In this document: positions 1 through 64,000 of the stretch, in pieces | Layout of the letters: every line of letters starts with the position of its first letter | How positions within the stretch are numbered: position 1 is the stretch's first letter | Assembly (NCBI RefSeq): GCF_030144855.1 | Contig: NC_082706.1 | Coordinates: 36,022,001-36,086,000, forward strand | DNA length: 64,000 bases | Reading direction: 5' to 3' | DNA from: Hypanus sabinus | Lineage: Eukaryota | Notes under the pieces: generated by a model | Databases searched by the model: none | The model's input: only the letters and a program-made list of their open reading frames with translations | Told to the model about the DNA's origin: nothing | Translations under genes and position numbers: made by a program

Positions 1-1390
1 AATTTGGAACAAGAGAGGATCTTGAAACCTCTCTGACATGTCTTTATGAAGTTCTCCCGGGTGGGCACAGCGTACTTGAAGATCATCATCTGGTATTCCT
101 TCTTTCTCTTCCAACTCGGAGAGGCTTGCAAATTGCAAAAGGTCATGATGGCCAATGTTGCATTTAAATAGGGTTAACTTGGACAGAAACGTGGAGTCAA
201 TTGATTTGAATTTGATAGGAATCATATAATTGTCTTGCAATTGAAGATAGATTTCATTAAACAATGAATAATTCTGACAAATAAGCAATATCATGCCAAA
301 TATTCCTGAGTTGATTACTGAATGAAGCACTCGAGCCTTCAAAGACATTTATCACAGTTTCATAAAGCGCATAAAAGCATCTCATCCAGTTTTCTTATGA
401 AGCCATCTGACTTCTGGGTAAAACAGCAAGCATTCAAACCGTTCATCCTTCTCAACAGAAAGCTGTCGAAATAGTCGAGAATTGAGGAGAGCATGGGACT
501 TGATTTTACTTTATTTGCTGCTATGATAACAGTATTTAGTGATTTGTTCAACTGATCAGATAGTTTTTTGTGAAAAGATATTGTCTGTAAATTCCACAGT
601 GAATGGTAAATATGTTAGGTACGGCTATTTTAAAGGAAGTAATAACCCCACATTAGTGTCCTGTCATTGGTGGTGCCCCATCTGTTGCATATGCAAAAAT
701 GTTAGTGAGCTGTATGTCCTTCTCTTTGAAAATTTGCTTAACAACCCTAAATATTGACTCTCCCTTCATATCTGTTTGAACAATGCTTTCACCTTTTATA
801 AGCAAACACAACCAAGAAACCAAGGTCTGTTGCCTGGCGAAGTTGACTCATCCAACTGCAGAGCAAAATCTGTTGGCCTAAGTATATTGTACAATCTGTC
901 CTCCACATCCTCAGATGTTTCATCTATTCATCTTTGAACAGCATTGCTGCTGAGTGGAATTGCTTCAATTATTTGGTCAGGCGACTTGTGCAAAACTGTA
1001 CTCAGAACCTCCCTTACTGATGGCAGAATGAGTTCTTCTCCAATTGTCTGGATCTTCTAGATTTAGCTATTAGGAATGAAATGTTGTATGAAGCACATAA
1101 ACCATCACTGTTTTGTTGTGAAGTGCTGGCAAACATCTTTTGAAGTGTTTTGTTTCTGAAAGTTTTCACAAAGTGACTGAAAATAGTTTGCTTTATTAGA
1201 GAGTATTTTCTTCACATGTTCGAGGAGCCGGGACGGTTTCATTGCCTCATTTGACAAAGCTTCTTTCAAACAACTGACACGTTGGGTGCTGTTGGTTGCT
1301 TGGTGCTGGTATAAATCCATATCTCAGATACTCCACACTCTACTGTCTACACTTCGTTTTCATTTGGTCTGCTTCTGCTATTGTCATTAT
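1..1390 (-). mobile_element. Decayed hAT (Buster/Charlie-type) DNA transposase fragment, intronic in the nucleotidase gene; runs off the window start
   Basis: Minus-strand reading with stops and frameshifts: KCRQ*SVEYLRYGF, LSNEAMKPSRLLEH, IGEELILP, IPLSSNAVQR, FALQLDEST, ATDGAP. These are typical Buster/SCAND3/ZBED5-family motifs. Confidence 0.85.
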
Positions 1391-2542
1391 GATTAATTGT
1401 TTAAGTCCAACCTCAAGCTCTGTGATCAATAAAGGGGAAAGTTATGACATCATCATAGCTCAGGCAAAATCTGATTCTCTGCCTGAAGTGGGGCAGCGAC
1501 ATCTTGGTTGGGCTGTAGGCTAGAGAAGAGTGGTCAAGACCATTTGAAAGGGCAGATTATGAATTTTACCCCATTGAATGCTGTCACCTGATTCACAGGA
1601 ATTGCATCACTGGAGCACAATTAGAGTATGGCAATCACACTAGCTAACATTGCACTACAATAGTGAATGGCAATAATGCCATGGGCCAGGCCCAGAAATA
1701 ACACTTCTGCAGCCCAGATTTCTCATGATATGCCAGATACAGAAGTGCCACATTGCACTTTGCTCTTGAACAACTGTAAAGCACTTTAAGCAAAGTCTGA
1801 GAGAATGGGGATTTGCAAGCGATAAGGTGATAACATGATCATTGTAATCAATTAAGGATCAAATGCTTGTAATAAGTAATTTATTTCTTAAATTAAGCCT
1901 GTAATCCCTCAGCTGCCTCCCCTGCTATTGAGTTCCCACCCCCACTGCCCCCTTTATCTTTGTTGATCCCTTAGGGACTCCCACCACTCCCAGTTGGGGG
2001 GGGGGGCGACATTGTGTAGATGCTCCATTTGCAAAATTTATTCAGCATTGTGGTCAGGTCATAAATGGAGCAGTTTGTACAGATCTAGGCAAAGTGTTGT
2101 GGCATGGAGGAGGGTAACTCGGATGATTGATACCATGGAGTCTACTTTCTTTATGATTAGAGGGAGATTATTTGTGAGTACTCCCTATGTAGGCACATAC
2201 AGTAGAGAAAGGAATAAGGAAAGTAAGGCCAGAGCAAGACTTTCCAACACAGCAGAACAATGGAAATGATGATACTGGAGAAGTGTAGATCAGATATCAA
2301 ATGACTAAATTAGGGGGTGGGTCAGCCGGTAGAATGAAGGGTAAGGAAGGGTAAATGGGTTGTTTTCAGGAAAAACTGCATATAATAATAGTACACCTGA
2401 CTTCTGTGAGAACAAGGTGAAAAGGTTTGTCATCAACACAGCTGTTGAGTGAGGGTGTGAGAACTTGGCGGTGTCGTGCTGGAGGGAATTGCATTCTTCT
2501 TTCTTTACCAGTAATCCGATCTACTTTTCCACATATTTCCAG

Positions 2543-2719
2543 GTGGTGACCCATGAGATGGACATGTGCTACGGAAAGATGGGAAGCTTGTTGCGGTGTG
2601 GTTCCAGACAGACCCTTTTTGCCAGCCAGTTGTTGCGCTATGCTGACCTGTATGCTGCCTCGTGTATAAATCTCTTATATTACCCTTTCAGTTACCTGTT
2701 CCGAGCACCTCCTGTACTG
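2543..2719 (+). CDS. NT5DC4: Internal exon of a cytosolic purine 5'-nucleotidase paralogue (NT5C2-like, probably NT5DC4)
   Basis: ttccag|GTG...CTG|gtatgt, 177 bp, phase 0/0. Encodes [59 protein letters not shown], the conserved cN-II C-terminal segment. Residues RCG, SQL and C-x-N, plus the neighbouring genes, favour NT5DC4 over NT5C2. Confidence 0.9.
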
Positions 2720-3449
2720 GTATGTCAAGCATTCTCTCACAGACTCTATTAAATAATCATTACCTGGGAACTTGAGATTAAAAGGACAATTCATTGGTCC
2801 AGTGCCCTACAGGATCACAAACATTCATAACTCTTAACTGGAATCTACGGCAGATGGATTGATTCTCTGTATGAAATGTTGCATAGACCCAAGTGGGCTT
2901 TGGGAGCTACAGTGACTATGACTTGGGGTTTTGGGATGGGAGTAGGGGTAGAACACATAGTGGAAGGGAAGGTCTGCACTGTGGATGATTTTATTAATGC
3001 AGAGAATGTGGGTTGTCCTTTCAGCCTCAAGTTCCCAAGTAATGATTATATATACTAACCACGCCAGCATTAATGTCTCTCCCTGTCTCCTCCTGCACTG
3101 AAGGGATGGTGGAGAGTTAACCACTTCGCTGATTTTGGAATCACATCCAGGTCTGAGGGGAAGACAGTAGATGTTCCCTGAAATATAGCAGTGTCCGAGA
3201 TGGGTGTTCTTGACATACCAATACTATTTTATGACAGTCCGATTGATTCATTGATTAAACTTGAACTTGAAATAGTTTGAGTCTAAAATAATATTTAAAT
3301 TCCAAATTTTTATTTATAACATATAATTCTTCAGCTGTTGTGGAATTTGTACTTTGCCTTTTGGATTAGTTGTCCAGAATCCACCTTCTATTCCAGTAAA
3401 GTAACCATTACACTACAATTCCTCTTTGTCATAAATCTTCTAACCTATT

Positions 3450-4380
3450 TCAAGTTTATCATCATTCAACCATGTACATATATACTGACGAACAAAACAG
3501 CATACCTCTGGACCAAGGTGCACAACCCAGTGCACGTACTGTAGCTCACACACAATACATAAAGTAATATTACCAGAAATAAATGAGCAAATAATAAGGT
3601 GCATTTACAACACAAGTTAAACAGTTTAACACTCCTGGAGCTTCATACATGAGGAGACCTGGTTTGTGGCAGGGAGTTCAGTAGTCTCACAGCCAGGAGG
3701 AAGAAGCTGCTTCTCACCCTAACATTCCTTGTCCCGATGCTACAGTACCTTCTGCCAGATGGTAGTTTGTGAGTGATATTGCTGGACGGATAGAGGGGGA
3801 TTGTTAACAACGCTAAGGGCCTTGCACATGCAGTCCTCCTGATAAATATCTCCGATAGATGGAAGAGAGACTCCAATGATCCTCTCAGCAGTCCTTGCAA
3901 TCCTTTGTACGGTCTTGCAATCAAATGCCTTGCAATTCCTGTCCCAGACGGTGATGCAGCTGGTCAGGACACTCTCGGTGGTGCTCCTGTAAAAGTTAGT
4001 TACAATAGGTGGTCGGGGGGAGCTTCGCTAGCCTCATTCTCCTCAGAAAGTGGAGATGCTGCTGTGCGTTCTTGACTAAAGAGGTAGCATTGAAGGACCA
4101 GGTGAGATTATCCGTTATGTGCTCTCCCATTTGGGATTTAATGTGATCCGCACCAGCTGCTCGAAGCACTTTATTGTCGTTGAGATCATTGCGGTTGGAC
4201 AGTAGTCATTAAAGCAGGTTACTGTCATCTTCCTGGGCACCAGGATGATGGCGACTGCCTTGAAGCCTACAGTGACCGCGGACTGCTCCAGTGACTTGTT
4301 GAAGCTGTCTGTTAGAATCTCTGTTACCTAGGCTGCACCGTCCCTCAGCACCCAACTGAGCATGCTCCTGGGTATTTTAA
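3450..4380 (-). mobile_element. Rex1/Babar LINE fragment (internally deleted RT plus 3' end)
   Basis: LPSGRRYCSIGTR...SFFLLAVRLLNS C-terminal motif and an NDY.P.A...IKCFEQLV-type RT motif on the minus strand. Confidence 0.75.
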
Positions 4381-4529
4381 AGAGAGACAGATGGACTATT
4401 GGATGTGAAGGGTTTCTTGGGATTGTACAACAGGAAGCCAGTTGGCCTTGGAGGAGTGGCAAATGCACTTTATTACTTGTTAATAATAATGTACAGGTCT
4501 GTTATGAAACATGTTTTATGGCACGTTTT

Positions 4530-4820
4530 ATCGGGACAGTGCAATATATAAAAAGTTACTAGAGGTTGCAATAAGAAATATTAAAAATATAAATAAATTG
4601 TGTAAAAAAAGAGAGCAAAAAGTGAGGTATTACTCATAGGTTCATGGTCCATTCAGAAATGTGATGTTGGAGGGGAAGAGGCTGTCCCTAAAACATTAAG
4701 CATGTGTATCTATCTCCTCCTGACAGTAGCAATGAGAAGAGGGCTTTCTTGGAAATGAGGGTCCTTAATTATGGACATCACCTTCTTGAGGCATCGCTTA
4801 TTGGAGATGCCCTTGACGGA
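4530..4820 (-). mobile_element. Rex1/Babar LINE 3' fragment
   Basis: RCLKKVMSIIKDPH motif followed by an AT-rich 3' UTR; similar copies at 11255-12020, 58290-58520 and 62800-63330. Confidence 0.65.
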
Positions 4821-4829
4821 CTGAGATCG

Positions 4830-5580
4830 CAGTACGAGAAGGAGAGAGGGGGAATAAGACAGAGACCACAGAGTGATAGGTAACCGAGAAATGACAGGAA
4901 AATGGAACAGGATGGGGGAAGGAGAGCAGTGGAGTTGAGAGACAGAGGCAAGTGAGTGATCAGTCAAAGAAGACAGAAAGGAAAAGAGTAGATGGAGCCA
5001 GGTGAGGAGAACAGAGGACAAAGGTGAAGACAAAGGTTGGAGGTTGATAAACAGAAACACAAAGTGCTGGAATCTGATAAGTAAGAAAAGTGATGATGCA
5101 AACCATTGGGGAGAGGTGAAGGGCAAATGGATCTAGTCAGGGAGGAGATACACAGATGGAATGTAGTGGGTAGTTGGTAGATGGGTCAATGGGAGGAACA
5201 AAATTGGTGTAGGGGAGTGATATGGGTTAAAGAACAAAAATCGGAAACTGGAGATGGATGGGGAGGAGCACTGGGGTGAGCTGAAATTAGAAAATTCAAT
5301 ATTCATACCATAGAGTTGTAGACCATGAGATGTTATAACTCTTGTTTGCATTGGACCTCACCCTGACAGTGGAGGAAGCCAAAGAAAGACATGGCTGTGC
5401 GTGATTGAAATGGTATGCAGCCGGGAGTTCAGAAAGGCCAATGCCTACAGACCATGGGTGCTCTGCAAACCTGTCACTTAATCGGTGCTTAGTCTTAACA
5501 TTGTAGAAAGGGCCACAGAGTACTGGCTGCAGTAAGTACGCAGTACAACACCTCATATTCTGCCTGGGTAGATAGAGGTT
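4830..5580 (-). mobile_element. Penelope-like element fragment (GIY-YIG endonuclease end plus pyrimidine-rich 3' region)
   Basis: KTKHRLSDRFAEH...YHFN motif and a long C/T-rich tract on the minus strand. Confidence 0.7.
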
Positions 5581-5639
5581 GAAAGAATTCCTTTCTCCCT
5601 GTTTATCTGTCTCCACTGCATCTGCTATCAGGTTGAAGG

Positions 5640-6410
5640 CCATCCATTCTAAGACATGTTAAGTATCTTCCTTTTTTGTGGCTTTCCTGCTGTGATTGAT
5701 GGATCCCCCTCTTGCATTTTCTGCGCTTCTGCACTTACCTCGATGTGCCCTTCCCCTATTCCCCAGAAAGAGAGCTCCCCTAATCCTCATCTTTCACTCC
5801 ATGGGCCTCCACACCCAGCATGTTTCTGCCTGCTGCAACAAGATCCTACCACCATTCACACCTTCCCCTCCCCTTCCCCTTTCCATCTTCCACAGAGACC
5901 GCTCCTTCTGTATCTTCCTGCTCCAATTATCCCACCCCACCCAACCCTTCCTGCCTCTTGGTACCCTGCAACCACAGGAGTTGCAACACCTGCTCTGACA
6001 TCATTATCAAGGTACCTAAACAGCCCCCCTAGGTGAAGGATAGATTAATTTGCACTTCATCCAACCTCATCTACTGCATTCACTGCTGCCAGTGTTGCAT
6101 TCTCCACATTGGGAAACCAGGTACAGACTAGGTGACCATTGGGAGAGCACCTGTGCTCTGTCTACTATAGACTTTGTGACTCTGCTTATCACCTACCATC
6201 CTCTGTGTTCACCCTCACCCTCCCCTCTTTCACCTACTATCACCTTTCGCCCCTCCTTGGTCCATCTACTTCTTGGTCACCCCTTGGTCCTTGTTTCACC
6301 TCTCCCTTCTTCCTCTTCCCTCTCAGCCCTCAATGCTACTGCAGATTCTCAACCTCAAACCTCAACGATTCCTTCTTCCCCCACCCCACCACCCCAACAT
6401 TGACCCAATG
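5640..6410 (+). mobile_element. Penelope-like element fragment (RT C-terminus/linker and GIY-YIG)
   Basis: Frameshifted PLILIFH, LQQDPTT, FHRDRS, PCNHRSCNTC, CTSSNLIYCIHC and IGETRYRLGDH motifs. Confidence 0.75.
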
Positions 6411-6525
6411 AGTTGCTCCAGAATTTGTTTATTTGCTCTCGAACCTGAGGCTTGGCGTCGGCTGCCCAGCTCAGAGTACGCCTGTGCAGATTGTTGATTA
6501 CTGAGAGGTTGTTTCCTTTCTGCAG

Positions 6526-6660
6526 ATGCCCCATGAATCAACAGTTGAGCAAATCCCTCTGGATATCAGTGATATGGATGGTTTCTTAGAGAAGCATAAG
6601 AACCACTTCCAGACAGCTAGTGAGAACCACCAGGTCAGTCGATTCCCTCTTAAAGAGAAG
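6526..6660 (+). CDS. NT5DC4: Next exon of the NT5C2-like/NT5DC4 gene; 3' end uncertain (donor after 6633 or 6660, or read-through to TAG at 6700-6702)
   Basis: tttctgcag|ATG CCC CAT GAA gives MPHESTVEQIPLDISDMDGFLEKHKNHFQTASENHQVSRFPLKEK, continuing ...PVL|MPHESTVE as in cN-II. Confidence 0.85.
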
Positions 6661-7559
6661 GTGAGTGTTGGTATTTCCTCCTCAAGAGAGGTGGCTTTGT
6701 AGCTTATCCTCCACAATTGATTCCTGTCTCTCTCACCATTTTCCATGGAGGTCCTTGGATCTCATCCAGGGAAGAGAGGCTCAGTATCACTTCTTGCTTT
6801 GCTCCTTTCCCACAACTGGGGAGGTCAGTCCCACCTTCACTTTCCACTCAGTGAGATCCTTGCAGAATTACATACTCCTGTTAGATAATGTGCTCTTTTT
6901 CACTGTTTCTTTGAGATTACATTGCATGCTGTTAAGACTAAATTTCTCTTTGCCCAATATTTAGGGTTCTTGTAACAGTTACGGATTTGATGTGAGCATA
7001 GAGGAAGAAGAGAAGTAAAAACAATCAGGTTCCTGATGCTGTTAATTAATTGGTCCATTGGTTTTGAGAAACATTCCCCGATTTTCAGAGGTGACTCCAA
7101 AAGTAACAAATCTGCAGTGAGCTTGGATGATGTCCATGATCCAACAGGAACACTGATCCTCTACATTCATTTTATGGCTGTAAACTCTGTGACCCAGTGA
7201 TCTTTTTTTATCCTGAAAGTTTTCACATTACAACCGGTGACTCAAGTTGACCAAAGTGCTGTTCCAGAAGCTGGCACGTTGGCCATCAGCATTGTACGAA
7301 AAATGTTTACTGTAAAATTATAACCAGGGTAGGCTGATAATTATTAAGCAACTTGGTCTGTATTCACAATCTTCCATAAGATTGTTGTGAAGGAATTTTC
7401 TGGGCATACTCTTGCTTCCAAAGTGAATATTGCATCGTCTTGCACCTTTTTGAAGGAAGAAATGCCTTAGTTGGGCAAATGTGGGTTTAGGAAGAAATAT
7501 TACAAAGAAGTGGAGTATGGAGACCTGTTCAACCTGTTCATACCTCAATAATTCCCGCT

Positions 7560-7790
7560 AGGTTCGATCACTCACTACACACTAGGAACAATTTACTGTT
7601 ACCGATTAACTTATTAACCCGCACATATTGGAGATGTGGGGGTTGGGGGAGGCTGGAACAATCAGTGGAAAACCTGTCACAAAGAGAACGTGCAAACACC
7701 ACATAGACAGCACCGGAGGTGAGGATTGAGCCTGGGGTGCTGGTACTTTGAGCCAGTGGCCTTACTTAGCTGTGCCACTGTTCTGTCCTT
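7560..7790 (-). mobile_element. tRNA-derived V-SINE/HE1-type SINE; related copies at about 18360-18570, 19310-19510, 21720-21840, 46870-47065 and 60450-60590
   Basis: Recurring core gagaacgtgcaaactccacacagacagcacc...ggattgaacc... (reverse-complement B box) shared across the copies. Confidence 0.7.
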
Positions 7791-9599
7791 ATGTTTCCAA
7801 CATAATGATTATCTGATATAGTTGAACACAAATAAAATTAAATCAGAGAACATTGGGAACAGTCAGCTTATGCAGTGTCTGTGGAGTGAGAAACAGAGTT
7901 AATGTTGAATTTTCTGTTTCACTCTCCTGACCTGCTGAGTATTTCCACTATTTAATGATGTTTCGGATCATTAAATAGTCGTTTGATTTTTGGTAGCTCG
8001 ACATGGATTCAGCTTGTAATGTCAGAAAAATACTCGGTGACACCGTGCAGTGGGGGCTCCCAAGAACTGATTCCCTCTCAGAAATCCCACCAAGGATTAA
8101 TTTTGGAACCTGTAAAGCAGTCTCTTTAAACACTCAATACCTGCCTTCAAAACAGTAAATCGAAAAAGGCACATTTCTCTGAGGTCAACCCTTGCTGCCT
8201 GTGTAACCCAATTATTCCCATATTTACTCCCCCACATTGAGTTACCCCAGCTTTACAATTCTCAACTTATCTTCAGATCCTTTCATGGTCTCACCTTCTC
8301 TCTATTCTGCAGCCCACCAAGATGATGATTTTGGCTCTGCAGTCAGCTCCCGTCTTAGCCAATTCTCCCTTAAATATCTTTCCACTCCACTTCTCTTTCT
8401 ACTATGAAGCTCTTAAAAACCTACTTCTTCAACAGAGTTTTCGATCACCTGCTCTGGTATCTCCTCACACGACATGGTGTCAGATTTGTTCAATGTGAAA
8501 GACTTTGGGGCGTTTTACCACTTTTAAGTGCAAGCTGTTATAGTTGTAATATCACTGAACTCTAGAACACAATACACAATCACCAAACCAGTAACATCTA
8601 CATTACATGTGGCATTTGTCGAGGAGACAAATTTGAAGGAAACTTTTTCCTGGCAGAAGCAGGGTGGGTTGAATAATGATGTCACAGCAAGTACTATTTT
8701 CCCTGGTTTCTGTTTATGAGATATAAGGCAATGATTAGGATGCTTGGTAGCAAACAAATTCAACCATTTTCCATTTTATGGAAGACTGATGTGCTTCTGA
8801 TTGTTTGTATGTTACTAGAACTGTTGATATTTAATTGTGCTGAATATAATTATAAGATCATTTTTCAATTAAAAATATTTTTAAAATCTCACATTTGAAT
8901 TATTTTGAGTTATTTTGGATTAAATTATTTTATTCTCTTCATTCAAGGTCATTAAAATCAATGCTAAAGCAGGCAGATGTTAATTTCATGCTATTTTGCA
9001 GACTGAGCTAATAACAAAAGTGGAGAACATTTAGCCTTTTAACTTCCATTTCCATCATTCAAGTAGTTTATGGCTGATAACTGTTCCACAACCTCCTCGG
9101 GCAATTGTGATAGGCATTTAGAGAATATTACTTCCTTCTCAGCACCCCTAAGAAACCTATTTATGTGATATGGGGTGAACACAAATGCAATTCAACCACA
9201 TAAAATGGCAGAAAATTCCTGATATTGCCATCTCACACATTAACAGATGGACTTCTTTATAGGAATTTAGTTATGGCTGGGATAACCAAAAGTCCAAAAT
9301 CAGCATGTCTCAGAATCAGCTCGTGTGAATTGCTGGATCCATGAAATGGCTAAATAAGCTGCATTGAGGAAATAAATACCACAGAATTCTCTTCTGGAAA
9401 GGATAATTAAGAACCCAGTACCCTGCTTGGATAAAATGGTGAACCCTCCACATGTGGCTCTCTGTTTAAAGCCAGTTGGTGTCTTTCGAATAATGTTGTT
9501 CGGGAGAGTTCCACAACAAGGGGAGATACTGAATTCGATACAGTTTTGTTCAGGTATTTTCCACATTGATAGAGAAAGTTTGAGTTAATGTTGCAGGTA

Positions 9600-9990
9600 C
9601 CATAAGATATGTGAGCAGAATTAGGCCATTTGGCCCATTGAGTTTCTGCCATCCCCTTTTAATTTATTATCCCTTTCAACTCCATTCTCCTGTGTTCTCC
9701 CCATAACCTTTGACACCTTTAGTAATCAACAACCCATCTACCTCCACGTTAAATATACCCAATGACTTGGCCTCATCTCTGTTCCAACGGGACATCCTCC
9801 TATTTCTAAAGCTGTGATCTGGTCCTAGGCTCCCCCACTATAGGAAGCATCCTTTCCACGTTCACTTTATCTAGACCCTTCAATATTCGATCAGTTTCAG
9901 TGAGGCCCTCCCACTATTCTTTTAAACTCCAGCAAGTACAGATCTAGAACAATTAAATACTCCTCATACTACATGTTAATCCGTTCAGTC
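9600..9990 (-). mobile_element. CR1 LINE 3' fragment
   Basis: gagcagaattaggccatt... terminal motif and degenerate ORF2 C-terminus. Confidence 0.75.
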
Positions 9991-10439
9991 CTGGGTACAG
10001 TAGTCCTTGCAATAATATGTAGCTAAATGAAGTAGCTATCTTTACCTATTTTTAAAATACCAGATTATCCCCAGATGATTTGTACTGGCATTTGCATGAA
10101 TTATTTGCAAGACATTTTCTACTCTGATAACAGGGAATGCAATAGAAATCCTGTGCGTTAATTTTGATGATTGGAATCTTTTGCCCATGCAGGTGTATAA
10201 AAACAAGAAGGTTTGGGTTTAGGTATGAAGAAGGGTTTTTGAAAGTGATCTGAGGTTTATTTATTTCTAAAGAGGATGTGTGATATCTTCAACATGCTGC
10301 CAGAGGGAAGTGGTGGAATCAGATACAAGATACAGACAGACATAAACAGATAAAGAATAGAAGGATATAGTCCTACTGTGGGAAATGGGATTAGTGTAGA
10401 TGGACAGAAAGGAGACCATGAAAGTGGGATTTGTTTCTA

Positions 10440-11075
10440 TGCTGCAGGTACCCGAGGATGCACCTGGATGACAGACTTGTGTGGAGCACCAACACAGAGG
10501 CTGTGTACAAGAAAGGCCAGAGTCACCTCTACTTCCTGAGGAGATTGAGGCCATTTGGAGTATACAGGCTTCTCATTCACAAGTTCTACTACTCTGTTGT
10601 TACCAGTACAATCTTCTATGCGGTGGTATGCTGGGGCAATGGCATCAACACGGGTGATGCCAACAGGCTCAATAAACTGATTAGAAATGCTGGCTCTGTT
10701 GTTGGAGTCAGACTGGACACACTGGAGGCTGTGGTAGAATAAAGGACCCTCCAGAAAATCCTGGCAATTCTGGACAATGTTTTTCACCCTCTGCGTGCCA
10801 CCTTGGCTGAACAGGGGAGCACTTTTAGTAATAGTAATAGACTAAGATAACTGCACTGCTCCAAAGCGCTATATGAGGTCATTCTTACCCTCGGCCACTG
10901 GGCTCTATAATGAGTTAATCTATAGGGAGGTGATGACCCCCTTCTGTTAGACTGTTTGAGGTAACTTTTTTAAATCTTTCTTACTCTTCTAATGTTTGTA
11001 TATTTGTGCACTTGTAATGCTAATGTGATATTGTAATTTCCTTTGGGGTCTATAAAATATCTATCTGTCTATCTA
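10440..11075 (+). mobile_element. Rex1/Babar LINE, 5'-truncated
   Basis: HLDDRLVWSTNTEAVYKKGQSHLYFLRRLR...FYAVVCWG...RLNKLIRNAGSVVG, ending in a (tatc)n tail. Confidence 0.85.
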
Positions 11076-11254
11076 TAACTGTAAAAGATTCCATGGTACT
11101 CTTTTACAGAGAGTGAAGGAATTATTGCTTGATGGCCTGGCCAATCAAAATTACTAAATACATTTCATTAGATGATTATCTAATTGCTGAATATGGGCGT
11201 AGTCTCTATGCAAAGTGCCACTGCTCTTCCTAAATTGCCATTATAATACTTGAG

Positions 11255-12020
11255 AATCAGAATCAGGTTTAATATCACCAGCATATGTCATGAAATTTGT
11301 TAACTTAGCAGCAGCAGTTCAATGCAATACATAATAATATAGGAAAAAATAAATAAATTGGTAAGTCAATTACAGTATATATACAGTGTGTGTGTGTGTT
11401 TATTAAATAGTTAAATTAAAAATTGTGCAAAAACATAAATAATATTTTTTAAAGGTTGGGTAATGTTTAATGTCCATTTAGGAATCGGATGGCAGAGGGG
11501 AAGAACCTGTTCCTGAATTGCTGATTGTGCGCCTTCAGGCTTCTGTACCTCCTTCTTGACAGTAACATTGAGAAGAGGGTATGTCCTGGGTGATGGGGGT
11601 TCTTAATAATGGACACCGTTGAGGCATCACTCCTTGAAGATGTGTCTTGGATACTACAGAGGCTACAAGGTGGAGCTGACTAATTTTACAACTTTCTGTA
11701 GCTTTTGATCCTGAACAGTAGCCACCCCCCCCCCCCCCCATACCAGACAGTGATGCAGCCTGTCAGAATGCTTTCCACGGTACATCTGTAGAAGTTTTGG
11801 AGTGTTTCAGGTGACAAACCAAATCTCCTCAAACTCCTAATGAAATATAGCCACTGTCTTACCTTCTTACCTTCTTTATAGCTGCAGTGATACGTTGGGA
11901 CTAGTTTAGGTCCTCAGAGATCATAAAATCTAGGAACTTCAAGTTGCTCACTCTCTCCACTTCTGAACCTACGATGTGGATTGATTTGTATTTCCACGTC
12001 TTACCCTTCCTGAAGCATGT
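11255..12020 (-). mobile_element. Rex1/Babar LINE 3' fragment
   Basis: (aatcag)n tail, then reverse-strand YFIRSLRRFG / FYRCTVESILTGCITVW-type coding remnants. Confidence 0.8.
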
Positions 12021-12329
12021 AATGTGCTCTAGGATGCTATCAAAGAGTGTGAAAGATGCCATTTAAAACCCCCCTCTTCCTTTCCTTCCTGTTGCTTTTA
12101 CTTGATTCCAGCCTGTTCACATTGATTGGGCCACAGGTCAACATTGTGTCCTTGTTCTAATAAAAGAGTATTTTCATTGTTCCAGTCTTTATTAGCAGAA
12201 GAGTCTGCACCATCCCCAACTAGCCTGGGTAGGAGGTGCACATTGTTAAATAACACTTCTCAAATCCTTTTCATAACAGTCCAAAGCATTTTACTGCCAA
12301 TTGAGTACTTTTAAAGTTTTTTTTACTTC

Positions 12330-13740
12330 ATAAACCTACATTATTCATTTTAAAATCCAGGAGATACATGGTAACTAACTACACGCCTATATCAAATCTT
12401 CCCTTCCTGGGTAAGGTTCTTGTGAAAGTCATTTGCAACCACCTCAGTGACTTTCTGAATGATAGCAATATTCTAGAAAATTTTCAGTCAGGTTTTAGAA
12501 AAACCTCAGCATGGAGACGCCCCTTACCAAAATTGTCATTGACCTTAGGCTCAACGTTGATGGAGTCTCAGTTCTAATTTTTAGACCATAAATATGGGAG
12601 CAGAATTAGGCCATTTGGCCCATCAAGTCTTCTCCACCATTTCATCATGGCTGATCCATTTTTCCTCTCAGTCCCAGTCTCATACCTTCTCCCTGTATTC
12701 TTCATGCCCAGACTAATCAATGCCCTGACTAATGACTTTGTCTCCACAGCCACCTGTGGCAATGAATTCCACAGATTCACCACTCTCTGACTAAAAAATT
12801 TCCTCCTCATCTGCGTTCTAAAAGGATATCCCTCTATTCTGAGACTGTGTTCTCTACTCTTAAACTCTCTCACCATAGAAAACATCCTCTCCACATCCAC
12901 TCTATTGAGGCCTTTCAACATTCGATGGGTTTCAATGAGGTCATGCCTTATTCTTCTGAATTCCAGTAAATACAGGCCTAGAGCCATCAAATGCTCTTCA
13001 TATGACAAGCCTTTCAATCCAGGAATCAGTTTTGTGAACCTTCTTTGAACCCTCTCCAATGTCAGCACATCCTTTCTTAGATTAGGGGCCTAAAACTGCT
13101 CACAATACTCCAAGCGAGGCCTCACTAGTGCTTTGTAAAGTCTCAACATTACATCCTTGCTTTTAAATCCTAGACCTCTTGAAATGAATGACATCATTGC
13201 ATTTGCCTTTTTTACCAGCGCCTCAACCTGCAAATTAACCTTTTAGGGTGAGGACACCAAGTACCTTTGCACCTCAGATTTTTAAAAATTTTCTCTCTAT
13301 TTAGAAAATTATCTACACTTTTATTTCTTCTACTAAAGTGCATGACCATACATTTCTGGTCTGGGACCAGAGTACATCACAGAATTGTTTTTGTTTTATA
13401 ATCCCGCTTGAGCTCTCAAGTCTTCTTCCTCCAGGTTCTTAAATTTAGACAGTCTCCCTCAAAAGACAATTGGCAGTCAGATTTTCAGAAGCAAGCTCCT
13501 AAACTGTGGAATTCAATACATGTCCCTAAAACTATAAGGGATGTGGACTCTGTTGACACTTTTAAACACCACCTCAAAAATCTATTTATTTAACCTTGCT
13601 TTTAACTAAATCGTTTTGTCTTTTATTTTCATGTTTATTTTAACTTTATTTTCATATTTGTACTTTTATCCCATTGTAAAGCACTTTGAACTACATTATC
13701 TGTATGAAAAGTGCTCTACTAATAAAAAAGATTTATATTC
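12330..13740 (+). mobile_element. Internally deleted L2 LINE, split by a CR1 insertion
   Basis: 5' part NYTPISNLPFLGKVLVKV...FQSGFRK (12368-12500). 3' part APKLWNSI..TIRD..SVDTFKHHLK plus the gtaaagcactttga...gaaaagtgctcta L2 tail (13490-13730). Confidence 0.8.
12580..13355 (-). mobile_element. CR1 LINE 3' fragment nested in the L2
   Basis: LERVQRRFTKLIPGLKGLSYEEHL...FFSQRVVNLWNSLP (ORF 12574-13068). Confidence 0.9.
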
Positions 13741-14379
13741 ATAGTACCATCAAATCAACACATTCTAGTACATCAATGTCACTTACTTTTTCTTTTAAAC
13801 AATGCCCCCATGAAATGTTTGAGTGGCTATTATTGAAGACCCTCTCCCTTAGTGTCCAGTGGTGGCAAGGCCTGAGGTGGCAGTCATTTATAAGAGTCTT
13901 TGAGGTGGCTACACCAAGCTGGAATGTGGCAGGTGGCAGCATCTGATGTGGGATGTCTTTGTTGCAACGGAAAACCGAATTCAGGCAATGTGCATTTTCT
14001 GCTGAGATGATAATTTCTGTATCATCAGCATCTGTCCCTAGGAATCTGAAGATCAGGGTCAGTCAGACAACTCCTCAGTAAGGACAATGGCTTTTTTTTC
14101 AAACTCCATAGACAGGTGCATGATTATGTATAATTGTTATTGTAAGAAATGCAAAGGCTACCTTCACACAAGAGACTGCCACAGACACCATTTTGACATC
14201 TTGATCAACCTGGAAGTCGTAACATTTGGTTAGTTCACTCTGCAAAAAAAACCCAAAAAGGTTTATTTTACAACTGCATTGTTTTTAAACTTGGGAAATA
14301 ATGTTATCAAAGAAAATCACTCTCTCCCCCTTTGGCATGTACATAGCAGTACAGAACGTTCTTCCTTTATTAAACTGTT

Positions 14380-14550
14380 GGCATACCACGTGACAGCGTG
14401 ACCACCATTGCTCGGCTTGTTGGGCTGCGCATGCGTGTCATCGCAACAGGGCGACGAATGTAAAGGTACAGAAGAGCGCATGCGCGTTGCCCTTGTCACG
14501 AGGCAGGCTCCGGGGCGCAGGCGCAGTTGAGGGGTAGGGTGGCCGTAGGG
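14380..14550 (+). promoter_or_regulatory. TMED4 CpG-island promoter: E-box CCACGTGAC (14386-14394) and three NRF1-type motifs (14426-14437, 14475-14486, 14514-14525); TATA-less
   Basis: Local CpG retention. TGCGCATGCG, GCGCATGCGC and GCGCAGGCGCA lie within about 130 bp of the ATG. Confidence 0.75.
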
Positions 14551-14686
14551 ATGCGGGTGAGCGGCGCGCTTTTCTCGGCTTGGCTGGGCTTACAGCTCGG
14601 CCTGTCGCAGGGAATCTACTTCCACATCGGCGAGACCGAGAAAAAATGCTTCATAGAGGAGATTCCCGACGAGACCATGGTGATCG
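14551..14686 (+). CDS. TMED4: TMED4 exon 1 (signal peptide and start of the GOLD domain)
   Basis: [46 protein letters not shown]|gtgagt, phase 1. Confidence 0.95.
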
Positions 14687-14775
14687 GTGAGTGTGGCGGC
14701 CGGAGGCCGAACGCATCAGGTGGCGCAACGTCACCATCTGGCGGATGCGGGGACACGGACTCGGCAAGCCCCGCA

Positions 14776-14842
14776 CCGCCACTGACATCAGCCCCTGCCC
14801 CCGTCCCCGCCACTGACATCAGCCCCTGCCCCCGTCCCCGCC
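14776..14842 (+). repeat. 31-bp tandem duplication in TMED4 intron 1
   Basis: ccgccactgacatcagcccctgcccccgtcc occurs twice (actgac at 14781 and 14812), followed by a CCCCGCCCC GC box. Confidence 0.9.
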
Positions 14843-15429
14843 CCCGCCCCTCTTTTGGTTGGTAGCGGACTCCCGGAACCCGACTGGCGGTACTGAGCAC
14901 CAGGACTCGCGGCCAGCTGTGTTCTCTTTATTGGATGACACAGTTCTCCTTAACCCCTGCCCCTTCTGTAGGCTCCCATGGTGCACTATGCATCTTCTCC
15001 AATCTACACCTCCCCCGTGGTAAACCATTGTGACCACTTCGTTGACCACTGTGTCCTCTGTGCTCCCTGCTCCCAAATGCTAGGGAGCTGGCATCTTGCT
15101 ACTTATATGATGGTTACCTGAGGTGCCTTGTATTGGGTAGTGGTCATGACACTTGTACTTTGCTTGGGTAACATTGGACATCGTTTCTCTTTCACTGGTT
15201 TTAGTGAGTGATACTGGTCATTTTTGTTCTGAACATGAATTTTTGTACTTCATGTTTCAGGGCACAGTGCCCAGTGCCAACCTGTATAAGGTACAATTTC
15301 CTCAACCACCTGCCACTGGAAGGTGAACTTCCACATGACTGGCATTGGATGACACCATTAATGTTGTTGGTTCTAGCCAGTACAGTATGTGGTGCAGCTA
15401 TAGATTTTGCTCGCTGAGCTGAGAATGGT

Positions 15430-16160
15430 TAGCCATACACTAATGGCCACAATATCGTAATTCCATGTGTTGATCCATGCTCTGAGCTCATCTGCATTCC
15501 CTACAATACTTCCTGCATTGAAATAAATGCAGCATAAAACATTAGTCACACCATGCTCAAGCTTTTGCTTCCTGACTTTGTATGAAGTCTTAACAACATG
15601 TCTCCACAACCTCTCTAGCAAGCTGGTTCCCACACCCCCCCCCCCCCCAGCAACTCTGATTTAAGCCAACCACCCTCCCCCATGCAGTACTAGCAATAAT
15701 TCTCCTCCAGTTCCTGTGCAAACGGCCTTCTGTACAGGTTTCACCTTCCTTTAACTCAGTGCCTAACTCCCTTAATTCACTTTGCAGAACATTGTCCCTC
15801 TTCCCACTTATGTGATTGGCACCTACATGGACCACAACCTCAGGTGCTCACCCTCCCACTGAAGAATGTTGAGGACTTGATCCAAGATGTTCCAGATCCT
15901 GGCACTTGGGAGGCAACTTACCATCCAGGGATCTTGTTCTCCTTTCTCTTCCCCTAACAAATCCCATTATCACCACAGCTTGCCTCTTCTCTCTCCTTCC
16001 CTTTTGAACCATAAGCCAGACTCAGTCCCAGAAACCTGATCTCTGTGGCTTTCCTCTTACTTCCCCCCCCCCCAAACAGGATCCAAAGTGGTATACCTGT
16101 TTTTAAGGAGGATGGCCACAGGGGTATTTTGCACTCGTTTTAACACCTTTCACCCTCGTG
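15430..16160 (-). mobile_element. CR1 LINE 5' portion (ORF1 SGNH esterase and start of ORF2)
   Basis: VHVGANHI...ELRELGTELK and CIYFNAGSIVGNADELRAWINTWNYDIVAIS. Confidence 0.8.
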
Positions 16161-17199
16161 ACTGTGTAGTTATCAAAATTATGAACCTCATTTTTTAAAA
16201 TAGTCTGCTAGTTATTGTTTGTACAAGAGAATTGTAAATTTCTGCTAAATATTTTATAAATTAGGCTGGCTCCCATCTTTGGATTACTTTCTACCACCTT
16301 CCTTCATCCTTTAGCATTCAGTGAAACTGCTTCCTTTGCAAATCCCTGCTCCATCCTTTCATCCCTACATTTTGACCCAATTAAACAGCTGCCCCAATTA
16401 GCCGAGGTTTCATGGAAATAGTTAAAAACCTATTTAAAAAAAAGAAAAAAAACTACCATTTAACTGCGTAACAAATTTTGTGCTTAAATAAAATACAGAA
16501 CAAATTAGAATACTACCAATACTAATATAGTACTATAAAACTGTGTATTAGTTCATACTAGTTATCAATGGAGAAATTCTATGCCTCCACCTCCTTTTGA
16601 TTGACCAAATGAACAAAATTAGTGCAGATAATGGGCTGCCTTCATACAATAAAAACAAGCGATTCTTCAGATGCTGAAAATCCAGAGCAACATACAGAAC
16701 TGTTGGAGCAGCTCAACAGGTCAGGCAGCATCTACAGAAATGAATAAACAGTCGGTGTTTTGAGCCGAGACCCTTCTTTAGGACTGGAAACGAAGGGGAA
16801 AGATGCCAGAATACAAGGTGGGGAGAGGGGAAGGACTATCTAGAAAGTGAAAGATGAAGCCTGGTGGGTGGGTGAGGTAAAGAGTGGGGGGGAAAGGAAT
16901 AATGAGAGTTCCTTCATACAATGCTGACCATATTTGCCTGCCCTTTTGCTTCCATTTTTTTAATTCCTTTTCCTTCATTTGTTTAGTCTAGCCATTGGCC
17001 ATCTCCTAATAGGCCAGACTAAATATTTTGCATGCTGTGCACCAGAAGTTCATCACAAGACCATGAGGCTTGACTACCATCAAAAAATTCTGTTTTTTCT
17101 GCCTGTTGTCCTTCCTCATTCTTGCTACCCAGCCGAACTGGTTTACTTTCTTGGTTTTGGTGAGGGTCGCTGACCTGAAATGTTAATCGTTTCCATGTG

Positions 17200-17600
17200 T
17201 GCTTGTCTTGCCAAGCTTTTCCCACATTTTCTCTTCGTTGCATTCTGAGGTGGCTGACGAAGACCCTGCCTCAAACGTCAGTGGGGGGGTGCTTAGCCGT
17301 TGATAGTTTGGGAGGTGGTCCCTGTACTAATCACATTGAGCTTCCCTGTGTGCCTAATGATGAGACTCGGGATTCTTGGTCCATTTTTGAATGGCCCATT
17401 GATACACCTTTACAAGGAGGCTTTGAGAACATCCATGAACCATATTTTCTTCAATGCTCTGATGGAATTGCAGCATATGCTTGGGGAGTCCAGTGTCAGG
17501 TATGCAAATGACGTGGCCCACCTATCAGAGCCAGCGAAATGTAATTATGCTGGATAGGTGCTACGTATCATGATGTTTCTGTTGGGCCTGTAACTTCAGG
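17200..17600 (-). mobile_element. RTE-clade LINE 3' fragment
   Basis: Minus-strand remnants GHVICIPDTGLPK...FMDVLKASL resemble the RTE RW.GHV.RM.D.RLPK motif. Confidence 0.6.
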
Positions 17601-17724
17601 TGCCTACAACAAGAACTTAATAAATGGCTAGATTGTTTTGCTGTTGTACTGGAGTGTCAGCCATGATCAGTGTCATTATAGGAAGTCTGTAATTTCAGCT
17701 GGATATGAATACCAACTAATTAAG

Positions 17725-18030
17725 ACCACAAGACATAGGAGCAGAATTAGGCCATTCAGTCCATTGAGTCTGCCCTGCCATTTCATCATGGCTGAGCCAT
17801 TTTCCCCTCAACCCCACCTTCCTGCCTTCTCCTCATATCCTTTCATGCCTTGACCAATCAAGAACCTATCAACCTCTGCCTTAAATGCACCCAATGATCT
17901 GGCTTCCACAGTCACATGTAGCAACAAATTCCACAGATTCACCACCCTCCAGTTAAAGAAATCCTTCCTCATCTCTGTTTCGAGGCTGTGCACTCTAATC
18001 CTAGACTGCCCCACCAAAGGAAACATCTGT
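17725..18030 (-). mobile_element. CR1 LINE 3' fragment
   Basis: FFNWRVVNLWNLL..VEARSLGAFKAEVDRFL plus the CR1 terminal motif. Confidence 0.85.
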
Positions 18031-18898
18031 TAAAATCCTCTTTCTGTCACAGCGTAATATTCTCCATGTTACCACATTAGCAGTTTGCGTGTTACAAAAG
18101 CCTAATTTTGACTAAGGTGCTATTAATAACATTCATTTTTACTGCATGAGATGAATCATCCTCTGGCAAATAAATATCTCTGAAGGTTGTGCTAATGATC
18201 ATTGCTGCTGAATAAGAACAAAACTCAGCTAGAAGCCCCTTCTGCTTATTGGATGTGATCATTACACTGAGTCTTCATAGAGTGAAGACACAGGCCACTC
18301 AGCCCATCAAATCCATGCTAACTACCCACCATGTATTCTTTCATTACTCATTACACCTCTACCATAGTACTACTCATCTGGACACTAGGGGCAATCTACA
18401 ATGGACAATCAGTCTCCTTTGGGATGTGGAAGGAAACTGGAGCACCCAAAGGAAACCAGTGTGGTCATGGAAATATCCAAACTGCACACAGAGAGCAACT
18501 AGGGTCAGGATTGAATCTGTGACACTGGAGCTGAGAGGCAACGGCTCTACCAGTCACGTCACCCAATCTGGGCCATTTTTCTTTCACAGTCATGGACAGC
18601 TGGTGAAAGTGATTTTTCAAGCTAGATTTGAACCAGTGACCATAAATATAAAATTATTACTAATGAATTGGTTGCTTCAGAGAAACCATTTCACTAAACT
18701 GTTGAGACTTGTTCACTCGTGCAATTAAGTAGCTGCTGGAGAGCACATTGTGGAGAACAGAAGGCTGTTGATAGAAGATTGGAAGGCTGGTGCTTTGCCT
18801 AACTTAGCCTTGGGCTTACTAAACTGAAAGACCAAAATGTGTCAACCATTTTGAGTGATTCTATCCAGTTCCTTTTTTTTTCTGAAATGTTAATGCAG

Positions 18899-18999
18899 GT
18901 AACTACCGGACTCAACTATGGGATAAGCAGTTGGAAACCTTTCTGCCCTCAACTCCAGGACTGGGAATGCACGTTGAAGTGCGCGATCCTGATATGAAG
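18899..18999 (+). CDS. TMED4: TMED4 exon 2
   Basis: atgcag|GT AAC...AAG|gtaggg, 101 bp, (G)[51 protein letters not shown] is diagnostic of TMED4 rather than TMED9. Confidence 0.95.
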
Positions 19000-20754
19000 G
19001 TAGGGTGCAGCGTAGAATTGAGGTGATGCATGGCAGTTTGGAAAATACTGGAGAAGGACCACCAGAACCATACTTAATGGAGCAAAGTATTTGATGTGCA
19101 GAATTGTTCCTAAGTTATTCACTGTTTACTTGGGCTATGTACGGCTACTTCTGATATAAACTGCGTGTTAAGCGTTCATACAGGATACAGCATGGAAGCG
19201 GTCCTTTGGCCCACCAAATTTCTGCTAGCCATCAACCATCCATTTTTATAATAATACTACACTAATGCTGTTTTTCTCCCCCTCAAACATTTTGATCAGT
19301 TCCTGCCAGGCTTTACCATTCACGTGCAATTTATATTGCTCAATAAACTACTGGCCTGCACCTTTTTGGAGATATGAGGAGGAACTGGAACAGCTGGAAG
19401 AAACACACAGTCACTGGGAGAACATCAGACTCTCCATTGTCATAACCTTCGGTGCTATCGGAACCTGGCTGCGAGGCAGTGGCTCTAATGGCTGCATCAC
19501 TGTGCCACCACAAATGTCATAGGGCAAGGAGTGTTTGAACTTTGAACCAGTGGTGCTATAGCGGTGCAATGAGAAGTCATCCTCCCCACTCTGATTGGCT
19601 CCATTGCGAAATCACCGGGCCTCAAGTTGAAAGGTTGGTCCCAAAGTTAGCATAATTCAGTTTTCAGCAGTCTTTAGCAGAGTTGGTCAGCGATCTCCTC
19701 CCAAAACATTTCAAATAACCCACAGATCTCACCTTTACACATTGCGACAGAGCAAGAAGTTTCCATTTCTAAGTCAAAGAATGGGAAATTGAAGCTAATG
19801 TTTGTAATTGCCAACTTTAATAGAAATGTATGCCTTGCATCTCATTACTATTCCTTAATTCAGTAAGTACCTTTCAGCTTGCGGCTGAACTGAAGCATTG
19901 CTGGAGAAATGACCCATACAGTAATCCTTAGTGCAACGTATTGGGTTAATCCAAAGCAAATGAAACAGAGGCCCACTGAGGATGCTATTAGAGGTAAATT
20001 GAACCTCTTGGATTTGAAAACTGGGAAGAGATTGGAAATGGCCTCCCTGTACTCGGAAATCTGTCTTCTGCACAGTAATCTGTGCAACTTGAGTTCAGAC
20101 TCTTTGGTGGTGCCCTTTAACCCTTCGCTCTTCACGGAAGGACCAAGTTCATGTGGCCACCCCTGATGCTGGGGGGAGGATGTTTTCTGAATTCTGAGAT
20201 TTGTGTGACTGTAGTTTATATTGGTCTCCTTTAGTTTTCTGTGTTTTCTTTCTTGTTGCATTTAATGGGTGGGTGATACCTTTTTGTGCGAGGGAGGGTT
20301 GGGGATTTGGTGTCTGATGACCTTGTTGGTATTCTTTTTGTGTGAGAGAGAATGGTTGGGGTTTGATGCTGTTGTCGATGTTTTTTATGCAGAGTTGGGG
20401 GAGGGGGAGCTGTCGTTTTCTAAATGGGCAATCTGTTAGTTATTGTACGCGGGAGAGGTTGGGTTTGGGGTTTGATGTTCAAGCTGCCATTTTTCATGTG
20501 AGCAATTTTTTTTGTGCGAGGAAGGGATTTTGGGGGGGTTGCCAGTTTTATTTCTTTTTTGTGTGGGGGAGGGAGTTGATGTCTTTCAACAACGCCCATG
20601 GTTTTTCTGTGTTTAATGGCTGTCTGGAGAAGATAAATATCAGAGTTGTACATGCATACTTTGACAATAAAATTAACCTTGAACTTTTAATCAAATGACC
20701 TGTGAAACTGCACTGTAAGCATGCAGAATACTGATGAAACACCCTTTATTATAA

Positions 20755-20935
20755 ACATGAGATTCTCCAGGTGCTGGAAATCCAGAGTAACATAGAAAAC
20801 ACTGTGGGAATTCAGCAGGCCAGGCAAATGAATAAGCAGTCGACATTTCAGGCGTAGATCTTCATCAGGACTGATGAAGGGTCTCAGCCCAAATTGTCAA
20901 CTGTTTGTTAATTCCACAGAAGCTGCCTGACCTGT
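20755..20935. mobile_element. Penelope-derived foldback element with two head-to-head hammerhead-like cores
   Basis: cagtcgacatttc...ttcatcag-ga-ctgatgaagggtctcagcccaaattgtcaactg inside inverted arms (cagcagg..caggc / gcctgacctg). Confidence 0.7.
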
Positions 20936-21119
20936 GGAACACCCTTTATCTGTGTGAAGGTATAAAATGCAGACAGTCGATCACTGTTTTCTTCCCACAG
21001 AGAGTTGTTGATTGAACATACTGAATAAAGGTGTGGACTGTGCTTAACGGGGAGTAAATTCAGAAATGGAAGCTACAAAGGTACTTGGCAGCCCAAGTGC
21101 ATGATTCACTAAATAGACA

Positions 21120-21262
21120 GACACAAAATGCTGGAGGAGCTTAGCAGGCCCGGCAGCATCTATGGAAATGTGTAAACAGTCAACCCTTGGTCTCAGCCCA
21201 AAGTAATGACTGTTTATTCATTTCCATAGATGCTGCCTAACCTGCTGAGTCCCTCCAGCATA
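21120..21262. mobile_element. Penelope-derived foldback (hairpin) element
   Basis: tgctggaggagcttagcaggcccggcagcatctatggaaatg...catttccatagatgctgcctaacctgctgagtccctccagca inverted arms. Confidence 0.75.
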
Positions 21263-22136
21263 TATTCAAAGATTCAAAGTACTTTTATATTGAAAGAATG
21301 TATAAATTATGCATCCTTGAGATTTGTTTGCTCACAGATAGCTACAAATCAAGAAACCCAAAAGAGCCCGATTAAAGCAAAAAGACCAACACCAAATGTG
21401 CAAGAGAAATAAAAAAAACAAATCATGCAAACATTTGAAGAGAACGACATTCCAAGCTAAAATTTAATCCTCAGAACCCCGGAATAGGCCCACGGCCTCA
21501 ATGATCATATTAGTGGAAACAGCAGCCGGGGCTGTCTTCATAGCCTCTGTACCATGGAAGGAAGAGTGACAATTGCAGAAAGCAAGTGAAATTGGTCGCG
21601 CCTCGGATCCCGACACCCTGACTTTTCAGTCTATCTGGGTTGGTATTTAAATTGACCATACAAGGAGCATCAAGAGGCTCCAGTGCTGGAAGGTGATCAC
21701 ACACACTCGCCACCCCCCCTGCTGGAAACCCACACAGTCACGGGGAGAACATGCAAACTCCATATAGACAGCAGTGGGAATTGAACCTGTGTCGCTGGTG
21801 TTGTAAAGCGTTGTGCTAACAACTACGCTACCGTGCTGCCCCCATTTTGTGTGTGTGGTTCTGGATTTCCAGCATCTGTGGAAGCTCTTGTGTCAGTGGA
21901 ATTCATTGCCACTGTTGACTGATGGCCAAGTCATTGTGTATATTTAAAGCAGAGGTTGAAGGTTCTTTATCAGTAAGAGCTTCAAAGGTTGCAGGGAGAA
22001 ATAAATCAGCCGTGATCAAGTGGGCTGAATGACCCAATTCTGCTCCTTTGTCTTATGGTCATGATTTACATCACTGAATGATGAGTTCCAGCATACACTC
22101 TGGCTCCTGCAGACTGACTGTTTCTTCCATTTCTAG

Positions 22137-22262
22137 GTGATCCTGTCCCGACAGTATGGCTCTGAAGGACGATTCACCTTCACCTCTCACACTCCAGGTG
22201 AGCATCAGATCTGCCTCCACTCCAACTCAACAAAGATGTCATTATTTGCAGGTGGCAAGCTG
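22137..22262 (+). CDS. TMED4: TMED4 exon 3
   Basis: ttctag|GTG...CTG|gtaagt, 126 bp, [42 protein letters not shown]. Confidence 0.97.
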
Positions 22263-22779
22263 GTAAGTTCAAAGTAAATTTATTATCAAAGTACATGTAT
22301 GTCTCCATTTAAAACCCTGAGATTCGTTTTTCTTGTAGGCCTTCTCAATAAACCATAATAGAATCAGTGAAAGAGCACCCCAGTTCGTGCATTCAACCAG
22401 TGTACAAGAGACAACAAACTGTAAATGCAAGAAGAAAGAAATTATAATAATAAGTATCAAGAACATGAGATGAAGAATCATTGAAAGTGAATCCATTGGT
22501 TATGGGAACATTTCAGTGATGGGGCAAGTGAAGTTACCCCTTTGGTTCAAGAGCCAGATGGTTGAGGGGTAATAACTGTTCCTGAACCTGAACTGAAAAT
22601 GATTCCTGTTCCTGAAAAATATATTTGTTTTCTCTGATGAATATGTTGGAGTTTGTCATTGAAAGGTCAGTTAAAATTGACACCTGTATCCAGCTGGAAA
22701 CTGGTGAAATGTTTATGCGTCGTATACCCCGGGAAAGCACTAAATCCTTTTTCATCAAAAATTTGTATTCAATGCAACA

Positions 22780-23570
22780 TGCTCAAAATGCTGGACGAAC
22801 TCAGCAGGTCAGGCAGCATCAATGGAAATAAACTAACAGTCAGCAATTCTAGCCAAGACCTTTCATCAGGACTGGTAAGGAAGGTAGAAGATGCAAGAAT
22901 TAAAAGGTGTGGGGAGGGGAGGAGAGGAGCATCAAACTAGAATGAGATTGCTGAAGCCAGGTGGGTGGGAAAGGTAAAATACCGAAGAACAAGTAATATG
23001 TAGGAGAGGAGAGTGGACCATGGGAGAAAGGGAAGAAGGAGGGGAACCAGAGGAGTTGATCGGCGGGTGATGGGAAGAGTAAGAGGCCAGAGTGGGGAGT
23101 AGAGGAGGGAAGGTGGGGGATGGGAAATGAAGGAAAGGAGAAATCTATATTTATGCGATCAGGTTGAAGACCACCTAGGCAGATTCTGACTTGTTGCTCC
23201 TTCACGCTGAGAGTGGCCTCGCCATGGTAGAGGAGGCCATGGACCGACATGCTAGAATGGGATTGGGGATAGGAATTAAAATGGTTGGCCACCAGGAAAG
23301 TTCTACTTTTGTTGATGGAGCGGAGATGCCTGACAAAGAGCAGACCCCAATTTACATCAGCCTCATCAATGTAGAGGAGGAGCACTAGATACAATAGACA
23401 ATCCCAACAGATTTGCTGGTGTAGTGTTATCTCACCTGCAAGGACTGTTTTGGGCCCTGAGTGGAGATGAGGGAGGAGGTGAATGGACAGGTTTAGCTTT
23501 TCTGTTGTTTTCAGGGATATGTGCCAGAAGGAAGATTAGTGGGGTGGGACAAATGGATAAGGGAGTCAAT
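22780..23570 (-). mobile_element. Penelope-like element 3' portion
   Basis: LYIDEAD...VANHFNS...ATLSVKEQQVRICLGGLQPDRINIDFS (GIY-YIG C-terminus), then a pyrimidine tract and a hammerhead-like terminus. Confidence 0.8.
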
Positions 23571-23574
23571 AGAC

Positions 23575-23905
23575 AGTAGGTGCAGGAGTAGGCCATTTGG
23601 CCCTTCTAGCCAGCACCACCATTCACTGTGATCATGGCTGATCATACACAGTCAGTATCCCATTCATGCCCTCTTCCCATATCCCTTGACCCCGCTATCT
23701 CTAAGAGCTCCATCTAACTCTCTCTTGAATGCATCCAGAGACTTGGCCTCCACTGCCTCCTGGGGCAGAGCATTCCACATATCCACCACTCTCTGGGGTG
23801 AAAAAGTTTTTCCGCATCTCTGTTCTAAATGGCCTACCCCTTATTCTTAAACTGTGGCCTCTAGTTTGGGACTCACCCATCAGTGGGAACATGCTTCCTG
23901 CCTCA
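23575..23905 (-). mobile_element. CR1 LINE 3' fragment
   Basis: MFPLMGESQTRGHSLRIRGRPFRTEMRKNFFT. Confidence 0.85.
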
Positions 23906-24220
23906 TGGAGAATCATGGAGGAAACAATCTCTGTGGAGAGTGTGATGGGGAGGGGTGTAAAGATTTGTTTGTTGGTAGTATCCAGCTAAAGTTGCAGAGA
24001 ATAATTAGTTGAGTGCAGAGGCTAATGGGGTGGTAGTTGAGGAAAAGAGGAACTATATTCCAGGTAGGGTGAGTGTTGATGTCCGGAAAATGGAGATGTG
24101 CGTGACTGCAGCATCAATGGTGTTGCTCAGTATCCCTGTATTCAGTACTTTGATTTTTGAAGGGCAGTGTGTCAAAAACGCTCTTTACATCCCTATCTAC
24201 CTGTGAAGCCACTATCATGC

Positions 24221-24704
24221 TGTATCCAGAGATACCAGCCATGTGATAGATGCACTGCCACCTGGCTGGTCGGAGGACACACCACATGCCAATCAACATT
24301 TGGTCCCTCCCAACTAATCAATGCGCACCTAAATTATTGGTAACCTTAATTGGATTATCTCATCCAGCCCCATGCTATAAAAGGTGAGACTTGTCCCTGG
24401 CTCGGTCTCTCTTACAGACCACCTCATTGAAGGTAAGTGCATTGATTTATGTTTGGGAAGGATTATCGTTTGTCCTGGTAAGGGAGCCGCAGCTATCCAA
24501 GGTCAAGGGGGGTAGCTGTTGTAGTGCTTTTCCCTTGTTCTTTGTTTGTGTAACCGTACCTTGTCCCCACACCGCTTCCTGTGTATTGTAGTTGCTTGTG
24601 TTGACCCGACTTCCCCTTGTAAATAAATTCCTTATTATTAAAACTGTGTGTGTCCAGGCCTCTACTGTTGAGACTCAAAGAACCAGTTATTTTCCATCAC
24701 AACA
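24221..24704 (+). mobile_element. Solo LTR, 484 bp, TGT...ACA, with 5-bp TSD CATGC
   Basis: catgc|TGTATCC...CACAACA|catgc. TATAAAA at 24376-24382, AG|GTAAGT at 24433, AATAAA at 24622-24627. Confidence 0.85.
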
Positions 24705-25051
24705 CATGCTCACCCACAAATTTTTATGATCCAATTTACCACATTATCATCCAGATCATTGGCTTCTCCCATGAGGCCATGTCAAATCCAACTTACTACC
24801 TCATCCTGAATGCCAGATGACTGAACCTTCTTCACCAGCCTCCCATGCAGAACCTTGTCAGAGGTCTTGCTAAATCAATATAGACAACATCCACTACCTT
24901 GCCTTCAACTTTCATGGTACCCTCCTCAATAAACTCTTAAGAGTTTGGTTAGACACAATCTATCATGCACAAAGCCGTGTTAACTATCCTGAATCGTGCC
25001 CTGTCTATCCAAATACTTATATATCAGGTCCCTTAGAATACCTTCCAATAG

Positions 25052-26901
25052 CACTGGACTACAATTCTTTTTTTAAGTGTTGCTTCCTCACAATTTTTTA
25101 TTTATGTTAGATTGCTTGAAGCTGAACCCAAATATAATTTCAGACTACTTATATCACGTAGGAATTTGGAGAAACAAGAAATTAAATTTATTGAATAAAT
25201 GCATAATGGTGCTGACTCTTTGCAGTAGTTCAACTTGGGCTACTTCCACATTAGACCTGATAAATCCATAACCAAAGCTTTTTCTCTTCGCTTTGACCCT
25301 CCATCTACACTGAAATGGCGTTTTCCTCCCCCAAAAATGGAGCTTTTTTGAAAATGCCCTCCAGAATGTGTAAATTTGAAAACGCCACTTGGGCAGAACA
25401 GTGTGGATGGGGTAACCGGAGATTTCTGAAAATGCTGACATGTGCCGGAATGGCAGCATGGCATTTCATTGTTTTCATGACCACAACTCCCACACAACCT
25501 AACAATTTCAGAACAGACGGCAAAGAGACTGAAGCCAGAAGAGTTAGAAATGTACTCACCAAATATTTTGACTCATAACTTACTGAATAAATAAATATAC
25601 TCACTTTGCCCTGTTTTCTGTCTTTGCTTGTATGAAGGTGGTTTACCTATTTATGCAAGTACTTCTCTGACAATAGATGTGTAACAGCCTACTGTAACAT
25701 TGTATGGAAATACCAGATAATACTGATGCAGACATGTTTTATACATTTAACAAGGTGCTTTATTAATGCAACAGAGTTGGTCAGTTTTTCCATATTCGTC
25801 GTCAGCTGGGTCATACTGTCCATGAACTCCCTGTTGGTTGCCTCCATACACTCCAGTATTTGTTTTTTTTTCAGTTTTAAGTCCTGCGTGAGAGCCAACA
25901 GCTGTCTGTTGTTTGGCAATTTCCTTTTAAGTTTTTCTAGTCTGTAACTGCACAAACGCGCGCTTTTCTGCAAGATTCGACACCAAACATGCTTCTTGTT
26001 TTCTGTAGATGTGTCCTGCGCATGCTCAATAGGAGGAGATTCGCCCAAATACCCGTTTTAATGTGGATGGAGCTATTTTCAAAAACGCTTGGTGTGAACT
26101 CCTATCGTTTTTACATGAAACCGGCATTTTCAAAATTATCTGGTCTAGTGTGGACATAGCCTAAACTAAAAATGATCATTTGTACTCAGTGATTGAGTTT
26201 TCTCACTTATGTGTCCAACAATAATCAGCCAGCATTGATGGATTCCAAGTTACCTTGATACTGTTTCTCCATGACTGCAATGTCCTGGTGAAACCTCTCA
26301 CCTTTCTTGTCACTGACAGCACCAGTATTTGCAAGGAAGAAGCCTAAATGGGAATGCAGAAAATGAATCTTTAGTGACATATTGCACTTTATGTTTTTGT
26401 ATGCTTGAAATATGTTGTCAACCAGCTGCACATAATTTTGTGCTCTCATTGCCAAGAAAATTTTCTGCAACATACTTGAATGACTTCCATGCAATTTTCT
26501 CTGGTCCCATTAGAAGTTCTTCAAATTGCCTGTCATTGATGACCTGTTTGATTTGTGGACCAACAAAAATGCCTTCCTTACTCTTGGCATCAGTTATTTT
26601 TGGATACATCTGTCTCAAAATTGAAATCCTCAGAAATTTATAGCCTTTTTAAATCCTGACCTGCTGTGCAACATCCTCTCTGACTAAGCATGCCCAGGCA
26701 TTCCTGGACATGATGGAAAACCTTTCAGGTTACATTGTGGGCAACATTTTAATTGACTTGAATTATGAATTTAAAAATATAGGTGATTTTTTTAAATGAA
26801 GCACAATGTGGAAATTTCATGGCAATTTTCATGATCATCAGCCCAAATTCCATAAAATACATCCAAATGTATTCAGGAAGCAAAATCTTTGTTGGACAGT
26901 G
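25052..26901 (-). mobile_element. Internally deleted Chapaev3 (CMC) DNA transposon
   Basis: CACTG...CAGTG termini with TAA-like TSD (tag/taa). Transposase remnants YPKITDAKSKEGIFVGPQIK and CNMSLKIHFLHSHL.FF....GAVSD..GERFHQDIAVMEKQYQG. Confidence 0.8.
25238..26161. mobile_element. Internally deleted PIF/Harbinger element nested in the Chapaev3
   Basis: About 27-bp imperfect TIRs ggctacttccacattagacctgataa / ttatctggtctagtgtggacatagcc. Convergent remnants: + EARRVRNVLTKYFDS (transposase end) and - coiled-coil EKLKRKL...MEKLTNSV (Myb/SANT partner end). Confidence 0.75.
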
Positions 26902-27581
26902 TAATTTACCCACTACTGACTACAGGCTCATCAGTCTAAAATATCCCAGGAAACTCTTGGGGCCCTTCCTGACCATCAGAACTATGGCCTCTGCGGCTAA
27001 GGACATATTAAATACTTTCTGCACCAGCCTTCAAAGTTCAAAGAGACACTTTGTCAGGTCTTGGAGATTCATACACCTTAATTTGCTTCAAGACAGCAAG
27101 CACCTCTTCCTCTGTAATCCATATTCAGTCCATGACCTCACTGCTGTTTTGCCTCAGTTCTATAGACTCTTATGTCCATCTCTTGAGTAAGTACAGATGC
27201 AAAAAATCCATTTAAGACCTTCCTCTTCTCTTTTGGCTCAGTGCATAGTTCATTTTCAAGAGGATCAGTTTTGTCCCTTGTTATTCTTTTGCTTTTAATA
27301 TATCTGGAATTCTCCTTCATCTTGTCTGCTAGAGTAACCTCATATCTTTTACCTCTCTTGGTTTCCCTCTTAAGAGTTTTCTTTCATTTCTTACACTCAA
27401 GTACCTCATTTGTTCCGCGATGCTGCTGCTTAACCAGGGCCTCAATATCTCTTAAAACCAAGGTTCCCTAAACCTGTTAGCCTTGCCTTTTATTCAAACA
27501 GGAACATACAAACTATACTCATTTCATTGTGAAGGCCTTCCACTTACCACACTTTGCCAGAAAATAACCTATCCCAAAGCA

Positions 27582-27675
27582 TGTACAAACAAGCTGGATG
27601 AACTCAGCGGGTCGGGCAGCATCCGTTGAAAGGAGCAGTCAACGTTTTGGGCCGAGACCCTTCGTCAGGACTTTA
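27582..27675 (-). mobile_element. 94-bp Penelope-derived insertion with a hammerhead-like core and 13-bp TSD
   Basis: TSD ctatcccaaagca at 27569-27581 and 27676-27688. Reverse complement contains agtcCTGACGAagggtctcggcccAAAACGTTgactg. Confidence 0.8.
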
Positions 27676-28314
27676 CTATCCCAAAGCACACTTGCCAGAT
27701 CCTTTGTGATGCCATCAAAATTGGTGTAGTTCCAGTTGAGAATCTCAACCTAAGGAGCAGTCATATCCTTCTCCACAATGATCTTGACATTAATGGAACT
27801 GTAATCATTAGATGCAAGGTGTTTCCCTGCACTCTTCCATTATTGTTACAAAGTGAAACTCAGAACAGTGAATTTGAGGGAATAAAATGTGTGTTGTATG
27901 TTAGATGTATACAACTCCTTTAATAGATTGAAGATCTTCAGTCCTTTGTGATTTTTTTTCCTGCAATTTTCAGAGCACATTGGTTTTCACTTTTGCTAAT
28001 TCCAGTGTACATTTACACTTTCTCCAGACACCTGCTCAAACTTATTTTCATGTTTCTAAATTAGAAACTTATTATACAGCTGTGCAATTAGCTTGAGTTT
28101 TGAAGATGGGATTGCCTGCACAGTTAAATACTTCGCTCGTACTCAGTGTTTGGCATTGTATTTTATGATTGACACTAGTGTGGGGTTCAGTGATATTTAC
28201 AGCACACGTGTCCATACCTCAATGTTTCAGGGGCTGTTAATTGGATGGAGTTATTGTGTGACATAGCCAGAAATGCACACCTCTGGTGAATTCCTTCATC
28301 CTTTTCTATTTTAG

Positions 28315-28461
28315 CGAGTGCACCTTGATATCCAAGTGGGGGAGCATGCCAATAATTATCCAGAAATTGCAGCAAAGGATAAATTGACAGAACTACAGCT
28401 ACGAGTTCGACAGTTGCTGGACCAGGTTGAGCAGATTCAGAAAGAACAGAACTATCAAAGG
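28315..28461 (+). CDS. TMED4: TMED4 exon 4 (coiled coil)
   Basis: ttttag|CGA...AGG|gtgagt, 147 bp, [49 protein letters not shown]. Confidence 0.97.
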
Positions 28462-30455
28462 GTGAGTAGAAAGCAAGTAGTGAATTGGGAATCAAAAACC
28501 ACTGCCCTATTACTGTTCACAGTATACAGATAGTTTGTGAAATGATTTGGTGTGAAATTAGAAAATTAGACAACATCACTTGCACTCTTCTCTGTCTCCA
28601 AGAACATGATCATCAACTGATTGCACACGGTGTTGTGTGAGACAGGAGTAAGAGTAGGTGCTGTTCAGAAGCTGACTGCAGTTAGAAAAGTGGTGAGGTC
28701 CATTGCAAAGCAGTTAACTGTGACATATGCACATGTACATGGAGTTTCTGACCAGTTCAAGGAGTCTTGAAAGATTTAAAAATTGTTGGCTCATTTTGCA
28801 CAAAGGCATTGCTGCTGTGTACAGTTCTGTTTTTGTGTATACTGTGTGCGGCTGAGTTTTAGATAACAACCAGTTGCAGCTCACTAAATGTTCTGTCCTA
28901 AATCAATGATTTACTGATGTCCACTTTTCATTCTGTTCAAGTACTTCAGCCGTACTAAATGTAAGTGATTGACGCCTCTTCTCGTGCAGCTGCGACACAA
29001 CTACTGTGTGTAACACTAGCTTGAATGATACTAAATATATTGGTCTTAAATGTTGCAACAAATGTTATTATGAGCCTGATTTCCATTATTCATTTACCAT
29101 CCTGCCCTGAAGACATTGACTGGTGTAAGGTTCTGCAGGCATCTCCCCTGCTGACCAGTCTTCATCATTGGTGGAGGTCATCGAGGTGAATCTCCTGTTT
29201 AAATTTACTCCTTGCACTTTGAATAGCATTATGTACCCCACCTCCTTTACCATGTGCAAGGTTGTAGAACCCCACTATGTTGTTTTGGATTGCAGAATAA
29301 TTCAAACATTAGAGTCACCACAAGATTATTTGGCCTAACAAAATTTCTTGGCATTTTTCAATCCCTTATAAGTGTGTGGGGATTGGTGCAAGGTCAAGAT
29401 TTAAGGATTGTCCCTTATTGAATTAAGTGGCTGCCCGGTGGCTAACAGCCAGTCAAAGACTCCAGACCTGAAGCAATATAATCCAGATAAGGAAAGACGG
29501 CAAGTACTGAAACAGTTGGACTTTTACAATGGTTACCATAATAGTGCCAGATTTATTTAATTAACTTAAATTCTCCTCTAGTGAGACTTGGAATTTTGAT
29601 TTTGAGTCACTAGTTCTGCTTCTGGTTTTCTAAAAGCTTCAGGGAATAGTGACAGGATGGAAGGAGACTCATTGCAACTGTTGGCTCCATGTGAGAGTAT
29701 TCCAATGAGAACTGCCCCCTCTTCCCACAAGTCCTGCAAATTTCCTTCCTGCCAGGTACCTATCCAGCTTCCTAATAATTGTTAAAATTGAATCAACATT
29801 TGGTAATACCAGACCCTAACCAATCACAGTGTAAATGTTCATCTTCATTCTTTTGCAAACTATATCCTTTTAAACCCTCCAGTGGGAACATTCCTATAAG
29901 CCATCGTAATTTTAAGTATATCTTTGTAGATTTGTTCACAACCTTTTCTATTTCAAGGAGCATAAACCAAACTTCTCAATGTTATTCGTATTACTTATTG
30001 TCCTTCATCCTGGAATTGTTTTAGTAAATTTCTTCTGCCCCTTTCCAAGACTATAATGTCTTCAGTCTGCTGCCCAAAATTGTGTACTTGTTCTCCTATT
30101 GTGTACAAAATCAGACTTGTTACGAATACCGTGCACTCTATGCTGCTGTTTTTAAACCCAGGATCCTGTGTGTTGCTGCTTTTTTTAAAAACCACTTTCT
30201 CATCCTGCGTACTTCTGGACTTTTTGAGAATTGTCCCTCATGGTCCATTACCTTAAACCTTTCAGAACCCATTTTTGTAGCTCACGTTCCACTCAGATTT
30301 CTCCATTATCTGTTGCACTAGCTGAAGTCATTGACACCAGCACTTGAACTTGATACTTTAACTTGGTGACCTTGGTAACTGAACAGTAAGCTCATTGTTG
30401 CTTCAGGTGTTGTTACTACAGTGAAAGTCTGATCTTGTTTTCCTTTTGTGTACAG

Positions 30456-30605
30456 TATCGGGAAGAGCGATTCCGGCTGACAAGTGAAAGCACGAACCAG
30501 CGTGTGCTGTGGTGGTCAATTGCGCAGACAATTATTCTGATCCTAACTGGGATCTGGCAGATGAAGCACCTGAAGAGCTTCTTTGAGGCAAAGAAACTGG
30601 TGTAG
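30456..30605 (+). CDS. TMED4: TMED4 exon 5 (transmembrane helix and FF/KKLV retrieval tail)
   Basis: tacag|TAT...[55 protein letters not shown]. Total CDS is 660 nt = 219 aa. Confidence 0.97.
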
Positions 30606-32209
30606 ACAATTGCCAGCTGTCACAATTGCAAGAACATGACAGCAAAACTCAATCCCCTGTCTTCGCTGACCTGCAATACAATGTGACTTTATACATGTGG
30701 TACTAAAAGCTCCTCTGGAAAGTTTAGGAGGCAAAGGTTTGGTTACTTTTAAAATGGTTACAGGTTGTAAAACAATTGGTGCAAGGGTCCCCCGGTGTGT
30801 GAAGAAATGTTAGTTTGTAGTTAACTGTGATTGTAGATTATAAGTTCCTTCCAAAGAGACTGCTTTCCTCATTGTGTTTTGGATCTGAGCAAGCCTTCTG
30901 TGGAATTCAGCCATCCCAAAGAGTTCTTTGCATTTTGCCAAAATTTTCATAGAATGCCAACTTGGGTTTCCACAAAGTGCAAAGTTTGTGTTTTTTTTTG
31001 TCAGGTACAACACAGTTCATGCTGAGAAATCAGGCCAAACTGCTGCTTATATTTGTCACTTGTGAGAGCCCAGACACATTTCCCTTCTGCTCTTAAATTA
31101 TAACTTTGGGTAATTCTTCTGGGTTCTCGAAACAAGTCGCAAAGGCAAACAGAGTAAAGAAACAGTTGGAAATGTACTGAAGGGAGAAAATTTTCACATT
31201 CACTTCTCAGCAGAATCCCTTGTACCCAAAAATATTTTACTCTGCACAAGGCACCCCAGTTGTAATCCTTGAATTATTTCTGGCCTAAGGGTCATCTCGT
31301 TGTGACAGGTTGGGATTAGTGATCAGTGCAGTTATTTTTGGAACTCAATTCTGTGTGCCAATAGAGTAATGTAGAGAGCGGGAGAAACAGGTGTTCTACC
31401 TCTCAGAGACTTTTTGTATTGTCCAAGTGAACTGTTTAATTTTTCTTCCAAAACAGTACCTCGGAAGCAAACTGTAAAAGGCCTGTCTTAACTCTGCACT
31501 CACACGGGTGCTGAAGGAAATGGCTGAGCTTCTGCCCTCTGGAGAATATGAACAGGGTGGTTTAACACCCATGCCTCAGTTGTACAAATCCCAGGAGTTG
31601 TGGCCAATCAAGACGATGCTACCAGGTTCCCCTCCTTGTAGTTCTAGTAACCTGGCTTCTGAGGGGGCAGGGGCAGGGCAAATACCTTGGGTTTCTTACA
31701 GGACCTGCAGGTGCCCCATGTAGGAAATGGCCGTGTCTGCTCCTGTGCTCTCCCTAGCGGGTTGTTTTGTGTGAAATCCTTTGTCAGTGCAGATGCTAAT
31801 TGGGCTCTGAGCTGGTAGTGAAGGCAGAAGAAACACTGAAGGTTATGGCTCTGGCTTAATTTTAACTGCCAATGGCTTGGTTTTTGCCCAGTGGATAACA
31901 TTTACAATTGTTCCCAGCAGTCTCTTTATTTTCAAGCAAGATCCACACTATGAATAGCAATGAGTAGGGGTATCTCTTAAGCTCTCCAGTTGGCCTACAG
32001 CCGTTCTAGCTCACCCCTTTGACATTGCTGTTGTGTGAAGCACTATGTTAAGAATCTGTGGTGTTAACAGTTTGTGCATGGACAGAGGAAGCTGCTACAC
32101 TGGAAATGTTTTGGGCGACCGGCATCTTGAGAACTTGGTGATTGCCCTGATTTCTCCAATCTTTCTGTTCCTCATTTTGGCACATACTATATTATTGGAC
32201 TTGGTGAGA

Positions 32210-32228
32210 AATAAAGATTTTAAATAAA
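32210..32228 (+). terminator. Likely TMED4 polyadenylation signals (about 1.6-kb 3' UTR)
   Basis: AATAAA at 32210-32215 and 32223-32228, followed by a U/GU-rich tract; no obvious TE between the stop codon and these signals. Confidence 0.7.
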
Positions 32229-33607
32229 TTTCTTAATGTTGTTTTAAACATGTCTGTGTGACATTGTTTAACCAAGAGCTATGACTTGTTTGTGATTATC
32301 CAAACAGAGCTGAGATGTATAATTACTGTGGAGTGGAGTACTATTTTATTGGGGTGGGGTGTGGCAAACTGGCTTATGTTTTTTATTAGTATCAAACATC
32401 CTTGTTAATATAAGTAGAAACTGAATTATCTATTTGTTTCAATCAACAAAAGGTTCAAATTAATAAAAGTAAACAGAAAAGGCAAACAGCATATTTTTTT
32501 CCCAAGTAAAGTTGAGGCAGGGTTGGCATCATTCTGAAGATGGGAGAGGACAGATTCCACACACAGTACATCACAAGGACGCGACAGCTTTTCAATGCAG
32601 CAATTACATAGCAGGTTGTCTGAAGAGATGTTCAGTGGGAAAGTGTTGATTCATTATTTTCCTCTACATTTGGGTTCACTCAGACTTCAGACACATGTCT
32701 CATGTCAAAGCCAAACAGTGACACCACCTCCTGCCATAAGCTCATTAAGGGAATAGGGGAAGACAGTGAGGGATAGAATCACCACTCGCCTAAACCTGGC
32801 TTATTCTAACACAGAAAGTAAAGGCTGAGGAAGGAATCCCAAACTGGTTTCTGTCAATCCCTCTTCCTCATTGCTGAGGCCTGCGTGGGAAGATAATACT
32901 GTGGTGCCCAGTTCAAGTTCCACTTTGGATTTCAGTACCACCCATTTACGCTTAATCCACATTGCTGAATTGAGCCTGTGTGTTTACTTTAACTAATAGT
33001 ATTTAACAACTGCCATATTCTCCTGCTTCCTGGGTGTGTACACCAGGCACGATTATTTGAATTGTGGTGTAACAGAAAATGGAAACACTTGTCAAAATCT
33101 GCAGCCGGAGGTGCAGAGCAGCTGATCCACATTGGCCTCCGCCATGAAGATAGGATAGATGCTGGTCTTCAGCCATTTCCGAGACATTGCAGGGGAGACA
33201 GTAGAGGTGCTGAGCCCTGGCAGTGGTCCAGCAGCGGCCCTGAAGATTCGTGCCTCACCCTTGGCTAAGCTGTTTCAGTGAACCCTGCAGTACAGGCAGT
33301 TCTCGGGTACGTCCTGCCCATCGGAAGCAGGCCAAATACAACCCAACCTGTCGGCCTGTTCTGCATCAGCGGCAAAGAGGTGGAAGGGTTAATCGATAGC
33401 AACAAACTGTTGAACTTTGACTTCATTACAGCCTTGGGTCACGCATGGACCAAGATCTGAACTGTGGGGAGGAAGTAGATATTGAGACAGTATTTGATTG
33501 AGCCTGGCATTGAGGAACCCTGGCTAACAAGGTGGGGGGGATGCTGGCGTTGGCATCACTTCAGGAAAAAGCAGCCTCCTAATGGTCAGTAATAAAATCA
33601 TCACTTA

Positions 33608-35145
33608 TAGTGCCCATAAAAAAGAATATTCAACCCCTCCCCCACCTTGGAAGTTTTCTCATTTGTTTTACAAAATTGAATCAGTGGATTTAATTTGGCT
33701 TTTTGAACACCGAGCAACACCGAGATCTATACAAAGTGATTTAAATTAATTACAAAAATAAAGAAGATTGCATAAGTATTCACCCCCATCCTTTAATATG
33801 ACACACTAAATCATCACTGGTGCAGCCAATTGGTTTTAGAATTTATTATTCTGATTTTGGAGACCACTGTGCAGTCGAAGTGTTTCAATTGATTGTAGTA
33901 AAGATACACCTGTATCTGGAAGGTCCAACTGCTGGTCAGTCAGTATCCTGGCAAAAACTGCACCATGAAGACAAAAGAATGCTCCAAATAGTTCCACGAA
34001 TAAGCTATTGAAAAGCACAAGTTAGGAGATGGATACAAGAAAATATCCAAGACACTGAATATCCATTGGTGAACAGTTAAGTCAATCATGAAGATTATGG
34101 CACAGCTGTAAATCTACCTAGAGCAGGCAGTCCTCAAAAACTGAGTGACCATGCAAGAAGGAGACTAGTGAGGGAGGCCACCAAGAGACCCATGACGACT
34201 CTGGAGGAGATACAAGCTTCAGTGACAGATGGGAGAGACTGCGCATACAATTGTCCGGGTGCTTCACCAGTCGCAGTTTTATGGGAGAATGGCAAAGAGA
34301 AAGCCACTGTTGAAAAAAAATTCACACAAAATCTCAGCTAGAGTTTGCCAAAAGGCATATGGGAGATTCTGAAGTCAGCTGGAAGAAGGTTGTATGGTCT
34401 GATGAAACCAAAATTGAGCTTTTTGGCCATTGGACTGAACTGTATTTGGCATCAGCCAAACATGACACATCATCAAAAACACACCTTCCCTATCGTGAAT
34501 CATGGGGGTGGCTGCCTTATGCTGTAGGGATGCTTCACTGCAGCAGGCCCTGGAAGGTTTATGAAGGTAGAGGGTAAAATGAATGCAGCAAAATACAGGG
34601 AAATCCTGGAGGAAAACCTGATGCAGTCTGCAAGAGAACTGTAACTTGGGAAAATATTTGTTTTCCAGCAAGACAATGACCCAAGATTAAAGCCAAAGCT
34701 ACACAGGAATGGGCTAAGAACAACAAAGTTAATGTCCTGGAGTGGCCAAGCCAGAGTCCAGACCTCAATCCAGTTGAGAATTTGTGGCTGTCTTTGAAAA
34801 GGGCTGATCAGTCACAATCCCCATGCTATCTGACAGAGCTTTTGCAGCTTTGTAAAGAAGAATGGGAAAAATTGCAGTGTCTAGGTGTGCAAAGCTGATA
34901 GAGACCTATCCACAGACTTAAGGCTGTAATTGCTGACAAAGGCGCATCAACTTGAAGAGGGTGAATACTTTTGCAATCAATTATTTTGTAATATATTTGT
35001 AATTAATTTACATTGTTTGACACGAAAAAGTCAATTTTCTGTTAATCAGTGTCAAAAAAAGCCAGATTAAATTCACTGTGATTCAATGTTGTAAAACATG
35101 AAAACTTCCAAGGGGTGGGGGAGTGAATATTTTTTATAGGCAATG
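33608..35145 (+). mobile_element. Full-span but inactivated Tc1-family transposon
   Basis: TA flanks at 33606-33607 and 35146-35147, long imperfect TIRs. Transposase from ATG 33965 (MKTKECSK*) with WSDETKIELF, FQQDND and SPDLNPVENLW triad motifs, plus stops and frameshifts. Confidence 0.92.
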
Positions 35146-35406
35146 TACCTCCCTTAACGCAGCTTACATCACTGGATGAAGTCAAAGATTCAAAGTACAT
35201 TATTATCAAAGTCTAGGTGCAGTATACAACCCTGAGATTTGTCTTCCCACAGACAGCTACGAAACAGAAAACCATGGAACCCGTTTGAAGAAAAACATAA
35301 AAACCAGCCCCATGCGCAAAAAAAGATCTTGCAAATGGCAACAAAAAGAGTAAAAAATACAATCTAATACACAAATTCAAAATAGTCGAGGTGTATTCAA
35401 TTCAGT

Positions 35407-35550
35407 GGCAAAACACACAAAATGCTGGAGAAACTCAGCAGGTCAGGCAGCATCTACGGAAATATGCACAGATCCTGCCTGATCTGAGTTCCTCCAGCAT
35501 TTTGTGTGTTTTGCATCTTTCCAGCATCTAAAGATTTTCTTGTGTTTGAT
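35407..35550. mobile_element. Penelope-derived hairpin insertion with 8-bp TSD AATTCAGT
   Basis: Near-perfect inverted arms at 35408-35514; aattcagt at 35399-35406 and 35551-35558. Confidence 0.8.
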
Positions 35551-36029
35551 AATTCAGTTCAGCTCAGCATTCGTTACCTGCAGGCCACCCCGATTCAAAA
35601 ATAGCAACAATAAAAGGAGGGACCAGAAATACATCATAATGTGAACTGCAGAGTCCAATCTACAAACCGCGTCGATTAAACCTTACCCAAGACCCAGAAC
35701 CCCGGTCTCTTCCTGTGCTGTACCATTACGTGTCCGTGATCAGAACCCACTGGATAGAGCGTTTCAGACCTCCTCGGCAGTGACCCTGTTCCTGCTGTGA
35801 GCTCCTCTCCTTGCCCAGCCTGAATCTGCCAGCATTTTATATTCACTGAAGGGGTGTTGGCTGAGCCGGTATTTTGTTGCCTGTCCCTGGTTGCCCTGGA
35901 GAAGGTGAGCTGGAGCTACTGCTGTCCAGGATTGTGGCCCAGTGACAGTGATAGAATTCAGAAGTAAAAGGAGTCAGCAGTCAGTCCAGGGTTCCCTTGT
36001 AGCCGTTTCCCTCTGCAATAAATATACCC

Positions 36030-36975
36030 ATAAGGCATAAGAGCAGAATTAGGCCATTCAGCCCATTGAGTCTGTTCCGCCATTCTATCATGGTTGCTTG
36101 TGGATTCCACTCGACCCCATACACCTGCCTTCTCGCCACATCCTTTAATGCCCTGACCGTTCAGGAAACGATCACCTTCTGCCCTAAATAGACACATGGA
36201 CTTGGCCTCCACCGCAGTCTGTCGCAGAGCATTCCACAGATTCACCACCCTCTGGCTAAAAAAATTCCTTCTTGCCTCTGTTCTAAAGGGTCGCCCCGCA
36301 ATTTTGAGGCTGTGCCCTCCAGTTCTGGGTTCTCCCATCATAGGAAACATCCCCTCCACATCCACCTTGTCTAGTCCTTACACCATTTGGTAGGTTTCAA
36401 TGACCCTGCGCTCTTATAAATTCCACTGAGTACAGGCCCAAAGCTGCCAACTGCTCCTCATATGTTAACCCCCTCATTCCTGGAATAATCCTCATGAACC
36501 TCCTCTGGACTCTTTCCAATGAAAACACATTCTTTCTGAGATACGGGGCCCAAAACTGTTGACAATACTCCAAGTTCAGCCTGACCAGTGTCTTATCTCA
36601 GCATTATCTCCTTGCTCTTATATTCTATTCCCCTTGAAATAAATGCCAACATTGCATCTGCCTTCTTTACCACAGACTCAACCTGTAAATGAACCTTCTG
36701 GGAGTCTTGCACAAGGACTCCCAAGTCCCTTTACACCTCTGATGTTTGAATCTTCTCCCCATTTAGATAATATTCTGCACTATTGCTCATTTTACCAAAA
36801 TGCATTATCATACATTTCCCAGTACTGTGTTCCATCCACCACTTTTTTGTCCATTCTTCCAATTTGTCTAAGTCCTACTGCAATTGCATTGCTTCTTCAG
36901 CAGTACCTACCCTTCTGCCTATCTTTGTATCATCCGCAAACTTTGTCACAAAGCCATTATCGAAATCACTGGCAA
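36030..36975 (-). mobile_element. CR1 LINE 3' portion
   Basis: KFADDTKIG and RNFFSQRVVNLWNAL motifs. Confidence 0.9.
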
Positions 36976-37004
36976 TGTGAAAAGCAGCAGTCCCAATACT
37001 GACC

Positions 37005-40000
37005 CCTGACGGGTGATAGAGGATTTGTGGGCGAGAACAAGATTCCCAGATGGTATGTTGCCTTCTGGGTGCCAGGGCTTGGGATATCTCAGGTCGAGTC
37101 CTCAGCATTCTAGAGTGGGAGGGTGAACAGCCGGAGTTCATGGTCCATGTAGGTACCAATGACATGGGTAGGATGAGTGATGAGGTTCTGCATAAGGAAT
37201 TCAGGGAGTTAGGTGCTAAATTAAAGGGCAGGACCTCCAGGGTTGTGATTTCAGGATTGCTACCTGTGACACGATTTGTATGTGGCTAAGGACAGGGGGC
37301 GGGGCGGGGGGGACGGACATAAGAGTTTTGGATCATTGGGCTGTCATCTGGGAAGGTGGGACCTGTACAGACGGGACGGTTTGCACCTGAACTGGAGGGG
37401 GATGAATATCCTAGTGGGAAGGTTTGTTAATGCTGCATGGTGGGGTTTAAACTGAAGCTGCAGGGGGGATGGGAACCAGAGTGCCAGAACAGTTAGTGGA
37501 GAGTCTGTGGAGGCAGATGTTGGTAAGGACTCAGACAAGGTTAGGCTAGTGTCCTGAGGTGCGTTTATTTCACTGCAAGAAATATCGAAGGAAAGGCGGA
37601 TGAGCTCAGGGCATGGATCAACACCAGGAATTATGACATTGTAGCTATTAGTGAGACTTGGTAGCAGGAGGGGCAGGACTGGCAGTTTCTGGGGTTCCGT
37701 TGTTTTAGATGTGACAGAGCAGAAGGGACGGTCTTACTAACCAGGGAAAATGTCATGGCAGTTCTCCATCACGATAGACTGGATAACTCCCCTAATGAGG
37801 TGTTATGGGTGGAACTGAGTAACAAGAAAGGTTGACCACGTTACTGGGGCTATATTACAGAGCACCCAACAGTCTGAGGTAGGAAGAGGGACAAATTTGT
37901 AGAGAGGTCACAGACTGTTGCAAGAAACATAAGGTCATAATAGTAGGTGATTTAACTTTCCATATATTGACTGGGACTCCCATACTGTAAAAGGACTCGA
38001 TGGGATAGAGTTTGTTAAACATGTTCAGGAAAGTTTCCTTAATCAATACATAGAAATCCCAATGACAGAGTGTGCAATACTGGATCCACTTTTAGGGAAT
38101 GAGACAGGACAGGTGACAGGAGTTTATGTAGGGGAACACTTCATGTCCAGTGATCATATTGCCAATTTCAAAGTAAATATGCAAAAAGATAGGTCTGGTC
38201 CACAGGTTGAGATTCTAAATTGGAGAAAGGCTAATTCTGATGGTATCAGAAATAATCCTGCAAGTGTGAATTGGAACAGGTGGTTTTCTGGCAAAGGTGT
38301 ACTTGGAACGTAGGAGGCCTTCAAAACAAAATTTTGGAAATACAAAACTTGTATGTGCCTGTCAGAATAAAATGTAATGATAACAGGTGTAGGGAACCTT
38401 GGTTTTTAAAAGATATCGAGGACCTAGTTAAGAGAAAAATGCTAGTGCAGGTATAGGCAATTAGGAACAAATGAGATGCTTCTGGAATACAAGAAACGCA
38501 AGAGTACACGAGAAAGAAATTGGGAGGGCTAAAAGGAGGCATGAAATTGCTCTAGCAAACAAGGTGAAGGAGAATCCCCAAGGGATTTTACAGCTATGTT
38601 AAGAGCAAAAGGATTGCAAGGGACAAAATTTGTGCTCTGGCAGACCAGAATGGTAATTTATGCATGGAGCCAAAACATTAGGGGGAAATGTTAAATGAAT
38701 TCTTTGCATCTGTATTTATTTGGGAGATTGATACAGAGTCTATACAGCAAGCCAAAGCAGTATCAACTTCATAGACCCTGTACAGACTCCAGGGGAAGTG
38801 TTTGCTACCCTGAAGCAAACCAGGGTGAATAAATCACCAGGGCCTGACAAGGCTAGTGCAGAAATTGCCAGGGCTCTGGCAGAGATATTTAAAACATCCT
38901 TAGTGATGGGAGAGGTACCAGAGGATTGGAGGACAGCCAATGTTGTTCTGCTGTTTAAAAATGACTCTGAACAGAAACCAGGAAATTGTAGTTTGGTGAG
39001 TCTGTTGTTTGAAAGTTATTGGAAGGTATTCTAAGGGACTGGATATGTTATTATTTGGATAGACAGGGACTGATTAAGGATAGTCAACATGGATTTGTGT
39101 GTGGTAGGTCTTGTCTAACTAATCTTATAGAGTTTTTCAAGGAAGTTACCAAGAAAGTGCATGAAGGCAAGGCAATGGATGTTGTCTATATGGACTTTAG
39201 TAAGGCTTTAACAAGGTTCCACATGGGAGGCTGGTCAAGAAGGTTCAGTCGCTCGCCATTCAGGAGGAGGTAGTAAATAGAATCAGACATTGGCTTTGTG
39301 GGAGAAGCCAGAGAGTGGTGGTAGATGGTTGACTCTCTGACTGGAGGCCTGTGACTAGTGGAGTGCCGCAGGGTTCAGTGCTGGATCCATTGTTTGTTTG
39401 TCCTCCGTATCAATGATCTGAATGATAATGTGGTTAACTGGATCAGCAAGTTTGCAGATGACATCAAGATTGGGGGTGTAGAGGACAGCGAGGAGGGCAT
39501 CAGTGCCAGCAGCGGGATCTACACCAGCTGGAAAAGTGGGCTGACAATGGCAGATGCAAGTTAATGCAGACAAGTGAGAGGCGTTGCACTGTTAGGACTA
39601 ACCAGGGTTGGTCTTACACAGTGAATGGTAGGACACCGAGGAATGTGGTAGAACAAAGGGATCTGGGAATACAAGTCCATAGTTCATTGAAAGTGGCATC
39701 AAAGGTAGACAGGGTCATAAAGAAAGGTTTTGGCACATTGGCCTTCATAGATCAATATATTGAGTACAGGAACTGAGATGTTTATGTTGATGTTGTATAA
39801 GACACTGGTGAGGCCTAATTTGGATTATTGTGTGCAGTTTTGGTCACCTACCTACAGGAAACGATGTTAATAAGGTTGAAAGAGTGCAGAGAAAATGTTA
39901 TGGTGCCAGGTCTGGAGGACCTGAGTTATAAGGGAAGATTGAATAGGTTAGGACTGTTTTCTTTAGAATGTAGATGATTGAGGGGAGATTTGATAGAGGT

Positions 40001-40335
40001 CTACAAAATTATGAGGAGTATAGATAGGGTAAATGCAAGCAGGCTTTTTCCACTGAGGTTGGGTGGGTCTACAACCAGAGGTCATGGGTTATGGGTGAAA
40101 GGTGAAAAGTTTAGGGGAGCATGAGGGGTAACTTCTTCACTCAGAGGGTTGTGAGAGTGTGGAATCTGCTGCTAACAAGTGGTGCATGCAAGCTCCATTT
40201 CAATGTTTAAGTGAAGTTTGGATAGGTACGTGGATAGTAGGGGTGTGGAGGGCTGTGGTCCCGGAGCAGGTTAAATGGTTTCAGTTTGGATTAGATAGGC
40301 CAAAGGGCCGTTTCTGTGCTGTACTTCTCTATGAC
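37005..40335 (+). mobile_element. Long degenerate CR1 LINE (ORF1 esterase remnant plus APE-RT ORF2 to the 3' end)
   Basis: VCCLLGAR..VHVGTND; IIVGDFNF; KSPGPD; VPEDWRTANV; SQHGFVCGRSCLTNLIEFF; KFADDIKIG; (tctatgac) tail. Many stops. Confidence 0.92.
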
Positions 40336-40679
40336 TCTATTGTAAATATTGCACAGGGTTTGGCTTGTTAGTCATTTGGCATGGTTTGTCATTTGTTCAC
40401 CTATGGCCCCTACAACTCCCATGTCATTCAACGTACTGGTCCCCAATCAATATTGACATCCAATGACAGTCAACAATATCAAACTAAATTAGGGCAGCTT
40501 TGGGAGTTTAAGAACTGGTTAACTCAGATAGTGAAAATAAATGGGCTTCTGGCTGGTTAGGAGGCAGTGACCTGTGTAAGTCACAAAGATTGGTGCTGAG
40601 TACAATATATCCATCTGTTCTCAGAAAGGCTTTGACAGACATCAAAGATTAAGTGAAAAGGCAGGGAAACGTGAATAAA

Positions 40680-41250
40680 AACAGAAAATGCAGGAAAAAA
40701 ACACAGCCGGTCGGGCAGCATCTATGGAAAGAGAAGCAATTAACATTTCAGGTCAAAGGCCTTTCATCACAACAGAGGAAGAGGAAAAAGAAGTTAGTCT
40801 AAGTGGGTGAGAGGGTGACAGTGGGGAATGTCTATGTTCAGGTGCACAGTTAAGCTCCACTGTCTGTGAGATGTTATGATAGGGTACAGGGCACTGGGAT
40901 ATGCCCAGCAGCCAGAGTATACAAATGGGAAGGGAAAAATTGTGGAGAGGAACTGCAGGAGGATTGGCTGGTTCTGATAGAGACTGGAAGAAAGAGCAAG
41001 TGATCTAGTGCTGGGGATTCTGATGTTGGATCCCTCAGGCTGCCACATGCCCAGACTGAAGAAGGGTTCCTTGAGTTTATGTTGCCACAGGCAGAGAGAG
41101 AGAGATAGAAGGTGAACTAAATTGACTACCAAATTCTCAGGGCACTGAGCACAGACAGTCCACAGAGTGATCACCAGTCTGTGTTGAGTTTGTCCCAGTG
41201 TGAAACTTATTTGAGGCCATTTTGTGAACAACTCATTCAGTGCACTACAG
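40680..41250 (-). mobile_element. Degenerate Penelope-like element 3' portion
   Basis: HRLV...LGMWQPEGSNI remnants and a terminal hammerhead-like segment at about 40740-40770. Confidence 0.6.
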
Positions 41251-41559
41251 GATGGAAGAAGTGCAAATGAATCACAGCTTCACCCGGTTTGGCTCCCTAG
41301 GTGGTGGGAATGGAGAAGGGAAAAGGACAGGCATCGCTTTTCCTGTGGTCTCAAGGGAAATGACACACAACAGGGAGCAGTACATGGGGATAGGGAACAT
41401 GCAAGGGAGTGATCCCTTCAAAGTGCTGAGAGGGAAGGGAGGGCAATGTGTGTCCGATGGCTGAAGCTGGTCGGAATCGTTGCAGATTTCCAGCATCTGC
41501 AGTTTGTACTTATTTTCACTTACTGGGAAAATGGGAGCTCACTTACTTTGGTGGGAACA

Positions 41560-42360
41560 AAATAATTTCTTTAAAATAAGATTGAGTGATGTTGCTGTTC
41601 AAAGGGAGCTGTATACCTTTTTGAATTAGTTGGGTGAAGCAGGCCTGGTTCCAGTAATAATCACAGGCCCTGGCATCTGGAACACTGTGTACAGTTCCGG
41701 TCTCCCTATTGAAGGAAGGATATATGTGTGGTAGAGGGAGAGCAGTAAAGATTCACAGGATTGTTTCTTGGAATTGAGAAGAGGTTAAGCAGACCGGGCC
41801 TATTCTCTCACGTTTAGAAGAACAAAAAGGGATTTCATTAAATTGATGCTAAGTCAATATTCTAGACATTGTAATTGGGGGAAACACAATCTCAAAGAGG
41901 TGAACTGTTCAGGAAAGAGATTCTTCCCCAGAGACGAGTGAATCTTTGGAATTCTTTCCCAAATGGGGCTGTGGAGGCTCAGTCACTAATTACATTGTAC
42001 TGTAGAGTAACGTAATTGTACATAATTCACAACCACCGACATTGAGTTGGGGTTTCACTGTAAGAGGCTGTTCTGATGTGATGACGTAATTATGTCAGGG
42101 GCTTTTACCACGCTTTGCGTTCAGTGTTTGGAGTTCAATAATGAGTTAGGTTTTTCCTTAAACATAAAATGCCTCACGTCGTTGTTTTTGTGAAAACCCT
42201 CAACATCATAGAGAAAGATCAATGAAAGTTTAGATACAGATGGAATCGAGGGATATGGGATTATTGCAGGATAATGACACTAAGGGAAAAGGTCAATGAG
42301 GCATTGATCTTTCTGAATGGGGACCAGACACAACAGGCAAAATTACTTCTTTATGTTCTT
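41560..42360 (+). mobile_element. Old CR1 3' fragment
   Basis: HLEHCVQFRSP and RRVNLWNSFP remnants. Confidence 0.7.
41996..42202. mobile_element. Short solo LTR (207 bp, TG...CA, 4-bp TSD ACAT), probably Gypsy, nested in the CR1
   Basis: acat|TGTAC...CCCTCA|acat; CR1 sequence resumes on both sides. Confidence 0.65.
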
Positions 42361-42602
42361 AATTCCCCGACGAGAACGACAGGATCCAAAGCACATTTCT
42401 GACCAAAGCTCCAAACGTTTGACTGCCAGTCCGCCAACCTAACATCAAAGCCACTACATTGACTACGTAACTTCCAAAGCCACAGGCAAAGTGTCTGTCA
42501 AAGAACTATCCACTTCAATCCATGACATCAAGGTCGGATCAAAGACCAGCAGAAAAGCGTCAGTGGGTTTGCTTCCCGGACTGAGCTACGGAAGTCACTC
42601 TG

Positions 42603-42734
42603 TTTTCCCAGACAATGCTTCTCCAGTGAGGGGAGCCTGCCCAGCTGCTGTGGAATTGTGAAGCACATTTTCCCAGACAATGCTTCTCCAGTGAGGGGAG
42701 CCTGCCCAGCTGCTGTGGAATTGTGAAGCACATT
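42603..42734 (+). repeat. Perfect 65-bp tandem duplication
   Basis: ttttcccagacaatgcttctccagtgaggggagcctgcccagctgctgtggaattgtgaagcaca occurs twice. Confidence 0.95.
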
Positions 42735-43839
42735 CAGTGGATCTAGCAATTTAGATTCATAAAGCACCATTAACCAATCAAAACATCCAAGAATATTCTA
42801 AGTGGAATTTCCAAATAATTTGACGCCAAGACAAATGAGGACAGTTGGGACAGTTGATGAAAAGTGTGGTCAAATGGATTGGATTTTAAGGAAGTGGTGT
42901 TTATGAAGAGAACTCTACAGTTTAGAGATGATCAGAACTGATTGAACAACTGAAGTGAAAGGATAGAATGTGATAATGGAGGTTTGATGTGGGATGAGAA
43001 TCCTAAAACTAAGCCATTGCCTTATCTGGCACCAGTACAGGCCAGGAGTGACTCACTTGGTTTAAATTCTTTAAAGACAACAGACTACTCTAATTTCAAG
43101 CAGGATTTGTATTCTGAGGTAAAGGCTGGATGTTTTTTTTAAATCTTGACTTTTGAGGTGTCACTTATTATTTTTCAGAATTAGAAGCTGAATTCTAGAC
43201 AATTCTGAGAAGTTTTGGCAGACTACTGGTAGTCTGGGTCAACACAGAAACATACCACAACCACTTAACAAAACAATGCACATTCAGCACATATTTGAGA
43301 TTAAGATACTTGTTTCTTCCTTCCATCTCCCTGTTTGTTTACCTCAGTCTCTGCTCCTATCAGCTGTGTGTATTTTGCACACACTTCTCATCTAATCCAG
43401 TTAGGGTTAATTAATCCTTGAGGTAGGTGGGTGGGTGGGAGGGAGAGGAAGAGGCTGGGATATCAGAGTAGAACATTATACCATAGGCCGTGAAGGTGAG
43501 ATCACACTGTGCAAGAGTGGTTCCTGCTATGTGTCTCATGCAAACTGATATGGCAAGAAATATCTATTGTTTAAAGTGCCATTCTGGGTTTACAGTATGA
43601 TATTGTTGTTGGTAGTGACTGTGAACAGCTAAGTTCTGAAAGGGTTAAAACAACTTTAGTCCACAACCTGACAGGTGGGAATGGCTTTGATCAAATTGGC
43701 AATCAAATTTCCCAGAATGACTCATATTCTAATTCAGGCAGTTTTGATTAACTTGATTGTTAAAAGTTATTTATTTTTCTCCAACACTACAGAGTTACTG
43801 ATGCTGAATAGTAGATTTTTTTTTAGCTCTCTCCGAGTC

Positions 43840-43900
43840 ATGGATTCAAGTTGTGGAATGTGGACGCTCCTCTGGTTCAGTTTGGCTCTTGTGCAGGAAG
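43840..43900 (+). CDS. ASTL: ASTL-like first coding exon (signal peptide)
   Basis: gtcATGG Kozak context, MDSSCGMWTLLWFSLALVQE G|gtagtg. An upstream ttttttttag acceptor at 43826 suggests a non-coding 5' exon. Confidence 0.7.
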
Positions 43901-43968
43901 GTAGTGGCTGTTTTAAATTTAGTTTGGGTTTTGTGTGTGTGTGCTTTACTCTCTCTGTTGAACAACAG

Positions 43969-44091
43969 TTTCTATTCCTGTTGTAACAATAGGTCAGAGT
44001 GAAGTCAAAGAGCCGGACAGCAAATCTCAGCTGGATGCTGCTCAAACCAAGACCATGCTTACAGAAGGTGCGATTGTCAGGATGAACCAGA
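43969..44091 (+). CDS. ASTL: ASTL-like exon 2 (propeptide); alternative in-frame acceptor at 43993
   Basis: caacag|TT TCT...CAG A|gtatgt, (V)SIPVVTIGQSEVKEPDSKSQLDAAQTKTMLTEGAIVRMNQ, phase 1/1. The I..MN segment is typical of astacin propeptides. Confidence 0.7.
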
Positions 44092-44319
44092 GTATGTTTC
44101 TGACCTTCCTTGTGTTCATTTCAGTGTGGATGGGGTGAGTTATTCTTGGCAACTGCTGTGGGAGTTCGTTTGAACCTTTTGCTAAAGACTTATCTGAAAG
44201 AAATCTCAGATAGCAACAGATGGACAGGTATTTCTGAAAGTCTTCTGTTGCCCTGGTAAAACTGACACCTTTTAGTGAAGCATGTGGCAGCGTTGTGTTA
44301 AATTGCTTCGCTGTGAATG

Positions 44320-45740
44320 TGAACATAGAATAGTACAGCACATTACAGGCCCTTCGGCCCACAATGTGGTGACGACCCTCAAACCCTGCCTCCCATATAA
44401 CCCCCCACCTTAAATTCCTCCATATACCTGTCTAGTAGTCTCTTAAACTTCACTAGTGTATCTGCCTCCACCACTGACTCAGGCAGTGCATTCCACGCAC
44501 CAACCACTCTCTGAGTGAAAAACCTTCCTCTAATATCCCCCTTGAACTTCCCTCCCCTTACCTTAAACCCATGTCCTCTTGTACTGGGCAGTGGTGCCCT
44601 GGGGAAGAGGCGCTGGCTGTCCACTCTGTCTATTCCTCTTAATATCTTGTACACCTCTATCATGTCTCCTCTTAACCTTCTTCTCTCCAAAGAGTAAAGT
44701 CCTAGCTCCCTTAATCTCTGATCATAATCCATAACCTCTAAACAAGGCAGTATCCTGGTAAATCTCCTCTGTACCCTTTTCAATACTTCCACATCCTTCC
44801 TATAGTGAGGTGACCAGAACTGGACACAGTACTCCAAGTGTGGCCTAACTAGAGTTTTATAGAGCTGCATCATTACATCGTGTCTCTTAAACTCTATCCC
44901 TCGACTTATGAAAGCTAACACCCCATAAACTTTCTTAACTACCCTATCTACCTGTGAGGCAACTTTCAGGGATTTGTGGACATGTACCCCCAGATCCCTC
45001 TGCTCCTCCACACTGCCAAGTATCCTGCCATTTACTTTGTACTCTGCCTTGGAGTTTGTCCTTCCAAAATGTACCACCTCACACTTCTCCAGGTTGATCT
45101 CCATCTGCCACTTCTCAGCCCACTTCTGCATCCTATCAATGTCTCTCTACAATCTTCGACAATCCTCTACACAATCTACAACACCACCAACCTTTGTCAT
45201 CTGCAAACTTGCCAACCCACCCTTCTACCCCAACATCCAGGTCGTTAATAAAAATCACAAAAAGTAGAGGTCCCAGAACCGATCCTTGTGGGACACCACT
45301 AGTCACAACCCTCCAATCTGAATGTACTCCCTCCACCACGACCCTCTGCCTTCCGCAGGCAAGCCAATTCTGAATCCACCTGGCCAAACTTCCCTGGATC
45401 CCATGCCTTCTGACTTTCTGAATAAGTCTACCATGCAGAACCTTGTCAAATGCCTTGCTAAAATCCACGTAGATCACATTCACTGCACTACCCTCATCTA
45501 TATGCCTGGTCACCTCCTCAAAGAACTCTATCAGGCTTGTGAGACATGATCTGCCCTTCACAAAGCCATGCTGACTGTCCCTGATCAGACCATGATTCTC
45601 CAAATGCTCATAGATCCTTTCTCTAAGAATCTTTTCCAACAGCTTTCCCACCACAGCCGTAAGGCTCACTGGTCTATAATTACCTGGACTATCCCTACTA
45701 CCTTTTTTGAACAAGGGGACAACACTCGCCTCCCTCCAAT
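44320..45740 (-). mobile_element. Young 5'-truncated CR1 LINE in ASTL intron 2
   Basis: Two long near-intact ORF2 segments (45136-45714, 44379-45131) separated by a single frameshift, followed by the CR1 3' end. Confidence 0.95.
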
Positions 45741-45789
45741 TGTTAAGAATCTTTTCGTTCTGAGTTTCCGAGGTTTCTTCTGCCTGCAG

Positions 45790-45851
45790 GTTTTCTTCAA
45801 CGTGGAATGCACGTGAGGAGCTTCTCCATCGAAGGAGATATTATCAAACCT
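45790..45851 (+). CDS. ASTL: ASTL-like exon 3 (aspartate-switch EGDI motif)
   Basis: ctgcag|GT...CCT|gtgagt, 62 bp, (S)[20 protein letters not shown]. Confidence 0.9.
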
Positions 45852-46281
45852 GTGAGTTTCTTCCCGTTCATTTTTCCTTTATATTTTGGATTTATTCTCG
45901 TGATGTTATATCGCACCCGTTAGGCTTGGCTGGTTGGGACTGATGTGGTTGTGTATTGCCGTATGGGGAGTACCCACAGCCAGGGTGGTGTACGGTTTCT
46001 GTGTGGACCGTCCTGATGTTGACAGAATCGAGGAAACCGCTTGCCTTTCATCCACCGTCTTTCCCATTGTCCACATCCCTGTTTGTGCCTGGAGAAGGGC
46101 ATGGTGCATTCAGTGACCAGTTCATACGCCAGGATGTATTGAACCAGTCCTTACTTCGATGCGTGGGTCTGAATACCTCCCCATGCCTGGGCTGAATCGG
46201 GACACAGATAGGAGGTCGACGGGGTGTAAACCTGTTATTTTTGAATGCCCCTGGTGACTGTAACTTGCTGCTTTCTCTCAG

Positions 46282-46375
46282 CTCCGGCAAAACATCGTAA
46301 TGTACCAAACCCAAACGTGGCCGAAATCCCCAGACGGCATGGTGAGGATTCCGTACAAGATCTCGCCGCAGTACG
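46282..46375 (+). CDS. ASTL: ASTL-like exon 4
   Basis: ctctcag|CTC...TAC G|gtaggt, 94 bp, LRQNIVMYQTQTWPKSPDGMVRIPYKISPQY. Confidence 0.92.
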
Positions 46376-46544
46376 GTAGGTGGGAATGGGGTTGGAAGCG
46401 GTGGTGGCAGCTTTAGATGTCCTGACTTTGGTGTGACTGCTCCTGAATTACCAGTAGACAGGTGTCATGGGACAGCTGAAGGCATGGCACCCTCACCTCA
46501 CTGTCTTTGGGGGGGAGAAACACTTCAAGTCATGGGGAGGGGAC

Positions 46545-46745
46545 ACGCAAAATGCTGGAGGCACTCAGTAGACTGGGCAGCATCTATATGAAACAGTGCA
46601 GTTGACGTTCCGGGCCGAAACCCCCTGCCGAAAGGGCCTGAAACGTCGACTGTACCTTCTTCCATAGGTGCTGCCTGGCCTGCTGAATTCCTCCAGCATT
46701 TTGTGTGTGTTGCTCAGATTTCCAGCATCTGCAGATTTTCTCTTT
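46545..46745. mobile_element. Penelope-derived foldback element
   Basis: Inverted arms caaaatgctggagg / ctccagcattttg around remnants including GAAACGTCGACTG (46640-46652). Confidence 0.75.
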
Positions 46746-47074
46746 GTGAGGTCATGGGGTCACAGATTTGTTTTATACTCGGCATTGTGCATACAGAGCT
46801 TCCTACTTGGACACCTAACGCACCAAAGGTTTGGAGATGTGACCAGACGAAATAGCGTAGAGTAACCCCTTCAAACCAGCGACTGCCAACAATCCCGATT
46901 TAACATTAACGTAATCACGGGGTGGCTAGCAATGGCTGACTAACCGACCCGGTACATCTTTGGACTGCACGTGGGAAAACCCAGGCATTCGGCAGGGAGG
47001 ACGTCCAGACGGCGCTGGAATTGAACTCCGGAGCGTCCTGGGATGGTGTCGTGCTAACCGTGGCCAGACATCCT

Positions 47075-50000
47075 TCTCTATCCATGTGACTCAAGGGCTC
47101 ATGTCGCCACCTTTGGACGGCCTTAATCTGGAGAAAAGACTTTCCTTGCACCTACTCTAGCCCCCCTCATGATTTTATAAACCCCCATGAGGTCATCCCT
47201 CGGTCTGCTATGCTACGAGGAATAAAGTTCTAGCATATCCGGCTCTCCTCCTAACCCAGGCTCTCTAGTCCTGGCAGCAACCTTCTAGATCGTTTTCCAG
47301 TTTCCCTACATCTTTCTAAACTATGCAGAGTACTCCATGTGCGTCCTCACCTCTAACTTACTCACTCTCCTGACTGAAGGCCAGTGAGCGAAACGCCCTT
47401 TTCTCCACCCTGTCTGCCTGTGATGCTGCTTTCAATAAACCAAGTGCCTCTGTTCCATCACACCCCTTCGTGCCCTGCCATTCATCGGCAAGTCCTAGGC
47501 TGGTCTGACACTCCAAAATGCATCACCTTGCACTTTATAGTAAAACACATTTGGCCTACCTTCCTAACTGAGCAAGATTCTCTAATCTAACCTAACTTAG
47601 TGTCCTTTCCAAACTCTGTTGATCAAGCTTTGTGCCTCTGATTCCAAACCTACTGATCACTTAACCAAAAATGGTCCCAACACCAACCCCTGTGAGACTA
47701 CTACTGGTCACCGGTCTCCATTCTAAGAAACCACCACCTGCTTCCTATCTCTGAGCTCATTTTGAACGAACTTAACTTGCTCCGCTTAGACTCCATGAGA
47801 CCTAACTTTCCAGACCAGCCTGCCGTGCGGCACTTGGTGAACCCGTGGAATTCTTTGCCACAGGCAGCTGTGGAGGTCAAGTCTTCATGCATGTTTAAGG
47901 CAGAGGTTGATAAATTCTTGATTGGTCAGGACATGAAGGGATACGGGGAGAAGGCAGGAGAGTGGGGCTGTGAGGGAAAATGGGTTAGCCATGATGAAAT
48001 GACGGAGCAGGCTTGATGGGCCAAATGGTCTAATTCTACTCCTTTAGGTCTTGTCAAAGGCCTTGCTAAACTCCACTGCTCTGCTCTCATCCATCCTTTT
48101 GGTTTCCTCTTCCAAAAGCTCTGAAAAGTTTGCCGAGTATGACTGCCCTCACACAAAGTCGTGCTGACTCTTCCTGATGAGACTCCATCCAAATGCTGGT
48201 AAATCCAACTCCTCAGAATTCCCTCCAGTAACTCAATATCCTTCTGAAACCATGGAACAACTTTTGCCAGCTTCCAGTCTTCGAGAAATCAATGCAGCGA
48301 ATCACCATGGGGGGGGGGGGGGGGGTTCTGTATTTTCTACTCTAGCCTCCCACAAAATGCAATTGGTCAAGAAATGGGGTTTCATCCACTTTAATGTGCT
48401 GCACGGCTATAAATACTTGGTCATATCAATGTCCTTCAAAACATCTTTATTTTTTTTGCCTTGTCTCTTGAACAACTATTATTTTCTCCTCAGGAAGCAC
48501 TGAAAATAAATATTTTTTAAAAAAATTCCCCTCTGGCTCAAGACATAGGCCTCTCTCCCTAGTCACCTTTTAATATAACTATAGTATCTCCTGGGATCTT
48601 CCTTGCCTGTCAGATCCATCAATGCCCTCTCATTTCCCTTAAATGTTTTCTTAATCTTTTTATATTTTCAAGGGGTTACACTGATCCCCAACTTCCTAAG
48701 CCCAATGTATGCTCCCTTCTTTTCTTGACCAGAATCTCAATATCTCTCATTAGGCAAGGGTTAAGCTTGCCAGGGTTATCAGTCACCCTACCAGGAACAT
48801 GTTGGTGTTAGACCCTAGCTCTCACACTCTTCTCCACTTGCCATGTTTATTTTCCTTTTGTCTTCAAACAGGTTCACCCGATCGATCTCTGAGAGCTCCT
48901 GCCCAGTTGCTCAAGAACCAGCCCTACTCCATTTGACCCGTCCTATTGTTTTTCATCATTATTATGAAACTAATAGAATTCTGCACACTAGAGCAAAATG
49001 CTCCTTGACTGCCCCCTCAGTCATTTGCCCTGCCTCGTTCTGTAAGGAGGTCTAGTGCTGCACCTTGAGGGGCCCTCAGATGTATACAATCCCTCGACAT
49101 ATTTCACAAATCCCACCCCGTCCACTGTATTGCATACCTCCATCATATTTCCTCTTAAAATCCACCACCAAATATCCAGTCACTCCTCATAACTGGATAT
49201 TCCCTCCTAGAAAGCACCTCGGTGAACCCCCTCTGCCACCTCTTCAATCCAGTGACATCCTTCCTACAGTGTGGTGACCCAAACTGCATGCCGTACTCTG
49301 AGTGAGGTCTGATCTCCTGGCAGTTGGGTAACTTTTTGGCTGCTTCTGTAACTATTATTTGACCATTCAAAGTTGTTATCCCTGAGCTGAGCTGAACCCC
49401 CCCCCCCCCACCAAACCAGGAGGACCATTGGACCCCTCTTAGTCTGGCCTCTACCCTTCGACCTGTTTGGCATGGGTGACCCTACCAAAAGTCAAAGCAC
49501 AAGCACTGACTCCAGCTCTCCATGAAGGTACAACCCTACAACAAGTTTGGAGGTGAGTTCTGACCAAATATGGTGTAGAAAGCTCCCTGTCCTAACTAAT
49601 GAGGCTAGTGTCACCATAACCATACTAAGTACATGTGCTGCCACCATCAAGGATCAAGTACATGAAGGTCCCTTTGTCCCTCAGACTTGTAATCCCAAAA
49701 TGCATCAGCTCACAATTAAACGCCATCTGCCACTCCTCATCCCACGTCACCCACGCATTGACATCACCCTGTAGCTTAAGACCACCCACCACTGTCAACG
49801 ACTCCCCCCAATCCTTGTGCTGTCGGTAAACTTGCAGATCACAGAAACATAAAAAACCTACAGCACAGCACAGGCCCTTCGGCCCACAATGCTGTGCTGA
49901 ACATGTATTTTAGAAATTACCTAGGGTTACCCATAGCCCTCTGTCTTTCTGAGACCTAAGAGTCTCTTAAAAGACCCCATTGTATCCACCTCCACCAACG

Positions 50001-50460
50001 TCGCCGGCAGCCCATTCCATGCTCTCATCACTCTCTGAGTTCTTTTTAAATTTACATCTCCTCTGTACCTACTTCCAAGCATCTTAAAACTGTGCCCTCT
50101 TGTGATAGCCATTTCAGCCCTGGGAAAAGCCTCTGACTATCCACATGATAAATGCCACTCATCGTCTTATACACCTCTATCAGGTCACCTCTCATCCTCC
50201 GTCACTCCAAGGAGAAAAGGCTGAGTTCACTCAACCTATTCTCATGAGGCATGCTCCCCAATCCAGGCAACAGCATCATAAATCTCCTCTGCACCCTTTC
50301 TATGGTTTCCACGTCCTCCACATAGTGAAGTGACCAGAACTGAGCACAGTACTCCAAGTGGGGTCTGACCAGGGTCCAATATAGCTGTAACATTACCTCT
50401 CGGCTCTTAAACTCAATCCTACGGTTGATGAAGGCCAATACACCATATGCCTTCCTAACC
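47075..50460 (-). mobile_element. Cluster of degenerate CR1 fragments (mostly minus; plus-strand 3' piece at about 47835-48050; younger piece at 49845-50460)
   Basis: LVRPHLEYCAQFWS, ERVQRRF and RGHSFK motifs. Confidence 0.75.
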
Positions 50461-50593
50461 AAAGATCATGCCTCCCTTGTCTGCAACACTCAAGTCCTTT
50501 CACAGCTGCATCCTGTTCCCATTTTCAATTTTTAATCTGCAGGATCTGTAGTATTTTTTTTAAAACCTACATGATACTTTCCCTTTCCTGCAG

Positions 50594-50711
50594 ACGAACA
50601 GACCCAGAGAGAGATCGGCCGAGGCTTCAAGGAGTTTGAAAGATTCACCTGCATCCGATTTGTACCTCACACTGACGAGGAGGACTTCATCTCTCTTCAG
50701 CCTGTTCCTGG
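50594..50711 (+). CDS. ASTL: ASTL-like exon 5
   Basis: cctgcag|AC...GG|gtacgt, 118 bp, (D)EQTQREIGRGFKEFERFTCIRFVPHTDEEDFISLQPVP(G). Confidence 0.95.
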
Positions 50712-51435
50712 GTACGTGCAGATTCTCCAGTGGTGAGGCAAGGCCAGTCTGACTTTTTTTTTGCCCTGGATACAGACTGATGCCCCACACTGGTCCCCTG
50801 TTACCACCAGGACTTGCTCCTAATACAGTAAAGTTTACGACTGATAGATGGGTGCAAGTGCCTAACCCTGGGGATACCATTCCTAATGAGGCACAGAATC
50901 TTCTACCATGTGGCAACGTTGTGGCTTAAATTAGTGGGCTAGTGCTTTGAGGTCTGCTTAATGAAAAAAGAACAGAAAAAGTGGGAGCAAGAACATACGT
51001 ACAGTCCCTTGTATCTGCCGTTCAATTCAACAATGACTGATTTCCTTTTTAATTCAGCACCACTTTCATCACTGACCCCATAACCGTGATCCTTGTTTTG
51101 AAAAAGTAAGTTGAAGCACCTCGAGTTTGAACTTTGCCTGGGAGGTTTAATTGAAGTGATTGGAGATGTGGTACTGGAAACCCTGACCTTTAAGCCGTTA
51201 AGTTGTTGGTGATATAAAACCCTCCTGGTTCACTGACGCCAGCAAAAGGAACCTGACTCCGGTTTGGACGAAGGGTGCTGGGCAGAATCCTGCTGGGCTC
51301 TGAACGGTAAATGCTGGCAGTGCCAGTGTTGCTTGGGTCCTGTGATCCCGAGATGTGGGTGTGCTCCGTCGCTCGAGTTCAGAATTCAGATTCCCTGTGG
51401 GCGCCAAGCTAACGGTGCTCGTCTCTGTCTCTCAG

Positions 51436-51617
51436 GTGCTCAGCGTCGGTGGGGCTGGTTGGCGGCGCGCAGCTCATCGCACTGAACCAGCGGTGCCTGC
51501 AGAAGGGGAAGGGCGTCATTGAGCACGAGTTAATGCACTCCCTGGGCTTCTGGCATGAACACACGAGGAGCGACCGAGATAAATACATCAAGATCGAGTG
51601 GAAGAATGTGTGGCCCG
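51436..51617 (+). CDS. ASTL: ASTL-like exon 6 (zinc-binding motif)
   Basis: ctctcag|G TGC...CCC G|gtaacg, 182 bp, [60 protein letters not shown]. Contains the astacin signature HExxHxxGFxHExxRxDRD. Confidence 0.97.
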
Positions 51618-52417
51618 GTAACGTCCTCTCCTCCAGATCTAGTTTGGTCCCTTCATCCCTGAACAACTCGAGCCCGTCTTGGATGGTCTCCTGTCTGTCT
51701 CTGGGCCTGGCAGAATTCAGCTTATTTTGGATAGTTGTGCTGTAAAGGGTTGTGGAGCATTCATGTAGGGACATGAGTTTGAATCCCAAGTGGAACTGAT
51801 CTTGATCAACAGTAATGAGAAAGTTGCTGTGAAAACCCACCTGGTTGTTTATGCTCTTGGGGATGAGGTATTCCGGCCACAGACTCACTGGTGTGGTTGA
51901 TTCCTAACTCCTGCCTTAGCTCAGCGATGCACTGTAAATGTCCATTGTAAGTTGTCCCACAATTAGGCCAGGGTTGTATCAGCGACTGCTGGGCCGACAG
52001 GCTCAAAGGGACAGAAGGGCCTCTCCTGCACTGTATCTCAATCAAAAAATAAAATATCTGGAACAAGCTGATAGAAGTGGATACAATTACAACAGTTAAA
52101 AGGCATTTGTGCAGATGAATGAACAGGAAGAGAGTAAATGAATACGGGACTGATGTAGGCAATGGAGATTAGAGTAGACAGGCACTATGGTCAGTATTGA
52201 CTAGGTGGGCTGAAGGGCCTTTTTCTGTGGAAATAGCTGTGTTATTTTTTTAAATATATTTTTAAAAACAACTTTTTCTTTCTTCAAACAAATTGAGAAC
52301 CAATTGCTTTGTGTTTTGGGGTGCCCCATGGTTTGTAAGGGAATAGTTTCATCACAAGACATCAGAAATATTCAAGTGTGCTGTGATTGGCCAGTTTCTG
52401 TCATACTTCCCTTTCAG

Positions 52418-52499
52418 GTTATGAACATAATTTTTTAAAGAAAAATACCAATAATTTGAAGTCCAAATATGACTATGGCTCCATCTTGCATTATAGCAG
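52418..52499 (+). CDS. ASTL: ASTL-like exon 7 (Met-turn region, here SILHY)
   Basis: tttcag|GT TAT...AGC AG|gtaaga, 82 bp, (G)YEHNFLKKNTNNLKSKYDYGSILHYS(R). Confidence 0.95.
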
Positions 52500-52799
52500 G
52501 TAAGAGTGATGATGGAGTGTTGTGACTCTTGTCTCTGTGTCTCTGAGGTTTCTAGATTTAAGTTTTCAGATCCTGCTTTGAATGTTTGAAGTTAATGATA
52601 ATTACCTGAAACTTGCCACCTCAGTTAAATCAACTTCGTTAAACTTTCATTTCCCTTCTCCTAAGTTACCTTGAGCCCTGTTTGCCAATCACTAGTAACC
52701 TCCCCATGTAATCTGTGGGGTCCTACAGGAGTAGGTGAAACAGTGGACCTCCTCTTCATGAACAAGGCAGGGCAAGTGACGGAGGGGCACTTTGAGACC

Positions 52800-54910
52800 A
52801 GTGACCATAATATTATTAGTGTAAAGTAGGTATGGAGAAAGAAAGGAAGGTCCATGGGCTAAAGTCCTAAACCAGGGCAGGGAGTTATCTGATGAGATCT
52901 TGCAGAGGTCATTTGGGTGGGATTGTTTGCTGGTAAAAGGACAATGGGCAAGTGGGAGGCTTTTTGAAAGTGTGATATCAAGAATCTGGGGCAGCTAGGG
53001 TACAGGGCAAGGCTGGCACATTTGGGGAACTGATGAGAGCTGTGGAGGCTCTGGTCAGGAAGAAGCATTCAAGAGGTTCAGGCAATTGGTGACAAGCAAA
53101 CCTTCAGTATAAGAATTGTAGGGGCAATCTTGAGGAAAATCCTGAGAGCAAGTAAGAGTAAATGAGATGGATCTGGCAGGCAGGGTTAAGGAAAATCACG
53201 AGGTTCTACAGGTGCATTAAGAGTTAAAGGATGTCTTCGGAGAGAGTATATCCCCTTTAAAATCAGTATTGCCATCTGTGTGTGTTGAACTTAATATTTC
53301 TCCAGTATTTTACTAAAGGAATTGGGGGGAAAAGGGTTATGACTTGGACCACACATACTTCCACAGAGGTCTTAAAGCACATTAAGATAGAACAGTACAG
53401 TATAGGTTCTTTAGCCCATGATGCACAAAACTAATTCCTTCTGTTCACACTCCACATTAATGTGCCTCTGAGTCCCTTAAACACTACCGCTGTATTGCGT
53501 TCCAAGTACGCACCATTCTGCATCTCTATAGAACAAAAAGTGCCCAGTACATCTCCTCATCACCTGCATGATCTCTGGGCTTTAGATATTTCAACCCTAG
53601 GGGGAATGGTTCTGGCTGTCTACTCTGTCAGAGCCTCTCATAATCTAATAAAGCTCTACTAGGTTTTCCTACAGCCTCCACTTCTGAAATTTGCCCAACC
53701 TCAGTACGTGCCCTCTAATTCAGACAGCATCCGAGTAAATCTGTTGTCTGCGTGGACTTGAGGGAGGCCCAAAGGTCCCATGTGGCAGGTGAGTCTGGAA
53801 GACAAAATCTGCAGATGCTGGAAATCCGAGCAACACTCACAAACACACACGGCAGCATCTATTGAAAAGATTAACAGCTGATGTTTTGGGCTGAGACCCT
53901 TCATCAGGACTTGTTCCTCTGGAAAGTTAGATTGCAAGGGGTCCAGGGACAGCTAGTTAACTGGATAAATAATTGGTTCGGCCGTAGGAAGCAGAGGGCA
54001 ATGGTCTCAAAATGGAGGCCAGTGACTAGTGGTGTGTGCCTCAGGATTGTGCTGGGGGCCTTTCTTATTTACATCTGAACGATTTGGATGTGACTGTACA
54101 TGGTTAAGTTTGTGAATGATACTAATGTAAGTGGCATCTTGGTAAAGAACATTATCAACAATTATAGCAGAACCTTGATTGGCTAGGCAAGTGGGCCAAA
54201 GATGGGCAAATGGCTTTCAACTGCAATAAATCTAGGGTGTTGCGTTTGGAAGTCAAACCCAGGGTGGTCTTGTACAGTGAATGGTCATTGGAACAGAAGG
54301 GCCTGGTACTGTATGGTTCATTGAATATTGCATTGCAGGTAAACAATGAGGTGAGGAGGTGTCAGGCACACTGGTCTTCATCAGTCAGGGCACTGAGTAT
54401 CATTTGGAGTTGGATCATTGTGTTGCAATTGTACAAGATGCTGACAGGGCTGCACTTGGAGAATAGTGCATAGTCACGCTGTTATAGGAACGACCTCACT
54501 AAACTGGAGAGGGGGCAGAGAGGCTCACAAGGACCCTACCAGGACTTGAGGGCCTGAGTTTATAGGGGAAGGCTGGGCAGGCTAGATCTTTATTCCTTAG
54601 TACATAGAAGATTGAGGTTGACCTTGAAGATGGGTAGATGGGGTGAATACAGTCTACTTCCCAGTGAAGCAGAACTAAAGGGCACTGGTTTAAGGTGAGA
54701 GCTGAAAGATTTAAAAGAGGTAACTTCACACAGAGAGGAGTGAACATGGAATCATGTCCCAGAGAAGGTGACTGAGGTAGGTACAATTATGACATTCAAA
54801 AGGCATGTAGACAGGTACTCGGATAGAAAAGGTTTGGGAGGATATGGGCCAAATGGAACTACCATTGTCAGCATGGACTAGATGGGCTGAAGGGTCAGTG
54901 CCTTTGTATG
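52800..54910 (+). mobile_element. Degenerate CR1 fragments with an inverted CR1 piece (about 53380-53740) and a Penelope-derived terminus (about 53800-53911)
   Basis: GVQGQLVNWINNW..RKQR, WRPVTSGV and WQMAFNCNK-type remnants. Confidence 0.7.
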
Positions 54911-55149
54911 ACTGATTGCAATGTAACCTTTTCAGCTTTGCTCTCTACTCTCTACTTCTAGTCTTTCATGTCTTTGAATGTACCTGCTGCTGAAGCAGGT
55001 CCTACTGTGTGATACTCGGTCAAGTTTTCTTTGGTCGAGCAAATCTGGGCATTCTGCTCTTAAAAAATAGTAGCTGTATAAATGCAAGCTTTGTTCTTGT
55101 CAAATTAGGCAGGGCTTTGATTTGTATTGAACTTCTCGTCCAATTACAG

Positions 55150-55310
55150 GACAGCATTTTCCAGGAATGGACAGCCAACCCTGACGCCACTGGTGGATAC
55201 AGACGCTGTGATTGGCCAACGAGTCTGCTTGAGTGAGATGGACTTGCTGAAGGTTAACCGGCTCTACAACTGCACGGCATATCTCAAGGATGAGGCCGAT
55301 ATGGTGAAAT
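55150..55310 (+). CDS. ASTL: ASTL-like exon 8 (end of the catalytic domain); read-through of the donor would stop at 55339
   Basis: ttacag|G ACA...AAA T|gtaagg, 161 bp, TAFSRNGQPTLTPLVDTDAVIGQRVCLSEMDLLKVNRLYNCTAYLKDEADMVK. Confidence 0.93.
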
Positions 55311-56218
55311 GTAAGGGAAAGAGGAACCAGCGGTTTTAAGAGAATGTGTGACTCCTGATAAAACAAACTAAAGTTAGTCACTTCATACCAGCAGTGCCTG
55401 ATGGTAGCAGATTTCAAATTTATTTGGGTTTCATCAGTGTTACCCCTGCTTCTGATGTGCCCCATAACGAGCAAACCCCTGGCTTTAAGGGGTGGGCGTT
55501 TTAACCATGAGCAGCCTCCTGGCGGTTTGTCTGACGGTGGGAGGAGGGCAGGAAAGAATGAATCTGTGGTGGTTCAGAGTACAAGTCAGATTACTTGGAC
55601 ATCAGGCAAGGATGAGCCCTCCTCTACGTGCATCTCGGAAACAGTCCACGAGGAAAACACTACTTTTGTTGGGTAGCTCTGTGGTTGGAAAGGGGGAGAG
55701 GTGGGGAAAGTGTCTCAAACTCAAGGGGGAGTGCAGCAGAACCCTACCCACCCGTAAACTATCTGGGGGTGTACTTGAGAAGCTGGGACCTGCAGACCAG
55801 AGCTGAGGGGTGATGGGATTACAGAGACAAATTGTCTTGGAAGAAGTGGGGTTTGGACTAGGACAAGCTTGAGCAGTTGGTGTTCAAAGGGATCTGGGTG
55901 TCCATGTTCAATAGGTACATTTAATTTCAGAAACATATACATCCTGGAATTCTTTATCTTCACCAACATCCATGAAAACAGGGGAGTGCCTCAAGAATGA
56001 ATGGCAGCTAAATGTTAGAACCCCAAAATCCCCCTCCCTGCACAAGCAGTGAGTATAAATTATTGAAGATTAACACAAATGGCAAATGGTACGATGGCCT
56101 TTACTCAGGACTGGAATTCAAGAGGTGTCCTACTGCAGCTACATTGGGAACTGGTGAGACCCATCTGGTCCCCCAATGAAGGAAGAAGTCACTGCAGTCA
56201 GAGCACAGGAGGTTAACC

Positions 56219-56674
56219 TGTTGGGACGCTGGAGCAGGGATCTAATTGCAGACCCTGTACTGTGCACACAATGATATTGAGTAGAAAATCCAAAGGGGCA
56301 ACAAAGTTCAGGCAGAGATCAAAACGCCCAGAGAAATCCAAAAACCAGAATCGGGAAACAGGCAGAGTCGATATTCAGACAGACAGAGTACAGATAGAAA
56401 TTCTGGAAAGGCTCAAGAATATTCACTGGCACAATCTGGTGGAAAACAGGTGAAAACACAGGACTGAAATAAACAGAGAGGCAGATGATAGGTGGAGCAC
56501 AATCAGACACTGGTGGCAGCAATACAGGTGATAATGGGAAACAGATGAGAGATGAAGTACTCAGTGATACGGGGGCCGGAGTAGAGCAGGAGCGGGGACT
56601 GGAGCACATGGCAATATGAAGCCACAGACTGACAGCTGGGGGTAACACACAAGAAGACAGAGTTCAGACATGAC
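56219..56674 (-). mobile_element. LTR-like insert (probable Gypsy solo LTR) inside an old CR1 3' fragment (about 56080-57065)
   Basis: CR1 ggaggttaacc|aggttgattcct is interrupted by about 455 bp starting TGTT; the right terminus and TSD are imperfect. Confidence 0.5.
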
Positions 56675-57186
56675 CAGGTTGATTCCTAGCATAGCGATCT
56701 CTCACAAAAGCAGAGATTGAACAATCTGGGTTTGTATTACCTAAATCTCGAGGGTGGAGATTATTTCATTGGAACATACAAACTGCTTGGTAGGTAGGAG
56801 CTGGACTTTGCCCGGCTGGAGTGTCCAAAACTGGGATTGCAAAAAGGTGTCTACATGCTGACGTGTGAAAAGACGTTTCTTCACGTATTGAGATGGAATT
56901 CTCTATCCGTGAGGGTATAATTGTGTTGACCCATTCATGAAGGTGACCAGTAGATTCTTGGCCATTAAAAGGATCCGGTGTTATTGGAGGAGTCACTAAG
57001 GAAAAGGAACTGCCATGATCTTCATGGGTGGGGAACAGATATGAAGGGCAGAATGGCCTTCTATATCATCTGTTTCCAACATCAGCCCACGTGAGGGGTG
57101 GGGAGACTCTTTCTGCTCTGATCCCGGAAACCTGAGGGGTCACTTAAGTTTGTTCTCACCTCTCCCTCCCCCCTTGGGGCATCCAG

Positions 57187-57719
57187 TGGAGAATGGTGCC
57201 GCTCTGAGACCCGGAGAACCAAGAAGGCAGTCGGGCCGAAATCTTTCCGGGACGCCCATGCTGGAAGCGCAGGAGTGGTGGGGGCTTCTTGTGGGGACGG
57301 GTCGGCGGGGATCCAGTCCACCGCCGCTCCGGAGGTGGGAATGCGCCTGTTCGCACACAGGGCAGCCACTGAGGAGCCGGTGCCCGGCGTTCCTGGAGCT
57401 GCCCACCATCGCCCGCGACCCCGAGCCGAGGTTTCTCTCCTGGGCTGCCCCCACGGAGCGCAAACCCGGTCCGCCGGTCTCCCGGCTCGGCGCATCGGGG
57501 CCAAACTCCACCGCGGGCGCACGGTTCCTGCCCGGGGGGCTGCCGGAGCCGCCACTCACCACGAGTTGTCCTCCGCCCTGCGGCGGGGCCACTGTCCGCC
57601 TCCGCCGGTTCTGCTGGCTCGACACCACGGACACCTCCCCGGCCACCATCCTCCATCCCAGGGGCTCGCTTCGGGCACCCAGGTGGGGATGGACGGGTGG
57701 AGACGCCGACTCCTCGTGA
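57187..57719 (+). CDS. ASTL: Candidate ASTL-like exon 9: GC-rich, Pro-rich C-terminal extension ending in TGA
   Basis: ccctcccccttggggcatccag|TG GAG is phase-1 compatible with exon 8 and in frame with ORF 57150-57719, giving a 1416-nt CDS (471 aa). Composition suggests internal frameshifts relative to the ancestral frame. Confidence 0.55.
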
Positions 57720-57734
57720 ACCAACATCGCCTCC

Positions 57735-58045
57735 GATTGACATGACCCCAGCCTCTGACGTGGCCATGCCCCCGGTAAGGCTGCACCCTGTGACTTGCCC
57801 CCACCCTCTGACCTCCGACCAGGCCATGCCCATTGAAGAGGCCCCGACCTCTAACCTAACCCCACCCAACAAGCAGCTCGCACTCACAGACACCATCCCA
57901 TCCGACTAGGCACTTCCCTCCAAACAGGCTCCATCCACTGACCGCACCCTGGCCTTCAACCTGACCGCGGGAACAGACCTTGCCCCTCTCTCTGACCAGG
58001 TCCCTCCCTCTGGTCAGTCCCACTTGTCTGACAAAGTCTCTGCAG
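57735..58045 (+). pseudogene. Decayed 18-nt/hexapeptide repeat, mucin-like stalk coding remnant
   Basis: SDVAMP, SDQAMP, SNLTPP, SD*ALP, SKQAPS, TDRTLA, TDLAPL, SDQVPP, SGQSHL and SDKVSA in one frame; TAG at 57907-57909. Confidence 0.65.
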
Positions 58046-58289
58046 AGTACCTCCTGGGTTGCAGGCCCTCGGTGAGGAACCCCTCCAAGGGTTGTCCCCC
58101 TTGAGTGAAAACCTCCCACCCAGTAATCTTCCCCCTCAGCCAGGCCCTAGACCCCCAGCTGCTCCTTCAGGGATGCCCACTGGGTCGGAGAACCCTGCGA
58201 GAGCCTCCCCTCGGAGGGTACCAGTGGGACCGGGCCGAAAGCGGATCACAGCAAAGGGCAGTACAAGGACCGAGGAGTTGAGGGGAAAT

Positions 58290-58520
58290 GTCAGAATCAG
58301 ATTTATTATTATTGATGAATTTTATTGTTTTGCTGCAGCAGTACGATGTACAATGTAAAAAAAACACCTAAAAAATAAACAGTGCAGAAGGAATATTGTG
58401 GTGGTGTTCATGGACCATTCAGAAATCTGATGGCAGAGGGCAAGAAGCTTCTGGTGGTAATGAGAAGATGGTAACATGTCCCGGCTGGTGAGGGTCCTTA
58501 GTGATGGATGCTGCCTTCCT
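58290..58520 (-). mobile_element. Rex1/Babar 3' fragment interrupting the decayed ASTL 3' exon
   Basis: tcagaatcagatttattat tail and the ggtgttcatggaccattcagaaatctgatggcagaggg block shared with the other copies. Confidence 0.75.
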
Positions 58521-59349
58521 GAAGCTGTCTTTCCCGGCGGGGAGGGCTGCACCTGTGTCCGCAACCCTCTGCAGCCTCTTTCAGCGCTGCAAATTGGAGC
58601 CTTTGCTGCTGGGGGTGTTGAAGCAATGGGAGGAGAAAACAGCTGGAACTCTGAGCCAGCGCCAGTGAGAGCAGCAGTGATGGCTGTACGTGTAGACAAA
58701 TCACCTTAACTCCACTGATTGGAATCAAATCTAATGGAACACCGCCAGGCCGAGATATACACTTTATTTCTCTGTCCACTGACGCTGCCTGATGTTCTGA
58801 GTACTTCCTGTTTAGTTTTAGAGTAAAATCGTGGTCCGGTTTTGATTTTTTTTTTCAGTTCTAGTGAATTCAGTTGTGACTCTTGGAAAGGAGACTGATA
58901 AGTTCATGAAGTGAGGACTGGCTGGACTCTTTCACAAACTGAAACCACTTACTGCTGTAAGCTTCCTGTGATTCTCTAGTTTTGCCAAACACTGAGGTTG
59001 TGTAGAAATACTGCATCTTTGTATTTCAAGCCTGTGTTCTTCAGAATTGAGTTGATGGTTCACAAGGCTACACACCTTGGCAGGATCTAGAGGGCTGGCA
59101 TAGACTTGATGGGCTGAATGGTTGCTTGTGTGTTGTAAGAATTGTGATTGTAACCTGACTATGGGCTAGGCTGGAGCCAGCTTAAGCTGCTGGGCAGAGC
59201 AGTGTATCTGAATCATTGTGAAGAAATGCTTTCTGTGCTCGTGGGATTGACTTGCAGCTGTGCAGAGAGAGTGGGCTGCTTTCTCTGGTCCACCGGGGGA
59301 AGGTCACATTAATGTGGCTGGTCAACCTGCTGACATAGACTGGTGATCT

Positions 59350-59830
59350 GGATGGAGGAACAACACCTCATATTCTGTCTGGGTAGTCAAACCTGATGGC
59401 ATCAACATCTTGTCTAGCTTCCAGTAATTACCCCTCTCTGTCTGACTCCCTTTTTATCTGTTACCCCATTTCCTATTCTGGTTACCCACTCACCCCTTCT
59501 TGTCCTCTACCATTAGACCCGCCCATCACCTCCCTCTGATTCGCCATCTTCCTTCTCTCCTTGTCTGCTGTTCTCTCCTATCAGAATCCTCCTCTTTCCA
59601 TTTACCAGCTCCTAACTTCTCACATCATTCCCCCCCCACCCATCCACCTTCCCCTCACCTGTAACCTGTCAGCTTGTACCCCCCCCCCCTTTCCCCACCT
59701 TCTCATTCTGGCTTCTGCCCCCTTCCTTTCCAGTCCTGATGAAAAGTCTTGGCCCGGAATGTTAACCGTTTACTTGCCTTCACTGACGCTGCCTGAATTG
59801 TGTGTTTCTCCGGATTTCCAACATCGACGG
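59350..59830 (+). mobile_element. Penelope-like element 3' portion with a hammerhead-like terminus
   Basis: EEQHLIFCLGS.PDGINI, a pyrimidine tract, then cagtcCTGATGA at 59731-59742. Confidence 0.8.
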
Positions 59831-60192
59831 AATGTGGTGACCCGGAGGAAGTTGTTCAAGTGCGATTCTGGCAAACGGGGATTTGAAATTCAGTTAAGTA
59901 AAGTTGGGATCACTGCTTGTGACAGTGATTAAAATCTGTCTGGTTTATGTACAATAGGTCCACAGCCAATGGTGGAAACGCTCAGCAAGCCAAGCAGTGT
60001 CAGTGGAGAGAGAACCAATGCGAGCATTTCATTATCAAAGACCTTCATAGATCATCGAACAGTCCAGCACTGGACAGGCCATTCAACGTGCGATGGTGCA
60101 CCAGTCTTTATTTAGATACGGTGTGGAGTAGGGCCCTTGAGCCCCACGGCCCGAAACCCACCAACTTAACCCTGGCCTAATCATGGGACAGC

Positions 60193-60420
60193 CGGCTGAT
60201 GGCATAGTGGCATCAGTGCTGGACTTCAGGGCGAGAGATCGAATCCAGCCGGCTCCCGTTAAGAGCTGGTGATCTCTTTAATAAAAAGAAACCTCACCTG
60301 GCAGAAGTCAATGGCAAACCACTGCTGTAACTTGCCTAGTACGCGATTTCCCCAGTGCGCCAGAGCGGCGTGAAAGGGGGTCGTCCACTACCTGGAAATA
60401 ATTCAGGATGCGACCTACCT
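60193..60420 (+). mobile_element. tRNA-derived SINE; second copy at about 61210-61410
   Basis: A box TGGCATAGTGG and B-box-like GATCGAATCC / GTTTGAATCC; the two copies share their head sequence. Confidence 0.7.
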
Positions 60421-60732
60421 TACCTTAATCATGGGACAATTCATGATGACCGATTAACCTGAGGGAGGAAACCAGAGCACCCGGGGAAACACGCCCTTTC
60501 CTGGGGGGAAGGTACAAGCGTGCTTACAGAGGATGCTGGAATTGAACTTTGAACTGCGACATCCCAAGCTGTGCTACAGTGGCACCCCATCTTGATGACA
60601 ATTTACAGTCAAGGGTTTTGAAGAAAAGTCTTCCGCTTGGTGTGTAATCTCTCCCTCCACAGATACTGCCTGGGCAGCTGAGCGTTTCCAATGTTGTCTG
60701 CTCATTGCAGCAACTATTCCCTCCGTTTCCAG

Positions 60733-60879
60733 GGTTACCGAGTCAATTCCGATGGATGAGCTGACCAGGCCGTCGCTTGTGCCTGGAGGCGTCATATCCT
60801 CAGCGGATTAGGGAGAAGGCTGTGCTCGCCTGCCCAGTACTGACCGGGCAGAGGGGGCTGTCGTTCTGGTACCACGTGG
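60733..60879 (+). pseudogene. Decayed MAM-domain exon (central part)
   Basis: gtttccag|GG...GTG G|gtgagt, 147 bp, phase 1/1. Reads LPSQFRWMS*PGRRLCLEASYPQRIREKAVLACPVLTGQRGLSFWYHV, resembling the MAM pattern G.YLYLEAS...GDKARL.SP.L...CLSFWYHM. In-frame TGA at 60762-60764. Confidence 0.75.
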
Positions 60880-61119
60880 GTGAGTGGTGAGAGGCAAACA
60901 GTGTGCATCTGGTTCCAGGCTTCAGTGCGAGGAAGGTGGCCAGTGACGAAGGATCTGATGGTGAGCAGAGATCCAGCTTGAGGTATTGTGTGCGTGTGCG
61001 TGTGTGCATGTGAGTCCTCTGTGTGTGTTTTAGCTCTTCGTGTGCTCTGCGGTGTGTGTGAGTCAGTGGAATCTACCGGACACAGATACAGAGAGGGACT
61101 CTTTCCTATAGGATTGCTC

Positions 61120-62240
61120 AAAGTTCAAAGTGAATTTATTATCAAAGAATGTATGTTATCACATATTTTACCTTGAGGTGCATTTTCTTGTAGCCATTTA
61201 CAAGAAAGCTGGCTGGTGGTGTAGTGGCATCAGCACTGGACTGGGGCGAGTGGTCCTGGGTTTGAATCCAGCTGGCTCCTTGTATGCTTTCCATCTATGC
61301 TGGGTGGCGCATTGAGGTAGTGACTTGGCCTCGTTTTTTTTTAAACAGACAAAATGCTAAAGAAATGGCAAGGTTGCCACCCAATGTGCCACAAGGCATG
61401 GAGAGAAGCAACAATTTGCAAGAAAAATAAAGACATACAATTTTCATAAATTGTACCATAAACAAAGACTGACAAACGACCAATGTGCAAAAGAAGACAA
61501 CTAAATTTTAAAAAAGTAATCCTGAGATCGAGTTGTAAAGAGACCTTGAAAGTGAGCCTGTGGGTTGTGGAATCAACTCAGAGTTGTCCACACTGGTTCA
61601 GGAGTCTGGTGGTTGTAGGGTAATAACTAATCCTGAACCTGGTGGTGTAGGTCTTAAAGTAGAGAGAAAAGAGCATGGCAGGGTTCCTTCGTGGGCACTG
61701 CTTTCTCATGGTGATGTACTCGTTGGCGAAGTGGGCTTTTCCTGTGACGGACTGGGCTGTATCCGCCATTTTCTGTCGTCCTCTCTGTTCCTGGGCTTTG
61801 GTGTTTCCACACCGGCCGTGATGCAACCAGTTAGTTTACTCTCCACTGTGCACCTACAGAAGCTGGTCAGTTTTTGGTGACGCGCTGAATCTGTGCAAAA
61901 CCTCAAAGAAAGTAGAGATGCTTTCTCCCCTTTGTGAAGGGACTTGTGCTAGTCCTAAGACAGATCCTCCGCTAGGTTAACACCAAGGAATTTAATGCTA
62001 CTGACCCTCTCCTGCTCTGATTCCCTAATGAGATCTCTGCTGTTTCGACCTGGACCTCTTTGGTTGTGCTGATGTTGAGTGGGAAATTGTTGTGATGCCA
62101 GTTAACCCGATCTTCAATCTCTCTATGTGCCAATTCGTCTCAACCTTTGACTCTGCCAACAACCGTGGGGCTGTCGACAAACTTCCTTAAGTACTGGAGC
62201 TGTACCTAGCCACACAATCAAAGTTATAAAGTGAGTAAAA
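61120..62240 (-). mobile_element. Rex1/Babar LINE 3' portion with a nested SINE
   Basis: LTSFCRCTVESKLTGCITA and TTRFRISYYPTTTRLLNQ; aagttcaaag tail. Confidence 0.8.
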
Positions 62241-62475
62241 CTTGAGCAGGGCACATTTACATAGTGCTTTTAACTTTGCATCTCCCATAGCTTCTAAAGT
62301 GCTCTGACCAATGTAATATGGAAAACTTGGGGTTAACCCCGTGCTGAAGACCTTGCCTTTACCTTGCTGATCCGGGGAATGAAGGGAACTTGCCAGCCTT
62401 TCACAATGATGTTTTACAACCTTTCATAGCCAAGAGTGAGGGAGACAGCCTTCTGCAGCCCAGTGGTGAATTCAG

Positions 62476-62622
62476 CAGCCGCTGACAGATTGGATGTGAC
62501 ACTTCACGTTGGAAACTGAAGTACGAGAGCTCCTCATACTGGCACAAGCCGTTGCTGGGAACCGGGGTCACAAGTGGCTAAAGGCCAAGGTGGACCTGTC
62601 CCCCAGTGGACAGGCATATTGA
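62476..62622 (+). pseudogene. Decayed MAM-domain exon (C-terminal part)
   Basis: ADRLDVTL then, after a frameshift, AVAGNRGHKWLKAKVDLSPSGQAY*, resembling MAM L.VY...GNQG..W..A.V.L. Followed by ATAAGT, a probable dead GTAAGT donor. Confidence 0.7.
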
Positions 62623-62799
62623 ATAAGTCAAGATCTGACCAATCAGAAAGAGCTGAAGGAAGAACTGGGCTGTGGGATCTGTCTCCACTGTCCTGTCTGC
62701 TCTTTCACTTTCACACTGTGCAATTTCCACAGCCGGTGAAACCTTGACAACTATCCTGAGGTGCATATTTGTACTGCCCGTGCAATCATTGAGCTTATA

Positions 62800-63330
62800 G
62801 TCAAAGTCAAGTTTATTCTCCTCTGCACTAGTCCTATTACAATCTTGCATCACAGGCACATAGCGTCAGATACGCAGCATTCACAAAAAACATTAAAACC
62901 TAAATTAAACACAAGTTGCACATAACTTTATATTAAAAAAAATACAATTAGAACAAACAAATACGAAGTCCACTTTAGTTCAAAGTAGTTATAGTGTAGT
63001 GGTTAGGGTTTTATCCATTGGTTCAAGATCTGAATGGTTGAAGGGAACTAGCTATTCTTGAACCTGGGTTTCAGGCTTCCTGCCCAGAGGTAACAGGGAG
63101 AAGATGGCGTGGACTGGATGGTGGGGACCTTTGATGAATCTTCTTGAGACAGCACCTCCTGCAGAGACCACTTTTGGTGGGGAGGGGTGTGCTCACGACA
63201 CACTGGATGGAGTCCATTATTCTCTGCAGCTTCTTGCATTCGTGCACATTTAAATTGCCGTACCAGACCATGATGCAATCAGTCAGAACATTTTTGTACA
63301 TCTTCAGATGTTTGTTAGTGTTCGACGTCT
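62800..63330 (-). mobile_element. Rex1/Babar LINE 3' portion
   Basis: VLTDCIMVWYGN...KKLQRI...RCCLKK. Confidence 0.8.
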
Positions 63331-63574
63331 CGCTGGCCCTCTTCGAGTCTAAGGTTGACCCAGTTTCAGCCTCAAGCTCAGTGCCCACATATTTGGAATG
63401 TGATAAGTTAGAAACTTTGTCCCTAAAATGTACCTTGTTCTAGAGTCGTACAGCGTAGAAACAGGCCCTATGGCCTAACTGGTCCTTGCCAACTAAGATG
63501 TTCATCCAAGTTAGTCCCATTTGCCCACATCTGACACAGTTGAAAAATCATTGATCTGAAACATTAACTAACAA

Positions 63575-63760
63575 AAATTACAAGAGGATCTCAGCAGGTG
63601 AGGCAGCTTCTATGGAGGGGAATAAGGAGTCAACGTTTCAGACCGAGACTCTTCATATTCCTCTCCATAGACGCTGCCTGACCCGCTGAGTTCCTCCAGC
63701 ATTGTGTGTGTGTGTGTGTTGCTCTGGATTTCCAGCATCTGCAGGGTCCCTTGTGTTCCT
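63575..63760. mobile_element. Penelope-derived foldback element with a (TG)n stretch
   Basis: ctcagcaggtgaggcagcttctatggagggg...ctctccatagacgctgcctgacccgctgag inverted arms. Confidence 0.7.
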
Positions 63761-64000
63761 GAGATACTAACTTCTGTTACTCTCTCCAAATGTGCTGCCT
63801 GATCTGTTACCGATCACGGCACTTTCTGCTTCAGTTTCCGTTTTGCAGTGTGTGCAGTGCTTTGTTTTTCCTGGACTACAGATTAACAGAGTTAACGGCA
63901 AGACCAGCTCATCCTTCAGAGCTGCCTGTAGGTTTGAAAGGTGCACAGTCTGGGCTAATCTTCCTTGGGGGGACAGTTTCAGATCAAATATCGAGTTGGG

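Follow-up and report, generated by a model that had tools for sequence, protein, structure and literature searches.

Probable loss of the stalk and MAM exons behind an intact astacin-type protease gene in the stingray Hypanus sabinus

The window analyzed here, a stretch of 64,000 nucleotides from the stingray Hypanus sabinus (NC_082706.1, positions 36,022,001 to 36,086,000), very probably carries a gene of the vertebrate astacin-stalk-MAM family, named ASTL by NCBI, in which the four 3' exons (9 to 12) are dead, whereas a full-length secreted zinc protease is still specified by the eight 5' exons. An initial annotation of the same DNA had proposed that the protease was kept and the MAM domain lost; both parts are borne out, although the stalk has been lost as well. 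The coordinates of the features are collected in Table 1.

Table 1. Features of the astacin gene and of its relic exons in the window
Feature	Position	Strand	Remarks
Short-form astacin gene, intact	43840..55339	+	8 coding exons; canonical splice sites throughout; stop-free
Coding exons 1-4	43840-43900, 43993-44091, 45790-45851, 46282-46375	+	
Coding exons 5-8	50594-50711, 51436-51617, 52418-52499, 55150-55339	+	
Read-through end	55311..55339	+	Old exon-8 donor GTAAGG 55311-16; adds CKGKRNQRF and TAA (55337-39)
Exon 9 relic (Ser/Thr/Pro stalk and first MAM part)	57178..58277	+	Alignments with Hemitrygon, Mobula, Pristis and Heterodontus
Exon 10 relic (MAM, phase 1/1)	60769..60879	+	111 bp; open frame, donor GTGAGT kept
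Exon 11 relic (MAM)	62514..62622	+	Alignments with relatives; tblastn; family HMM

The predicted product comprises 295 amino acids, including a signal peptide (MDSSCGMWTLLWFSLALVQEG..., judged by eye only), a propeptide with the aspartate switch (FxGD / EGD) in the spliced coding sequence, and a catalytic domain in which the zinc site HExxHxxGFxHExxRxDR(D) is present as HELMHSLGFWHEHTRSDRD in exon 6. It is identical at 272 of 295 residues (92%) to isoform X1 of Hemitrygon akajei ASTL (XP, 295 aa), a species to which the window DNA is 91-94% identical, and the Hemitrygon and Mobula proteins, 92% identical to the window product, match PF01400 with E values of 1e-46 to 1e-58. The Met-turn SxMHY reads SILHY (Leu codon at 52486-88), the zinc-ligand Tyr being kept and Met replaced by Leu; as this replacement is common to all chondrichthyan sequences of the family compared (12 species, including the window), it is no mark of decay in the stingray gene. 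The cysteines of the mature domain are the canonical four (FTC, PGC, RCL, NCT) and one private residue (RVCLSE). The dN/dS ratio of the protease is 0.37-0.45 among myliobatiform rays, compared with 0.08-0.13 for the protease exons of MAM-keeping lineages, which suggests that the protease is still under purifying selection, yet roughly four-fold relaxed.

The predicted product stops nine residues past the old exon-8 donor (...MVKCKGKRNQRF, then stop). An equivalent read-through end is annotated in Hemitrygon (KCKGKRNQWL before the stop) and Narcine (SKTPRNQCF), and the donor occupies the identical position in Heterodontus (AAAC/GTAAGG). The Amblyraja protein is short too (281 aa, ending in AKREAAGKPCL), without stalk or MAM. 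No canonical AATAAA was seen soon after the stop codon in the window. With the 3' end taken from the annotation of relatives, the mRNA would end by read-through of the old exon-8 donor into intron 8, and the likely result would be a protease-only product of 295 aa, as annotated in Hemitrygon.

The closest full-length relatives, namely the proteins of Heterodontus, Scyliorhinus, Callorhinchus, lamprey, and paddlefish and the NCBI-named ASTL of lizard, turtle, alligator, and marsupial, all consist of an astacin domain, a long Ser/Thr/Pro stalk, and a C-terminal MAM domain. Chondrichthyan proteins of this type come closest to the catalytic exon, and in Heterodontus francisci XP_067879279 (1344 aa), Callorhinchus milii XP_007905686, and Scyliorhinus canicula XP_038641587 this exon is 78-82% identical to that of the window. 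These three share the 12-exon plan and the splice phases, and the window relics align to their exons 9-11; they keep a stalk of 800-900 aa and an intact MAM domain, whereas the window copies of these exons no longer function and only the protease is left in the product. The 12-exon ancestral structure is intact in the horn shark (Heterodontus exon map), and exons 9-11 are intact in the sawfish, in which exon 12 was not located; the stingray exon 12 lies just past the end of the window. The ASTL-like models of Hemitrygon akajei and of Mobula hypostoma and M. birostris are orthologues with the same relic exons and with lesions in common, although in Mobula, unlike in the window, the acceptor of exon 9 and the cysteine of exon 10 are retained and some predicted isoforms enter the relics. 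The complete astacin-stalk-MAM arrangement is found in the shark, chimaera, and sawfish orthologues and in lizard, alligator, and marsupial ASTL, and as relics in the window; relatives with this arrangement also include those of lamprey, paddlefish, and other reptiles. The proposal that the ancestral gene encoded signal peptide, propeptide, astacin, stalk, and MAM therefore holds, since relatives keep this plan and the relics align with it exon for exon.

It is improbable that the stalk and MAM exons had split off in batoids as a downstream gene of their own and that this separate gene then decayed in stingrays. The annotation of Pristis pectinata does give a 306-aa astacin gene followed 1.2 kb on by a separate 559-aa MAM-containing gene, its exon-9 open frame begins ~190 nt before the ancestral acceptor, taking in proline-rich sequence, and the annotated products of all batoids examined are short and protease only. 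However, protease and MAM are joined in one protein in the models of Heterodontus, Scyliorhinus, Callorhinchus, lamprey, lizard, and marsupial. The donor of exon 8 is conserved, as is the exon-9 acceptor of Mobula and Heterodontus, and the two are compatible in phase; moreover, splicing of exon 8 to exon 9 or 10 persists in the Mobula models. Two sharks, Cetorhinus and Rhincodon, likewise have split annotations, which resemble artefacts of the pipeline.

The exon-9 relic aligns with, and is homologous to, the giant stalk exon of the shark, sawfish, and manta orthologues, and its initial description as a broken Ser/Thr/Pro stalk exon is confirmed by a dead acceptor (AG>GG at 57176-77), a dead donor (GT>TT at 58278-79), frameshifts including a 7-bp deletion after 57201, and a nonsense codon (AAG>TAG at 57907-09) common to Hemitrygon and Mobula. 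The last ~120 nt of the exon (58160-58277) are the decayed MAM start, in which 58229-58276 reads TGPKADHSKGQYKDRG, with 69% identity to Heterodontus (tblastn), and the second Cys of CDFEHGLC is gone in all three rays (window, Hemitrygon, and Mobula). The MAM start had earlier been sought at 58588-58650 (+), a candidate rejected because the MAM start of the orthologues sits within exon 9; this piece belongs to intron 9 and matches neither the MAM queries nor an HMM built from the MAM domains of the astacin-stalk-MAM family, with all rays left out.

When the 3229 six-frame pieces of the window are ranked with the same family HMM, the exon-10 relic comes out on top and the exon-11 relic next. The exon-10 relic matches HMM positions 56-92 (E 1.5e-10, 38 bits), and its LCLEAS...FWYHV piece is 57% identical to the Heterodontus MAM. 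The MAM homology first proposed for this exon thus stands, but not the length of 147 bp or the in-frame TGA then assigned to it, since TGA 60762-64 lies upstream of the conserved acceptor and is intronic, leaving exon 10 stop-free. An 18-bp deletion directly upstream of the exon has taken out the pyrimidine tract in the window, a 15-bp in-frame deletion after 60872 has removed five codons, and the conserved Cys (GQKCL) is replaced by Gly at 60855-57, as in Hemitrygon. The per-exon comparison suggested at the outset gives a dN/dS of 0.6-2 for exon 10 among rays, against the lower values of the protease exons reported above. The Mobula equivalent of exon 10 scores 23.6 bits against PF00629, below the cut-off of 26.4. 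An open frame and a good exon-10 donor are retained in all three rays, and the predicted Mobula isoform X3 splices the exon in; residual use of exon 10 may be possible.

In exon 11, a 62-bp deletion has removed the acceptor together with the initial 16 nt of the exon, the frame is shifted by the loss of 7 bp after 62554, the terminal CGA has become TGA (62620-22), and the donor GT has become AT (62623-24), so that the earlier reading of GNRGHKWLKAKVDL as a MAM piece with a frameshift, a stop, and a dead donor was correct. Matches by tblastn fall in two frames, LKYESSSYWHK (73%) and AVAGNRGHKWLKAKVDLSPSGQAY (42-54%), and the HMM match covers positions 117-138 (E 0.039, 11 bits). The resemblance of "LDVTLHV" (62490-62510) to a MAM piece was rejected, this stretch being intronic. 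The exon-9 part of the domain reaches 4 bits at HMM positions 35-55. The relic MAM pieces occur in the order and on the strand of the orthologues (tblastn; Heterodontus exon map). The window contains neither a continuous MAM frame with usable splice sites, those of exons 9 and 11 being lost and frameshifts and stops having accumulated, nor the conserved MAM disulfide cysteines. The family HMM matches fragments only, which do not extend over the ~160-aa MAM domain (PF00629). Pfam and PDB searches with the isolated MAM pieces of the window returned no match; the homology is visible only by family-specific comparison.

There is little to recommend the view that the 3' region still codes and that the tail has been remodelled rather than lost, either through a cryptic acceptor (CAG/T, 57184-86) or by inclusion of exon 10. 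In the window, 177 codons behind this acceptor are free of stops and would add a Pro/Gly/Arg-rich tail of 177 aa in a new frame, and the state of exon 10 and its inclusion in Mobula isoform X3 point the same way. Nevertheless, the corresponding Hemitrygon frame is closed by a stop after 83 codons, and 13 of the 16 exon-9 indels between the window and Hemitrygon are not multiples of three and break the frame. Exon 9 is absent from all four Hemitrygon isoforms, the window has lost the pyrimidine tract of exon 10, and in a region this rich in GC long ORFs are to be expected by chance.

The lesions are nested by phylogeny, some being common to Mobula, more to Hemitrygon, and others private to the window (deletions of 18, 15, 62, and 20 bp and CGA>TGA), and the HMM scores descend from Pristis through Mobula and Hemitrygon to the window. 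Three disabling lesions are common to Mobula (the dead donor of exon 9, TAG 57907, and the loss of 7 bp within the MAM start), from which it follows that the loss is older than the dasyatid-mobulid split, and not in progress as had been supposed. Chance resemblance of the MAM-like peptides, or assembly errors at the lesions, is effectively refuted and highly implausible despite the blank Pfam and PDB results, given the E value of exon 10, the colinearity with the orthologues' exons, and the synteny, at the level of nucleotides, with the Hemitrygon and Mobula relics, where identical lesions recur in independent assemblies (three in all). On these comparisons the loss is old, and the relics are evolving about neutrally. 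In sum, exon 9 has been deprived of both splice sites and has accumulated many frameshifts as well as a nonsense codon; missing from exon 10 are the pyrimidine tract, five codons, and a structural cysteine; and exon 11 retains neither acceptor, donor, nor frame. The decay thus began before the mobulid-dasyatid split and continues neutrally.

Tetrapod ASTL/ovastacin is the nearest named family for the ray catalytic domain, with four conserved cysteines and not six; alligator and turtle ASTL outscore teleost hatching enzymes against it. C6astacins are defined by six conserved cysteines, with the extra pair at the mature N-terminus (PMC8812170), and no Cys is present in the ray mature N-terminal segment. 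In the phylogenetic tree, the teleost hatching enzymes form a separate clade (95/100), and the join of the chondrichthyan and ASTL clades is without resolution. The designation "ovastacin-type" is thus apt as to family, whereas one-to-one orthology with mammalian ovastacin is unproven, as the neighboring genes differ. The Pogona ASTL gene is flanked by a Rhodanese+DSPc (DUSP2-like) gene and an intronless 7TM (ADRA2B-like) gene, and that of Sminthopsis by an intronless 437-aa gene, so that in lizard and marsupial alike the intronless neighbor expected of mammalian ASTL is present. The ray gene instead follows a TMED9/4-like gene, whose exon 1 at 14527 is the sole upstream neighbor recognized in the window; DUSP2-like and ADRA2B-like genes were not found among its nearest flanks, nor was a long GPCR ORF within 10 kb downstream in Mobula. 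Meprins alpha and beta share with the ancestral ray form an astacin domain followed by MAM, but their MAM directly follows the catalytic domain and precedes TRAF/MATH, EGF, and a membrane (TM) anchor; in the ray family the long stalk intervenes, and Pfam is blank after MAM. With 192 bits against a hatching enzyme but 139 bits against meprin beta, the ray catalytic domain is clearly more distant from meprins than from hatching enzymes, and it is apparently just because they contain MAM that NCBI calls the shark proteins "meprin A subunit beta-like".

The combination of astacin and MAM is not confined to meprins, as had been assumed, since the ASTL-annotated proteins of lizard, turtle, alligator, and marsupial have a MAM domain. 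Non-eutherian ASTL proteins follow the plan of astacin, long stalk, and MAM (Sminthopsis, 1915 aa; Pogona, 1856; Mauremys, ~2790), whereas eutherian ovastacins (~430-450 aa) are without MAM, as in these rays. Eutherian ovastacin keeps a disordered tail of ~150 aa, and the ray product, with its nine residues, does not resemble the mammalian architecture on which it had been suggested to converge.

The stingray gene is a well documented, yet fairly ordinary case of the loss of a protein tail end, in which the change from a multidomain secreted protease to a single-domain one can be dated and followed lesion by lesion: terminal exons fall out of use, their splice sites are destroyed, and the remains decay neutrally, whereas selection on the catalytic part persists in relaxed form. 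A more speculative reading is that stalk and MAM together form an optional tether of the ASTL-type egg protease, dropped repeatedly and independently (in eutherians, myliobatiform rays, and probably electric rays and skates), each time via a pre-existing protease-only isoform made by exon-8 read-through and perhaps after changes in egg envelope or reproductive mode, mammalian ovastacin being derived by truncation from an astacin-mucin-MAM protein of ancient origin. A 2025 review describes ovastacin as a mammalian novelty without non-mammalian orthologues (PMC12281054), a view that this tentative reading, if true, would contradict. That ASTL-annotated genes outside eutherians encode astacin, a very long mucin-like stalk, and MAM is unstated in the ovastacin literature consulted; on this evidence, the MAM-less form of mouse and human would be the product of a parallel loss, which bears on the origin of the eutherian C-terminal region and on how the enzyme is retained at the egg surface.

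The protease part of the gene is intact. With the Hemitrygon akajei protein as a guide, eight coding exons with canonical GT/AG sites were delineated in the window, and once spliced they encode, without interruption, a 295-aa protein comprising a signal peptide, a propeptide with an EGD switch, HELMHSLGFWHEHTRSDRD, SILHY, and four canonical cysteines. This protein is identical at 272 of 295 residues to the H. akajei 'astacin-like metalloendopeptidase isoform X1', and DNA identity to that species is 91-94% over the entire locus, including introns, which marks the window as DNA of a dasyatid stingray closely related to it. The Met-turn in exon 7 (52480-52494) reads SILHY, with Leu replacing Met, as it does in all shark, ray, and chimaera sequences of the astacin-stalk-MAM family that were read; Met is kept in reptile and marsupial ASTL.

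A phmmer comparison of the catalytic exon with 1.84 billion representatives returned, as nearest full-length relatives, proteins of the horn shark Heterodontus francisci (1343-1344 aa), Scyliorhinus canicula (495 aa), and Callorhinchus milii (1162-1272 aa), in which Pfam places an Astacin domain N-terminally and a MAM domain (PF00629, E 1e-28 to 1e-39) C-terminally, with 800-900 Ser/Thr/Pro-rich residues between the two in the long forms. The same plan is found in lamprey and paddlefish relatives and in proteins named ASTL by NCBI from Pogona (1853-1856 aa), Anolis, Podarcis, Mauremys (~2790 aa), Alligator, and the marsupial Sminthopsis (1915 aa), while dog-family ASTL consists of the astacin domain alone. 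The recurrence of this plan in shark, chimaera, lamprey, paddlefish, reptile, and marsupial relatives upholds the astacin-stalk-MAM ancestor proposed in the initial annotation; its assignment of astacin plus MAM to the meprins was wrong, since non-meprin ASTL-named and shark proteins have it.

All batoid models returned were short and contained Astacin only (Hemitrygon 243-295 aa, Narcine 293, Pristis 280-306, Amblyraja 281, Mobula 369-517). In Heterodontus, where the gene is intact, there are 12 coding exons: the 2.7-kb exon 9 covers the entire stalk plus the first ~50 MAM residues, and exons 10, 11, and 12 (about 135, 135, and 150 nt) encode the remainder of MAM. For the sawfish Pristis pectinata, the public annotation at 29333-38123 gives two genes, one for a 306-aa astacin protein and another for a 559-aa MAM protein, a split that could be either a mis-split model or a real fission; the exon-9 frame there stays open for ~190 nt on the 5' side of the ancestral acceptor, in proline-rich sequence of low complexity. 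In Mobula hypostoma, predicted isoform X3 passes from exon 8 through the exon-10 MAM relic to a novel terminal exon (26915-27037, 31726-31770), and isoform X5 joins exon 8 straight to that terminal exon (VDSTAEHNSTGRSP*), which lies just upstream of the exon-12 relic.

When shark C-termini were used as tblastn queries against 57-64 kb of the window, colinear matches were obtained, all on the + strand, the two exon-11 pieces not lying in one frame.

Protease exons, relic exons, and neighbouring features of the window
Feature	Position	Strand	Remarks
Coding exon 1	43840-43900	+
Coding exon 2	43993-44091	+
Coding exon 3	45790-45851	+
Coding exon 4	46282-46375	+
Coding exon 5	50594-50711	+
Coding exon 6	51436-51617	+	astacin zinc-binding exon
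Coding exon 7	52418-52499	+
Coding exon 8	55150-55339	+
Relic exon 9	57178-58277	+	stalk relic
Exon-9 MAM part	58229-58276	+	TGPKADHSKGQYKDRG, 69% (tblastn)
Relic exon 10	60769-60879	+
Exon-10 piece	60768-60878	+	GRRLCLEASYPQ...FWYHV, 57%, E 2e-9 (tblastn)
Relic exon 11	62514-62622	+
Exon-11 piece a	62516-62548	+	LKYESSSYWHK, 73% (tblastn)
Exon-11 piece b	62548-62619	+	AVAGNRGHKWLKAKVDLSPSGQAY, 42-54% (tblastn)
TMED9/4-like gene, exon 1	14527-14865	+	p24 family
A/T-rich stretch	58290-58450		contains AATAAA
tRNA-like SINE copy	60187-60256		intron 9
tRNA-like SINE copy	61204-61279		intron 10

A family HMM constructed from nine MAM domains of the astacin-stalk-MAM family, none from rays, was applied, with every filter disabled, to all 3229 six-frame pieces of the window, ranking exon 10 first (E 1.5e-10), exon 11 second (E 0.039), and the exon-9 part fourth (E 5), with the three correctly ordered along the model (exon-9 part 35-55, exon 10 56-92, exon 11 117-138). 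Pfam hmmscan and PDB phmmer of the isolated relic peptides gave no MAM match, since generic profiles do not pick up fragments this short and decayed, and family-specific tblastn and HMM searches were needed. Several individual placements of the initial annotation did not hold: the 'MAM start' at 58588-58650 matches nothing and is located in intron 9, the TGA at 60762-64 read as an exon-10 stop precedes the conserved acceptor and so belongs to the intron, and the LDVTLHV piece at 62475-62516 (DRLDVTLHVGN), whose apparent similarity to GSLNVFL was rejected, is intron sequence that Hemitrygon and Mobula also conserve. The window does not reach exon 12, which by alignment is ~230 bp past its end in Hemitrygon, where it is broken too; a match to the exon 11/12 junction at 62723-62788 was weak (E 22), and alignment with Hemitrygon and Mobula puts exon 12 past the window end. 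Tandem Repeats Finder detected no DNA tandem repeat in the stalk relic, whose hexapeptide periodicity is visible only at the peptide level, against the APPTDQ repeats of Pristis.

Lesions were called by aligning the window at the nucleotide level to its counterparts in Heterodontus, Pristis, Mobula, and Hemitrygon. The exon-9 acceptor, AG in Heterodontus and Mobula, is GG in both dasyatids, the window species and Hemitrygon (57176-77), which also have in common a 7-bp deletion after 57201; AAG>TAG at 57907-09 occurs in these two and in Mobula. Together with 13 of 16 exon-9 indels between the window and Hemitrygon that are not multiples of three, this TAG bears out the stalk exon broken by frameshifts and a stop that was originally described. 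At the MAM start, a 7-bp deletion is common to Mobula and Hemitrygon and the window has a 20-bp gap at that place, the CDFEHGLCxW motif is decayed in all three rays, and the exon-9 donor GT has changed to CT in Hemitrygon and to TT in both the window and Mobula. Exon 10 retains a conserved CAG acceptor, a conserved GTGAGT donor, and an open frame, with two window-private deletions, one of 18 bp that took the pyrimidine tract and one of 15 bp that removed five codons in frame, and a conserved Cys replaced by Gly in both dasyatids. In exon 11, a window-private 62-bp deletion took the acceptor and the first 16 nt, and CGA>TGA (62620-22) is likewise private; a 7-bp deletion after 62554 and the donor change GT>AT (62623-24) are common to the window and Hemitrygon, which has its own acceptor change AG>CG and a TAA, and the Mobula indels differ from those of the dasyatids.

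The 16 indel events fall within 1.1 kb of stalk relic between species only ~6% diverged, a density in this GC-rich sequence far above that of the flanking introns, which suggests slippage-prone low-complexity DNA. Hemitrygon and Mobula also have the A/T-rich stretch that directly follows the dead exon-9 donor, but Pristis has no equivalent of that length; part of the stretch (58406-58449) is repeated at 4640-4683 of the window. The two SINE copies are 73% identical mutually, and a recurring tail motif, '...gacgctgcctga...', occurs at 58780, 59785, and 63670 and matches many further window sites.

Three disabling changes, namely the TAG, the exon-9 donor, and the MAM-start 7-bp deletion, are common to Mobula and the dasyatids, so the stalk-MAM part was non-functional before the family split and its loss is not 'in progress', as had been proposed; sequencing error, raised as a possible cause of the stops and frameshifts, is ruled out by lesions common to three independent assemblies. 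Family-HMM scores for the exon-9 MAM part, exon 10, and exon 11 were 65, 72, and 48 in Pristis; no hit, 64, and 21 in Mobula (exon 12, 17 bits); 9.5, 58, and 8 in Hemitrygon; and 4, 38, and 11 in the window. Exons 9-11 of Pristis are intact, with zero stops and 71-77% identity to Heterodontus; exon-10 dN/dS is 0.6-2 among the three rays, and dN is 0.11 with dS saturated between Pristis and Heterodontus. The stalk-MAM relic is an old fossil that has stayed readable because elasmobranch sequences evolve slowly. For the skate Amblyraja, the 10 kb that follow the astacin gene contained no MAM relic. The electric ray Narcine bancroftii has only a marginal MAM-start-like peptide, GGQFCCDFDNEACAW (CDFDNEACAW, E 0.05), which lies at 30973-31065, 8.4 kb past its astacin gene, and is followed by a stop; it may record a separate loss in the electric-ray lineage. 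Because Pristis exons 9-11 are intact, the stalk-MAM part was probably lost more than once among batoids.

The exon-8 donor position is kept from Heterodontus (AAAC/GTAAGG) to the window (AAAT/GTAAGG), and the annotated Hemitrygon and Narcine proteins run through it; the Amblyraja model is likewise short, ending soon past the catalytic domain. The window sequence reads through to ...MVKCKGKRNQRF and then TAA at 55337-39, with no canonical AATAAA seen soon after this stop codon. Judging from the annotation of relatives, the ray product would end by this read-through, in which case the stalk has been lost in addition to MAM, and the product, ending just past the old exon-8 donor, would differ from eutherian ovastacin with its ~150-aa C-terminal region (PMC12281054), contrary to the suggested convergence on the mammalian architecture. 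Splicing to a cryptic acceptor (CAG/T, 57184-86) would instead give a 177-codon open frame in the window, but in Hemitrygon this frame ends after 83 codons. Heterodontus has its read-through stop at this position too, but the Chiloscyllium read-through model has no stop there; a conserved protease-only isoform older than the stalk-MAM loss can be put forward only tentatively.

The ray catalytic domain scores 192 and 177 bits against hatching enzymes, to which it is much nearer than to meprin beta, where it scores 139 bits. It does not have the additional cysteine pair that defines C6astacins (PMC8812170), and its best tetrapod matches are alligator and turtle ASTL. In a maximum-likelihood tree from which meprins were left out, and in which a splice error in the window sequence affects its branch length, a chondrichthyan clade (98/98) and a paddlefish plus tetrapod ASTL clade (96/87) join without resolution; inside the latter, marsupial and eutherian ASTL group with the sauropsid long forms (98/96), and the teleost hatching-enzyme clade is separate (95/100). 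The MAM-bearing ASTL gene of the lizard Pogona is flanked on one side by a Rhodanese+DSPc phosphatase gene and on the other by an intronless 7TM gene, a pair that matches DUSP2 and ADRA2B beside human ASTL, and the MAM-bearing gene of Sminthopsis has an intronless 437-aa gene next downstream. The only upstream gene recognised in the window is a TMED9/4-like gene (human TMED9 chains, E 2e-11; weak Pfam EMP24_GP25L match), so the ray neighbourhood differs from DUSP2-ASTL-ADRA2B; no GPCR-sized ORF was found within 10 kb downstream in Mobula. The ray gene is a member of the astacin-stalk-MAM (ASTL-type) family, and its one-to-one orthology with mammalian ovastacin is not established. According to one review (PMC12281054), ovastacin and the astl proteins of non-mammals are not orthologous, a view hard to square with the lizard and marsupial ASTL proteins (1856 and 1915 aa, astacin plus MAM), their intronless downstream neighbours, and the DUSP-like upstream gene of the lizard.

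The relic finding is real and cleanly documented; the loss is less recent and less singular than first thought. Domain loss by terminal-exon decay is known as a kind of event, and public annotation already includes both the gene family and the short proteins of rays; a literature search turned up no description of either the relic exons or a MAM in non-eutherian ASTL. Protease-exon dN/dS is 0.37-0.45 among the window, Hemitrygon, and Mobula (exons 43840-55310) and 0.08-0.13 among Pristis, Heterodontus, and Amblyraja, so that the ray protease is still under constraint, yet about four-fold relaxed, and this relaxation of the catalytic part is seen in the lineage without stalk and MAM, the myliobatiform rays. 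The stalk-MAM loss of the rays parallels the eutherian loss and is moderately interesting as such.
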